From Lingula anatina (taxonomy: Eukaryota > Animalia > Brachiopoda): a DNA stretch of 64,000 nt. The translations under genes and the position numbers were made by a program. Location: the NCBI GenBank assembly GCA_051362555.1, contig CM120640.1, positions 60,366,788 through 60,430,787 of the forward strand, written 5' to 3'. Under the pieces are notes generated by a model. It saw only the letters and a list, made by a program, of their open reading frames with translations. It searched no databases and had not been told where the DNA came from. Of the stretch, positions 1 to 64,000 are shown piece by piece. Position 1 is the stretch's first letter, and each line of letters opens with the position of its first letter.

Positions 1-361
1 AAGTTTATATTTTTGTCATTTCCATCTTGAGTATGCAGACAAACATTTATGTGCGTTTGCATATGGAGAAGGAGATTAATGTTTTGAGCATGTTCAAAAA
101 CAATTTCATCCCCTGCTTATATATTAATTCTCCTTTGATGGAAAAAGGGTGATTTCAAAGTTGTGCATATAATTGATTTCACATATGATACTTATACTTA
201 CCTCTATATGATAGGTGTGACAGAGCCTTAAGATGTGGCATTTTATGATAGTATTTTAGTTGTGGGACTATCATCAAATATCCCTTCTAATTGTTAGCCC
301 TAGATAATCTTTCTGTATTACCTGTGCATGCTAACATATTTTGTTTGGTTTGTATTTTCAG

Positions 362-3300
362 ACTCAGGGTGACTATATGGTGCTCCACTATATTGCTAGA
401 GTGTTAGAGTTGGTGGTCCCATTAATGGAACATCCCAGTGAAGGCTTCCTAGCACAGCTGGAGGAAGACATGATGAAACTGGTGCTCAAACATGGCATGA
501 TGGTAGGAGACTCCATATAAGTTTTTTTATTGTGCCAACCACCACATGTAGTTCTACAAAGAATATAGATCCATGCCAGTGGTCAGTTTTGAGTCTTCAT
601 ATATATATATGTTTATACTTAGGCATTACTTTCTGTAATTAGGTATACTTTCTGTTGATGTCTGCTTGTATTTCACATATAAAAAATTGTGTTTCCATTG
701 GTTCAGGTTGTGCAGAGCTGTGTGAGTTGCCTTGGATCAGTAATAAACCTTGTGTCCCATAACTACAAGCTAGTCAGAGATTGCTTTCAGAAGTTCTTTG
801 GTAAGTTTGCACCTTTCTTGTCATATATATGTATCATGATATGATAGTATGGACATGATCATGCCAGTCAATTAGCTCATTTCAGCACAGCAAATATGTG
901 GAATACAAGTAATCTTTAGTTTTTATTCTCGTCTGACAGTAGTTACAGTAAAACAGTGCCTAGTCTCATTCACCAACAAGTTTGCTTCATTACCATCTGA
1001 ATAGCAGGAGAGTTTGTCAAAAGATTTTCTATATTGCAGGTGTTCTGTGTAAGATCATGACAGAACACAAAAACAATCCCAAGAATCCAGCATTGGATAA
1101 CAGCAAGCCAACTTTACTGAGGGCTCTATTCACAGTTGGATTGCTGTGCCGACACTTTGATTTTGATGCCAAGGAAATGGGAGAGACTAAGGTATATCTT
1201 TATGTTGTGAAATAGTTTTGGTTTATTTGCTTGTCTTGTTGACAAAATGAATTGAGAGAGCATGGTAATCAATATAACTCATCTGTCATACAGATTTATC
1301 ATTAAGGGTAACATGATGCATTATTTGTTGCAGGCCTGTGTTAAAGACAGAGTGTTTGATGTCCTAATGTATTTTATAAGCCATGAAGATGAAGATGTAA
1401 AACACAAAGCATTGACTGGAGTTGGTGAGTATGCTCAGAAGCATATGAAAGATGCATCTTGCATGTTTTGGTGTTAACTGGTCTTAAAGTCATAATAACT
1501 CTTCGTTTTGGCCAAAAATTGGATTTACCTGGAAAAAACGGCAATTTTCCTGTACTTACCAATGGTCAACGACCCCATTCCTGCATTCAAAGTTAATCCA
1601 GGGTTTTTTTCCTAAACGTACGTTTTTTTGTTAAAATCTCTTAAGAGATTTCAACTGACGGAGCCCTCTCTGAGATTGCATAGTCACTGGTGACCTACTT
1701 ATAACCGCGGGAAAAGCAGACAACAACAACACTATATAAATTCATGAGATATATTCGTCTTTTTGTTAAAAATGCATTTATATCCACAATGTGTGCCATT
1801 CTGGGCTTTTTGTTATCCGACGCACTGTACAAAAACTTGCAACTTACGTCTGCGTCTGCATCAACGCGTTTGGCGCCATGTTATTTTGGTCTCGAATGCG
1901 AGAATCTGCGTGACACCTTTACATCATTAGCAACGGATGCCTTGACGACCGGGAAGAAGGGCATCGAAAGCCCTATTGACAAGAACAGATTTTAGTTTTA
2001 CTACAATAACATAGAATAGAATATATTTCCATGCGTTGTTTACAATGTATTTCATGCAGAATTTTGAATCTCAAAGGAAGAGTTATTATTACTTTAAAAT
2101 CTTTCAACATTATAGTAAAAGGGAACTAATAACTTTTTCTTTTTCAGAACAATAAATTTGTTTGTGTTAGTGAGCTTGTGTACTGTGTAGCATTGCTACA
2201 TCACAAGTTAAGGAACACTGCTTGTATATGAAATCTCTTTCTCTCCAAATGATTATGATTTTTCTAATGTTCATAAATTACATACCAGTTCTTCCTTTTC
2301 CTAGGTTACATGTGCATTCGTTACTATGACTTCATGTTAGGGACTACACTGAAGCAGGTGTACCATGGTCTGCTCACCTACAGAGATGCCCCGGTCAAAC
2401 TAAAGAACCAGGTGCTAAGGAACCTTCAGCATTACCTCACAGAGGAGGAAGATAAAATGCAAAAGGCTGATGCAGAATGTAAGTAGCTGGTCAGTTTAAA
2501 AAATCATTAAAATAATTTCCATGCTTTTAAAATAAAGACTGTTTTTGCAGACAGATGAAAATAAAGCCCTTTGTATTATATAACCATACTTCCATGTGAA
2601 AAGACATGCTGGGAAGGTTGGAGTATATTAATTGATTTTAGTCACATCTGTATTAATGGGCAGATGCGCATATAATTCTGGCATCTTTCAATATTTGTCA
2701 GTTTTATACTGTTCTTAAGATTGTATCTGTAAAGAATTGAATTTGTATTTCAGGGAGAAAAGTTGCCAAAAAGGAAGATCTCAAGGAAATGGGATTGGCT
2801 GAATCTGGGTTAGCAGAGTTTCTAGTTCAAAATTGTCAATCACAGCAACTTAATGTTTGTTTAAATATCATACATTAATTGATGATCTTCTGTATTTTTG
2901 ATTTGAGAAAGTAGCAGTGTATGTATAGAAAATTGTTTTTTTATGACTTGATTGTTTCCTTCAGCATGGCCAGTACAATTATGCAGCTGTACCTAAAACA
3001 GTGTTTGGAGTCTTTCTTCCACCCACAGTTCCAAGTTCGCATAACAGCACTGACAGTCATATCCTTGATCTTGAAGCAGGGACTTGTCCATCCTGTACAG
3101 GTAAATTACTTACACCAGATAACAGTAAATAATATATTTTGGTCTACATATTTGGGTTGTTTAATTTGCAGAAAGTGCTATTTAATTTTAAAAATCTCCT
3201 CTGCAAATGTACATTTTCAGTTTTATGATCATTTAAGGGCCTGGTAATTTCATCTCTCAAGGGAATGCAGTATACATACTCAAGAGTTATGAAAGATTAA

Positions 3301-6300
3301 CTTAATGTACATTGGTAATTATTGCCTGCTGTAAAACTTGGGTAACGTTATATTTCAGTGTATGCCGTACCTAATCAGCATGAGCACAGATTGTGAGGCT
3401 AATATACGTCTGAAAGCAGATCAGCAGATGCAGGAAATTGACAAGAAATATCCAGGATTTGTACATGTAAGTGCTTCTATATGCATGTGAAGATATTTGT
3501 TTACTGATTAGTTTATTTATAATCATATTATCCCACATTTCTTTATGATTTTTAATTGATCTCTTATTACAGGTGAAAGCCCTCATGGAAAACTAAATGC
3601 GTTTAGATTTAATGTATGAAAGAAAAATAATTGAAATGATGATTGTATTTTAGATGAAGGCACTTGCAGGGATCAAAATGTCTTACAGACTTCAGCAGCT
3701 GCTGCAGGCTGACCTTTATGAACCTATCCGTGGAATCCGTGATGAGGACAATCCCACTGCCCTCTGTGCGTTCCTATACACGCTGATCAGGGGGAACAGA
3801 TCTCATCGCAGGGCTTTACTCACTAATCTACTCAATATGTTTGATGATAGCGCAGTAAGTCTGTATATTATTGTCACAAATTTCAATACACTGTTTTAAC
3901 AGGACTGAAAAACTTCATTTAATATTTTTCCATTTTTTGATGATAAACAAAAGCTAGTGTTTTTGAAATATATTTTTTAATTATTCATTTTATGTATTAA
4001 ATTCATTCAAGTAATAATATATAGAATAATACAATTTTAGTTGAGTTGAAATGGATTTTAGTGGTCAGATTATTGATATGTTTAAGAATTTTTTTGATTA
4101 GATGGGTTTTTTATTTGAAAGCGTTATTTTTTGTTTTTAGTTCTTATGTGTTCAAAATGTTTTAGGGATTGGTCTTAATTAAGGAAAAATGTTAAAATTC
4201 AGGGAACAGTTATATGTTGCATGCCAACTGTTATTTTTTTTATTAGTGGTGGAGGATTTTTTCCTTGCTTTGTTGTAAATATATTCATTCTGCATGCATT
4301 AACTTAGAAATAGTTACTTGAACAAGGTAGTTCTAAGTGTTGTATTTTATCAGTTCATTTGTGTGTGTTATTATATGTTTGAGACCCTGATGTCTCTCAG
4401 CACTGGGCTATTATCATTGTAGCATGGCGCTTCTTATATGACACCTCTCTTTTCAGAGAAATTTAACAGATCCATCTGAAAGGGACACCAGTTTTGAGGT
4501 TAATATTTTCAGCAGGACTGAAATGATTGGGACACTAATTTACATTCTTTCAGCTATTTCTTTCACTTTCTCATTCTATCGTACTTTTATCCAGAAAGTT
4601 CTCTTTTTCATTTAGCAGAAGTCTGTGGCTTTTTGTTGCTTCTGTCCTAAGTAGATTATGGTATTAGTTAGGTGTAGAAATTTTCATTGGTGCATGCAGT
4701 AATATGCTTCAAACGTGAGCATTGAGTCCAGTGCTTTATTAGCCACTGCACAGTAAATAAGCTTTCATGTTGTAATAGAATCACTGCTTTAAATGCCTTT
4801 AGTGTTGCTACATTTCTTGAAATCTCCTGGTCATAAATGATTGTAGTATAATTTGTAAGATATTGCACTGCTTGTAATGAAGTACCTTTAATATATTGTT
4901 TGGCAATTCCACTGTAGATTAACCCCATTCAGAAGTTCCCATGAGATTGTTTTGAAATGGATCTAAAATGATAAAAGTAATATGTTTAATTTCTTTATTT
5001 TTTTAAAGAAAACCTCACTAAATGAGATGGTGTACATAGCTGACAACCTTGCATTCCTTCCATACCAGTACCAGGATGAGCCTTTGTTTATCATGCATCA
5101 GACTGATATCATAGTCTCGGTGTCTGGATCAAACCTTGTGCAGGCTTTTATGGAGGTAAAGGGAATTTTATCATATCTTGGATTGTAACAGACTGAAAAG
5201 TTTTTAAAATAGCTGGACAATTGGAGCATATGTGACAAAAAAATGCTGGACCAAAGGAATTGTTTGCTAGACTAACTGTTAATTCAAAATGGCACCTCTT
5301 AAAATGGTTGCAAGTTTCTTGGACTAACTGGACACAATTTTCTTTCAATCCTTGATAACTGCTTCAGTCAGTTGGCAGGACTGACAATTTCAGCATGTCT
5401 GCTGCTATGCAAATAATAAAGAATGTGCCTTTGACAATTTTAATGTAATCTTGTTTGTTCTCTGATACCAGCATTGTTAATGAATTGTAGGGCCTCACGC
5501 AAAAGAAAGAAGGTGAATCTGAAGCTTTGTCAAGGTATGAGGAAGATGATGATGAGGAGGACGAATTTGAGAGATTGCTAGGTATGTTTTCTTTCTTATT
5601 CTTCTTATTTCTTTATTGATATTCAAGATTACATAATTGGATACTGTTTTAGACAATGCTATTTAAATTTTTTTATGAAAAAAGTTTGGCTAATATGCTT
5701 ATTGTAGAAAGATGCCTTAGCAGTAAAGATTACTTGCAAATAGAGGGTCTTGTTACTGAGATCTGTTTTAATCTTTAATGCTTGCTGTAACTGAAAGAGT
5801 TGAAATTTCAGGGAGGTTTCCAGAGGACACATCTGCTCTCCAGGATATCCGTCTGCAATGGCAGGGTTGTATTCTATTAATGCAATTGAAACAACATCTC
5901 AAGGAACATTTTGGATTCAAAGAACAGTAAGTATTGATTGATACAAAAACAAGCTTACAGTCTTTACCAATAGAAGCAAAATGCTTTTTTCTTTATTGAT
6001 GAATTTGATATTTTTCAAAGTAAGTAGCTTCAGTTTCATATTCTGTTTTCTAATTTATAATTCCATTTCTAGGAAAATAAGCCAGTATTCTCCTAGTGAT
6101 CCTGCTAAAATGAATGAAAGACCTTTGAATCGTAAAGGTCAGAACCGTTTCAATCCCAAGCTGGCTCTAGATCTGCTGAAACGTGACCAACTGTCTCCTC
6201 AAGACTTAAATGATGAGGCCAAGAGGCAGCTACTCTCTGATTTCCTGGAGGTTAGCACCAGCTTTAAAAAATTAGAAACATTTTTAGATAATCTTGTAAT

Positions 6301-7495
6301 ATTGAACATAATTGTTTTAAGTAGAGAGACTTGCTTTGTAAGCATGAATCATTAAAAGATAAGATGAATGCTTCATATTTATTGAATTAGGAAGATTAGG
6401 CAGCTTTTCAGTTCAACTTAAAAGTAACTAAAAAGGTCATTAACAGTGTCTTGTGCCAGTTATCAGTTTAAGAAGCTGTCTAGTCTAGTGTGACTTTAAT
6501 GTGACTGTATATTACAGTTAGCAATGTTCCTTATCTGTCCCCAGTTCAAGCAGCTGATGTTGAGTGTAGATCCAGCAGAGGATGACAGTGACCAGAGCAC
6601 TGGGCATGTCACTCCTCAGCCCAAGTCCCCAGCAGTCAGTAGACCACCAGCAGCTGGGGGAGATGGACAGCCAGGAGAGGATGGGGCAGAAAATGGAGGT
6701 GGGGATGCAGGTTCCAGTGGAGCAGTTGATGAAGATGATGATGTTGCAGCAGAAAATGGAGACAAAGCACTAAGGCCAGAAATGCTGGTTAGTTATAGTT
6801 CCATGTTCAGTATACGTGTAGAATTATTTAAATTGCATATTGAGAAATTTTTTCATACTTCACTTTGATTCTAATTGCTTTATTATGTAAATTCTAATCC
6901 CAAGTTTTCGGCTTTTCAGAAGCTTGTGTAAGTAATGTCTATTAAGTGATGTGATTACCGGTTGCATATTTACTGTCAATTAACAGACACCTGTAAAGGG
7001 GTTCACATTTCAGAGGTTGAAACTTTACATTTTAACCTGCCAGTGTACAACAAGTGATGATAATTACTTAAAACAATCTTCAATTTTTGGTTTTAATTAC
7101 AATTACACTGAAGTAAAAATATTTTATGAAAGCATTTGTGTAATCTATAAAATAGAGCTTAATAACATAAAATGGTAGGGTTGTAGTAGTAGTATTACAC
7201 ATCTGCTGTGAAGGTTGATTTATGCATAGTTTAAATTGATTTGCATCAGGTGAAGCCTTTGAAGATTACCCTCACTCCACTTGGCTTTACCACATCCTTG
7301 TCCAAGCACCAGAAATCTTCAGAGAAGAAACATAAGTCGCACAAAAGTAAATTTGAAAAGAAGAAAAAACACAAAAAGAAGAAAAGGAAAAGGAGAATAA
7401 GCACAACAGATGAGGAAGATGAAAGTGATTTTGAGGAAGAAGAAGAAGAGGAGGATGAAGAAGATGAGAGTGAAGATCCTGATTTTAATATTTAA
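362..7495 (+). CDS. NIPBL: Nipped-B-like cohesin loader, 3' part (5' end lies outside the window). Exons: 362-502, 707-800, 1040-1191, 1334-1424, 2305-2478, 2754-2808, 2965-3100, 3359-3466, 3654-3854, 5009-5155, 5491-5581, 5812-5926, 6073-6250, 6545-6787, 7250-7495
   Basis: GT-AG bounded exons join in phase. Peptides such as VLELVVPLMEHPSEGFLAQLEEDMMKL, LLRALFTVGLLCRHFDFD, KEDLKEMG, LILKQGLVHPVQCMPYLISM, RSHRRALL and YIADNLAFLPYQYQDEPLFIMH match NIPBL/Scc2 HEAT and Nipped-B_C regions. Lys/acidic tail ends in TAA at 7493-7495. Confidence 0.96.
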
Positions 7496-8082
7496 TCTAA
7501 GAAGTGGCCATTTGGACTTTTTTAAAGCTGACTATGTAATGCAGGTTCCAATCACTTCCAAGTTCTGCCTCCAAAAAGTGTTGAGCAGCTTGGTGGAATG
7601 CCCTCTCTTTGCTAGCAGTCATGCATTGTGTGATAATTTTTAACTGACTGAGGAAGCTTATTTATTTCGCTGTATTCTTCCAGTTGAACTTTGATCAACA
7701 ACCCTGCAGCAGTGCAATGTTAGAAGTGTACATAGCTCATGGTTATTTATAACTTTTTTAATTAAATCTACATACAACTCTTGTAAAAACCAGTGTACAT
7801 AGAAACTATTTAAAGGAGCTGTAATTTGTGCATCATAGAAAATTTGTGAATATAGAAGAATTCCACGTCAGTTATTACAGTCACTTTGGGGACTGGATTT
7901 ATTTTATGGAATTGTTTTTCATTGTCACACTACTTAGAGTTCTATTTTTAACAAGTTGTTTGTAGATTTAAACCTGTGTATAAGCTAATTTTAAGTTTTT
8001 ATAATGTTGGTTTTGTACCAGTCCTTCCCGTCAAGTGTTTCATAAAATTAATGTGGAATTTGTGTTCATTTCCTATATTCAT

Positions 8083-8112
8083 GAATAATAAAACGCTTAC
8101 CTTTAAATAAAG
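8083..8112 (+). terminator. Candidate NIPBL polyadenylation signals
   Basis: Two AATAAA hexamers about 600 nt after the stop, followed by T/GT-rich sequence. Confidence 0.5.
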
Positions 8113-8672
8113 GAAGTTGTACATCAGAATCCAGGGTTTTTTATAATCTCATTGAGTGAATGCTGTTGTGTTTCTAAATCTGGGCAAAAGTAAAAGTGGG
8201 TAAATTTTAAGATTTTTACAAACATTTACACTAAAAATGGTTTATGGGAACAACTAAAAATGGAATGAAGATGTTGATTTTACTACCAGCTTAGAGCCTT
8301 TGAGGTGTTGTGGACATGTTCCTAAAAACTAAGAATGTATCTAGACATGAAATGGATTATTGAGAAAAAAATGAAGAAATGACTCCATCGACTTAAAAAA
8401 TATGCTTTTTGGAAAATTTCATAAGTTGCCTGAATTTCAAAGAATTATGAAAAGGTTAATAAAATCAAAGATGTGAAAAAAAGAGGCATGAACTCTGTGA
8501 CATATCACATTTTATTGGAACAGAAATCTTGTTTACAATATTCAAAATTTGTCACTGAATCTAGCAATACTTTTATAACATTCAAAAATGACAAAACTAC
8601 ATAACCATTGATAAGTAGTAAGGAAACTGATGCACTTCACATTTTCATTCTTCCTTCTTGATAACACATAAT

Positions 8673-8898
8673 GCCCCTTTCATATCGAGCATTACTACTG
8701 TATTGTCCCAGTTTAACTGGTCCTAACTACAGGGTTTACTACCTTTCACGACCCCAATAAAAAGTATACCAGTTAACTGGCTGTGTGAAATATCAGGGCT
8801 CAGTTTAGGTGACTCTTACATTATAGCCAGGCTAATAAGCTGTCAATCTCATGACCTGGTGAGATACAGAAAAATGTTCCTCTCGATGTGAAAAGGGC
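8673..8898. mobile_element. Small MITE (~225 bp), possibly Harbinger/Tourist-like
   Basis: Imperfect terminal inverted repeats GCCCCTTTCATATCGAG ... CTCGATGTGAAAAGGGC; no clean TSD. Confidence 0.5.
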
Positions 8899-9479
8899 AG
8901 TACGTAAAATATTATAGTTAATTTTACCTCTGTTATTGTAATAATCTCTGTTATCTAATTAATACATCACTTGATTGATACAGAAATTGCTCATTGAAGT
9001 AAGTACATTTTACATCTCTAACCACAATCCAATTTATTTTTTAACAAAGACAATTGTATATAGTGTACAGTCCAGTCATTCTTGTTTAAAAAAAATTACC
9101 AGGGCATTTTGAAACATCAACTAAAATTTTTTTATACCTTTCATGCTGTATTGTAAAGCTAAAAAAATTTGAAGAAAGCCATAAGACATCTTTTTCAAAA
9201 ATAAAACCTTCACTCCCCCCTCCCTTTTAGATTGCTGAGATAATGGTAGAAGGCACACTGTTGAAGTATATTTCATTTTTGTACCTAAATGGTGGGGTGA
9301 TGGAAGAACTCAAAAAGATTCTTCACAAAAGTGACTGACATCCCATTAAGTCTGTTGAAGTTTGTGTTGGGCTTCAATATAAATTGCAAATTGGCCTAAT
9401 TAAATATGAAGCTGCCACAAGACAATGAAAGACTGATTATGGTAAACTGTATAAACACTGAAAAGAAAAGCTAAAAGCA

Positions 9480-9760
9480 ATTCCTTTCTAACTATTGCTA
9501 GGTAAAACTAACAAGCTAGATGTTACAGCAGAATGTTTGTGTAACAACTTTGTGTATCAAGCAGCAGTTACTACAAAATCAAATGTATGAACTACATGCA
9601 TAGGTCTTTGTGGTGGGCAATTCAAGTTGAGACTTAACCAAAATCATTTAGGGGCAAAAATATTCAACAAAAAACTAGCTATCAAAATATATTTGGAGAT
9701 AATAAGAAAGTAATACGGAGTATGAAATAACGATGGGACATCTTTAAAAAATCTGCAACG
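9480..9760 (+). pseudogene. Decayed Penelope-like element GIY-YIG endonuclease fragment
   Basis: Frameshifted peptides ECLCNNFVYQAAVTT, CIGLCGGQFKLRL and LSKYIW follow the PLE GIY-YIG pattern (CL..NVVY.A.V...YIG...FK.R...LSKYIW). Confidence 0.6.
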
Positions 9761-10369
9761 CAAAGGAGGAACCAAGTGGTGGTATGCCATTGTAACTGGT
9801 TGGAATACCACTTGAATAAACACCTGGAAAAAGGGGTATGTCCGTGAAATTCGGAGTAGAGGTTTAAACGTGTTGGGGTCTATCTATTTATTTATTTGAA
9901 ATAAAAATTGTATACATTTGTAGTCAAGACACTTTATGCTGTAAGCATAAGTCATGATAATGATCTCACCACAATATGCACAAGCTATACAGTGAAAGCT
10001 AACATTTAGATCTCCAGCTGATGTTACATTCCAGAAATTAGAATTAAGACTGCTATAAAGTTTTGGCAGGATGTTGTATGAAGGCCCTTTTGGTTTGCAC
10101 ATTTGGCAGGGTTTTCTTAAACATGAAAATGACCAATGAGAATTTAAGATAGAAGGATGAAACTGCCAATTCTGATTAAAAATACTGAGAAGATATTAAT
10201 GAAGTTAAAGAAAAAAATCAGGTCATTTTTTAAAGTCCAGGGATAAGCCAGATGGTGCCAGACAAGAAAGCTACCATAGAAGTTGGAAAAGAGTGAGTTG
10301 AGTGGCAAAATATGAAGTCCACACTGGAAGATGTGTTTAAAGCATACAGAGCCAAATACCCTACAGACA

Positions 10370-10965
10370 AGGTGGGATTCACCTTTTGCAAACTGAAGTA
10401 CCTAGCCCTGGAAAGACTGTGTGTACAGTAACAAAGAAGCACCTTGTGAAAAGAGATTGCCCAAATGTGAAGACACTAGCCGGAACATGGAAATTGCACA
10501 GCATTTGAGGCGCAGGAAAAGAGCTACTATGTATCAATGGAAACCAGAAGCTAGAGCTGTTATTGCCAAAACTGCAGAAGAGATTATGAGCCAGCGGAGG
10601 AATGTCAAAATTCAGAATATGTTGAAACATGGGCACCAGTTCAACTCAAATTGTCTCGCAGATAGGATGGCATGATAGAAAGTGGAAAAAAGCAGTTGTT
10701 TTGGAAAAACATTTAACTCCTAGACCTTACATAGTAGTAAATGAAATTGGACAGAAGTATAGGCATAACTGGCATGATTTACGCACTGACAATGACAACA
10801 GTCCAACAGTGCCAATAGACCCAAAATTACTTAATGGAGACAATACAGAGAATACCCAAATTGAAAACAACGTACCAGTTATATGTGGAAATACCCAGCA
10901 AAACAAAAGAATTTCCTTGGATAGCAATTCAAACAAGTAGTGGGAGAGTAATAAAGTCTCCTATA
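10370..10965 (+). pseudogene. Gypsy LTR-retrotransposon pol remnant (RT piece and integrase C-terminus)
   Basis: KLKYL (RT KYLG-like), WKKAVVLEKHLTPRPYIVVNEIGQKYRHN and SSGRVIKSP resemble the Gypsy integrase tail W..A.V....PRSY.V...G..YRRN...TRSGR. Confidence 0.7.
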
Positions 10966-13104
10966 AGACTCATAGAAACAAAATAAAAGGACAGAATAAT
11001 CCCTTACTCAGAATTGTTATTCAGAAACTAATTGGGCAGTCTCACCCAGTTAGTATACTTTATGTTGTGTTTTCAAAGTTAAAAAAAAGTAGAGACTGAT
11101 TAATTTTGCTGTTAAATGAACTGTACTTTACTTATTTGCATACACTATAGCTAATAAGTCCCCGGTCACTTTAATAGCACACGCTGTCTACATCAGACGC
11201 GCTAATGCGCACGTCCCCGACAGTGTTAATGATAGGGGGATTACGATGGACAGCGCATGTTGCTCACAGCAGTAGGCACTGCCGCCGAAGTTAAACCGGT
11301 AATTAAATCTTTAACTTGACTAAACATGTTTTGCTTTGTAACTTGCGTCCTTCAGTCTTGCTGTTGCGGAAGCGCCGGCGGGACATATCTCCGCCTTGCC
11401 GATATTTATCCCGACTCTCGACTTTAAAAGTATTATTGGTTTTGATTTTATCAAAGTCTTATTATATCAGAAAACCTGATACGTTCATACGTTAAGAGAA
11501 TTATAGAAACTGTAGAAAAAGCTACTCGTACATCAGGGATAAAAAACAACACCTTGCAGCACTATTACCTATTATTCATCACCAGAAGTTACTGTTTCAC
11601 TTTTTTCTCCCAAATTACAAAGTCTGATGACAACTGAAAGCCTTTAGCCATACCTCAGGGCAGTGGGAGATAGTCTGGATTTGATTAAATGTAATAAAAG
11701 TATATTTTGAAGAATTTTCCTAGCCTTCGGCAATTTCCGCAAAGCTTCGGCATGCGCGGCAATACAGAGCTGTCGATATCTGTGTGCGTGAATAATAGAA
11801 TTGGTGGAACAACGGTTAACGTCGATGAGTCGTCTGTAACCTACCCGACGGGAGTTCGTGTCCCTATCGGTACTTTTGAAGATTTTGAAATTGTCATTAT
11901 TAGAAATATCTATTAATATATAAAACAGTCGTGGCTAATTGTTTTTGCAACGGAAAGCACAGTAGGAAGGTTTGTTGTTATTGTTAAAGTTATTATTACT
12001 GGGGACATAAATTAGTATGCTAATCTCTTATCATGGTATAATGATTGATACGATGGGTATCATATAGTTTTCCTTTGATATAAACAACAAAAGAGCGGCC
12101 TTCCAAATATCTTTGCTGAATGTTTATAACGTAGGTACTATTATGCGCAAAAATATTGATACATGACGCAAACGACATTTACTAATTTTGGTAATATCAA
12201 TTTTAATTAAAATTAAATTTAATTGAAATTAAAATTAAAACTTGTCTAAACGTGCATATTACCATTCACCTTGTTTAAAGGGTTCGCAACACTTTACATT
12301 CTAATACATTTTGCCAATTTTCATGTTTGCTAGTTTATTTTGATTTGAGAGAAAGCAAGAGAAGACCCTCTACTAGGGCCGCAAATTAATTATGAGTATT
12401 TTTCTTCAGTGCAAGAGACTGTGTAATGAAAAATCAATCTGTAACTCTGGTATAGGGTGGCCTTGTGTGTGTAATAATATACAAATAGGGGCAGGGGTAC
12501 AGTTTTATAGTACAAATAGTCATTTTATACATCTTATTGATCTCATCGTCGGGTCATTGTTTACAATAGCGCTTTGTCGCTGTGCGTACCTTTTTGCATT
12601 TGAGTTAGACTCAGTCAGTAACAGCTGGTGATTTTGTCTTTTTTGCGTTTCATTGACAATATTTTGGCCACCTAAGTAGGGAAATGTGGCTCTTTGTTTT
12701 GAAATGACATTTCCATTGCTCCTTTGAACATGCAAAAGTCAACACACTTACGTCAACATACTTACTTTGCAATACCAACCCAGGGGAAGAAACAAAAGCC
12801 TCATAAGGTGTCGTCATTCACACTGTAAAAGGTGTTAATATCATGCTTCTATTGTTTGCCCATGAATCATTATGACAAATTTGTAGGGTTGCCAGATCAC
12901 TGGCGCTTCATTCAATTCTCTATATCTGCCCTGCAGCCTGGGATGAGTGATACTTGACTGACCTTTGTTTACATCTGGAGATTTTCTTTATAATTCGATC
13001 AGTGTGCATAAATTATGATATTTTCCATCAGGAAAAATACGTGATAATGTTACGATTCTTATTTTACGGATACATAATTACAAAAATTAATTCCTGATTT
13101 AATA

Positions 13105-14137
13105 CCCCCTATTTCAGCGCCTATTCCTGGCTGCGTTAATTATGGGGGGTTGGAAAGTAATCCGTTAGAACGCAGGAGTGATGATTGCTACTCTTACCAA
13201 CGGTGCATCACCGATCAACTAATCTCAGCCATCTGAAGCAGAATCACCAACAAAAGACAAATTGGACTACATCTGCCTTCTTGTTGAGACATCTTATGTA
13301 AAAAAGGCGATAACGGTCAAACATAGGCCTACGTGCTTCGTGGTTTATTAAATGTTCATCGTATTTTTTCGTTCGTTATTCTTATGAGTTAAGCAGCTTC
13401 ACCTCCGTGACACCCTTTTTATTTATTTAAACCATTGTTAGATAAACCATGGGTTTCACTTTAGATTTCACGATCGAGCAGCTGATCATGAGGAGAGTGT
13501 AGCATGCTATAGTAAACTACCCCAAATATATATACAACACCTCCAGGGTTTCACGATCGAGCAAGTGATCATGAGGAGAGAGTGTAGCAGAGAACTTATG
13601 TTTTGTATTAATGGTCGTCATAATTGGTGGTTGCCTTGGGAAAATGAGTTACATGATTACATAATACAGATACATAATAACATAAGATTAATACTAAAAT
13701 TTTCCCTGATACAAAAACCCCTTTTTGAGCGCTTATTCCTGACTGCGTTAATTACGGGTGATTAGAAAGTAATCTATGAGGACGCAGGAGCGATGATCGC
13801 TACTCTTACCAACGGTAAATCACCGATTTACTTGACTCCGCTACTTCGAGCAAAATCACACACCACCAAAAGACAAATTAGACCACGTTCGTCCTCTTAT
13901 TAAAACAAAGAATGTAAAAATGTGATGTCGGTCAAAGAAGAGGCCTACAGTAGACTTCGTGCTTCATGGTTTATTAGATAGGCCTATTCATTGGATTTTT
14001 TTATTTCATTATTATAGATTCACCTCGCGAGACCCTTTTTTATATATTTTAAACACAGCACCCCACTGGTTTCGCGATCATGAAGAAAGGGAGTGTAGCA
14101 AAGAACCTCATTAATGGTCGTAATAATAGGTGGTTGC
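13105..14137. repeat. Two diverged tandem copies of a ~500-600 bp non-coding unit (copies start ~13105 and ~13718)
   Basis: Colinear shared blocks, e.g. TATTCCTG(G/A)CTGCGTTAATTA, GCTACTCTTACCAACGGT, CAAAAGACAAATT and ATTAATGGTCGT. Confidence 0.8.
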
Positions 14138-15539
14138 ATTGTAGGCCTAACCTTGTTCATTTTAGTCGACAGACTAAGCTAGAAGAAAGAAAAGTTCATT
14201 ATCGCCTCTCTTTACTTAGGAACAATAAGGATGGCTAGTGGCAGCATTTATAAGTTCTTTTATTTAGAAACTTTCCGATCCTTTGTCTGGGACTCCGTCC
14301 GAGAAACGGCGATAACGACAGAGACGTCCTCGAACATTTTGGACTCAGTGCAAATAAAAAAAAAATCCGTTAAGAAGTAGCCTTTAAATGTCCTGGCAAA
14401 TAATTTTGCGATAATCATTCTTGTCGTTCAAGAATGAATGACAAGCAACGACATTAGGGTTAATAATAGACTAAAAACTATCAGAGTGTAGACCTGTCTT
14501 ACTTCATTTCTAAGGCCATCTTGTGATACGAGTCATGCTACACTACAAAAGAGGGGGTAGCAGTGGATGATTTAATACAGGGATACCATCGATAGTATAT
14601 CAATAGAAAATCGCAATCCTCAAATGTTTTTTAATTCATTAAATATAAACGGTCTTTTCTCGTACAATGGGTCTGGTATAGTTGTATTGGCCTATCAGTT
14701 GGAAACACGTGGTTCGTCTACAATTGCAAATGGCGGAGGTGCCGTGGTAGTTATTGTCGTAAAATTAGCTGGATACGGTGCACGTGAGAAAATTATTCAT
14801 TAAATTTAGTTTTCGAGCGTCAGCTTAATCTGGTAAAATGCGAGACGAAAAAAATGATAGATAGAGCCTTATGACCCACTGTAGAATGATGCCGAATAAT
14901 ACATCAACGACGTAGTTTATCGGCAGATAAACTAGTTTCCATTCTCGGCTGACTGAGGAAAGGTTTGAGAGAGCATTTAAAGAAGAGGCGGTCGAACCAA
15001 TAGTGAGTAGGAAGTGTGCTGCAATCAAGACGAACAATACCGATCATAAATGGACAGCTAATAACCCCTAATTAACCCCGGGTTACGCGCTGCTGTGTTG
15101 ACTCCTTGCTGGGAAGGGGTAGCGGCCTCCTACTGCTGTGCGTAATCAAACATTGTCTTCTAACATGCGGCTACACGACGGTTGCATTGTATTAATAAAG
15201 TAATACCTATTCATAAGGAAGGGGGCGGATGGTAATCTTACGAGAATTAAATCAGTTATCGATCATACGCGTACCAATAGTCGTGTTTTTTTTCAGCTAT
15301 ACGGTAATTTGAAAACGATTGTGTACTAAGGAAAATGGCTATCCTCATACACTAGCTACAAAAGTTAGACATGCAAACAGAGAGATTCTGTATAGCCTAA
15401 GGAATTGGTTCAGCTCGGCAGCAACAGCTACTTCAATATACACAGGTTTACTGCTCAGACACGACTGAGTGATAGAATAATTCCAGGCGTTTTAACTTTA
15501 AAAAAAAAAAAAGGATTTTCCCATGGGTGATCAGGCACA

Positions 15540-18450
15540 GACAGAAAATCATCATATGCCTATGTAGGGATTTTGCCTGAACCAGCTGACAATAAGGACA
15601 TTATCATAGTTTGTCTTAATATCATACATAGTATGCTGAAGGTTGGCACTGAACTAAAGCGTGTTATAGTTGCAGGTGATGGGAAAACCCACGTGCCTGG
15701 TTCAGATTAAGAAAGAGTATGGGTCTGATATGGATTGGATGCTGGCTTACTTAAGTTGTACTCTGTTACACGTTGTTGCCACTGACGATGTGCAGCGACG
15801 TGCGGGGCTGATGACATTGCTCACCCATGGACTGGTGAGGGTGTGACGCTCTCGGCATTGTTTGGATGTTGGAGTTTTTTGTGTTGGTTTGATGTCTGTG
15901 AGCAGGGATTATTTGTTACCTACAATTATTCTGTTTTAAAGTAAGTGTAATTTGCTGCTTTATTCCCAAACGTTCTTTTAAACAATATCTGACGTTCTTG
16001 TAGCTTCTTATTACTTATTATGATTCTTTGTTGCTTCTTACAGGTATCTCTAGAAGCCTTATTTTTATCTCCTAAGAATAAATATATTCGTAAAACCCAA
16101 GTATTGTTTATTGCCTGCTTACAAAGTGAACTATATCTCTTAACGAATACTCAGACACCCCTTATGAAAGTGTATTTAGATGCAGGTTTTAGAGAATTGC
16201 CAGAGAACATCACCATGGAACAACATACACTGTGGTAGGGGAATATAAGGGCTTACTTTCTGCTACAGTATTACGAAGCACTATAGAAAGTTGTTGAAAG
16301 TTTCTTTTAGGCCATCAGGACAGGGTTATATCAAGCGATAGCTGCCTGTTATATTCTAAAGACATAAAGATTCTAATTGAGGCTGTCAGGTTCTTTTAGA
16401 AAATGTTGAAAGTGGCCAGATGTCTAGTGATGGCATGTTGCAGCTTAGTTCTAGGTTACAAGAACTTGAAAATGACTTTCACCAGTGGTGTGCTGAAATG
16501 TCATTAAAGGGCAAAGCATTTAGTTTTGGTATTCTTTTCAAACAGAACAGATGGTGCCTTATGTACTTGACTGTCAGAAAAAGAGATTGGGTGAGAATGC
16601 TTGTATGTGTCAATTGGTACCACTGTACCATGCTTTGGATAGTGCTTTGTATTTGAAGTTGATGCCTCATCATTTTTCAGATTTGAAGGAGTTTCCTGAA
16701 AATGTATTAGGATATTTTTTAAAAGGAGGGTTTGCTGTTAATCTGGTGATAACCATCACAGTATTGGTTTTGATGAAGCTCATGAGATGGTCATAAACAA
16801 AAATGTGAAACAGGCAATGGTGTCTATACAAAGAGTAAAGACTAAGCCCATCTTTATTTTTATCTTCCCTACAGGACTACAGTTCTAGAAAATCTTGACA
16901 CACAAAGTTCTGTACTAGGTCAGATTAGTCCAGCAAGTAAAAATATTCCTAATTATAAGTCCGATGAGGAAGAAGAAAAAATGGTGCGTTCATACTTTCA
17001 GAAACTCCATGAATCAAGTGTATTTAGTTAATGTCCAGAGACTGATAGCCTCCGTCATATTTTTGCTGATGTAATTGCATCAGTTGAAGCTACAATGGAT
17101 CTGTTATCATTTTGTACCATGGGGAAACCAATTTTTAGACTTATACTCTGAGTATTAGTTCAAGAGCTGTCTTTTCATCAAGGCAAAGGAATTTGAGGGC
17201 ATTTGCTGTTAATAAAGTGACTGTTTCAAAGCAAAAACAGGAGATTAGGGACCAGAATTTAGTAATTGCAAGTCTAAAGCATTAGATTGCTCATTCAAAG
17301 TCAACTCAGAAGCCATTGGAGTCTTTGAACCAGCTTATTTCCCTTCCCAGGGCTCTGTGTTCTGCTGATGGCCTGCCACAGGAAGTTTCTAAGGCTGTTG
17401 TGTTCAAAGTGTATGGTGCTCATTATGGTCCAGTTTTTATGCCTAGTTTGCCCGATAGTTTAATAAGTTCCAAAGATGCATGTTTTATGACTGATGGTAT
17501 GTTCCCACTTAACACTGTGTCTCTGTCTGGTATAACCACATTTGGTGAATATACCTTGTCGTTTTTAGAGTTAAAGTTGTTGAGCCATATTTCCAAAAAC
17601 AGCTTGCTAAGGAAGTACCTTGTGTTTGATGATCTAAAGAGGGAAAGTCCCAAAGAAATTGAAAGGAAAAGAAGAGATGGTGAAAAAGGTACCACTGTAC
17701 CATGCTTTGGATAGTGCTTTTGAAGTTGATGCCTCATCTGTTCCAGATGTTGAAATAATATCTGAGAAGGTTAGAATTCCAGGAAATTGGAAGCAGTTTC
17801 CTTATAATTGTACCAATAAGAGGAAGTTAGCCACACAGTTTACAGAAATTGTTCCTGGGATTATCAGTGGTTTACACAGATTTATTATGAGTGGGGGTTT
17901 TGAAAGAGATCTGAGAGATAAGTGTTTGTCTGTTGATGTCAGTGGGTTCAGTAGTACTGAAAATCCATCTGCAAATCACAAGGAGGCCAATACTCATGTT
18001 TTTCTTCATGCTGCACGTTCTCAATGCACGGACATCTGCATTTATAGTCCAGATAGAGACATTCTCCATGTTGGGTTGCCTTTAATTTGTGTGATTGACA
18101 AGCACATCATAGCTCAGCTGAGTGCCAAGCCTACTAGCACTGAGTATGTTGATTTAAACATGTATAAGGAAAGGTTTTGGCATCAGTAGGCAGTTTCTCA
18201 AGTGAGGTAGAGATTGGGCTTTAGCCATGCAAGTTTTGTATGTCTGCAGTGGGTGTGGTTTTGTTTCATATTTCAGGCACATGGCAAGAAGTCATTCATT
18301 GGTGTATTTTATAAAAATGTTTATTTTATTTTGGGTTATAGGGAAGCTTGTGTGATGTTCAGGAGGACAATTTTCTGTTAGGTTTTCCCGCATTTCAGCA
18401 GTTGTCTGGGAGTGTGTACTTTCATTCACATGGCTCGATCTGCTTTCTGG
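15540..18450 (+). pseudogene. Decayed Academ-type transposase with XPG/PIN-like nuclease region
   Basis: Motifs in expected order: VIVAGDGKT, YGSDMDWML, LMKVYLDAG, FLKGGFAV, QLISLPRALCSADGLP, DGMFPLN, LVFD...SPKEIERKRRD, HKEANTHVFLHA, IYSPDRDI, and LYVCSGC. Many stops and frameshifts. Confidence 0.7.
15763..16145. mobile_element. Insertion interrupting the Academ ORF, possibly a solo LTR
   Basis: Non-coding block starting TGTTACA with an internal AATAAA, lying between two consecutive Academ motifs. The right end is not a perfect ACA and no TSD is visible. Confidence 0.35.
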
Positions 18451-18589
18451 AGCCTAGGTCACCAAAGGATTTTTTTCTTTTTATTTTCTTCTTTTCTTCT
18501 TTTTATAATTCTACAGAAATAGAGACATTTTTTGCTATGTTTAATAACTAAATGAAATCTGTTTGGCAAAGATAATGTAGCTACTACTG

Positions 18590-19735
18590 AAAAAATATTA
18601 TGGCAGAGAAAGAATACACATCGGAGTGTTTTGTTCACTCAGAGATGGCATTTAAATAGGAAGAAACTCTCCAGCCTTTAAGTGAAGCTCGGTGGCAGAC
18701 GCTGAGGGCTGCTTCGGAAAAATGGCTTATGCTCTATGGAGGAAGAAAGGATATAGCAGAGCGTGTGAGTATATATTTATGCTTGCTGTCTTAGAAAAAG
18801 TAAACATCACAACCTTGTTTTTGTAACATGAACAGTATAAAGTGATTGGTTTATTTATAGTTATTAAAGATATTTCATTTCTGGGGGGGGGGGGTTGATC
18901 TCATAGGAATATCAGGATTTGCTTCCTTGGTGTCAGTAAAGTGCTACAAACAAATGGACATTGACCCCATGTAGTCAAGACCCTGGGAATAGCTTCAAAA
19001 GCATGAGTGTCATAACCTCTAGCTGTCTCTACACCTTAAGGAAAATGCAATTTTACTTACTTATTTAGACCCATCTTTTTTTTCCTTTTTTTCGGATAAG
19101 GAAATTTATGTAAAGACTATTTTAAAGTTAAAATAAATATGTCACTTTTACTGTTTAGTATCACTTTCTTTTAGATAAATCCGATTTTGCAGAGTAGCTC
19201 TGTTAGTGGCCAGTTATATCATGCGTCTTACAATCGATACTTCACAGATAAATTCAAGATGGAGCAAGCAAAAAGAGAGAAAGATAGAGTAAAAATTTCT
19301 TTCTCATACAGGGATTCCTAAAAACTACATGCAGTAATGATGCATAGTATAATTTACGCATATATTGAATGTTTGTGTATCTGCATATGTGGCTCAGAAA
19401 TCCATATAACAGGTTTAATTTTACATAGTCAGTTAGCAACATTTACAAATACTAATGCAGCAGAAAACATTTAAAGAATATACTTTGTATTGCTGTTTGT
19501 CACATGTACATTTGTCACATCTTTCAGGGGGCAGTCCATGTGGAGAAACTTCGCACAGATGAAGAAACAACAGAACCTCCTCCTAAGAAATTACGCTCTC
19601 TCTCTCCAGCTTTTACTGGTTCAAGGCATTTTTGGCCAGATATAAGCATTACATGTAAGAAAAAGGACAAGTGGATTAAGGTGAAAAATCACAGGGAGAG
19701 AGACAAGCTGATACAAGCAGAAACTCTACCTGCAG
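18590..19735 (+). pseudogene. Spliced N-terminal exons of a second, probably Academ-type, transposase
   Basis: Exon-like pieces LYHASYNRYFTDK and KKLRSLSP...ITCKKK...LIQAETL bounded by AG/GT sites; resemble N-termini of this family. Confidence 0.45.
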
Positions 19736-20015
19736 GTATGTATATACAAATAAGTATAGTGAAACCATAAAGCCTACATGTGCATTATTAATGGTCTTGA
19801 TAATATTACACGATGCTTAGTTATCTTGGTAACTTGAGTTTTGGTGACTTTTTGGAAAATAAATTTTCACTATGATAGCAAATATCAAAATTGGGTTCAA
19901 ATATTTCACAATTTTATGTGAAATCTCATGTGAGCGATTATTCAGTTTACATTATAAACCAAGGAATTATACTAGTGCTCTACGCCAGTATGATGTAACC
20001 TGTATATGTTTTTAA

Positions 20016-20430
20016 TGTAAATCCAGTCGGATTGTGCATGACCTATACTAGCACTGACACCTGGTGAGCAAGTTTTCTCATTTGCATATGAATAAAGGTC
20101 AAGTGCTGAGTGAGCACTTGAAGTTTGGGATTCGAACAAGCAAGACGTTGTTCTTTCCTTCTTGTCATGGTGGCAACGATTTTTAAAAACTCGTAACTTC
20201 TTATGTCAAAAATACATCTTAAGTGGAAAATTCATTTGATAATGGCTAGTGCAAGTTCACTCAAGTCCCAAAGCAGTGGGTACTAACAAAGACTGAAACG
20301 ATAGGATCATTCGAGAAATGGAAACAAAATCTTGAATTTCTCCTCTCTCAAGACACAGCCTTTTCAAGCCTTTTACCAAGTACAGTATCATGGTTAAAGA
20401 AGACAAAACAAGCTCCTCTCCGGATATTTG
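20016..20430 (+). mobile_element. Gypsy-like 5' LTR (20016-20167), PBS and start of gag
   Basis: TGT...CA block with AATAAA, followed immediately by TGGTGGCAACG (tRNA-Leu-like PBS), then PKQWVLTKTETIGSFEKWKQNLEFLLSQD. Confidence 0.6.
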
Positions 20431-21025
20431 TCGACAGGACCACCCACAATTCTAATGGCATTATGATTCAAAATGGGCAGCTCAGTCGTTGCCAAAAAGA
20501 AAGTCTTTGCGATTACAAGAGACAATCCTGTATGAATACCACCAAACAAAGAAGCTAGGCCCGGTTTAAATCAATTCTTGACTCTTTACCCGAAGAACAT
20601 GTTGCCAATTACTACAATGACATGTCAACAGAAATGTCTTTCATATATCCAAAGCATACCCTGATAGAATTGATTAGATCTCCTCGTTTCAGTGATCTAG
20701 TCAATGACTACGAAGAGTACATCAATACAGCAAAAGCTACAAACCCTACCTTTGCCCTCTGGTCATCATACATAGATATGGTGCAGCTGTTCCTTGCATT
20801 CATAAGAGCTACACGAGAGTCCAACTGGAGATTGCACCTTGCTTCCATTAGGATGATGATCCCATGGTTTTTCAGTTATGACAGAGTCAACTGGGTAGAA
20901 ATGGTGAATTTGCTCATTACCCACCCTGATTCACATGAAGATCTCACTGCACCAGGAAACTGGACAGTGCAACGCCAAGAGAAGTATGGTTTCTCTGCCA
21001 CTGCCTGTGACCAGGCCATTGAATA
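20430..21025 (+). pseudogene. Academ-type transposase internal fragment
   Basis: NPTFALWSSYIDMVQLFLAFIRATRESNWRLHLASIRMMIPWFFSYDRVN...WTVQRQ...FSATACDQAIE; the usual NYARY segment is deleted. Confidence 0.75.
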
Positions 21026-21530
21026 TGGGAAGAGAAGCAGTGAAAATTTACGATTCTTTTACGTGGGTGAATGATGATGAAAAGTATGATTTAGAAGGAG
21101 TTTTCACGAAGTTTGACCAACATTTTGGAGTACACAGTCTAAGAAATGTGAAGAGACAAGAGTTCCTGAACTCAAAAAGAGGTAACATGACAGTTATGGA
21201 TTTTATCGCTACTTTAAAGAGGAAAGCAGAATATTGTCAGTATGGTGAAGAAAAGGAAGGATTCATATGTGACATGATAATCAATGGGGTAAATTATTCA
21301 AAATTGTCAGAGAAACTTATGGAAATTCCACCTGCTGAGCTTAACCTGAACAAAGTTATAGAAGTTTGCAGGCAAGTAGAACTCACTGCAACCCATTTGA
21401 AGTCACTGGCCATGGGTGATGAGAATCCAAATGTTAATACAGTGCATACTCGCCGTCCTCAGGCTCATGTAAGTCATGATAGAAAAATGATCAAGCAGTG
21501 TGTATACTGCAGGAGGACACATGAAATTAG
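21025..21530 (+). pseudogene. Gypsy gag (capsid and zinc knuckle) fragment
   Basis: GREAVKIYDSF...RQEF...DFIATLKRKAEYCQYG...ICDMIINGV...LNLNKVIEVCRQVE, followed by CVYCRRTH. Confidence 0.75.
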
Positions 21531-21713
21531 GAAACAACTATTTTTTTATGGTTTTTACATATTTTTTTCTGAAGGATAAGCACATATCAACCCATTTCTG
21601 TCCTTTGGTCACACCGTTCTGTTTTGTAACTCCTGTTTTAACCATTTTTGTTTACTGTCCAATTTAGAATTGTTAAGATAGGAGGATTAAGTAAAGTTTT
21701 ATATATCTTCACA

Positions 21714-21828
21714 GATGCAGGTAGATCCAGAGCCACAGAGGCGGAACTTGACACTTCTATCAGATTGTGGCTTAAGAATGCCCATGATAGGGATGGTGGC
21801 AGAAAATTGAGGGCCATCAAAAAAGAAG
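21714..21828 (+). pseudogene. Orphan exon of a BEN/DUF4806-like transposon accessory protein
   Basis: AG/GT bounded exon ATEAELDTSIRLWLKNAHDRDGGRK (WL..A.DR.GGR motif). Confidence 0.5.
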
Positions 21829-22859
21829 GTAAATACATATTAAAATATGTTGTTATTGCCTTACATTCATAATAATCATGATAAATGTGTGAAAAAAAAT
21901 GTGCTTGAGCATGTCTCAATTGCCTTTTTTTAAGCTTAACCCCTCTTTAACAAATATATTTATATTGCATTACTGTGTATTCAGTTACAAATGACATTTC
22001 TGTAATTCTGGTATGTATATAGTTAAGTTCAAACATACCAAAATAAAATAGTATAATTGAAAATTATTCCTTTTCAGCAAGAGACGGACAGTTACCACTT
22101 GCAGAACAATGTAATAGGTCATTAGATAGTAGCACAAGTGAAGAGTCTGACTAGTTTCTCAAAAGCTCATTTGTGTGCTACCACTACAAATGTTATGAAA
22201 GGAAAACTGTTGCATATTATTTTGTAACTTGAAAGAATGGCTCAAAGAATTGACATACAGGTCAAAGTGGAAAGCCAGCTTGATTGGGTTATTACTGTAT
22301 GAAATTTTCACTTTCAATTTCTGGAATTTTCAAAGTATGAACTTGAACTTCCATGGACCTGAAGCCTTATGTTAGTTACACTTTACATCATACTTAATTA
22401 GTTCCATTCTGTTTTGCATTATTAAAATTTGATGTTGACTTTGCTGTAAATGTATTATTGCATCAGAATTGACAGTTTGCCATTTTGTGCATTAATTTTT
22501 TCTGCTTTTTGTAAATACATTTGACAGCTGTGCTGTCTTGTTGCAATTTTTTGATGAAATTTTCATATTTTTCATTCTGATATTTGTGAACTTGAACTCT
22601 CATTGGCTGAAGCCTTTGCTTTTACCTTTATCAGCATTACCAGTTGTGCATAATTAAAATTTGTAGTTAAGCATAATGTATTATTGCATCGGAATTGAAA
22701 ATATCCTTTTTGTGCATTGTGCTTTGTTGTCTTGTGTTATTATATGTGAAATAAAAGTGATAAGTGATAAACCTATCTCTGACTTGTTTCTTAATGCAAA
22801 AGGAGATAAAAGATAAATAATATTACCCTAATTAAAGATTAATTAAATGAAATAAAGAT

Positions 22860-25193
22860 TAACTAGAGGATCAGAGAGGCGATACCGCCTCCGAATATTG
22901 TACCACCAGCTGGAGCAAGCGCATTCGTATAGACCCCCACATACACAAAATAAGGGACATAGCCACCAGTTTTGTGCTTGACAAGCTGTAAAAATGCAAT
23001 CAACAAGAATTTTTAAACTATTGCAAAAAAATATATATGGTACAATCAAATTTAAGTTCTTCGTAAGGTAGGTCAAGGGTCAATTTCAAGGTCACAGTAA
23101 ATTGCCAGTATATGACTTCCTATTCAAGTTCAAGAGTAACTATGGACCTATCTCTGTCAAGTTTGAAGTTAAAAGAGAAAGAAATTAGCAGAGTTCAGTT
23201 CATGATAAAAAGTAGGTCAAAGGTCAATTTCAAGGTCACATTTAGATTACCAGTATATGACTTCCTATTCAAGTTCAATAGTAACTATGGACCTATCTCT
23301 GCCAGTTTTGGAGATAAAAGGGAAGCAAAATTTGCAAAGTTCAGTTTATGGTGAAAAGTAGGTCAAAGGTCAATTTTGAGGTCACATTTAGATTGCCAGT
23401 ATATGACTTCCTATTCAAGTTCAATAGTAACTACGGACCTATCTCAGCCAGTTTTGGAGATAAAAGGAAAGCAAAATTAGCAAAATTCAGTTCATGGTGT
23501 AAAGTAGGTCAAAGGTCAATTTTAAGGTCACATTTAGATTGCCAGTATATGACTTCCTATTCAAGTTCAATAGTAACTATGGACCTATCTCTGCCAGTTT
23601 TGGAGATAAAAGGGAAGCAAATTTTGCAAAGTTCAGTTTATGGTGAAAAGTAGGTCAAAGGTCAATTTTAAGGTCACATTTAGATTGCCAGTATATGACT
23701 TCCTATTCAAGTTCAATAGTAACTATGGACCTATCTCTGCCAGTTTTGGAGATAAAAGGGAAGAAAAATTTGCAAAGTTCAGTTCATGGTGAAAAGTAGG
23801 TCAAAGGTCACTTTCAAGGTCATAGTAAGATTGCCAGTATATGACTTCCTATTCAACTTCAATAGTAACTATGGACCTATCTCTGCCAGTTTTGGAGATA
23901 AAAGGGAAGAAAAATTTGCAAAGTTCAGTTCATGGTGAAAAGTAGGTCAAAGGTCACTTTCAAGGTCATAGTAAGATTGCCAGTATATGACTTCCTATTC
24001 AACTTCAATAGTAACTATGGACCTATCTCTGCCAGTTTTGGAGATAAAAGGGAAGAAAAATTTGCAAAGTTCAGTTCATGGTGAAAAGTAGGTCAAAGGT
24101 CACTTTCAAGGTCATAGTAAGATTGCCAGTATATGACTTCCTATTCAACTTCAATAGTAACTATGGACCTATCTCTGCCAGTTTTGGAGATATAAGGGAC
24201 TAAATGTTATAATTTTGGAGTTACCATAATGTGCCTTAAATTTCGTACAGAAAAAATTAATTAAAATAAAGAAAATGTCATTTTGGTCAAAATTCTTGAA
24301 ATAGGAGGTGCTCTAAAGTTTCAGAAGTTCAAATTTGATGAAATAATGTCATTTTTGAACACAAGTTGTCTGCTTTGCCAAGCCTTATGTTTTATTTTTC
24401 CAGAGTTCAAAATTTATTATCCATTACCGTACTGCACATTTTGCTTTTACCACCAATATGTACTTTTTGATACAGCGTAACTCGAAAACCGTATGGAATA
24501 CAAAAAAACCGAGACCACCTCCAGTGTTGGGCTTTACATGCTCTACAAAATGCAAAAAAGAATGGGTCTCTAGCATTAACGGTTCCCGAATTAGAGACAG
24601 TTTTCAGTTTCGGTATCTTATGGCCGCTACTCCCGTGAAAATGCACCGATTGACCCCAAATTCATGGAGATGAAAGATGACCTGAAGGGTAACACCTTCC
24701 AATAATATTATTGGTTAAGTCTGTGTGGTGTCTGAATAACAGGGCAAAAAAAATTTTTTTCGTAAAAAATTTAATTTTTTTGAAAATTTTGGCCCATTTG
24801 ACCTTGAAGTAAAGGTCAAAGGTCAAATCCAAGGGTATATTTGAAATCTACACATATGACTTTTGGAAAGCTGTCTATAGAAATTTTTCCCATAACTCCT
24901 TCCGTAGGGTAGATAATTAGCATTTAATTTTGCCATTTTTAGACAAGGGTGCATTGCAATGAGTGCCACACCCAGACCCCAATACCGACAAAGCCCAAAT
25001 TTTACGTGGAACGAGTTGAGATTATAGGTGACCTAAATCCATGAGATGGGTACGGGGGCCCTTACCGTCTAGGAGGAGAAGCGGTAACGGTAGCCGTCCG
25101 GCGGAGCCGGCGGAGCCAACGGAGCCGGCGGAACGATCCGGACGGGACCGAAACCATGTGTACCGCCAGCGCTAACGCTGGTGGTACAATTAA
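22860..25193. mobile_element. Non-autonomous Helentron-type (HINE/pearl-like) element
   Basis: 5' AACTAGAG start with hairpin GAGGCG-ATAC-CGCCTC. Subterminal inverted repeat ATTGTACCACCAGC (~22897) / GCTGGTGGTACAAT (~25177). Central tandem array, GC-rich CGGAGCCGG short repeats, 3' palindrome GTACCGCCAGCG..CGCTGGTGGTAC, and AT-rich flanks. Confidence 0.8.
23066..24195. repeat. Tandem array of ~7.7 copies of a 146-bp unit
   Basis: TAGGTCAA recurs at 23069, 23213, 23359, 23505, 23651, 23797, 23943 and 24089. Confidence 0.97.
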
Positions 25194-25198
25194 ATGAA

Positions 25199-25382
25199 AA
25201 AAAACCCTGTAAAACAATCGGTGGCTTACCAGTGGCCTGCTGCTGGTTAGCCACCATAAGCGGCTTGCCACCGGTGGGCCACTGGCTATTAGCTGGACAT
25301 TCCACCGGTGGCCCACCGGTGGCTGCCACCGGTGGCCCACCAGTTGCACTACCGGTGGCCCACCAGTGGCATGTTATCTGGG
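25199..25382. mobile_element. Terminal fragment of a DNA transposon, EnSpm/CMC-like
   Basis: Clustered palindromic CCACCGGTGG(C) subterminal repeats ending in GTTATCTGGG (a CCCAG terminus). Confidence 0.45.
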
Positions 25383-25803
25383 ATGACTTTATTGACTATA
25401 TCAACATTCAGTATATAAGTAATGTAGTTTTTTTTTAATTTCTCATTTTTTTTTCTGTTCTTGTAGTTTAGATTTAAAGCACTTGAGTACAGTTTATATG
25501 TTTAAAAAAAAAAAAAAAGGAAAGAAAGAAAAGGGGATGCAATGTATGGTAAAAAAAAGGAAAGCACTAGGTGCCGATGTGAATAAAGGGAACTGGTTAA
25601 AGGTGCATGGCCTCCATTTTATCTTTGTCTTAACGGAGACATTACACTAAGGTACACAACTTGATAACTGTATATTGTATTTTTCTGTACTGTATGGATC
25701 GTTATTCAATACTGAATAGGCATATGTATGTTTTTAGGAAATTATAATACAAGTTTATGGTTGCACTCTTTAATTAAGTCATTTTTTTGCTTTTCTTAAT
25801 TAG

Positions 25804-26030
25804 GTGAATCCAGCTTCTGTAACTCGGAAATTTAATGGAGACTGGAAAAAAACTTACCCTTGGGTAGAGCTGAAAGAAGGGGAAGCTGAAGGGGGGGATG
25901 GTTTGCACCCTTTGCTCTAAAGCAGAAAAAAAAAAAAAGAAACATCTATACATCTGAGAATGGATGCAAAAACTTTAGAATAAGCTCTTTAAAGGAACAC
26001 TCACTAACAGTGGACCACCGCACCAAACCA
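25804..26030 (+). pseudogene. TTF-type zinc finger exon of a ZNF862-like hAT transposase
   Basis: RKFNGDWKKTYPWVELKEG...MVCTLCSK...NGCKNFRISSLKEH, frameshifted at homopolymers. Confidence 0.65.
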
Positions 26031-26999
26031 TTTATGCTTGATCTGTCCCATTCACACAGCAGGATGTGATAGAGGCTTTTCTTGACAGAACATCATCTAA
26101 AGTCCTTTAAGAAACGAACTTCTACCCGAAAATCAAGACAAATTAATCAGAATAAGTGTTAGGCTGCATTCACATGCAATGTCTATTTTCTAAATTCTAT
26201 TTTCTATTCGCGGTATGTCTTATGATCACGGTATGTGCCCTGAATATCCCGCGGCGTAATTACTGGCAGCGCGAGCCAGTTACTATAAGTAAAACCAAAA
26301 CCCTGGATACTAAAATTTGCATTTGAGCTGTGTCATGTTCTGTCCTCCAATATCTGGCATTTATGGGATGAGATATTTTTGCTAAAAATGTTACTTTCAA
26401 AAAGGCCAAATTATTGTCAGAAAATATAGAAAATGAGCTATATAGAAGCATACATGAAGGCATTCATAGGGATGCATCTAGGGGGGACCCCATCTAGGCA
26501 GCCTTGCACCATAAGCTCCTATTTTTAAAAACTACCACAAAAATCATTTAACTGCACCCTCAATTTCCCCAGAGATCAATCACAAGGACCCTGCCCCCCA
26601 CCCTTGACACATACTTGTCAGAAGTGACGCAAATAAATTCCTTGGTGCAGGCCCAGTGGTGCACAAAAATTCCTAGTTTGGGATCCATGGAATTTGTCCT
26701 ACACCTGTATTGAACAGACAACACTATCCACTTAATTTTGTTATGAGGTGACACTATATTACCTGTATTGAACAGACAACACTATCCACTTGTTTTTGTT
26801 AGGAGTCGACACAATATTTTATTTAAAATCACAGACTCTGAATCACCAAATATTTGCCAGCAATAAACAGCTACAATATCAGAGGCTAGATGTTTTCCTT
26901 CTGTGGAGATTGACCTAGAAAACCGTACAAAATCAACTGAGTTGGGCCGACTGTTTTGTCACATGCTACCCCCCACCACCATGCCACCAAAACGAATGA

Positions 27000-27884
27000 A
27001 ATAAAGGGTACCGGAGAAGATCAGCATTGGTCAGAATTGTGCCGGAAGTGACGTGTAGTGGTGTAAGACGTAAAGCTGAGTGGTCATTTTTAGCTGGAGG
27101 TGAATGGGAATGAAGACGTGGGCTTGGAGAAAAAAGCAATTATTCTAACAACACGGTAAGATAACATTTTATCTTTATGCATTTGGGGCAGAGAATACTT
27201 GTAGAAACAATAGACACATGATATGAAAACGTGTCACGGAACTTGAAGGTGCAAAATCATGGTTAATTTGCAGACAACTTATTTTGAAATACATGCTGCA
27301 TCGATCTAACAATTCGTCACATTATTAAAAAAAGATACATCTTTGCACAGCACTCGTAGATCAGTACAATTCAGTTGTTAGTTAAGAACTACTTCCTGGT
27401 TTTCACAAGGTCCTTCAAGAACTCTAAAGCATCATTATAATTGCAGCCCATACCACAAAAAACCCAAAAATACTTAGATATGGACATATCAGATTATATG
27501 AATGTCAAAATTCTAAATGACAACGATTTATAGCCTCCCGTGAATTCCTTTCCCTTTACGCTCTTTGTCGCGCTGGCGGTCGATGCAGCATGCATTTCAA
27601 AACAAGTTGTCTGCAAATTAACCACGATTTTGCACCTTCAAGTTCCGTGTCACGTTTTCATATCATGTGCCAATTATTTCTACAAGTATTTTCTGCCCAA
27701 AATGTGTAAAGAAGAAATGTCATCTTACCATGTTGTTTGAAAAACTGCTTTTTTCTCCAAGCCCACGTCTTCATTCCCATTCACCTCCAGCTAAAAATGA
27801 CCACTCAGCTTTACGTCTTACACCACTACACGTCACTTCCGGCACAATTCTGACCAATGCTGATCTTCTCCGGTACCCTTTATT
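27000..27884. mobile_element. Fold-back MITE with ~300-bp inverted arms (Kolobok-like AGG..CCT ends)
   Basis: 27000-27303 is the reverse complement of ~27580-27884 (AATAAAGGGTACCGGAGAAGATCAGC ... GCTGATCTTCTCCGGTACCCTTTATT). Confidence 0.9.
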
Positions 27885-29935
27885 GGTGCCAGGGCAGCAA
27901 GGGCTAATGTTTCGTGTGGTCCAATCTACCGGTGAATTCAGGATAATTCTGTGCAGAGTCTGGTAGTTGGGTAGGCCTGAAGAAGAGAAACCCTCTGCAC
28001 AACCTTGCATGCACAGATCAGAGGAGGAGACCCCTCCAGATAACCCCCAAGAGAACAACCTTTTGTCATTGCTGGAAGGAGACTTCAACTATGAAATTTG
28101 TTGTATTTATTACCTATTATTATTATCTGAATTATGTTATCTGAATTGTTGCTATGATTTATAATTATAATATTTATAATTGTAATAAATAGTTACAGAC
28201 GTACCTTTTTGGTAAAATATTTTGATGCATGTTCCTAAGTAATGATTGTTTGAAGAACTATTCTTAACAACTTTATGATGTATTTCTACTTTACAGTGAG
28301 ATTGTAGAAGAGTCGAGGAGAATGACGATACAATCAGTGTATCAGAAATAATGGAAGCATTAGAGCAGAGCAGGTGAATATCTTAGAATATGTAACAAAT
28401 TATATAAGATAGACATTATTTGATTTTCACCATATATTTTGTTTTTGTGTATTCTAATGGCAGTGCTTACACCTAAGTAAAATAAAAGACCAGGTTTTAA
28501 CAATTGATAAGTCTGCCCCTACGCTCTCATTCCTGTACATTTGCACACTCTTGGATGTAATCTTCTTTTTCTTACTAACACAGGGAGACCAAAGTTATTT
28601 TATTGCTATATTTTGTCAGACAGAGAAAGTAGACTGCACATACTTTTTCACTGTACAGTATTATATTTCTTCCTATATAACGCTGTGACCAAGAAATAGG
28701 ATGCACAAAAGAAACAATGAGGGTTGGCTGAGTGACTTGTACTGATGCTGATTCACAAATATGAAATGATCAAAGTATACATGAGGATTCTCTCTGTACA
28801 CACATTTTAGGACTGATTCATTTTCTATGACTTACCATACATATCAAGTTATATGACGCATTTATCTTAATTTAAATTTAAATTTCAGGTTGATCACTGG
28901 CCATTTGTTTTCTGCTTTAAGCAGTCTGTGCCGTTAAGCACTAGCCCAAGGCAATTGCCCACCTAAAGTGGCATAGCCACGTGTATAAAGAAAGAAAGTG
29001 ATGATGATATTCTCTTAGCCAGAATAACCCAGTGGAGAGCAGATTTGGATGAGGAATTGGACTTTACTCAAGATTTAGAAGAGCAAATCATTGGAGACAA
29101 AAGTGATCACGAAAATATCAAGTGGAGCAACGACATAAATACCCGGGACAGCAGTAATATCTGCTTCAGAGGGAGACCAGGTTTATCTCAGGATGCCATA
29201 GAGGAGTTGGGACGAAAAGAAAATGTGCCAGTCTCTATGCCAGGTCAGTTATTCTGCCTCTTTTTTACCCACGCCCTCTTAGTAATAATCTGTCAGCAGA
29301 CCAACCTGTATGCCCAGCAAGAAAAAGAGGCTTCACCAGGACAGCACAAATACCAGTGGACAGAAGTGACTCCTAATGAACTGAAATCATGGCTTGGCAT
29401 TATTTTCACGCTGGGACTTGTTACAAAGCCTAACCTCAAGGATTATTGGACTTCTAACTGGCTAACTTCTACCTCAGGTTTTTGCAAGGTGATGAGCAGA
29501 AACAGATTTTATGGCCTGCCATTTGCTTCAAAAATTTGAAACGGAAAATATATATCTAAAGATAATCATGTGTTTATTAGTATTATTATTCATTTTGAAG
29601 CAAAAAAAAAAAAATTATGTGAATACGATTTCATGCAAAATAAGATTTCAAATATAAAAACTTTCTTTATGACGTCGGCAAAATGTGTGTACACAGAGCA
29701 TGCGCATTTGCGTGAAAATAAACATGGCAGCCAATCTCAATGATAGCATGGACAGAAAATTTAGTAAATGATATTGTTACCTGAATGGTGGAACTGAGGA
29801 GACCTCAATGGCAGTCGCAGCCGGAGCAGCCGTCGTCACAGGAAAGCCAGATTCAGGAGCTCAACAGACTTTTTCGTCGGGTTAGCACCCCTACCAATAC
29901 CCATACTCGCCGTTAGGCTTCGCTCCACGGAAAAC

Positions 29936-30325
29936 ATGGCCGCTGCAGATATCGAAGAAGTTCTGCTGCAACCAAGCATCATCATCAACCGTGCTGAGAG
30001 GCCCACCACTACACTTCCACTCTGTATGAATGAACTTGAAATTAGTTATAGAAACAACGATAACCTTCTTAACTTACTGAATGCTCTACTTGTTCGCGGC
30101 AGTGAGTATTTGGGAAATGATGCCGAATTTGTTAAAGATGTGATGAAGTTGATCACGATCGTTCATGAATTGAATGAGAAGATTATGGATGCCATTCATT
30201 CGATTCAGGCTTCCAGTAATGGTAAAAATGCATGGTATGGTATTGTAGTCAACCAGGGAGCCAGAGGCTGTCCTAAGTTTGTCATTACAAGGGAGAAGCT
30301 GGAATATCTTAGAGATAAACAATGA
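29936..30325 (+). pseudogene. N-terminal fragment of an integrase-core-type transposase
   Basis: Ends in GARGCPKFVITREKLEYLR, resembling the GRP.F.I..EQL..L motif that precedes the HTH in such proteins; truncated. Confidence 0.4.
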
Positions 30326-30418
30326 GCAGTCTTCAATACAATACATTCAATACATGGTAATTTCTATTTATAAATTCTTCTAATTTTTTTCCAGCTCCAC
30401 ATGTGGTTTCCTTTTAGG

Positions 30419-30602
30419 AGATAGTGGATATGGCTGTTGCCCTTTCTTCTCACCCCTTTCCACAACCCACCACCTGGGCCACAAACTATTTACAACATTG
30501 TAGGACAAGGGTTGCAATAGAGCAAACTAATGGAATTCTGAAGGCTAGATTTCCTTGTGTAAAATTTCTCCGATTAACTCCAGAAAGAGCAATAACTGTA
30601 AT
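30419..30602 (+). pseudogene. Harbinger nuclease C-terminal fragment
   Basis: GDSGYG, then HCRTRVAIEQTNGILKARFPC...LRLTPE. Confidence 0.8.
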
Positions 30603-30869
30603 TGACTTTGTAATGCATGAAATGAAATCTTATTGTGCAAAAAAATAAGAACTGTTTATGCCCCAGAGAGGGAGCTCTCTCTCGACGAGTCTATGGTAGC
30701 ATGCAAGTCAAGGTTTTCATTCAAACAATTCAGGAAGGATAAGCCCATCAGGTGGGGACTGAAATTGTTCATGTAATCAGAGTCAGTCGCTGGATATGTG
30801 TGCAATCTGAAAGTTTACACAGGAAAAGAGAAAGAAGGCAGTGACAATGGTGCAACCCATGATGTTATT

Positions 30870-30941
30870 TAAACTTGAGTGGACCGACGGTCCAGGTAAA
30901 ATATTGAGAGATGTGTGGGTTGAGTGATCAAAATCTAGAGC

Positions 30942-30976
<35 letters not shown>

Positions 30977-31823
30977 GAGCTCTTTTCACGAATATATATA
31001 TATAAGGTTGATTATGTGAGCCGTAACCAAAATAAAATGAGTGTGGCAGATGAGCCCAAACACAATGGTTGTGCTCAATATGAGCTTTAACAATTCTGAT
31101 TGGTCAAATATTTTTGGGACATCCAATCACGGTCTTTGAAAATGTGAATGGCGGTCTTAAAGCATTTTGAGGGCGCAAAACACGGAGTAAAAAGAAAAGA
31201 TTTACAAAGTCAAGACCAAGGACGAAAAGAGTACGAACAAAAAAGATAAGGAAATACTAAAGTTTATGGCATCACAATTTTACATGGCTTGTTCATGACG
31301 CCGACGCCAACATCATGTATTGTAAAATCTGCTGTGACAGAAATTTCAAAAATGATTCAGATGGCGATTCCCCTTTTATTGCGGGGACGTCCAATTTTAA
31401 GATGGATATGAAAACTCTGACAGTGACATGGAGGCTGATGATGAAATGCAATACAACCATGTATTTTCTATGCTGTCAATGTTCTGCAGGGATTCGTTTA
31501 TTGATTGTTAGATTTTGACGAATGATTAAAATGACCAAAACTAATTTAGTAGAATTAAGTTTAGATAGTTAAAGTAGGTTTTGGTTGTTAAATAGTGCCG
31601 ATAGATTGTTGAATTGACGTCTGCATTTTTTGCGTGAATGGCGTTCCATAAATAATGTAACAAAAACAAACTGTTGAAAAATGGTACAAAGACGTCAGCC
31701 TTATTTATTATTTTCTTTTAAAAAATTATAAGAGTTGGTCCAGTAAAAGTTGGTTTGGCCCAGTAGGAATTGCAGTCTTGGTGGACCAAATGTCCATTAA
31801 CTTGAAAATTTATTCGTGAAGAC
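30870..31823 (+). mobile_element. Internally deleted hAT element with a TTF zinc finger remnant
   Basis: WHHNFTWLVHDADANIMYCKIC...FIAGTSNFK; GGACC/GGTCC subterminal motifs; CGTGAAGACTG terminus at 31823. Confidence 0.55.
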
Positions 31824-32059
31824 TGAGAGCACCTGCCTCTTTGTATTCTAAACTGGTAATAATGTTGTTGGTACAGTGGAAATATCTAACTGAGCATGAC
31901 ATACAAGGGACAGAATGATAGTGTCGCAGATGATTTAGACGTACCACTGTCTAAGTGATTGTCAACAATCAAAAAGACACACTGATGTATTAGCAAATGA
32001 TTCACAACAAAATGGTAAGCTGCCCAAAATTATATATTGAATTTTTGCTGGATTTTGAA

Positions 32060-33200
32060 AGATTACTTAAATCAGATGAGGCCCTTGCACCTAACTTGGC
32101 AAAGCACATGCTGGTGTTCATGGTTCGGAGTCTGGCTTCTAATTTCAAGTTTGTGATAGCTAACATTCCCACTGACAGTATCACATCGGAGTACCTGTTT
32201 CCAAATCTATGGGAGGCTGTTGAATGGCTAGAGGTGTCCTGAGTGAAGGTTCTATGCATTACCTGAGATGGTGCTTCCTCCAATAGGAAATTTTTTAAGT
32301 TGCACAAGCTTGTGACTGACCAAGACACCATAGTCTTCAAGACGGAAAACCCCTGGGCTTCGGAAAGGCCACTATTCTTCATTTCTGATGCACCCCATTT
32401 GTTGAAAACTGTAAGTAATTGCTTCTCCAATTCCCACTTTCACAAAAACAGCAGGGGTTTATGGAGAAATGGATATGACATATCATGAACTCATATTACT
32501 TAGTTATATGAACAAGAATACACTGCAAACCTGCGACCAGGGATCATGTTTTCTTAACAAGTTTTGCCACGATGAAAGTAAGGTATGCAGCCCAAGTGCT
32601 AAGCACAACAGTGGCTAAGTAATGCTTTAGAACTAACTGATGGACCCCAAGTGACAGAAACAGTGAACTTCATCTGTAAATTCTTTGTAAGTTCTTTGAC
32701 TGCCTTAATGGACATAGTCTTTATGAGCATGAGAAGAAAAGGTAAGCAGATCTGGCCCCATACAGTGATGTAGATGATCCAAGGTTTCACTGGCTTGAGC
32801 ATGTATTTCTTGAGGACTTAGAGTCGTGGAGAAATGAAGTGGAAAACCAACCAGGGAATTTCTCCAGATCAGCATGACAAAAAATGGCAACGAGTCCACA
32901 GACTCATGAAGGTATAGAAATTACTGTCAGGTCCTTTGTAGAATCATGCCAATACCTGTTGAGCCACAGAGTGATCATTACAACCAGGATCCACTAGAGC
33001 AGTGGTTTTCTATGCAAAGGAATGCAGGGGGACACGATAAAAATACCAGTGTATCCGGATTTAACTTTAACACTTTCACATTAAGGTTAGAGAAATCATT
33101 TATATGTCAGTGATACATGGAAATGTCAGATCTAGAGGTGATGTGAATCAGAAAAAGGTTGATCACACTCCATTAGCTAAGAGAAAACGTACAGCCTGAA
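32060..33200 (+). pseudogene. P-element/THAP9-like transposase remnant
   Basis: KHMLVFMVRSL, LWEAVEWLE, DGASSNRKFF, FFISDAPHLLKTVSNC, MKVRYAAQVLS, FDCLN and NQDPLEQWFSMQRNAGG. Confidence 0.9.
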
Positions 33201-33219
33201 GTTGGGTTAGTGTTGAGCA

Positions 33220-33291
<72 letters not shown>

Positions 33292-33594
33292 GTTTTTAGA
33301 ATTTTTCATGTGAACGCAGCCTTACTGTACCCAAACTGCACATGGTCTTTTTAATTTCTTACCAAGCAACTGAAGACTTTTAACTTTTGAAGGATCCAAA
33401 CGGGTTTTAAAAAGTTTTTATTCATCTATTGTTTCTCATTGTAACAACAAAAAATAGAGCTTTAGCAACTATACTGAAACCTTGAAATTCTATACATTTT
33501 GCCCAAATAGCAATCTAATTTTCGTTAAATGTGAAATTTTTAATTTGTATATTAATCGCTGAATAATCTCTAATCTTATCTCATCGTATCTTAG

Positions 33595-34020
33595 GTACAT
33601 CGAGTCACTGGATACCACTGGCACCCAGATCGTCTATGACTTTGAACAGGCACTGTTAACAGCAGTGGGGACATCTCCTAAGAGTAACGGTCCAGGGATG
33701 TTATTTTCATTTTTGTCAGTCGCTTTGGCGCCGGATCAAGAAACTTGGGCTATCGCAATCATACAGAAACCATCGTAGATTGAGATGTCTAGGAAAGTAC
33801 GTGTATATGTCAATTGGATTTTTACCAGTTGCAGTGGTGAGACAAAAATTTGATCCTCCACACCAACAGCAGACGCAAGCAAGCCCTTGCGAGATTCCCA
33901 GCATTGGCAAATTTTATGAATTACTTTGAAAATAACTACATGAACGGGGAATTTCCCACTTGCCATGTGGAATGTGTATGACAGAAGGATGGATAACTGC
34001 ACAAATAACCACGTCGAGAG
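33595..34020 (+). pseudogene. Mutator/MULE transposase fragment
   Basis: YDFEQALL...VQGCYFHFCQSLWRRIKKLGL...YFENNYM...WNVY...TNNHVE. Confidence 0.88.
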
Positions 34021-34254
34021 TAAGGCTGTGTTCATAATGCCCGAAAAATGGCAAGATATTTACATCTTTTTGGGTTTTCTGAACACAGCATTAGATTGAC
34101 CATTCTTGAAAGATTATCACTTTTGCTTGATAGAGATATCACAAGTGAATCCTGGGAAAAGTGATGTCAGATTACTTCATGTTAGGGACAGGGTCGCACA
34201 CTGCAGAGTCAAGCTAGTTTAGGAAGGTAAATGTTATGCCGGCATATGTAGCTT

Positions 34255-34375
34255 TTGAGAAGCTATGAGGATATGGCAAGAGGCCATTTACCAAGAGGGC
34301 AATAACATGTTATGCCATAGTTTTTGAGAAGCTATGAGGATATGGCAAGAGGCCATTTGCCAAGAGAGCAATAAA
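34255..34375. repeat. Short tandem duplication (~70-bp period)
   Basis: TTTGAGAAGCTATGAGGATATGGCAAGAGGCCATTT occurs twice. Confidence 0.85.
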
Positions 34376-36807
34376 ATTAATGCTCAGAGACATGTATAGT
34401 AGGTAATGCTACACTAGCAGCTTGATGGCAATGGAAAAGAGAGCAATAAGATAATGCTTAGATGAGTTTTGTGTTGCAACTTATTGATATTCTAAAATAT
34501 GATGCACGTAGAGCCATGATGAAAGCATGAGTTTTAGTACTATGTTATAGTTCATGCGCGTGGTAATGCAGTTTGGCAATGCCCGTTGGGCTAAAGCTTA
34601 TTTATTGTAGTAGGAATAAAGTGTTGTACAATAACCAAGAAGTATATAGGATTATAATATATTATGTAGTTTTAGCTTAATAGAATTGTGTTTATATGTA
34701 TTTTTCGTGTATTCTGTTATAATTACTATAAAGCAGTTTGTATGTTTAGGTCATGTTCATTTATTATGAGTAATTTCTACAGATGGTGCTGCCACAACTT
34801 TTGGGAAAGAGGTGCTCTTTGAAGGGGAAGAGCATCACCTATGCTATCAAGAAATTGAGAGACACTCAGGGCGTTTCTGGCCCACTGTCCAGGCTATCAA
34901 TTGCTTGGAAAACAGGGAAAACAGAAGACATGCCTTTAGATGAGATCACCAAGGAGGTGAAACGTATAACAGGGGAAGACATGGATGATATTTTTTATGA
35001 TGTCAGGAAAAGAGGTGGCTGAATTTTTTGGTACAGTTGGCGAATGATAAGGGGCAACCTGAAGGGCAAAATTTACAGGAGCCCCAACCTGGCACATCAC
35101 AACAGGTTTCATATATTTATGTATTCTGTTGTTAATCATGAGTATATATACTAGTATGTGTAGAAGAGATTAAATAGGTAAAGTGGTGTTTTTTATATTT
35201 ATTTCGATTTTTGAATAGTGGATTATTCTACATGAGTGATTTTATTATTTTGTGTTTTATTCTAAGTTTTGAGGATGCTTTTACCTATGAACTTAATTTG
35301 TGTTTTCATATGGTTTGGTATCACTTTATTATATATATATATATCAATTTTTTAAAATAGTATATTTTTTGTTTAAGGAAGTTGTAAAGGACATATCCAA
35401 ACTTAACGCCGAGGGTTATGAGATAGAAGGCGGTATGGTGACTATTTAATGCCAGCGTTGTAATCACAGTCCACAGAGTCAAGATCAGATGGAGGATTTG
35501 CAACAGAAGGTGCAGGTTTTATGCACTCAACAACACATTTCAGAACTGCTGATTTTGATGAATTGGCAACATTTTCTACAAGAGTCAATCATGAAAAATT
35601 TGCCATTTTCAGAAGTTGTCTAGACAAGCAAATAATTATCAGGGGAAGATAGATATTGCAGAGATGTGTATGAGTGTTTTAGGGGGTCAGGGGATTGACC
35701 TAGTGACGAAAGCCCTTAATAAATGTTTGAAGAAAGTCAAAGATCAATTGCCTGACAATTCGATTACAAATACTGTAACTGCTGCAGGATGCCCACCATC
35801 TCCTTTAATGGAAATATATCCACACCAACCTATAACATTTCCATCTTACTACCCTAACCCTTTTATCCAATCCTATCCAAGTATGTCAAGACGCTTTGGT
35901 CTCTCAGTATGTGTTTTTAAATTTTTTTATGTTAGTCATTAATAAAGGCATGTTCATGTCTTTTCAACTTTTAAGATTTTTTTTAATGACAATGAAATAA
36001 AAGATTGTTATGCTGCTTCCATGTGTACACTGTGTGTTAAAGATGCTACTGGGAAATAAAAGAAAAAAAATGCATTGACAGAGAATGTGAGTTATGAGGT
36101 GTATGAGAAAACAAGAAGACCGATTCCTTATCATGATGATATAATAATGTGGAGACAATGGGAGGTGACCACTAAAAACAACAGCCCGAAGAAATTTATG
36201 ACTCTAGTGTGCAAAGAATGCCACAGTTGGGCAGTTATTAAAAGGATTTAAAAAACAGCCTTGTTCCATTTTCTAGACATTTATTTAATGCACTGTGGCA
36301 AACTGAACAGTTTGAAATTTTGAAAAAGAACATGCCTGTAAAAAATATGTCATGCTCTGTATGGACTTTGAAGCCCAAATTCAGCAACTCTAAGTTGACT
36401 TGCAGATCGTGTGTGATGTGTTTATGTTTTATGTTGCGTGGCATAACCTCGCATATAAAGACAATATAACATAACTGCAATGTACCATGTTGTTGTATTT
36501 CTGATCGTTTGTATACGCACTTTTGTGTAAATTTATGCATCATCTGTTTTACGTTAGCACAAGAAGCACGTGCTAACATGCCTGGCTTTTTAAAATGGCG
36601 GGAGGGTTCGATTTTCGAACAAAAAGAAAGGAAAATACTTCAGGACATACAAAAAGTATGCATCTCTGTGAAAAGAAGAGAAAAGGGGTCTTCCGGGATA
36701 GCTGGAAAGAAGGAAACCTGCAGTCAACCAGTGGAAACATTTGATCCAAAGTCTTCCACAGATCATTGGATGGTAAGCATCAACACATTTGTACTTTTTT
36801 TTTTAGA

Positions 36808-37110
36808 ACGAGCTCCCAAGCCTTGCAAATATTGCTGGTGAAATATCTTAAAAGGAAACACAGAGATGTTCTAGAAATTCATGCTTGCTCTGAAACTGCC
36901 AACACCCGATCACTTGAAAGCACCGTCTCAGATCTGTAAGGATGAAATTTTTAATGAAAATGAAAAACATTTGAAGCAAAGTACTGAGGAGCAATTGCTC
37001 CGGGAGAGGTGCTAGGGTTCAAACAATTTTGTTATGTTCAGTGGCTGCCAGGGGGTTTACAGTCAGAAACGGATCTGGAAACACAAGCAAAATTGTAATG
37101 AGAGTGCAAT
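36808..37110 (+). pseudogene. Cys/His-rich fragment of an unclassified (possibly Crypton-like) element ORF; may continue at ~44250-44470
   Basis: RAPKPCKYC and LLRER...SGCQGVYSQKRIWKHKQNC; downstream piece MRLSLGYLIKK. Family recall is uncertain. Confidence 0.3.
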
Positions 37111-37185
37111 CCTGAAACTTGATTCAGTACCTCATTATTCATTCATCAAAAGAGACTGGAACAGGTCCAGATGAAAGAATAAAAC

Positions 37186-37362
37186 ATGAACTGGTTTTCA
37201 AAGTTTTCTGTGGTTCGGGAAAAATTTAATTTAACAGAACTAAAGGAGAAGCATAAGGAAGTCCTCCACAATATATTTGACAATAAAAATGTGATAGGGA
37301 TTCTCCCAACAGGATATGGCAAGTCATTGCTATACATTTTACCACCACTTATTCAAGATGAA
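37186..37362 (+). pseudogene. First exon of a RecQ-like helicase, probably from an AcademH-type element
   Basis: LKEKHKEVLHNIFDNKNVIGILPTGYGKSLLYILPP (motif 0 and Walker A), followed by a GTAAGT donor. Confidence 0.75.
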
Positions 37363-37369
37363 GTAAGTA

Positions 37370-39569
37370 CGGTAAAGTCTTGAAAATTTCGTCGCTTAAA
37401 AATTAATTAATATTTTTAATTGTGTAAATCCGACTAATTTTTCAAAATTACCTCTCCCCGACTCCTGGGTATGACGAAATTTTCAAAAATCCGGCCTTTG
37501 GGCTTTTATCCTTAGCGACTGTTATCTTTGACCCTCCTATATTGTGGGATATTTAAAACTACTTCCTAAGTCGTTTTCTGGTGGTAAATAATAATAATAT
37601 ATTTATTACTGCATCTCGATTAAGTTAAATTTAACTTACTGTACCCGAAAATGTGTTGAGAATTATCTTCTCGGTAAGAAACATACCTCCTGATAGAGGA
37701 GAAGGATCAAGATAAGCTTAATTGCCTCCTTGCATTATAACCTGGCCGCGACATATTTAAAAAAAATTATGCACTTGGCAACGTTTGTTGCATGCAGGGC
37801 TTTTCCCAGGATTGAATGTCAGGCCTTCTAAAAGTACCATCTGTAACTTCCTAAAAATTTACAGGGAGTTAAAATAATTGCTCCCGCAGACGATCTTCCG
37901 CAATTTAAGTTTCTTGAACTTATATGAAAACTGAACGATCTCCCGATGATGATATGAAAATTGCCTTTTCGTCTCGCTCGGATCGCGAACGATCTCCCTC
38001 TGACGATCTTACGCGAACAAAGTCCTGGCGATATATTACGCAAACGATTCTTCGCTGAAGATACATGTATGCCGTGAGCGGGGAAGGGGGGGGGGTTAAA
38101 GATGAAATTAAAAATATATATTATTTATAATATTCAAAGGGGAGGGGGGATTAAAATAATGATCTCCCGCTGACGATCGTTTGCAAACTAAGTTCCTTGA
38201 ACTAATATGAAAACTGCATTTTATTATTGCTTACATCGCGAACAATCTCCCGACGATGATATGAAAATTGCCTTTACGTCAAGCTAGGATCGCGAACGAT
38301 CTCCCTCTGATATGATCTTACGCGAACAAAGTCCTGAGGATATTACGCGAACGATTCTCCGCCGAATATATACCGTGAGCGGGGGAGGGGGGGCTGTTTA
38401 AAGATAAAATGAAAAAGACATTTTTTAAATCCAAAGTGTGTGTGTCTGGGGTCTGGGGTCTGGGGGGGGGGGGGGAGTGAAATAATGATCTCTCGCTGAC
38501 GATCTTCCGTTAACGAAGTTCCCTAAATCCCTTGAACTAATATAAAAATTGCATTTCATTCTTGCTTACATCGCAAACGATCCCGCGATGATTATCTTAC
38601 GCGAACGATTCTCCGCCGAAGATATGCCATGAGCGGGGAAGGGGGGGGGGTTAAGATAAAATGAAAATATATATATTATTTATTAAATTCAAAGGGGGGG
38701 GTTAGAATAGTGATCTCCCGCTGACGATCTTTTGCAAACTAAGTTCCTTGCACTAATTTGAAAATTGCATTTCATTCTTGCTTACATCGCGAACGATTTC
38801 CCGATGATGACATGAAAATTGCCTTTTCGTCTCGCTCGGATCGCAAACGATCTCCAGCTGATGATCTTACGCGAATGGAGTCTGCTATAAATATGAAAAT
38901 TTTCTTCTCGTCTCGTTTGGATCGCGAACGATCTGTTGACAATATTACGCGAAAGATTCTCTGCTGAAGCTATGAAAATTGCCATCTCGTCCCATTCGCA
39001 TTGCGAACGATCTCCATGGATGAGCCAGGTAATTGTTAAATGGTCCTAAATTGAACATGGACATGAATAGAAGTGACGGGTACATTTCCCTTCGAGATAA
39101 TATCTTGATTTTTCATTGTGTCTTCCTCATTTAGGACAGCCGCCGATAACAATAACGGCGTTACAAATGACAAAGCCGCGGCCTGTGACTTTTATTTGCC
39201 GGCTTGATAACGCACCTTGAGCCAGGTAATAGTAATGAAACTATTTAGACAAAAGGCCGATGTTCCCGCAATTAAGAATGGGGATTCACATCTTAACCAC
39301 TTATATTGTGAGTAACCGCTCGCAGGGGCGCACTATTGTTCCTATCTCCCATTGAGAGTGTTATCGGCAATGATATCCTGATCGTATCATTGTCTTGAAT
39401 CAACTGACGCATTACCTTCATGTTTGAGCTGGACAACGCGGCCATATTTGGTGACGAACTTTTCAAAAATTATTGAGTACCTCATTTTCAAGGTCGACGA
39501 AGTTTTCAAGGGGAAAAAAATTACCTCGGCGGAAAATCGTCTGCCGACGAAATTTTCAAGACTTTACCG
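37370..39569. mobile_element. Non-autonomous pogo-family element (2.2 kb)
   Basis: TIR CGGTAAAGTCTTGAAAATTTCGTCG at both ends, TA target duplication, and the same TIR as 47701-53574. No ORF. Confidence 0.93.
37865..39015. repeat. Complex internal tandem array (~270-bp higher-order units built from CGCGAACGATCTCC sub-motifs and G-tracts)
   Basis: Recurrent GATCGCGAACGATCTCCC, ATGAAAATTGC and GAGCGGGGAAGGGG blocks. Confidence 0.85.
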
Positions 39570-40228
39570 TAGAGCTACAATTTATTAAAAGAAGTTATTA
39601 GAGAATAATGGCTGGGTAAAATCCAGTAATAAGGTGCTCTCATTAAAATGTAGCCAAGGGCTATTTCATTCCAAGAGCACAGGTAGGCAATTATCTTGTG
39701 AACATGTGACCTCTCCACTCACATACACTGTTCTTAGTCATTCAGTCACCGCTCCTCATAGGAGCTAGACAGGACTTTATATCTGAGGTAAATTTGACTT
39801 TTTTCTTTCAGTTTGTTTATATGTTTATATCACATTTGACATTATTTGTTAGTTCTGCATTCTATATAATAATCTTCTGTTTAATCTGTTTGTACAACAT
39901 ACTTATTTATAATTTCAGTCAGCATTGATTCCAGTGAGTAAAATTGGAAAATCAAATACGGCCGATTTCATAAAGGAGGTTTAAATTTAAACCTGGTCTA
40001 AAGTGAGTTTAAACCAGGTTTAGGGATTGCCTGCATTTCATAAAGGAGGTTTTAGTATTGGACCAGTGGTCTAGTAAAACCTGGCTTAACATCATTCTAA
40101 ACCTGGTCTAGACAGGTTTGTGTTTCATAACTGAGGTCTAAGTTTTTGATACCCGGATTATGGACTCGGACCAAGTCAAAAAATAAACCTGGTCAGACCC
40201 AGGTTTAACTCTGTAGCTTGGCAAAAAG

Positions 40229-41284
40229 ATGGCTGACGTAGACTTGCGTGATATTCGAGCACTTGACAATTTGGACGCAAGAAGACGCCCTGAGCGTCGC
40301 CGACGCATTTTTCGAGCAAGGGTTAATTATTTTGATTTCTACGATGAACAAGATTTCAAAATCAGGTTCAGAATTTCTAAAGAAATAGCACGTGAGGTCA
40401 TAGCACTGATAGAGGATCGATTAGCACCCTTTACATTGAGAAATCGCAGCATTTCACCGGAGCTACAGGTGCTAACCTGTTTGCGATACTATGCAACAGG
40501 TAGCTATCAACGTGCTGCGGGTGATCTGAGCGGGATAAGCGTGGCTTCTGTGAGCAGGATCGTGCCTAGAGTCAGCGAGTCAATAGCATAACTAAAGCCA
40601 AGGTACATTAGGATGCCAGATGCAGAAGAAGCTGACAGAATCAGACAACAGTTCTATCGCGTGGCGCACTTCCCTGGGGTTATCGGGTGTATTGATGGGA
40701 CACATGTCAGAATTGTGTGTCCCAGAGGTATCCAGAATACTGCTAGATACATGAATAGGAAAGGATTTTATTCTTTGAACGTACAGGCAGTGTCCGATGC
40801 GTCTATGATGATAAGAAATGTTGTAACTCGTTGGCCAGGGTCGAGCCACGATAGCACAGTGTTTAGAAACAGTGCACTGGCTGAAAACCTTGCGAGTGGA
40901 AGGATCGGGGGTTTACTCCTGGGTGACAACGGATATGCATGCGAGAGATATCTGCTGACCCCTGTACTGCGACCAGCTACAGATGCAGAGACACAATACA
41001 ACGCTGCCCACAGACGCACAAGAAACATAATAGAGAGGGTATTTGGCGCCCTCAAGAGACGCTTTCCGTGCATCGGCATTGACTCACAGCTCAGGTGTCG
41101 AACAGATACTGCCCAGGCTGTCATCGTTTCTGTGTGTATACTACACAATTTATCACGAATGTGTGGGGATGAAGATTTCATACCTGAGGAAGGTGATGAT
41201 GAAGGCGTCAACATCCCAGTTGCACAAGACGGACAAAGAGGACTGTTATTCAGACGTCTGCTTATTCAGAACCATTTCGCGTAA
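40229..41284 (+). pseudogene. Harbinger (HARBI1-like) DDE transposase with one in-frame TAA at 40589-40591
   Basis: ORFs 40229-40591 and 40613-41284 share a frame. Motifs GCIDGTH, NRKGFYSLNVQ, WPGSSHD, LLGDNGY and IERVFGALKRRF. Confidence 0.93.
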
Positions 41285-41313
41285 TAACATGGAACTATTC
41301 AGCTATTAATAGG

Positions 41314-41344
<31 letters not shown>

Positions 41345-41473
41345 AACGATTCTCACTCTGTAACCAGAATTTATTCTTCAATAATAACACTATCAAGACA
41401 TATCACCTGTTTTGAGTTTTTATTTACAAATCGACAAGCGCACATATATATATATCCGAGTGAGAATCGTTTT

Positions 41474-42632
41474 TCAATTCAGCAAACTCAGTTCTCTTTG
41501 TAGTTTCTTTTCTTTCAATAGGAGAACTCTTTCCTTAATATTCATAATTTCCATTCTCCTGTGATGCTCTCTGCGTCGTAATGTGAGGATTTCGGTCGGT
41601 ACATCATAATTCGAATCCACACGCTGGGAAGCTGAAACAGAATATTTTGATAAATTCAGTAAAAGTGTAAAAAAAGAAATGAGTAGTGCCATCTAAACCA
41701 TCTGAACGTAAGGTTTTTGTATATAGAATTATAAAAGTTACTGTATAGTCATAAAAGTTATTAAAAATCTTGAATCGTTCTATTGTTGAATCTATGCTTG
41801 TCATAGGTCTAAATATGAGATAAGAATATAGTACTTATCAATATTTAAAAAGAGAATGCCTACATCGAGAAGCTTGTCTGTCGCGCCGTGTGCTCGTCCC
41901 CTGGATGGGGCTGTTCTGGCGTGGGGAAGCTTGTCTGTCGCGTTGTGTGCTTGTCCCTGGGACGGGGCTCCTCCGCCGTGGGGAAGCTTGTCTGTCGCGC
42001 TGTGTGCTTGTCCCCTGGATGGGGCTGTTCTGGCGTGGGGAAGCTTGTCTGTCGCGCTGTGTGCTTGTCCCTGGGACGAGGCTCCTCCGCCGTGGGGAAG
42101 CTTGTCTGTCGCGTTGTGTGCTTGTCCCTGGGACAGGGCTCCTCCGGCGTGGAGATGTGTGATGTTGCTGTTCATCGTTTGCCTCCATTGGCGGCGGATC
42201 AACATCGTCTCCGCCAGCTGGCTCAGCTCCCGGTACATCGAGCAGTGCGTCGTCATCGTACGGATTACGCGGAGGGCTATCCACAGCATCATCTCCGATC
42301 ACATCTATCACTGCTTGATTTTCTTGACTTAATTCAACCTCTTTTGGCCCCCCTCCAGTCTTTTTGGCAGCTTTTTTAATATTTGCAAATTCTTTCTTTG
42401 CTTTTATTTTCGCTCGTTTCCAGAAGTCTTTCACCTGCCTTTCAGTTCTTTTCCCGGCTTGTGGAAAATGTGCTGCTAATCTCGTTAGAATTTCTTTCCA
42501 CGCCTCATTTTTTCTTTGATTTGATGTGACATCATTTTTCTTTGATTCAATGATGTTGGACTTCTCCTTTATTAGTTCTGAGATGTATCCCTTCTCTTCA
42601 GCAGAAAAATTCTCCGCTCTCTTTCGGCTCAT
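41474..42632 (-). CDS. Harbinger Myb/SANT-like DNA-binding protein; exons 42632-41864 and 41631-41474
   Basis: RKRAENFSAEEK...AWKEI...QVKDFWKRAK...KTGGGP. A GTAGGC donor and TTTCAG acceptor join in phase to a coiled-coil last exon. Confidence 0.88.
41868..42152. repeat. Coding minisatellite, five 57-bp units
   Basis: CTTGTCTGTCGCG at 41873, 41930, 41987, 42044 and 42101. Confidence 0.95.
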
Positions 42633-45301
42633 TTTCACGTGCTCTTTACTTCTAATTTTTTTCTCATATGAGCTACACAGCTTATCTGCTTCAACGCTAG
42701 CGTGTGTCATCTGTTCATTTACGCCTACCTGATTGACACAGTTCAGTGATTTCTTTGTCTATGTATTCCTGTTACTTTCAACAGGAGGTCAAGTACAAGT
42801 TAAAACTGGTTTAGCTAAACCTGGTTTTTGGCTTTCCTACACTGTTAGTGAAATGCAATTTAGGTCTTGGGTTAGACCAGGTTTTGCTAGACTAGGTTTT
42901 AGCCTTAAACTAGGTTTAGTTAAACCTCCTTTATGAAATCGGCCGATAGTGTCTATCTTATTTAGTTATAATTTTTTAAAATTTTCATCCTTTTCTCATT
43001 ATGATATAGCAGTTGCAGAGGATACACTATTTTATTTTTCATTTTAATGAGATGGAACTACAGAAAAATCACACTGCATTCATATAGGTATATCACACTC
43101 TGCTAGGGGCGCTACAGTAGTAACTATCCAGGGGCAGTGAAGTGCGAAACTGATACCGACCTGCTGACATCTCGCCTATGACACCCCTTTTTTAAATCTC
43201 TCTTTTAGCGCCGCATAAAAAAAAACTAATATAAGCCATTAACTAAATAAGCTGTAAATCAAAGAGTAAAATCCGGTCACGTGATTTTCCTGTGTTGCAG
43301 TCTTTGAGAAGTTTCAGTTCAGGGCGTTTGAAGTTTTGCCTCGACAAAATGCTCAAAAATGTCAGGTAATTACTGGTTGGAATTTTTTGAAATTTATGAT
43401 GAATAAAGCTCATGAAATTTGCAATATTATGTAGAAAAATCATGAAAATTAAACCATGCGAAGTATAGTTAATTTGATGCGCAATATTTATAGTACATGA
43501 TTTGCATGGAAGCCATCCCAGCCATGTGCTTGTGCGGTCGCCAATTTGGGTTTGTTTCCGGGTCATTAGCTTAACATAGAGCCCTAATTGCCCCAATTGG
43601 TCACAAGCAATTTGAGCTGCAGCTACAGCTGAGTGATCACTGCTAGTCAGTGGTCACGGGTCTTTAGCTGAAGAGTGTGGACACTTTTGGTGAAATTTTG
43701 CAGTTAAAAAACTTCAATATCTTTGTTGCTTATAGGAATATTTTAAAAATTCCAAAAGAATTCATCTGTTTTTTGCATTACCTTTCAGAAGATAAAAGTA
43801 TTATAATTTTCTGATCAGTTTGAAAATTTTTCTGATATACCTAACTCATAATATCACCACTGATCTCAGAGGTGTTTAATATTGTAAATCATTTATTTTA
43901 GTGTTTGTAAATCTTTAGTAAAGCCAAAGGTATCATGGTGGGTGGTGTGAGAAAGGAGTGGACAAAGACTAGTGCTTTGTCTGGAAATGAGTAACTAATG
44001 AGGCAACGAATGACAAGGGCTGGCTAGACGTAGTGTCTCAGTGTAAAGTGCCATTCCGTAACAAGTAGAGCAAGTTAGTACAATGAATAACACACTACGC
44101 ACTAGGAGAAAATACACTTCCTTTACAAAAAGGTAATTTTGATCGACATTATATTATATTATATTATATTATATTATATTATATTATATTATTTAAAAAA
44201 TCTATATATAAATATGCATGTATCTTTTTACTTGAAATTCCAAATTATTTTACAGATATAGATATAATTTCTGGAAAATATAAATTGCTATTCACAAGCC
44301 TGGAAACCGTTGAAACCTGGAAACAAGACAAAATTTGCCCTCTTGGAAACAGACATAACAACCATAACTGCCACAGACAACTCTTCAGATGTTAAAGATG
44401 GTATGAGACTGAGTTTAGGCTATCTCATCAAGAAGTACATAAATTTTAATTCACTTAATAAAGAAGTACATAAAAACGCCTTTGATATTTCTGGGCGCTA
44501 AGATTTATTTTGTCAGAAGTGCGGATGCATCAAGCAGTTTTAGTGAAAAGTCATCATCAGATTCTAGGTCAGTAATGGCAGAAGAAACTACTAATAGTGC
44601 TAGTGTTAAAACTGAGCTTGGGCACATCACTGTGAGTGATGATAAACCAGGCAGGATGGGTAAACGCAAGTGGTTGGCTTCCAAAATCTCTAGGATTGGG
44701 GAAAAAACCCTCTTCAGATGACGTACACTATTATCTCACTTCTGGTGTCTCTGTAAGGATACAGTTATGGTTATCATTGTCACATATCACTTGTAAACTT
44801 TAGGAATTCTTGCTTATAGGCATGAGGAGCTTTACAACTCGAAATGGAATAACCTATACTAAATTTTCGCAATTTGAGAAAAAAATCCTTAAATGCTTAA
44901 TAAAATTTGTAAAATGCTAAATAAAATGTGAAAGGAAAAAGTCTTCGTAATATATCCCCTCATAGATCTCATACTCTCTCAGTTATAGTTCACAAACATT
45001 TACAAGGTCAAGGTTGATCGTGTCGACTATTTTTGAATACAATCTAATTATAGCAAGGTCAATTTACCATATTTAGAAATTGACCCATGACACAATGCCT
45101 ATTTTACCCAATAGTGTTGCGCGTGTGATCGATAAGTATTGTAAAGCGTGTTCAGCGTGTGTTATGAATGATCATGGCGGGCGCAGGATCCAGAAAAAAA
45201 TGTCGGAAAGATGTCGGTCCAAGAAGTTTATTTTTCAACAAAGTGCAGAAGGAAATGTGCAACCTTGCCGTGTGGGGGTGGGATAGGACAAAGGCTTACT
45301 T

Positions 45302-45778
45302 AAGCCTAGGTCCCAACTACGTTTTGGACGCACGGTTTTTAGGTTCCTTGCGTCCTTCTAGATCTATATATCTATATATCTATATATATATATATATATA
45401 TATAGCTAGATCGCAGGGAAGAAATCAAGTAAAGCCTAGGCCCCAATCGAACGTACGGGCTGCTACGTGTGGTCTACAGCCAAAAAATGGAGAAAACGTG
45501 GGAGTTCGTACGTGAGGAGCACGTCCATCGTGCAACTTTTGGAGGACGCAAACAGCACGTAGAAACTTTTCGACATGATCAACAGCCGCTACGTGCGATC
45601 TAGGTACGTCCTAGCTGGACGCAAGGAACCAAAAAACCGTTCGTCCAAAACGTAGTTGGGACCTAGGCTTAACTTTTCGACATGATCAACAGCCGCTACG
45701 TGCGATCTAGCTACGTCCTAGCCGGACGCAAGGAACCTAAAAAACGTGCGCCCAAAACATAGTTGGGACCTAGGCTTT
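45302..45778. mobile_element. MITE with a tandemly duplicated right end
   Basis: Left AAGCCTAGGTCCCAACTACGTTTTGGACG; its reverse complement ends at 45670 and again at 45778; TTAA flanks the first pair. Confidence 0.85.
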
Positions 45779-48174
45779 TGAGAAGACAGTGGGGTGCTTT
45801 TCACAGCACAAACCCCCGGAGACGCCACGTGGAAAATATGGTATGTACCGTGCAATCTTGTTAAAAGTAATCAGTTTTACTGTTGTGCTAATGATAAATG
45901 CATCATATACTTCGTGGGAGAACTCTTAATTTATATTGATTAATTGAAAATAACAACAACAACAACAACAACAAGAAAAATACTACTATCATACATTTCT
46001 TCTTTAGAAAATCTCGAAAATTCCCCCTGCGTTCACGGGTCTTGACCATTTGCAACATTGTATCTTTTCACTTCCCCCTGTCGTGATGAAAAGGCTATCA
46101 TAAACAAAACACTATATTTTATCAGAAAAATGCATTTTTTCGCAAGCATTGCTATTGAAACAGTTGAGCTTTATTTTGACTGTTTTACGATAGGGTCTTA
46201 ATTGATCATGAGTTGTCAGTCAACGGCGCATTACTTTCATGAACTGTCAGTCATCAGCGCATTACTTTGGAGCTTTTAAGAATATTTTGATAGATACATT
46301 GCACCTTTCAATGGCACACATCTCCACGAAAAATACGTTGGATATGTGATTTATATATTTCAAACATATCGTTATATATCTTGAACATTCCCTAGTTGAC
46401 ATATCTGTTACAAATCGTAACAAGCTATTCCATTTACACAACTGAAAAATCAATACTAGAAGGGACCGGTACCTTTGTAGTTTTAACTGGCTAAAACTAG
46501 TCTGTTGTCTAGACGACAAACTGCCTGTCATCAAGTAACTGGTAGTAGATTTAATTGAAAAATCAATAAACTGGCACCAGCCGGCAGCCTACACTCATGT
46601 AAGTTAATTACTGTTGCTGTATTGACTTGGGGCTCAGACAAAACTGAATTTAAGGCTGAAAGTTTAACTCAAGAAGTTTTCATTGCCCTAAAATGATGTC
46701 GCTTTTAAGATTTTAAGTAACAAGTATTATTGTCTAAAGCAGGGATGTTTTTTTTTTTTTTGTGCAAAATATCATTCTTGAGATGGATGCAGATCTGTAA
46801 AAAAAAATATATATGGGGGGGGGGGGGGGGGGGACATACCCACTGACTTTTTCACTTATTGGTAGTCTCACCCCAGCTTAGGCTACTGTTTCTGCCTGCC
46901 ATAAAAGTTATTGCATTTTTTGGTATACTTGGAAAATAAAGTTACTGAAAGATCTCGCCCTTAAGCAATTGTAAATCTTAACTTCTTTGAACTTTGCAGT
47001 ACATAAAAACTAATATTACCCTACTATTTACTTGGCATATTAGTTAATTTATAATACTGCCCCACTGCCATGGCTTTCAATGACATGTCATTTTATAATT
47101 TTTTAATTTCAGTTGACCTGCCAGCTATGAAGTACCAAGGCCCAGGTATGTGGATTGTTCAGTGACACTTGGAAAGTAAACGGCGATTCTCAATTGTTGT
47201 CCCTGTCTGTAAGGGCTTTGTCTTTAGAATCTTCTTGTCTTTAGAATTTCATAATGTCAATATACAGGATTGTTTACACAGTTTTAAATTTTATTGAATT
47301 TTAATTACAAACATGGTTCGCACAAATCTGGAAAATCCTGGAATTTAGATAAAATCCTGGAATATCCTGGAATATGCTTGTGCTCCTTGAATAGTCCTTA
47401 AATCTTTAAAGTAGTGCTGGAGAAATCCTTGAAATTTGAAAATTATTACGTCTATTCGGTAGTTTTCTAGTTAGTCTACGTGAAAGACGCAGAGTAGTAT
47501 TTCGTGTTATTGTGTTTGTTGAGCATCGAGCAATTCGGCTGTTTCCGCGAAGCAGTGATAGAGTCGTTTTAGCCAATCACTGTTGATTTAACATCGACTG
47601 TTCGGCATCGAACACGTGTGGCCCAGCATGCGCACGGTGCGAGACGAGTGGCTCTGTGAATGATTAACCAAGCATGTCAACAACAAAAGGTATTTGTGTA
47701 CGGTAAAGTCTTGAAAATTTCGTCGCTTAAAAATTAATTATTTTTTTAAATTGCGTTCATTCGACGATTTTTTCAAAATTACGCATCCCCGACTTCTGGG
47801 TGTGACGAAATTTTCAAAAACCCCGACTTTCTATCTTACATTCTTATCGGCATTTAGCCTTGTTCCTCTGATATTGTGGGATATTTATCACTACTTCCAA
47901 GGACAATATCTGGTTGTAAATAATTCTTTTTTTTTAGTGTATCTCGATTTTGTTATGTTGACTTACCCGAAAAGAAGGTTGATAATTGTGTTTGCGCTAT
48001 GAAACATAACTCCAGATAGAGGAGAGAGATCAAGATAAGCCCAATTGCAATCTTACATTGCCTGGACCCAGCATATGTTAAACACTATACATTTAAATAG
48101 TAACGTTTAATGCACGCTTATTAAGCGGAGGTCATGGTAAATGAAAACAAACGACGAAATAAAATCAATTTATA

Positions 48175-48560
48175 CGGTTTATTAGGCACATAACTTACTA
48201 ACGCTAATATAGGGCTACTTTGGGTCAAGGCTTTCGTTGATTTTATGTTAATTCAAACAATGCATTAAGACTGGATGAATTCCTACTCTCATAGAGATTA
48301 ATATACTATGAATAAAATTTTGCTCAAAATATTACATTGGCCTTATAACGATTCATCAAATGTTTAAGTTTTATTAAGCACATAACTTACTAACGCTAAT
48401 ATAGGCCTACGTTGGGTCAAGGCTTACGTTGATTTTACGTAAATTCAAACAATGCAATTACAGAGGAGACTGGATGAATTCCTACTCCCATAGAGATTAA
48501 TATACTATGAATAAAATTTTGCTCAAAATATTACATTGGCCTTATAACGATTCATCAAAA
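48175..48560. repeat. Tandem duplication (~195 bp) inside the pogo element
   Basis: GCACATAACTTACTAACGCTAATATAGG...CCTTATAACGATTCATCAAA occurs twice. Confidence 0.9.
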
Positions 48561-48635
48561 GTTTACTTTCATTATGAGATGTCAAGTATCTGTCTCTCAT
48601 TGACTTTTATTTCCCTTATGAAATTGGTGCTTCAG

Positions 48636-50375
48636 TCAAAGATCTCTGAAAGGATCCTCAGTGTCATCTCTCGTGTCGGAGAATCCCAAAAATTCACTCT
48701 CCTCGTCACTGGTAAAAAAATCATCTGGGACATCATTGGTTGGCGAAGTTCTCTCCCCCTTTAGCGCGCTGGTGATCCCAGTGGTTTGAAATGATTTCAC
48801 GACCATTTCGCGACTAACTTTGCTCCAGGCTGACGCCACCCACGCAACAACGTCCTCCTTACTCGCCGTTGGCAATTTATCGAACTTGCCCTTTGCTCCC
48901 ATGGCTGCCTGTCGCATACGCTCCGTCCATGCTTTTCTGAGGTGTACCTTGAATGGTCTATTCAACGACACATCGAGGGGCTGGGCCTTGGATGTACACC
49001 CCCCAGGGATGATGGCCATGGTTGCATTGGCTTTTCGTGTCACCTCCTTCACCTTCTCTGTCGTGTGCGCAGAAAACGCGTCAAGAATCAACAGGGCAGG
49101 TCGTCTGTCCGTGTATGGCCGCAGGATGTGTTTCACCCACTTGATCATGAGGTCCTCGGTCATCCACCCCTTGGGATTCACTTCGACCATCCACCCTGGA
49201 GGACACTCCAGGGATAGCTGACGTGATCCTGAAAAATAGATAACATTAAATTTAATAACTGGTAAAATACGGTGGATATTGCTTTGCTTAGAAATATATT
49301 GTTAATAAATACTTAAACAGTGGTGTACAGTTTACTTATGTACTAACTTGATTAGGTGGTACATTTTACAGAAACTCTATTTATTAATAAATTTTAATAA
49401 AAACTCTTTAATTTAATACAAAACATTTGATACCATCATGGTTTACTACAAAATTTTTTTTTTTTTTTTTTTACCTTTGAAAATTACCATTGATGGTAAT
49501 TTGGCGCCGTCTGCAGCTACCGCCTGCACTACAGTGAAGTGCCTCTTCTCGGCTCCAGTGGTTAAGATGCGGACATCTTTCATTCCTTTTTTGTGTATGG
49601 TCCTCTCGGGCACCAGATCAAAAGTCATAGGAACCTCATCCATGTTGATAATAAATTGGGCGTCGAATTCTTCCTCTTCGTTTATCTCCCCAAGATGAGT
49701 ATAGAACACCTCTAGTCTGTCCTCGAGGTCGCTGGGTAAACGCTGGCTCTCGGTGGTCCTGGCTCTAATAGACAAACGATGTCTTTTTAAGAAGTTTGTA
49801 GCCCACCCCTTGGAAGCGTTGAAGTCAACATCTAATGTTTCTGCCAAAGAGAAAGCATGAGCACACAAGGACTCTACTGTCACTGGCAATTGGAGGTCTC
49901 TCTGCTCCAAGACCCATCTTAAAATGTCCTCCTCGGTGTTATTTCCAAGAAGACATGTTCTCCCGCTGCCTTCCTTCCTGCCTGCATCATTTCTCGGGAC
50001 ATCACGGGCTAGTTCTTTCTTCCACGTGCTGACAGTTGTGCGTGGGATGCCGAGGGATTTTGCTATGGATGTTATTCCATGTAAGGATGCCAGGTCTACC
50101 AACTCTTTTTTCTCGGCCAAGGAATATGATTTATATTTCCCCCGTTTGGCAGGTATGGTGTTGGTGTCAAGTTCAAGATCATCTCGTCTCCGCTTAAGAG
50201 CGACACGCTCCCCAGAGAGCAACGGTGAGTCATCTGGATTCGTAGCAGTCTTCTTCGGCCTACCAACGGGACGTTTGGCAGGTGATCTTGGTAGCGGCTC
50301 CTCCAGCCAACGCCGCGGCACGGTGTCTTCGATGACGGTCGTCTTAGAGAAAAAATCTTTAATGTTGCGCTGCAT
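48636..50375 (-). CDS. pogo transposase, 497 aa; exons 50375-49475 and 49228-48636
   Basis: Open frame across a GT-AG intron. N-terminal QRNIKDFF, AT-hook GRPKK, two HTH domains (FNASKGWATNFLKRH), and catalytic NMDEVP / ILDAFSAH / QPLD with 35 residues between the last two Asp. TATATAA ~45 nt upstream; AATAAA ~25 nt after the stop. Confidence 0.95.
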
Positions 50376-51626
50376 AGTGACAGTGTCTTATGCCTCTCCA
50401 TCTTTTACCCCCTTCTTATATACCCACATGCCAATGACACGTGGCAGCCAGCTTAATCTGAGGTGTAAGAAACAAACCGTATTGATGCTTTTTATCAAAA
50501 GTTTTAATCGCAACGCTGATCAATTAAGCACTGTTATGGGCCGCGTCAGTGATTACTCGGTAACCTGGATAACATTACAGGTAAGACATGCCACGACCAG
50601 CTTAATCTGCTGTGTAATAAACAAGCCGCGTTGATGATTTTTATCGAACATTTTAATCATGACGCTCATCATGTCATGTCAGCCGTTAGTGTTGATAGCA
50701 TCACAGGTAAGTGAGACCATGGCCACTCCCTCGATTTTCGCTGTTATTCGTTTTGGTTGCAAATGCTACAGAATGAATACTGCTGGATAAAAAGTAAATC
50801 AAATCTGTATTATAATTTGGTTGATTGATGACAAAGATCCTTTCGCATATATAAGATGTTGGCTTTTATATTCCCCCTTCCTTGCAAAGACTGCCACTGA
50901 CTTCGCCCTCGTTGCTATGGGATGGGCGACTGAAGTGAAACGCGAGGCGCTCACAGCTTAACGATGCAGACACAAGTCTGACGTAGTGTAAACAGTAAAC
51001 ACATGATAATTAAAGAGTAAATGCAGCTTTTTGACACTTTATTTTTTATTTTCATTTTTCGTGTTATTTGTACCATTACAACATCTTGCATATCGTTAGT
51101 AGTTCTCTGTTAAATTAACGGAATATGTCATCACAACCAGAAACCTGAGATCCTTTACTTATTGTTTATTTTTCTATAAATGGAAATATGCAATAAAATT
51201 TTGTAATTGACCATTCGATATTCTCTCTCTGTCTTTTCTGCTTTTCTATGTATAACACAGTGTGAATAACACAGTTTGAAAGGTTGCTAGCGATGTACAT
51301 GCAGCACAGAATAAAGCATTTAGTATTTAAGCGTTTCTACAGACACATTACATCTTATGTTTTGAATTGTTTGTTATTTAATAAAAACTGGGCTGATTTT
51401 ACACAAGAACCGAATTGGAAGCACTTGCACTGATTGACAAAAGACAAATCTACGAAATGCTGTTCCTTTGGATATGTATGATAAAATCGTACAATCCTGT
51501 CTGAAAGGAATAACTTCCATGTTTCTGACACCCTGTGAAAATGGAAACTAACAATGTTTCACAGACACGTTAGACGAATTTAATTGCTATAGTAATATTA
51601 TACATTTCGTAACATAATGGTATATG

Positions 51627-51666
51627 CTTTTCTGAATGTGTTGTGGCCCTTAAAAGGGCCGTTCAG
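51627..51666 (-). terminator. Histone-type 3' stem-loop (51660-51645) with a purine-rich downstream element (51634-51627)
   Basis: Minus strand reads CTGAAC GGCCCT TTTA AGGGCC ACAAC ACATT CAGAAAAG, starting 46 nt after the HIRAN-like stop codon. Confidence 0.85.
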
Positions 51667-51706
51667 TGACAGTTCACAAGCCCTGTCTGGCTTCTTGTCG
51701 GCCCTG

Positions 51707-52328
51707 CTACCAACACCGTTCAACAGCAGTCAGCAGATCCTTCATCCTCTTCAGAACCTTTTGATTGTCAGAAGAGAATAGTAGGACACAGGGAACTTCC
51801 CGACCACCCTGCCTCAACGTCGACCTTTTGGGGTTGCCGGTTACCTCAACCCGGATGTCGCCACCATGCAGTAGAAAGTGAAAACATTCCCTAGAAATTT
51901 CTTTCGGCAGGTGCCCCACAGTAATGTTCCCTCGCTTTACACGGATGCAATATCGGTCTTTTCGCCGGCCAACTGAAATGGAATGTGAACCAATCATTAT
52001 TAATCTTGTGGCTTATACAGCATCAAACATATTTACCTTAACGTAATTATAAAGGCGAGAACGCATTAAAAAGGAATGACCTGCAAACATAAGAAAAATA
52101 CTAGGTATTTTTTGTGACCAATGTCTGCGTTCGCAACATATGTGCATTTACGTTAACATATGATATTTTAAAGTTATTTCTGCGAAAGTCTTGAAATATA
52201 ATTATAAAATGCAGGTATTACGTACCAGGATCATCTACATCAACAAGGAGAGATTCGCCAACAATAGGTTTCCAGTACACTCTGTAGACGTGGTACCCAC
52301 GAACAACTGCTGCGTACGAAAACTCCAT
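51707..52328 (-). CDS. HIRAN-like domain protein, 122 aa; exons 52328-52226 and 51972-51707
   Basis: Exon 1 MEFSYAAVVRGYHVYRVYWKPIVGESLLVDVDDP (absent from the ORF track) splices via GTACGT...TTTCAG in phase to VGRRKDRYCIRVKRGNITVGHLPKEISRECFHFLLHGGDIRVEVTG...GGREVPC. TATAAAA lies ~30 nt before the ATG. Confidence 0.85.
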
Positions 52329-55300
52329 GATTTGTGTAAATCTTTTCGAATGCACCGTTTTTATACATTCTAGTAATGGTCTTGAAAACATGATCAAAGT
52401 CGCTTAACATACCTGGATTCCAATAGTTATCATAAATCCTATCTATTTACTTGTCTGATACGCAGATCAAAGACAGTTACCTGGTTATTGATCAAGGGCA
52501 TGCTCCGTATGTGAAGCTATTTGACTTTAACTGTTCAGTGTCTGTTAATAAGGTAAAAGCCATACTGCATGTGATCATCAACTTATCGCGATATCTATCT
52601 GCCTATTATTCGTGATTACTGTGTGCCTTTATCTTTTTCTTGTCGCTGTGCTCAAATCCCTGTACATAAGTATAGCACGAAATACTCATATATTTATATG
52701 GGTAGGCTTTACTATTAATTGCTCATTTAAATGTGCTGATTTTTTTATTTGTTTATATCGTTAACGATATAGTTAATGTTTCTATGAATTTTATCTATTA
52801 TTGTACATAAGCGAAAAGGTGTGTATCACTAAAAAATCTAAAATTCGTAGGGCTGCATGTAGCGGTTTACATATGGAGATGCAAACATTAACTATTTGAG
52901 TTTTAAACCGCCGACTTATCATTTATATATTTGTATATATATATATATATATGGTCCCATTTCAAAACAAACTGCATTGATGACCTGTCGAATTAATCTA
53001 CTAGAAGCCCAGCATACCGATTACGCTAGCCGCAAACGAGCTAGGTAATCGTAACAGCTCAATGGACATGAATAGACGCTACGGATGCATTTCCCTTCGA
53101 GATAATATCTTGATCTTTATCATTGTGTCTTCCTCATTTAGCACAACCATCGATAACATTGAAAGCGTCACTACTGACAAAGAGCCGCGGTACATGACTT
53201 TTATTTACCGTCTTCAAGACGCACCTGGTGTAACCGTGTGTATGTGCTAGGTAATAATAGGCCTAATGCCACAAAAGACAAATGCCGTAGCTCCCGCATC
53301 TAGATCTATATCATAAGTAGCCGCCCACATATATTGTTCTTATCTCTTACTGAAAGTGTTATCGGCAATGTTATTCTGACCGTCTTGAATGAACTGACGC
53401 ATGCGTATTACGTTCATGGACAACGCGGCCATGTTGGGTGACGAACTTTTCAAAATTAACGTGAGGGACCATTTTCACGCTCGACGAAATTTTCAAAGGT
53501 AAAAAAATTACGTCGGCGGAAAATCGTCGTCCGACGAAATTCTCAAGAACGACGAAATTTTCAAGACTTTACCGTATTTAACCTTGCGTGGGAACACGAC
53601 CCGGAATTCAAACAGTGGGTGAAACGTGTGCCGAATGACAAGAAAAGAGCTAGCTGTTCAGTTTGCTTCTCTACATTTGATATATCGAACATGGGTGTTT
53701 CTTCACTGAAATCTCATGCTAGAGGTATGAAACACCGCGAAAATATGAGATTGACAAACTTGAATTCCTGTGGACAGTTATCGCTGAGTTCGTTATGGGG
53801 AAATACTATGAAATCACCTGGAAATAGTTGTACTACACTCACGCCTACATGTACCACTACGTCAGCATCAAGCAAGTCTTCATGTACCACAATGTCGGCA
53901 TCAAGCAAGTACGCTACGTTGGACACGTTTGTTTCAAAAGACGATGTTGTCAAAGCAGAGATTCTGTGGACATTGAAATTAATCACAGATCATCAGTCGT
54001 ACAGGTCTTCACAAAACATTGGTGAATTATTAAGGAGGATGGACCCTAACAGCAAGGTTGCACAACAATTCACTTGTGGCGAAAAGAAATCTGCTTACTT
54101 GTGCGTGTTTGGATTGGGGGAATATTTCGCTAGACTCCTGAAAGAAAGTGTAACTGGGCCATTTGTTATTTTGTTTGATGAAAGTCTGAATAAGAAGATG
54201 CAGAAGAAACAGATGGATATACATGTGAGATTTTGGAGTGAGGAGTGCCATAGAGTCGTGACAAGATACTTCACATCTGAATTTCTAGGTAAGTGTCATT
54301 TGAAATTAAACTTTTCCACTCTTAATACAATAATAATGATAATAGTGTATATATATATTAGATGCTAGACTTTATTGTCATAAGGTTAACTTGCCGTAAT
54401 GATGTATTTCAGTGAAAATTTATTAAAAACATGGGGCATATATATATATATATATATGATTTCATAATTATAACAAGATTTAATTATTTAGTCATATTTA
54501 ATCATTTCTGAATAAACAGCTTATATATTTTATTTTATTTTTTCAGGACATGCTACATCAGATGACATGGTCTCACATTTTAGTCAATGTGTTCTCAATA
54601 GTGGTCTACCAATCAAGAACATGTTGCAGATTAGCATGGATGGACCAAATGTGAATTGGAAATTCTATGACACAATATCGAGGAAAGTAGCAAATGACTA
54701 TGGATCCTCTCTCATCAACATCGGGTCATGTGGTTTACATATAGTCCACAACAGTTTTAAAGCAGGAGCAGAGTCCACAGATTGGAATGTAGCATCATGT
54801 CTTTCAGCCCTGTACTACCTGTTCAAAGATTCGCCAGCTAGGGCTGAGGACTATGTCAGAGTGACTGCAAGTAACATCATGCCACTGAAGTTTGTAAAAC
54901 ACAGATGGCTTGAGAATATTCCAGTATGTGACAGAGCTTTACTGATATGGAACAACATAGTATAGTATGTCGAAGCAATCGAATCTAAAAATCTCAAGAT
55001 GCCAACAAACATCTCGTACAAAGTTGTTAGCGAATGTACAAAGGATGAGCTGTTTCTTGCGAAGATGAATTTTTTTAAATCTGTCGCTTTGCAGCTAGAG
55101 CCATTTCTAACTAGGTATCAGACAGACAACCTATGATACCCTATTTGAGTGATGATCTCTGTTCTATCCTAAGATTGCTAATGAAGAGATTCATCAAAGA
55201 TGACGTGATGCAAACAGCAAGAAATCAGGAAAAACTAGTCAGAATTGATGTAACTGACAACAAGATCCACCTGGATTATAATAAAGTGGATTTGGGATTT

Positions 55301-56622
55301 TCAACGGATCGATCTCTAAGCAAGATTAAGAAAGGAGCAGTCAGTGAAAGAGGTTTAATGGAGTTCAGAATGGAGTGCAAGATGTTCCTAGTTACTGTTG
55401 TTGAAAAATTGCTCAAAAAATGTCCTGTGAGTTACAGTTTGGTAAGGTATTTGTCCTGCCTCAATCCTGTCAAAATGTCATCCGATGCAGACAAGGAGAA
55501 GTGTATTTCCAGCTTCAAAAAAGCTCTGTCAATTCTATTAAACCATAAACTTGTGAAAGAGAATGAGTGTGACAGACTTCAACAACAATACTGCTTGTTT
55601 CTAGATGAAATCCCTGTCATAGGATCTGCTGAATTCAAGCAGTATGATTCACAGCATGCCTGCCAAAATGGAATTGATGAATTGATTCACAGAACAATGT
55701 CCACCCCAGATGGCAGATTCAAAGATTTGTTGAAGCTAGTAACACATCTTTTAGTATTGTCTCATGGCCAAGCCTCAGTGGAGAGGGGTTTTAGTGTCAA
55801 CAAAGACGTGGAGGTAGAGAACATGAGAGCTCAAACCCTGGTTGCACAAAGGATTGTCTGTGACCATGTGGCGAAGGTTGGAGGAATATTTGAGGTCAAT
55901 ATCAACAAAGACTTGATACTGTATGCCAAGCAATCAAGGCAGAAATATGAACTGTTTCTCCAAACAGAAAGGGAGAAGAAAAACAGTGAAGAATTACAGA
56001 AAAAGAGAAAGTGCATCTTGGATGAGATTGATGATTTGAAAAAGAAGAAAAAAAGAATCCAGGAAGATATTGACAATTTAACCAAGGCTGCAGACAGTCT
56101 GTTCTTAAAAGCTGAGAAAACTAGGAAAATTTCCTTTGTTACCCAAGCAAACTCCCTTCGCAAGACAGCTGAGGAGAAAAAGAAAGAAATTACTGATATT
56201 GAAAAAGCCTTGGCTTCTTCAGTGGAAAAATTATAAACTTAGTTCAGCAATTCAAGAAGCAAAACAGACTGTTTAACTACATTTTCATAACAGATTAAAC
56301 TGTTATTTTTCAACAGTGCAATATACATCATGAACATTTAGACTCTTTAATGCATGATATATTGATTCATAAGACTAATAAATTCTAGCTGTGCCAAATA
56401 TTCTTGGTTATATTTTTACATATTCATATTGGATGGTTTACAAATAATAATTGTCCAGTGTAACATACTCCTGGAAAAAAAAATTATGTCCTTGAAAACT
56501 CCTGGAAAACTCCTGGAAATTAATTTTATTAAAGCTGGCAGAACCATGTACAAAAATGTTCACTACCAGCCATAGCTGAAAAGCAAGCATTTCCGATGCT
56601 CACAATGTGAGCAAAGGGGGAA

Positions 56623-56716
<94 letters not shown>

Positions 56717-56883
56717 CCATAGAACATCTTACAGAAAAAAATCAAAATCTTTAGGTTCGACATAATATCACCATCCATTATTTTATCCATTTATTTATAT
56801 AAGATTATATGTTTCAGTTTATATATAATACATGTATATACTACCCACAACCTCATTTTAAAATTTGCCATTTTAAATTTCAG

Positions 56884-57716
56884 TTGAGGAAGACTGTGTC
56901 TAGGCGTTTATACCCTAGGGATGTTGCTCCAGGTGTGCCACTGAAAACAACTGGGGATGGGAATTGTCTTTTTAGAGCTTGTTCCTTACTGTTGCTTGGG
57001 CATGATCGTTACCACACCGAAATGAGGGTGAGAGCTGTGACAGAACTGATTCTGAACAAAGAATACTTAGATGATGAATTTTTGAGCAGACTTATTGGTG
57101 GTAAGTAACCAAAAATTCTCAGACAGTTAAACATAACAACATATATATGTATATATCTTGAGTTATAAGGTGTACAGATTTGAAAATGACCCAGATGTTT
57201 TATTTATATATACCTCAAGGTCTCATTTTTGTGTTACTTGAGCCTGTTTTTTCTCTCTCAACAAAAATTGCAATAATTGTTTTAAAATGGTCTTTTGTAC
57301 TTGTAACATTTTATTCATGTTTTCTCTTTGAAGTGTATTTTGCCTTTGATGCAAATTTTTAGCTAGAATTATTTTAATTTCAGGATGAAGCACTCAAGTA
57401 GTGGATGTTCTATTACCCTCCTCAGTGACATCAATGAAAGGATGCAATGACATCACAGCTTTCCAGAGGGAAATTTTGAAATTGGCAAACCCCAATCAGT
57501 ATGCAAACATGTGGCATTTGTTTGCTTTGTCAGTAGTCTGTCACACTCCCATTGAATCTATCTACCCAGAAGTGGCAAATCCAGGGGTGGATCGACAACT
57601 AATGAATGTGACCATCACCCCACCCTCCGCATCAGCTGCCGTCATGAGAATCATGTGGACTCATACCACGAATGTAGAACTGAGGATGGGGACCCAACCA
57701 CTTTGTACCAGTGATA
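56884..57716 (+). pseudogene. Vertnin-like OTU cysteine-protease domain, two exons (56884-~57100 and 57384-~57716)
   Basis: TTGDGNCLFRACS...EMRVRAVTEL, YANMWHLFALS...IESIYP, IMWT and (after a frameshift) WGPNHFVP. Confidence 0.8.
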
Positions 57717-58866
57717 GACAGCTTGCCAACAAATGAGAATCAAAAGAGAAAACACAATGCAATGGATGAAGGTGAATTTCATATTGAAATGTGCTCTAAA
57801 TGCTGTAATAAGAAAAATTGATTGTTTTTGAACCTAGAAAAGCATGTTTTACCCTAACAAACCTGGGTATTGTCCGCCTTTTAAATTTATTTCAATTATG
57901 TAATTTTTAAAGCATATTACTATCATGATTTTGCGCAATAGCCTAGGAAACAAATTGTTAAATGTAAATTTTTTTCCCAAAATCCAAGGAGTATGACTTT
58001 TAAGCCCCCAGTAAGTGATCTTTGCCATTAATTTCCAGACAGTACCCATACAGTGCAAGACGAGGAAGCGATGCAAGAGGGGGTAAAAGTGTTTCCTGAA
58101 ACTTAACTTCTGCAGTGTGAAACTACAAAGAAGAAGCGCTCTGGAGGTAAAATAGAGGGGTGGATGGCCCATTTTTGATGAAAATAACTACTGACTGGTT
58201 ATAGTGCCATCATGTTATTTCTACTTAGTTATTTGATTTGGATAATGCACAGGATAATGCTCTTAAATGTGATGATGGCAGGAGTGTCATTTCTATGCAT
58301 ACTCAAGTGAGTACCTCCTGTTTCATTTTGTAGTAAATTCCATCTCAGTTTTGTGCATTTATGGTCATTTTGGCCAATTTCAGTGCCCTATGTCTAGTGT
58401 AAGAAATCTGATAACAGAAAAATTACAGGACTAGATTATGTCAAGACAGTTAACCAGGAGATAATTGACTTGGAAAAATAATGTTTAGGGAATATTCATT
58501 AAATGTAATTTTTTGACCAACATCCATGCAGTGCAGCTCCAAGTCCCTAGAAAGTGATCTTTACAATTAATTTCCAGGCAGTACCCAGACAGTGTTAGGC
58601 AAGGAAGAGACAGAAGAGGAGTTGAATGTGTTGCCAGAAACTGAACGTCTGGAGTCCGGGGTTACTAAGAAGAAACGTTCTGGGCCCGGTTTTATAAAGG
58701 ACATTTAGCACTAACCACCGGTTAAATCCAACGTTTAACTTAAACGACGTTTAACCAGGTTTCATAAAGGTCGTTTAGCACTAACCAATGGTTAAATCTT
58801 CTAAACGGTTGGTTAAATTTATACGCTCAAGGGAGGTAGTTTAAATTCCTTAACCGCCGGTTAAAA

Positions 58867-60284
58867 ATGGCAAACCTGCTGCGGTTTGCCAGAAATCCTC
58901 GCAGATATTTATATATATATATATACCTTTTAGACTGAGAAGAGAAGAAATTTCAGTAGAGATTTATTTGATTTTGATGGAGCAACTGAGCAAGAACTCA
59001 TTGAAAGATTTAGATTCAGTAGAAATTCAATACTGTACTTAGAAAACTTACTTCACAACCAAATAGCTCCAGAGACAGAAAGGAATCATTCTTTGAGTGT
59101 TAGAGAGCAACTTCTAATAGCACTGCGATTTTTCGCCTACGGTTCTTTTTTGAAAGTTTTGGGGGACACCGTTGGGCCCAGCAAATCGACTGTTAAGTCG
59201 AGTGGTCAGAAAGGTGGCCTTGGCTCTGTGTGAGCATCAAGCTGACTTCATCAAATTTCCTGCTACACCCCAGGCTGGGCAGGTGTGAAGGACGTTTTTT
59301 TTAGGATAGCTGGTTTCCCGGGATGTATTGGTAGCATTGACTGCACTCATGTGAGGATTCAAGCGCCTAGTGAAAAAGAGCCAGCGTTCGTGAACAGAAA
59401 AAAACTTTCACAGCATTAACGTACAGGCTGTATGTGACCACAAAGGTGTGTATTTTGTTTAGAAATTTTAATTCAAACAAATGGTCCTTACTGGCAAAAA
59501 AGTGAAAAATAACTGTAGATGAGACACTGTCATTCAGGCGAGTGAGCGGCCATCTTTGTAATAATATTGTGACACAGTGGCCAGGGAGTGTCCACGACTC
59601 ACATGTATTTAACACCTCCTCTCTTGGAAGAGAGCTAGCAAGGCATAATACATCAGAGTTAGGTACACTTCTTGGTGACAGCGGTTATCCCTTTAAACCA
59701 TACCTGCTAACACCATACCTGAATCCCACCACCAGGGCCCAAGAGAGGTTTAACAGATCCCATAAGGTAACACGGACATTGATTGAGAGAGAATTTGGAA
59801 TATGGAAAAGAAGGTAACTAGCTGGCAATATCCACCAAAAATTGTTATAAAATTATGTTTGTGAACATATTTGTACTGGGGGCACATGCTGGGGGGGGGG
59901 GGGGGGGGTCACTGCTACTTTGCTACATTTAAGAATGTACCAGCATATGCATTTAATACTTAAATATTCCATTAATTTATTCAGTAACTATATTTTCTTA
60001 ATAAATTCCAAATTTTGCTGTCTACATAAATTGTTTGCTTCTATTGGGTATTCTATTTATTTCCAGATTTCACTGCCTTCATGCCGAAATTACGAATGTC
60101 ACCAGGGAGGGTGTGCAATATCATTGGTGCGTGTGCAGTCTTGCACAACGTAGCCATTCTTAGGAATGAGCCACTGCCAGATGGAAATGATCCTGGTCCA
60201 GGCCCAGATATGGAAATTCAGTACAATGGCCCTGAAGACGGCAAGGCCGTAAGGGACCATGTGGCAAGGGCATTTTTCTCTTAA
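58867..60284 (+). pseudogene. Harbinger transposase, three exons, frameshifted
   Basis: [58 protein letters not shown] and CAVLHN. Confidence 0.9.
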
Positions 60285-60684
60285 TAATAATAAGTACTAT
60301 GAATATAGCCAAGTAGAAAAAACTTTAATATAAAACTTTAATATATTTTTCATGTAATATAAACTGTTTAATTTTAAATTTAAGTTTCAAGTACAAAGAA
60401 TTGTTTTTGTAATATTATTTGAACTAATAAATTGATCTATTTACATGTATGTACATACTACTAGTACATGTATACTGTCATATTGTACATATGTTGATTA
60501 ATAAACCAATAATATTTTAATACTGTAATTGACAATGAGTAAAGATATATTAACATTTTAGAAACATGTATACAACTATAAGTCATGTAAATCTGCAAAA
60601 AACAATAAAATGCCTGCTTTGCTATTGACAAAGGGTATTGATATACATAAACATTTCACAATTTAAACATTTTATACAACTACT

Positions 60685-60905
60685 TGCTGAGAGGCATGCA
60701 AAAATGGCGATGACTTGGGTACCACCGGGAGGCGAGCGCAAACGAGGTATACCAAGGATAACCTGGAGGAGAACCTTCTAGAATGATCTGCAAAGAGGTA
60801 ACATCAGGTGGGAGGAGATGGAGAAGGCCGCTGCCAACCGGACAAGTTGAAAAAAGTTTGCCGCCCAATGTCCTACGTCGGACAGGAGGAACTAATAATA
60901 AATAA
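60685..60905 (+). mobile_element. 5'-truncated RTE-type LINE 3' end
   Basis: AMTWVPPGGERKRGIPRITWRRT...WEEMEKAAANRTS...AAQCP followed by a (TAA)n/A-rich tail. Confidence 0.75.
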
Positions 60906-60985
60906 TAAAATAATCTGAAAGAAAGTGCTTTTAGAGATCACACTGTTAGAGAAGCAACTTTTTTTTAGCAATAAATTAACTAGCT

Positions 60986-63193
60986 CTACTCAGTTGCTAA
61001 AAGTTGCTTTTCTAATAGTTGAATCTCTAAAAGCAGTTTCTTCTCAGTAAGTTTGGCATTAATTGCCTCCTGCTTCAAAACTTGCTTCTGTAGACTTTCC
61101 ACATCTGATTCTGTTCTTTCTACAATGAAGAAAAGAGATATAACATATACTGTAATGTTACTTATGCAAAAGTTCAAGCCTTTTATTAAAAAAATTGTTA
61201 TTTTTACTTAACATAACAAATGAAAACAGGTACTTTGGGTACAAGCACAGACAGTAACATATTGTGTATAACTGAAGTCTGCACTGGCTCTTCAATATGT
61301 CTTACCTGTTCTTGACATGCTACATGTGTGCTTCTTTCTTTTCTTTGGAATTTGGGTTTCTCTTGACTTGACTTGCTAGTAGTGGGGACGGGAGGCGGGA
61401 ACGGGAATGGTGGAGAATCTGTAAATAGTTGTAAAATTATATAATATTTACCTGTAATAAAAAAATACATACATTGCATGTATAAAACTACTAGTATATT
61501 TTACTTTTTTTTTCTTTTTTTTAATAACTATCCATAATCTGGTAAAAACATCAAAGAAACTAGTTTCCTTTTGAATATTTTTATGATATTATTATCATTA
61601 TAATTATTTATTCATTTATTATTATTATTTTTATTTATTTATTGATTTTTTTAAATAAGTACATAGATTTCTAAACATACTTTGGCAATCTAAATCATCT
61701 AGCAGTGATTCTAAATCCACTGTAACTATATCATCTGTACTTCCTTGTAAATTAGGGATTTCAGCCACTTCAAAGAACAAAAAAATTCACATCAATTCAA
61801 TTAAAACAATTTGCATTTTCAATTATTTTAATTATTTTATTGAAATAAAATATTTGTTTTGATTTTAGAGAATTGATACAATATGATATCATTTGTGATA
61901 GTAAAAATGACATGGAAATGGCATTAGCAAATTTTCCTCATTTTAGTGTATGTGGGAGAGTGGGTATCTAAGTTTCAAAAGAGACACAAGTCCATTGTAA
62001 TTTTGCTCAAGTACTCTTGCCTGGCACGCAATGATCTCGTGACCCAGTTCTGAGCTGTCACTCACTTTTGAACTGGTCAAAACAAGTGCGCTCAAACGCA
62101 GTTCGGTTTTACCGTTTGATTCATGGAAGAGCTTACGCTGTATTTTTTAACTCATTTGCAAGGATTGGGTAGGATATTGGGATTATTATCACTGATCAAC
62201 ATGTTTAGTTTGAGGACAACAATGCCCATTAGATCTATTCAGTGGAAGAAATATATTTTTTTAAAGTTTTGCTGGAACGTGCACGATGATACGGCGCGGG
62301 ACCATTCAGGAATTTGGGAAATGATGGAATTACTGTAACGGAGGTTTTATCTAACAGTACACGGAACAAGAAGTATGCACTTATCAGTATGCTTGGATGT
62401 ATGGTTACGGTCTCTGTTAGATCTTTTCACAGTAGAGGAAATATTGTTTTTTGTACTTTTTCTGAAACATGTTCGACAGCGTGGGAATGGGACATTACGA
62501 CAGTAGTGCATCGGAGGTTTTATCTAAGAGTAAAAGAGGCCAAGAACAATGCACTGGATGGAAATACATGTCTAAATGTTCAACGCAGGTTTTTATCATA
62601 ATAAAAGGTAACAATCACATTAATTGCTTTTTCTTGAGTTCCACCAATAGAAAATGTCTCGACGAGTGTAAGGTCAAGGTCATTTGAAATGCACGTCTCT
62701 GAAGCAGACGACATAATGCATTATCGTCAGCATAGCATTTATAAAATTACTAATCTATTTATTAAATCAATAATTGTAAAATAATTTAATCATGAAGTAC
62801 CTGTTGTCTCAAACCCATCGGACACACCACAAAGGCGGGGTCGTCCTTGTGCAGCTGTATGATCTTTTCTGTTGTGGCATCCAGCGGTGGAGCAGGAGCT
62901 CCACCCCTAGTCTTGGCACTATGGCTGCGTAGCCCACAGTGAGCTTTCTTGGCCGCAGTAACCAGCTGCCTCCATTTTTCTTTACATTCTTCATGTATTC
63001 TGCTAGCTGTACCAACAGCAGTGATTTTCCTGCTAATCTTGAGCCACACATCAAGCTTGGACTTGTTGTCCAAGCTTAATGTGTGCTTGTTCTTGATGGT
63101 GCTGTGGTCTGCCTCTACCAGCTCCACCAGTAAAGTCTGTTCACTGACAGACCAGTTTTGTTTTCTGCTCCTCTTTTTCTCGGACATTGACAT
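60986..63193 (-). pseudogene. Myb/SANT-like gene of the second Harbinger (exon 63193-62801 plus small downstream exons)
   Basis: RSRKQNWSVSEQTLLVELV...VWLKISRKI...CKEKWRQL...KTRGG; coiled-coil last exon LQKQVLKQE. Confidence 0.8.
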
Positions 63194-64000
63194 ATTTCCA
63201 AAGTAGATCAAAGCAGACAACACAAATGAGCAATTAATTATCATATATATTTATTTTGTTTATAGAAACCTATTGCATTCTGGGGAATTTTATTTCCAAA
63301 TATGGTCTGGATAAGTTGTTTATAGCAACTAAACACTTGTTAAGAAAATTAAACGTCCGTTAACTAACCGGCTGTTTAAACTCTGTTTATAAAACACAAT
63401 TTTAACCGCTGTTTAGTTAGCAGTGTTTAGAGAATTTAACTACTGGTTAGGCTTATACACTGGTTAGTGGTAAACGTCCTTTATAAAACCGGGCCCTGGT
63501 GGTTAACTAGAGGGGTGGATGGCCCAGTTCAAATGGTTGAAAATAAGAACTGACTGTGGTCATAGTGCTGTTATGTGTGTCACCTGTATTAATGCCAAAA
63601 AAGATAATGTATTGACATCAGGCAAAAAGAAACTGGCTACAACAAAGAAGGATGACCTGGTAAAGCACATGCATTCTGTAGATCATCGGACAGCCTCATC
63701 TCTACCAACAATGAGAAAAAGTTTGCAAAAGGCTTGCCATCATGCTCATAACACGGTGAAAAATGCCATTATAGCCCAGATGCGAACTGTCCTGACACAA
63801 GCAAAGGAAGCCATTCCTTCAGTGAAAAATTCAAAACTAATCAAACTTCAAATCCAAAATGTAAGTTTACTTGTGCAAAGGTGTATGTGATACAGTAGTT
63901 GCTTAATTAATTTGAGTAAAACAATTATTTTGTTAATTTTTTTTTCTTGGTCTGGCTAGGTGGCTCCCACTGTGCAAAGACAAAAGAATGTCCTGCGCGA

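Follow-up and report, generated by a model that had tools for sequence, protein, structure and literature searches.

A two-gene pogo transposon of Lingula anatina with a HIRAN gene and a histone-type stem-loop: a possible link to replication-time copy gain

Introduction

How cut-and-paste transposons gain copies at replication time, and what purpose the PIP box of pogo transposases serves, are old questions on which a locus of Lingula anatina bears: is a transposon that combines a PIP box on its transposase with a second gene for a HIRAN-like protein, followed by a histone-type stem-loop, coupled to DNA replication? The locus lies within a stretch of 64,000 nt (assembly GCA_051362555.1, contig CM120640.1, positions 60,366,788-60,430,787 of the forward strand), hereafter called the window. 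Both questions are approachable by three small deletions (of the helper gene, the hairpin and the PIP box) in this intact, transcribed element.

Results

The element and its neighbours

The window contains a DD35D pogo element of 5,874 bp (5.87 kb) with two genes. Its boundaries and neighbours are:

37370..39569, plus strand: non-autonomous partner, with TIRs identical to those of the pogo element and TA duplications
47674..56236, plus strand: host element broken by the pogo insertion, with a transposase-like gene
47699..47700: TA target-site duplication, left
47701..47725, plus strand: left terminal inverted repeat (TIR), 25 bp, perfect
53550..53574, minus strand: right TIR, 25 bp, perfect
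53575..53576: TA target-site duplication, right

An earlier note on this DNA had described one TIR/TA-bounded element with two co-oriented genes, and this description holds, both genes being located on the minus strand between perfect repeats with a TA on either side. The insertion splits the transposase-like gene of the host element within codon nine, at a TA; from its motifs we take this gene to be BED-finger/hAT-like, the interrupted element having no Pfam match above threshold. The end regions of the non-autonomous partner are 73-76% identical to those of the pogo element, and no ORF of at least 130 aa was found in it.

The transposase gene

The transposase (497 aa, minus strand, 50375..49475 / 49228..48636) matches the Pfam domains HTH_Tnp_Tc5 (E 9e-9) and DDE_1 (E 5e-23), with 35 residues separating the second catalytic Asp from the third, i.e. 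a DD35D spacing. Its exon 1 also contains what we take to be an AT-hook-like motif.

48167..48574: tandem duplication of ~195 bp, 90% identical, in the 3' region of the gene
48606..48611, minus strand: first AATAAA past the stop
48636..49228, minus strand: exon 2, with the DDE_1 domain and the second and third Asp
49229..49474, minus strand: intron, GT..AG, 246 nt; RNA depth across it 0-0.85
49475..50375, minus strand: exon 1, with the PIP box, HTH domains and first catalytic Asp
50349..50372, minus strand: PIP box QRNIKDFF, residues 2-9 (consensus per PMC5371812)
50416..50422, minus strand: TATA box; stranded reads start in bin 50294-50464

The transposase exons were covered at a mean sense depth of 7.5, 13.1 and 9.5 in the polyA runs X1-X3, and reads continue to ~48100, past further AATAAA hexamers at 48375 and 48183; the transposase message is polyadenylated. 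The exact splice joint is predicted, the reads showing a dip in depth; a poly-T run is located at its donor.

PIP boxes on pogo transposases have been known since 1998 (PMC5371812). The N-terminal PIP box reported for the window transposase is confirmed; when this protein was shuffled 200,000 times, a canonical box no more than 20 aa from one of the two ends arose in just 0.017% of the versions. The canonical motif was present in 2 of 18 database transposases, absent from 47 ORF fragments of related loci (best 80 of 155; see below), and not seen when the transposase of the stem-loop clade described below was inspected by eye.

The second gene and its predicted product

The second gene (ORF2, here the HIRAN gene; 122 aa, minus strand, 52328..52226 / 51972..51707) and its 3' signals comprise:

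51625..51633, minus strand: purine-rich element after the stem-loop, resembling the histone downstream element, with 4/5 bases of the AAAGA core
51645..51660, minus strand: histone-type stem-loop, 6-bp stem, TTTA loop, 46 nt past the HIRAN stop
51707..51972, minus strand: exon 2
51973..52225, minus strand: predicted intron, GT..AG, 253 nt, phase 1
52226..52328, minus strand: exon 1
52359..52365, minus strand: TATA box
52420-52424: reverse CCAAT, upstream of the gene

Each gene has a TATA box of its own, as had been claimed (at -47 for the transposase and -37 for the HIRAN gene). With respect to the introns ascribed to both, that of the transposase gene is supported by the fall in RNA depth, while that of the HIRAN gene is predicted and without reads. 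The predicted splice scored best among four alternatives against two family profiles, and intronless homologues, P0018 among them, align with the spliced 122-aa protein over its full length. ORF2 depth was 0 in X1-X3, and none of eight RNA-seq runs contained an ORF2 transcript; its absence from the polyA data may therefore mean silence.

Fold evidence was obtained from P0018, a full-length homologue modelled with AF2 (pLDDT 93; also searched with Foldseek), and from exon 2 of the window folded alone. The P0018 model has the six-stranded barrel and two helices of the HLTF HIRAN, which it matches with Z 11.6 (rmsd 2.8, 109 residues), followed by lp_0118 (Z 10.3), Rad5 (Z 8.6) and a next unrelated structure at 5.2. 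HLTF also ranks first for exon 2, at a middling Z of 6.3 over 75 residues. Pfam PF08797 matches 83 of 99 homologues at E<=0.05, three of the related loci (L003, L017, L032) exceed its cut-off, and exon 2 itself gives E 0.22. These models indicate that the second protein is a HIRAN-family domain, so that the proposed HIRAN fold was not refuted.

The position of HLTF Y72 is presumably occupied by Val; at that of Y93 the window protein has Lys and most family members His or Glu, Tyr being present in 9 of 229 homologues, and the tyrosine clamp (Y72/Y93) is thus not retained in this HIRAN family. The exon 2 match superposes Asp40 of the window on HLTF D94, a 3'-OH-binding residue (PMC5773155); among 150 homologues the equivalent Asp is conserved in 91% and the next His in 98%. 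The earlier note had cautioned that the N-x-x-D motif is altered. The Asn is indeed replaced, and its loss as a sign of a decayed copy was considered and rejected: since the replacement loop is common to 10 close homologues, Asn loss is a subfamily trait rather than copy damage. The loop of the window protein also differs from that of its own subfamily.

Linkage, co-descent and selection

A metagenome scan confirmed 155 related HIRAN loci, of which the best 80, in 32 families, were used; linkage was counted in one direction, from the HIRAN side only. Within these best 80 of 155 loci, a pogo-like transposase lies 206-820 bp from the HIRAN gene in 20/32 families, against a background of 1.5% of 4,203 positions, so that the absence of the ORF from relatives is not borne out. 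Where both flanks reach at least 1.5 kb, eight of nine families (same 80 of 155 loci) have such a transposase, the ninth being a HIRAN-only element bounded by TIRs. Eighteen linked transposases comprise 13 with DD35D, four in which the triad is not covered and one that reads 37 across a break.

Tree distances of HIRAN and transposase are correlated (rho 0.36, reached by 3/5000 permutations; 19 taxa from the best 80 of 155 loci), and this co-phylogeny spans two deep transposase clades. Neutral evolution of the HIRAN gene does not fit its dN/dS, which is 0.07-0.25 in 11 pairs of diverged loci without saturation (best 80 of 155 loci), comparisons of ORF2 of the window with these loci being saturated; the gene is under purifying selection. 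Linkage, gene trees that track each other and purifying selection therefore mark the pairing of HIRAN with a pogo transposase as a two-gene design of long standing rather than a chance acquisition.

Exon 2 gave no match in a word-indexed protein search, single-sequence searches of PDB, PHROG and plasmids returned nothing, viral contigs contained no relative of either gene, and prokaryote genome contigs no transposase relative. One HIRAN remnant was present in the prokaryote contigs, within animal-like DNA (L082).

The histone-type stem-loop

The stem-loop behind the second gene scores 36.1 bits against Rfam Histone3 (RF00032; gathering score 34) and is the sole gathering-level Rfam match in the 64-kb window; in a shuffle control of the stem-loop pattern 2/100 shuffles reached one match. 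It recurs in C2, C3 and C14, three further families of one clade, at 18-57 nt beyond the stop of the HIRAN gene; their proteins are ~40% identical to the HIRAN protein of the window, and their HIRAN genes each match uninterrupted, i.e. intronless. Across 1.33 Mb, 14 of 16 motif matches follow a HIRAN match at 34-70 nt, on its sense strand, and the gathering score was reached at five loci (best 80 of 155). The earlier claim of a histone stem-loop is thus strengthened by its recurrence in a distant clade. Window and clade agree in spacing and in having AAAG downstream; of the AAAGA core, which would pair with the U7 box UCUUU, the final base is missing in the elements of the window (where the fifth base is C), C3 and C14.

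Stem covariation was not significant (97/500 shuffles), and the tree neither groups nor rejects grouping the stem-loop clade with the HIRAN gene of the window (p-AU 0.09). A stem-loop pattern match in a viral contig (L081) was dropped, as it lies inside an unrelated long ORF. The notion of PIP box, HIRAN and stem-loop as a fixed package fails: the stem-loop occurs in 3/30 families with enough flank (best 80 of 155 loci), in whose transposases no canonical PIP box was seen, and most HIRAN families have no stem-loop, many having AATAAA instead.

Discussion

Comparison with known systems

The DDE_1 and HTH_Tnp_Tc5-type binding domains, short TIRs and TA duplication place the element in the pogo superfamily. 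It resembles the Passer family of that superfamily (DD35D, one ORF, 1.6-4.0 kb; Gao et al. 2020, PMC7386202; Wang et al. 2023, PMC9976928) in its triad, TIRs below 30 bp, TA duplication, HTH_Tnp_Tc5 and transposase of 400-500 aa, and differs in its 5.87 kb, its introns and its second, non-transposase gene. Passer transposases have BrkDBD plus HTH_Tnp_Tc5 or HTH_Tnp_Tc5 alone, and here only the latter passes the cut-off. Because of its two genes and 5,874 bp the element is filed, by comparison of descriptions, as a Passer-like variant rather than a typical member. In Drosophila pogo, human Tigger and Arabidopsis Lemi1 the PIP box is C-terminal. A canonical PIP box is shared by these three and the Lingula transposase (PMC5371812); in the latter it is N-terminal, and the former are described without an accessory gene. 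ITm elements with extra genes are also comparable, but their cargo consists of Fanzor, nucleases or methyltransferases, and HIRAN was not found in the main text of the paper on them.

The window protein shares its fold with HLTF/Rad5 and with stand-alone bacterial HIRAN proteins (PF08797; PDB 4XZG, 3K2Y, 6L8O), and its family keeps the D94-equivalent Asp and the following Gly-His; unlike HLTF, it is stand-alone, transposon-borne, without the tyrosine clamp and with the Asn of N-x-x-D replaced, and relatives are sometimes fused to an Ulp1 protease. Likewise, its 3' end resembles that of histone messages (RF00032, SLBP, U7 snRNP) in a stem-loop above gathering score near the stop, AC-rich flanks and a purine-rich element ~12 nt downstream, yet the gene does not encode a histone, has a predicted intron and is followed by an imperfect downstream core, whereas the stem-loop messages of metazoan histones lack introns (PMC13525598) and are, according to two sources (PMC5054213; PMC6303110), the only ones processed by this pathway.

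Among the literature matches listed (excluding Repbase, subscription journals and supplements), no description was found of HIRAN in transposons, including pogo, mariner and Tc1, or of a histone stem-loop on a transposon or on a message from any other non-histone gene; nor was a HIRAN-type second ORF found for pogo/L31 among the matches listed, the supplements of PMC7386202 and PMC9976928 excluded. The element challenges two descriptions, that of pogo as transposase-only and that of histone messages as the sole animal mRNAs with a stem-loop end. If the takeover of the histone 3'-end pathway considered below is true, that pathway would produce a protein-coding message other than a histone's, and a two-gene pogo class, widespread and with helper-only satellites of its own, would have been overlooked; a helper governing donor-site repair could be of use in transposon vectors such as Passer.

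A candidate mechanism and its alternatives

We infer from sequence, with good reason, that the pogo element may be coupled to replication; this earlier proposal gains from the HIRAN fold, co-inheritance, selection and the recurring stem-loop, and loses the idea of a fixed package. Our main reading, to which we assign a probability of roughly 45%, is a two-gene DD35D pogo element with a long co-inherited HIRAN gene, in which an S-phase hairpin and 3'-end binding would lead to copy gain. As the HIRAN gene ends in a histone-type hairpin, which would limit its message to S phase, the helper would likely be made only during DNA copying. Excision of ITm elements leaves 2-3-nt 3' overhangs. The cavity of the HLTF HIRAN accommodates a dinucleotide (PMC4666394), and this domain binds the 3' ends of primers (PMC5773155). 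The window protein is predicted to bind the short overhangs that excision leaves in the donor or, alternatively, nascent 3' ends at replication forks, where the PIP box would recruit the transposase. On donor ends it would slow end-joining and thereby favour repair from the sister chromatid, by which a cut-and-paste jump would become a net extra copy. Processing by SLBP/U7, timing to S phase, binding of 3'-OH ends and an influence on copy gain are all putative steps, and the broader view that animal DNA transposons took over the histone 3'-end pathway (SLBP/U7) to make an S-phase HIRAN helper for replication-coupled copy gain is put forward tentatively, at somewhat less than even chances.

The same proteins could instead select targets, HIRAN on nascent 3' ends and the PIP box directing insertion to replicating DNA in parallel to TnsE of Tn7 with the sliding clamp. 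Primer-end binding by HLTF, the significance of the window PIP box against shuffles, a PIP-box-like DI-x-x-MF motif in three HIRAN tails of clade C16/C25 and the clamp-guided targeting known for Tn7 and IS elements (PMC5371812) agree with this, but the distribution of the canonical PIP box over linked transposases is patchy and the transposase already chooses a TA target; we regard it as unlikely. The case for a decoy, in which stand-alone HIRAN competes with HLTF/Rad5 or reverses SUMO-based silencing with the hairpin as S-phase timer, draws on the Ulp1-type SUMO protease fused to some relatives (Peptidase_C48 in 4/99 homologues), such HIRAN-Ulp1 genes adjoining pogo transposases at L017 and L078, on the persistence of HIRAN-only TIR elements and on the reported restriction of HIV-1 by HLTF (PMC6511057). 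It is rather improbable, given that the window protein has no protease domain and that no evidence for a restriction of DNA transposons by HLTF was found.

A small chance is likewise given to a true HIRAN helper whose hairpin is uncut by U7, the message being spliced and polyadenylated and the hairpin binding SLBP only (for export, translation or storage, e.g. in oocytes) or being a histone-gene relic. Consistent with this are the predicted intron, the imperfect downstream element, C14 copies with broken stems, polyA-type hexamers beyond the stem-loop at 51584, 51382 and 51170, and, in X2 and X3, a small number of sense reads at 51149-51490. Against it, ORF2 has no polyA-selected reads where the neighbouring transposase is expressed, spacing and downstream AAAG are shared with a distant clade, and the HIRAN genes of that clade are intronless, with neither AATAAA nor ATTAAA found within 250 nt. 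In human cells, Passer elements with a single ORF show efficient transposition (PMC9976928), and the helper is therefore not needed for transposition as such. That activity and a varying gene orientation (10 convergent, 9 divergent, 1 tandem; best 80 of 155 loci) would suit a HIRAN gene and hairpin that are captured host pieces without a role in transposition; this very improbable reading is largely refuted by the purifying selection, by the co-phylogeny in two deep transposase clades and by 1,011 clusters at 50% identity.

The two-gene pogo element

The element lies in animal-like, transposon-rich DNA and measures 5,874 bp between its repeat ends; its boundaries and a shorter relative are:

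Window 47701-47725 and 53550-53574: perfect inverted repeat pair of 25 bp, with TA beside each
Window 37370-39569: non-autonomous element of 2.2 kb, with terminal inverted repeats (TIRs) identical to those of the pogo element and TA duplications

The description in the earlier note of a TIR/TA-bounded element with two intact genes was confirmed; open reading frames in both genes, together with flawless TIRs, are consistent with a young insertion. The element inserted at a TA within codon nine of a different transposase-like gene (window 47674-56236), which we take to be a BED-finger/hAT-like transposase and which, besides the pogo insertion, contains a stop near 54963. The end regions of the shorter element are 73-76% identical to the pogo element, its interior being packed with internal repeats of ~280 bp. 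RNA reads cross both TIRs outward into several distinct flanks, and the TIR family is therefore dispersed. The window also holds a Harbinger-type pair (40592-42758), being a DDE_Tnp_4 transposase and a convergent Myb/SANT protein.

The transposase comprises 497 aa after removal of one GT..AG intron; its domains are HTH_Tnp_Tc5 and DDE_1, and its catalytic triad is DD35D. The PIP box (a clamp-binding motif) previously claimed for it is canonical and occupies residues 2-9; of 200,000 shuffles of the transposase, 0.017% placed the motif no more than 20 aa from an end and 0.34% had it at any position. The closest relative (P0001) has a PIP box in the same place and another database transposase (P0010) has two; a canonical PIP box is absent from the remaining 16 of 18, several of which have reduced aromatic N-termini. 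PIP boxes are already known on pogo, Tigger and Lemi1 transposases, where their role is treated as unresolved (PMC5371812).

Three stranded polyA runs labelled as this species show transcription of the transposase gene running from ~50400 down to 48100, the intron being visible as a dip in read depth; because of a few fixed differences from the window sequence, the reads may stem from a sister copy or allele. Upstream of the transposase, 50448-50671 and 50849-51197 contain two 75-bp direct repeats and, on the plus strand, a TATA box, a 14-codon ORF, AATAAA and trace reads, perhaps reflecting a small antisense transcript between the two pogo genes.

Judged by its catalytic triad, TIRs, target duplication and domains, the element is Passer-like, but it departs from the single-ORF description (PMC7386202, PMC7325037). 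Giant-virus multi-gene Mariner elements carry other cargo (PMC3627910). In the open-access literature (excluding Repbase, subscription journals and supplements), no account was found of HIRAN in pogo elements or of histone stem-loops in transposon genes. Both the two-gene pogo design and the predicted histone-type 3' end of the HIRAN gene are well supported.

The second gene is a HIRAN gene

Structural modelling identifies the second gene as HIRAN, in agreement with the earlier proposal. Exon 2 alone gives a weak Pfam HIRAN match (E 0.22), and a homologue search with it retrieved 1,011 clusters at 50% identity; among 99 aligned homologues, Pfam HIRAN was detected in 83 (E<=0.05) and the Ulp1 protease family in 4. 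A PDB search with the family profile returned HLTF HIRAN as the sole credible matches (E 0.004). The fold evidence concerns a full-length homologue (P0018) and window exon 2 alone, separately from the spliced 122-aa protein: the AF2 model of P0018 (pLDDT 93) matches HLTF HIRAN with Z 11.6 and rmsd 2.8 over 109 residues, followed by lp_0118, a stand-alone bacterial HIRAN, and Rad5, the following match scoring 5.2, while the exon 2 model again ranks HLTF first (Z 6.3), with Asp40 superposing on D94. The predicted splice ranked top of four alternatives by two-profile scoring, and along its full length the spliced protein aligns with a subfamily whose genes lack introns.

In HLTF, D94 recognises the 3'-OH, and a clamp formed by Y72 and Y93 grips two bases (PMC5773155, PMC4666394). 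The D94-equivalent Asp is kept in 91% of 150 family homologues, and the Gly-His is also conserved; the tyrosine clamp is not kept (Tyr at the Y93 position in 9 of 229). The Asn of N-x-x-D, kept in 83% of the family, is indeed replaced here, as had been cautioned; its loss as a sign of decay was rejected because the replacement is common to the window's subfamily, although the window loop departs from the consensus of that subfamily.

HIRAN genes are old partners of pogo transposases

One metagenome scan confirmed 155 loci, of which the best 80 were analyzed; these group into 32 families at 85% nucleotide identity. Among these, 20 have a pogo-like transposase 206-820 bp from HIRAN, against a background of 65 in 4,203 positions with a transposase within 1.2 kb; the counts run in one direction, from HIRAN to transposase. 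The 12 families without a linked transposase all have a flank below 2 kb. Where both flanks reach at least 1.5 kb (n=9), eight families have a transposase, the ninth being an 864-bp TIR element with HIRAN as its only gene. Both genes lie inside TIRs with TA in families C4, C5, C9 and C30. The two genes converge in 10 families, diverge in 9 and stand in tandem in 1; in the window their arrangement is tandem. The linked transposases (n=18) form two deep clades; 13 have the DD35D triad, 4 were uncovered at it and 1 has a spacing of 37 over a break. Groups recur between the HIRAN and transposase trees, whose distances correlate at 0.36 (3/5000 permutations, 19 taxa). For 11 diverged, unsaturated pairs dN/dS was 0.07-0.25; near-identical copies gave noisy values (0-3.2), and pairs including the window were saturated. 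The association of HIRAN with pogo transposases is an old one.

TIR elements with the HIRAN gene alone or a remnant (L036:371-1385, L079:6271-7270, L055:1586-2449, L082:9879-10431) are read as helper-only satellites; the C14 members among them are multi-copy and have the stem-loop. A long C-terminal extension is fused to HIRAN at L017:770-1852, at L078:3-1031 and in family C9, and is Ulp1/SUMO-protease-like in L017 and L078; these genes converge on a DD35D transposase belonging to the second of the deep clades. A transposase (P0005) and a HIRAN protein (P0183), both close to the window's and from the same source (longest contig 4,857 bp), may belong to one element.

A recurrent histone-type stem-loop

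Against Rfam Histone3 (gathering score 34) the claimed histone stem-loop reaches 36.1 bits, the sole gathering-level match within the window. A loose motif (at least 5 pairs) gave 16 matches in related loci (1.33 Mb, both strands), 14 of them closely following a HIRAN gene, in its sense orientation, and 2 elsewhere in L010. Those 14, from families C2, C3 and C14, start 18-57 nt past the stop (46 in the window); 5 loci reach the gathering score and 5 fall below, scores that exclude three unlisted broken-stem loci and the unscanned L004. The HIRAN proteins of these families are ~40% identical to the window's, and the transposases of C2 and C3 ~31% where measured. Compared with the window stem, the recurrent stems show one two-sided change, the other changes being wobbles; 95.8% of alignment cells pair, and covariation is not significant (eight rows, 97/500 shuffles). 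Window and families share a downstream AAAG, without the final A of AAAGA except by wobble in C2; AAAGA pairs with the universal UCUUU of U7 (PMC5054213). The stem-loop is real and recurrent.

The HIRAN genes of C2, C3 and C14 form one clade (support 100/97), which the window gene neither joins nor is excluded from (p-AU 0.09). The hairpin thus appears to be present in two lineages. The other 27 families have no hairpin, and many have AATAAA. One stem-loop in L010 stands apart:

L010:8585, plus strand: canonical histone-type stem-loop with a complete GAAAGA element, not part of the pogo element

It ends a gene with exons at L010:7000-8625 (+), presumably DEDDh-type exonuclease-like, which may be a second case of a non-histone gene that has an intron and yet a histone-type 3' end.

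In the polyA runs the HIRAN ORF has zero sense reads, the transposase exons there having a mean depth of 7.5-13.1; this would be expected from a non-polyadenylated message, but also from a silent gene. Neither gene was seen in three further runs whose RNA selection is unspecified, and the few reads from two oligo-dT runs are mostly diverged. Past the hairpin (51149-51490), a few sense reads lie close to polyA-type hexamers. An intron is unusual in a stem-loop message (PMC13525598); the window HIRAN gene has a predicted one, and those of C2, C3 and C14 have none.

A possible role in donor-site repair

Beyond the architecture, every step of the following is what we consider most likely. The transposase would excise the element from the donor site. 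When ITm elements excise, the donor ends are left with 3' overhangs of 2-3 nt. The HIRAN pocket accommodates a 3'-terminal dinucleotide (PMC4666394). An S-phase-limited helper would encounter donor breaks while the sister chromatid exists and, by capping the donor ends, would delay end-joining; repair would then tend to use the sister as template and restore the donor copy. In the window's lineage, the PIP box would carry the transposase to replicating DNA.

Alternatively, the HIRAN protein may serve in fork targeting, or may act as a decoy, anti-HLTF or anti-SUMO; the hairpin, for its part, may remain uncleaved and bind SLBP. Passer elements with a single ORF and no helper are active (PMC9976928). 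The three replication cues of the earlier note do not form a fixed set: no canonical PIP box was seen in the stem-loop clade.

The HIRAN C-termini of L038, L043 and L057 carry the motif DI-x-x-MF, which looks like a PIP box lacking its Gln, as if a clamp-binding motif could sit on either partner, transposase or HIRAN.

Follow-up and report, generated by a model that had tools for sequence, protein, structure and literature searches.

A histone-type hairpin and purine tract behind a HIRAN-family gene in a two-gene pogo transposon

We describe a two-gene pogo transposon in which a histone-type hairpin and a purine-rich tract lie behind a HIRAN-family gene. On balance, we consider it somewhat probable that hairpin and tract together form a working histone-type 3'-end signal. 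Judged by its features, the hairpin probably works, or once worked, like the 3' end of a histone message, and the gene itself is not a histone gene. Because the histone signal is present in the window (the whole 64-kb stretch of DNA that was analysed) and the same layout recurs in a second element, L052, these elements are likely to borrow the histone pathway for timing the HIRAN gene.

The pogo element and its HIRAN-family gene

The window carries a Nipped-B-like gene at its start, and the host is an animal. The pogo element occupies 47701-53574 (5.9 kb) and is bounded by 25-bp perfect inverted ends and a TA duplication (Table 1). Both of its genes lie on the minus strand, with the HIRAN gene first and the transposase 1.3 kb further on. 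The spliced transposase has 497 aa and is open throughout, its DD35D spacing running from D350 to D386. The element interrupts another transposase-like frame after the ninth codon (ATG 47674; resumes 53577), which we take to be hAT-like by its motifs and for which Pfam gave no match. A 2.2-kb relative at 37370-39569 has the same ends and contains neither the HIRAN gene nor the hairpin. A Glyco_hydro_65C match was below the cut-off and was rejected.

TA duplication, terminal inverted repeats, and the DDE_1 and HTH_Tnp_Tc5 domains place the element in the pogo superfamily. Its transposase combines DD35D with HTH_Tnp_Tc5, which is the Passer combination with or without BrkDBD, and by these features the element fits Passer as that family is defined in the available text of PMC7386202. 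Among the seven nearest transposases, BrkDBD was found in 3/7 listed first and in 5/7 in all.

Table 1. Coordinates, strand and supporting evidence of the features of the element, numbered from the first letter of the window
Feature	Position	Strand	Evidence
TA target-site duplication, left	47699..47700	.	sequence
Left terminal inverted repeat	47701..47725	.	25 bp perfect; followed by subterminal repeats
Transposase exon 2	48636..49227	-	Pfam DDE_1 E 1.2e-22; second and third Asp, DD35D; poly(A) reads in X1
Transposase exon 1	49474..50375	-	HTH_Tnp_Tc5; first Asp; intron bin without depth in X1
TATA-like box, inferred promoter element	50413..50420	-	motif; upstream of the transposase start
AATAAA x3 (starts 51170, 51050, 51043)	51038..51170	-	540-660 nt past the HIRAN stop; possible alternative poly(A) site
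Candidate purine-rich downstream element	51617..51634	-	CAGAAAAG at 51634-51627, then ACC 5 nt later
Histone-type stem-loop	51645..51660	-	6-bp stem, 4-nt loop; predicted cleavage near 51641-51640
HIRAN-family gene exon 2	51707..51972	-	reading frame and homology
Intron, 253 nt, GT-AG	51973..52225	-	gap-free alignment of the spliced protein
HIRAN-family gene exon 1	52226..52328	-	67% identity over 27 aa to P0003
TATA-like box, inferred promoter element	52358..52365	-	sequence only; 30 nt upstream of the HIRAN start codon
Right terminal inverted repeat	53550..53574	.	25 bp
TA target-site duplication, right	53575..53576	.	sequence

The first-pass annotation had proposed that a HIRAN-like gene with an intron belongs to a pogo transposon, and each part of this proposal found support: the intact ends, TA duplication and DD35D transposase were all located, the GT-AG intron was borne out by homology, and the HIRAN-family identity was supported through relatives, though the exons alone miss Pfam HIRAN. 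The spliced HIRAN-family product has 122 aa, and removal of the 253-nt intron is needed for its reading frame. Over its first 101 residues it aligned gap-free with P0003 and P0170, with which it also shares a terminal Trp; by this gap-free alignment, homology supports the splice model. In P0001, the nearest relative, similarity sets in only near the start of exon 2, which suggests that the intron may be common to P0001 and the window gene. The relatives are mostly 110-130 aa long, and those read in DNA were unspliced. Within the intron, a possible 44-nt frame-shifting cassette exon was observed at 52080-52037.

Neither exon of the window gene matched Pfam HIRAN (PF08797) by itself, and the HIRAN label for this gene comes from its relatives, of which 24/40 alignment rows matched Pfam HIRAN (E <= 0.01). 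The spliced window protein matched the family profile with an E of 8e-43. A full HMMER scan with exon 2 returned 1011 clusters at E <= 0.001, while a word-based protein search with the same exon gave no match. When the family profiles were compared with the PDB, they matched HLTF chains only (E 0.003-0.007), and the structure model of P0003 (pLDDT 90) superposed on the HIRAN domain of HLTF with a TM of 0.66-0.69; HIRAN clusters in the structure atlas are named for P0003. A HIRAN fold is thereby predicted for the family, from P0003 and not from the window's own protein. In a tree of 55 rows, the window protein grouped with P0001, P0193 and P0003 (support 99/95). Relatives of the protein were not found in viral contigs, phages or plasmids, a first scan of genome contigs gave none, and among further genomes (201 + 301 searched) they occurred in only G001 and G003, with one short fragment in G357.

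The hairpin and the purine tract

The histone-type stem-loop reads TGAAC-GGCCCT-TTTA-AGGGCC-ACAAC on the minus strand. It lies on the same strand as the HIRAN gene, with 46 nt between the HIRAN stop (TAG 51709-51707) and the stem, and the purine tract CAGAAAAG starts 10 nt past the stem. Rereading of the strand confirmed the hairpin of the first-pass annotation in sequence, 6-bp stem, 4-nt loop and A/C-rich flanks, and the coordinates agreed with its distances of 46 nt from the stop of a 122-aa gene and 10 nt from stem to tract. The RF00032 scan that it had suggested gave a match as well: Rfam RF00032 (Histone3) matched at 51665-51620 with 36.1 bits (gathering score 34, E 7.8e-7), and this was the sole Rfam match in the 64-kb window among 4227 families. 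Both diagnostic features, the second G-C stem pair and the third loop U, are present in the window hairpin, and minimum-energy and centroid folds alike contain it. A 21-nt consensus pattern matched once in the window and in 0/100 shuffles, and about 0.0009 perfect consensus hairpins per window are expected from base composition. These results show that the hairpin is real, beyond what chance would readily give.

It is improbable in our judgement that the signal arose by coincidence and came to notice through the sheer number of windows examined. The scan spans about 250,000 windows, the Rfam score is just 2 bits over the cut-off, and the 16-nt core pattern gave 32 matches in 40.6 Mb against 16 for a reversed control, some of them inside coding sequence, all of which would suit such a coincidence. 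Set against this, stem, both flanks, tract and distance fit simultaneously, and L052 repeats the layout, for which the chance is about 1e-4 to 5e-4. In addition, ACC stands 5 nt past AAAAG, as it does after H4 and two further motifs in G002, a likeness that was noticed after the fact, would arise by chance about 1-2 times in 100 and comes from a different host.

In histone mRNAs, the stop-to-hairpin distance ranges from 25 to 60 nt, and a distance within that range matters for message stability, according to the available text of bioRxiv 10.64898/2026.10.14.759114. The 46-nt spacing lies inside this range and was therefore counted in favour of a working histone-type end. The window tract also resembles the tracts behind H3 and H4 of another animal, as read from contaminated assemblies. 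In agreement with the first-pass statement that no histone coding sequence is visible, tblastn with H3 and H4 as queries (H2A, H2B and H1 not among them) found no remnant in the window (best E 0.82), and none of its 46 long ORFs had a histone Pfam match. A captured histone coding fragment as the source of the hairpin was rejected, since tblastn gave no H3/H4 match. A hairpin behind the transposase stop was likewise considered and rejected (best 11/16).

Distribution of the hairpin and the second element

Relatives were followed in G001-G003, which are metagenome assemblies contaminated with animal DNA, probably from a sponge to judge by protein relatives. The HIRAN profile gave at least 77 matches there, many of them fragments (in G001, 150 of 227 candidates were scored), and 30 + 10 loci, 19 further regions and others were read. 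HIRAN family members were located no more than about 2 kb from a pogo transposase in 8 distinct loci of G001-G003, in varying orientations, and the pairing of the two genes is therefore general.

The element L052 is of pogo type and distantly related, with both inverted ends and TA at both ends. It was found by the Rfam hairpin search and had been missed by the HIRAN profile search. The tail of its HIRAN gene covers the last 44 profile positions (profile E 8e-7), and 21 nt past the stop there is a 16/16 consensus hairpin followed by CAAAAGA, a tract that resembles that of H3 and H4 in these assemblies at the same spacing. The L052 hairpin scored 25.6 bits and that of H3 in the same assembly 27.6 (Rfam cut-off 34); the L052 hairpin is thus below the cut-off, and its 3' flank is non-canonical (CTCAT). 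L052 is a single, internally deleted copy, and no second copy of its HIRAN end was found. Its opposite strand carries a fragment resembling an acidic transposase tail, and there is no gene downstream of the hairpin within the element. In the 55-row tree, the short L052 fragment stood apart from the window protein, without firm support. With 6 hairpin-plus-tract matches in 40.6 Mb, a match 10-70 nt past any of 22 HIRAN stops has a chance of about 1e-4, or of 5e-4 when all 32 hairpin cores are counted, both values assuming random placement and including bacterial DNA in the denominator.

Conservation of the hairpin in related elements had been proposed as a check on the original reading, and the outcome was mixed. 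The part that stood was the same layout in L052, in an unrelated host; the part that did not was general conservation, as the consensus hairpin was absent from 21/22 distinct non-window HIRAN ends in G001-G003, several of the 22 being degraded with unsure true stops. For none of the 77 HIRAN matches obtained did any of the 32 cores occur on the same strand in the 600 nt downstream, and L159 likewise contained none of these assembly-wide cores. L002, L003 and L048 also have hairpins close to HIRAN genes, but these were rejected as being upstream or belonging to H3. The view that the hairpin is a trait of the HIRAN family is not supported. With the hairpin in the window and in L052, and with most ends lacking it, the signal was apparently either gained twice or kept patchily. 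The combined HIRAN-plus-hairpin pattern gave 0 matches in viral contigs and 1 bacterial chance match in metagenome contigs, the share of animal DNA being uncertain in both.

The hairpin followed by AAAAG was then considered irrespective of the HIRAN gene. This pattern gave 6 matches against 1 in the control, and 5/6 were located 21-58 nt past a same-strand stop, namely those of H3, H4, L052, L046 (a DUF7869 transposase-like gene) and L043 (an ORF downstream of an exonuclease-like exon, of which no second copy was found). The sixth match lies behind no recognisable gene. A looser pattern gave 20 matches against 1 in the control in G001, 2 against 6 in G002 and 1 against 0 in G003. In G001, two repeats account for many of these matches through tandem copies, and some matches follow no recognisable ORF. 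As hairpin-plus-tract is common in G001 repeats, the module may spread without function. The wider pattern supports borrowing by mobile elements, yet it also raises the background rate.

These counts bear on whether the window signal is a passenger, that is, a real histone-type 3' end which came as a piece of a histone gene or of another repeat and is now functionless. We regard such an origin as unlikely. It would account for the patchy presence of the hairpin, at 1/22 other HIRAN ends and at 1/12 DUF7869 loci, and for the frequency of the module in G001 repeats, but no H3/H4 coding remnant lies nearby, and it would be surprising if random capture had twice, in distant elements, placed the module behind a gene of one kind with the right distance and strand. 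Moreover, the window element is intact, and transcripts of its transposase were recorded.

Known systems, proposed mechanism and expression

The signal was compared with the 3' end of animal replication-dependent histone mRNAs as described in the available text of PMC4604434 and bioRxiv 10.64898/2026.10.14.759114. The two are alike in consensus stem and loop, second G-C pair, third loop U, flanks, tract and the 46-nt distance, and the short inferred 5' UTR of the window gene is also like that of a replication-dependent histone mRNA. Unlike replication-dependent histone genes, the window gene encodes a HIRAN-family protein, has an intron and sits in a DNA transposon, and its histone-type processing is a prediction. 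H2A.X (H2AFX) is alike in having a stem-loop and then poly(A) signals further down, so that a short and a long message are possible, according to the same text (PMC4604434); it differs in being a histone, whereas both message forms of the window gene are hypothetical.

Among transposons, the element resembles Passer (Gao et al. 2020, PMC7386202) in TA duplication, inverted ends < 40 bp, HTH_Tnp_Tc5 with DDE_1, and DD35D. It differs from the Passer elements of that text in its length of 5.9 kb, compared with the 1.2-5.2 kb reported, and in its second, non-transposase gene. The words 'HIRAN' and 'intron' do not occur in the main text of this pogo survey, and a two-gene element that pairs a pogo transposase with a HIRAN gene is not described in the searched text either. 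The HIRAN domain of HLTF/Rad5 (PF08797; PDB 4xzg, 4s0n) shares the fold of the P0003 model, with the Asp and the VGHL.K stretch aligned; unlike it, the window protein is a stand-alone protein of 122 aa, transposon-borne, with no motor domain and about 16% identity. The window protein also lacks the Asn that precedes the conserved Asp in most relatives. In the open literature, which leaves out most subscription journals, we found no description of a transposon or non-histone gene using the histone 3'-end signal, nor of HIRAN genes in pogo elements, and the terms 'transpos', 'non-histone' and 'intron' are absent from the main text of bioRxiv 10.64898/2026.10.14.759114. The arrangement is built from known parts.

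If the hairpin and tract form a working histone-type end, at least part of the HIRAN message would be cut past the hairpin and would carry no poly(A) tail. By analogy with the processing of histone mRNAs, the hairpin would be recognised by SLBP and the purine tract by base pairing with U7 snRNP, and CPSF73 would cleave near 51640, 4-5 nt past the stem. Levels of the message would in that case rise in S phase, or in oocytes and early embryos, and the message would be degraded once replication ends. Cleavage at this site would also terminate transcription ahead of the transposase promoter, 1.2 kb downstream. The HIRAN domain of HLTF binds DNA 3' ends, and cut-and-paste elements can gain copies during replication. 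From its fold, the window protein might bind DNA 3' ends at transposon ends, excision breaks or forks, and such binding could help with jumping or with donor-site repair during replication.

Two published points count against this mechanism. In human cells, SLBP CLIP yielded no real non-histone target according to the available text of PMC4604434. Stem-loop processing is also treated as incompatible with introns in the available texts of PMC4604434 and PMC3661734, which weighs against a gene with the HIRAN intron; the intron result was obtained for mammalian histone genes and may not extend to other animals.

A broader reading joins the elements. Animal DNA transposons would have repeatedly taken over the histone 3'-end pathway, and the window pogo would produce a spliced, non-polyadenylated, SLBP-bound mRNA for a DNA-end-binding helper only during host replication, with the L052 HIRAN gene, the L046 DUF7869 gene and the L043 ORF behaving likewise. 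We put this forward tentatively, as a possible reading that is open to considerable doubt. Replication-dependent histone mRNAs are called the only known non-polyadenylated cellular mRNAs in the available texts of PMC4604434 and PMC3661734. If the reading were true, lack of a poly(A) tail would not be confined to histone mRNAs, and U7 processing could go together with splicing. Both rules would be broken by a natural substrate that is spliced and not a histone message, and such a substrate would allow a direct test of what the pathway needs beyond the two RNA signals. For transposons, it would offer a concrete way of tying activity to S phase or to the oocyte, and genes of this kind would be missed by poly(A)-selected RNA-seq.

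Expression was followed in 4 of 9 listed RNA-seq runs (X1, X4, X5 and X7), with 6-25% of each read. In the poly(A) run X1, the transposase was covered over 48094-50457 at a depth of 2-17 on the expected strand, with zero in the intron bin, and depth was zero in all 8 bins from 51246 to 52821, which contain the HIRAN gene. About one read fell at 51837-52033 in X7 (oligo-dT). X4 and X5 (selection unspecified) left the HIRAN gene without reads and the transposase nearly so. In 4/4 runs there were no reads at the hairpin site, none showing a transcript that ends there, and no sense reads over the AATAAA region 51038-51170; reads across the HIRAN splice junction and end clusters for this gene were not seen in the four runs either. 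The blank in X1 fits an untailed message, and silence of the gene explains it equally well.

The signal might also be functional without any S-phase message, either mainly by terminating transcription and so shielding the transposase promoter, or by offering SLBP a site in a spliced polyadenylated mRNA, as in the long form of H2A.X. We consider this not very likely. In its favour, the HIRAN and transposase genes point the same way with 1.3 kb between them, AATAAA hexamers occur 540-660 nt past the HIRAN stop, and tandem hairpin arrays 110-220 nt past another transposon-like ORF look more like terminators than like mRNA ends. An intron should favour polyadenylation (available text of PMC3661734), and H2A.X makes a short form and a long form, the latter with the hairpin still in it (available text of PMC4604434). 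On the other side, X1 recorded the transposase and no sense reads on the HIRAN gene or the AATAAA region, L052 has no gene downstream of its hairpin inside the element, and the stop distance in the window is within the range relevant to message stability. A histone-type end that shapes the HIRAN message remains our preferred reading.

The X1 reads on the transposase showed, in addition, signs of a second allele or copy.

Histone-type hairpins in animal DNA of metagenome assemblies

Three metagenome assemblies (G001, G002 and G003), all filed as prokaryote genomes, contain animal DNA in large amounts, and this DNA includes histone genes and transposons. In G002, a DUF7869 transposase-like gene terminates 58 nt ahead of the hairpin of L046, and the hairpin was absent at the 11 other DUF7869-family loci examined. 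At L043, a single-copy locus of G003, the hairpin and tract lie 28 nt past the end of an ORF that is itself downstream of an exonuclease-like exon. The tandem-hairpin repeat of G001 was found in at least five copies, two of them upstream of HIRAN genes, and its hairpins stand 110-220 nt beyond an unclassified transposon-like ORF. One of the motifs with no recognisable upstream ORF is a 132-nt tandem repeat.

Features located in the assemblies and in the window
Feature	Location	Strand
L046, perfect histone-type hairpin with histone-like tract	G002:C77:99395-99426	-
L043, hairpin with tract	G003:C2:200424-200456	-
L044, L045, L049, L050, L155, repeat with tandem histone-type hairpins	G001:C18	
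L139, L140-L142, L147, hairpin-plus-tract motifs, no recognisable upstream ORF		
Segment within HIRAN intron	window 52080-52037	-
Non-autonomous element, 2.2 kb	window 37370-39569	
Transposase-like gene split by pogo element after codon 9	window 47674-47700 and 53577-56236	+
DDE_Tnp_4 plus Myb/SANT gene pairs (two)	window 40592-42758 and 59506-63250	
DDE_Tnp_1_7 frame	window 28967-29539	
Nipped-B-like cohesin loader gene, 3' exons	window ~360-7500	+

A possible poison exon in the HIRAN intron

Within the intron of the window's HIRAN-family gene, a 44-nt segment has both a strong acceptor and a strong donor. Its retention in the message would shift the frame and end the HIRAN protein at 60 aa, and the segment is possibly a poison exon.

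Other transposons of the window

The non-autonomous element shares its 25-bp ends with the intact pogo element and is likewise flanked by a TA duplication, and its interior consists of unrelated internal repeats. It is inserted within another reading frame, which contains what we take to be a helicase-like motif. The split transposase-like gene is presumably hAT-like, judging from its motifs, and both DDE_Tnp_4 pairs are assumed to be of Harbinger type.
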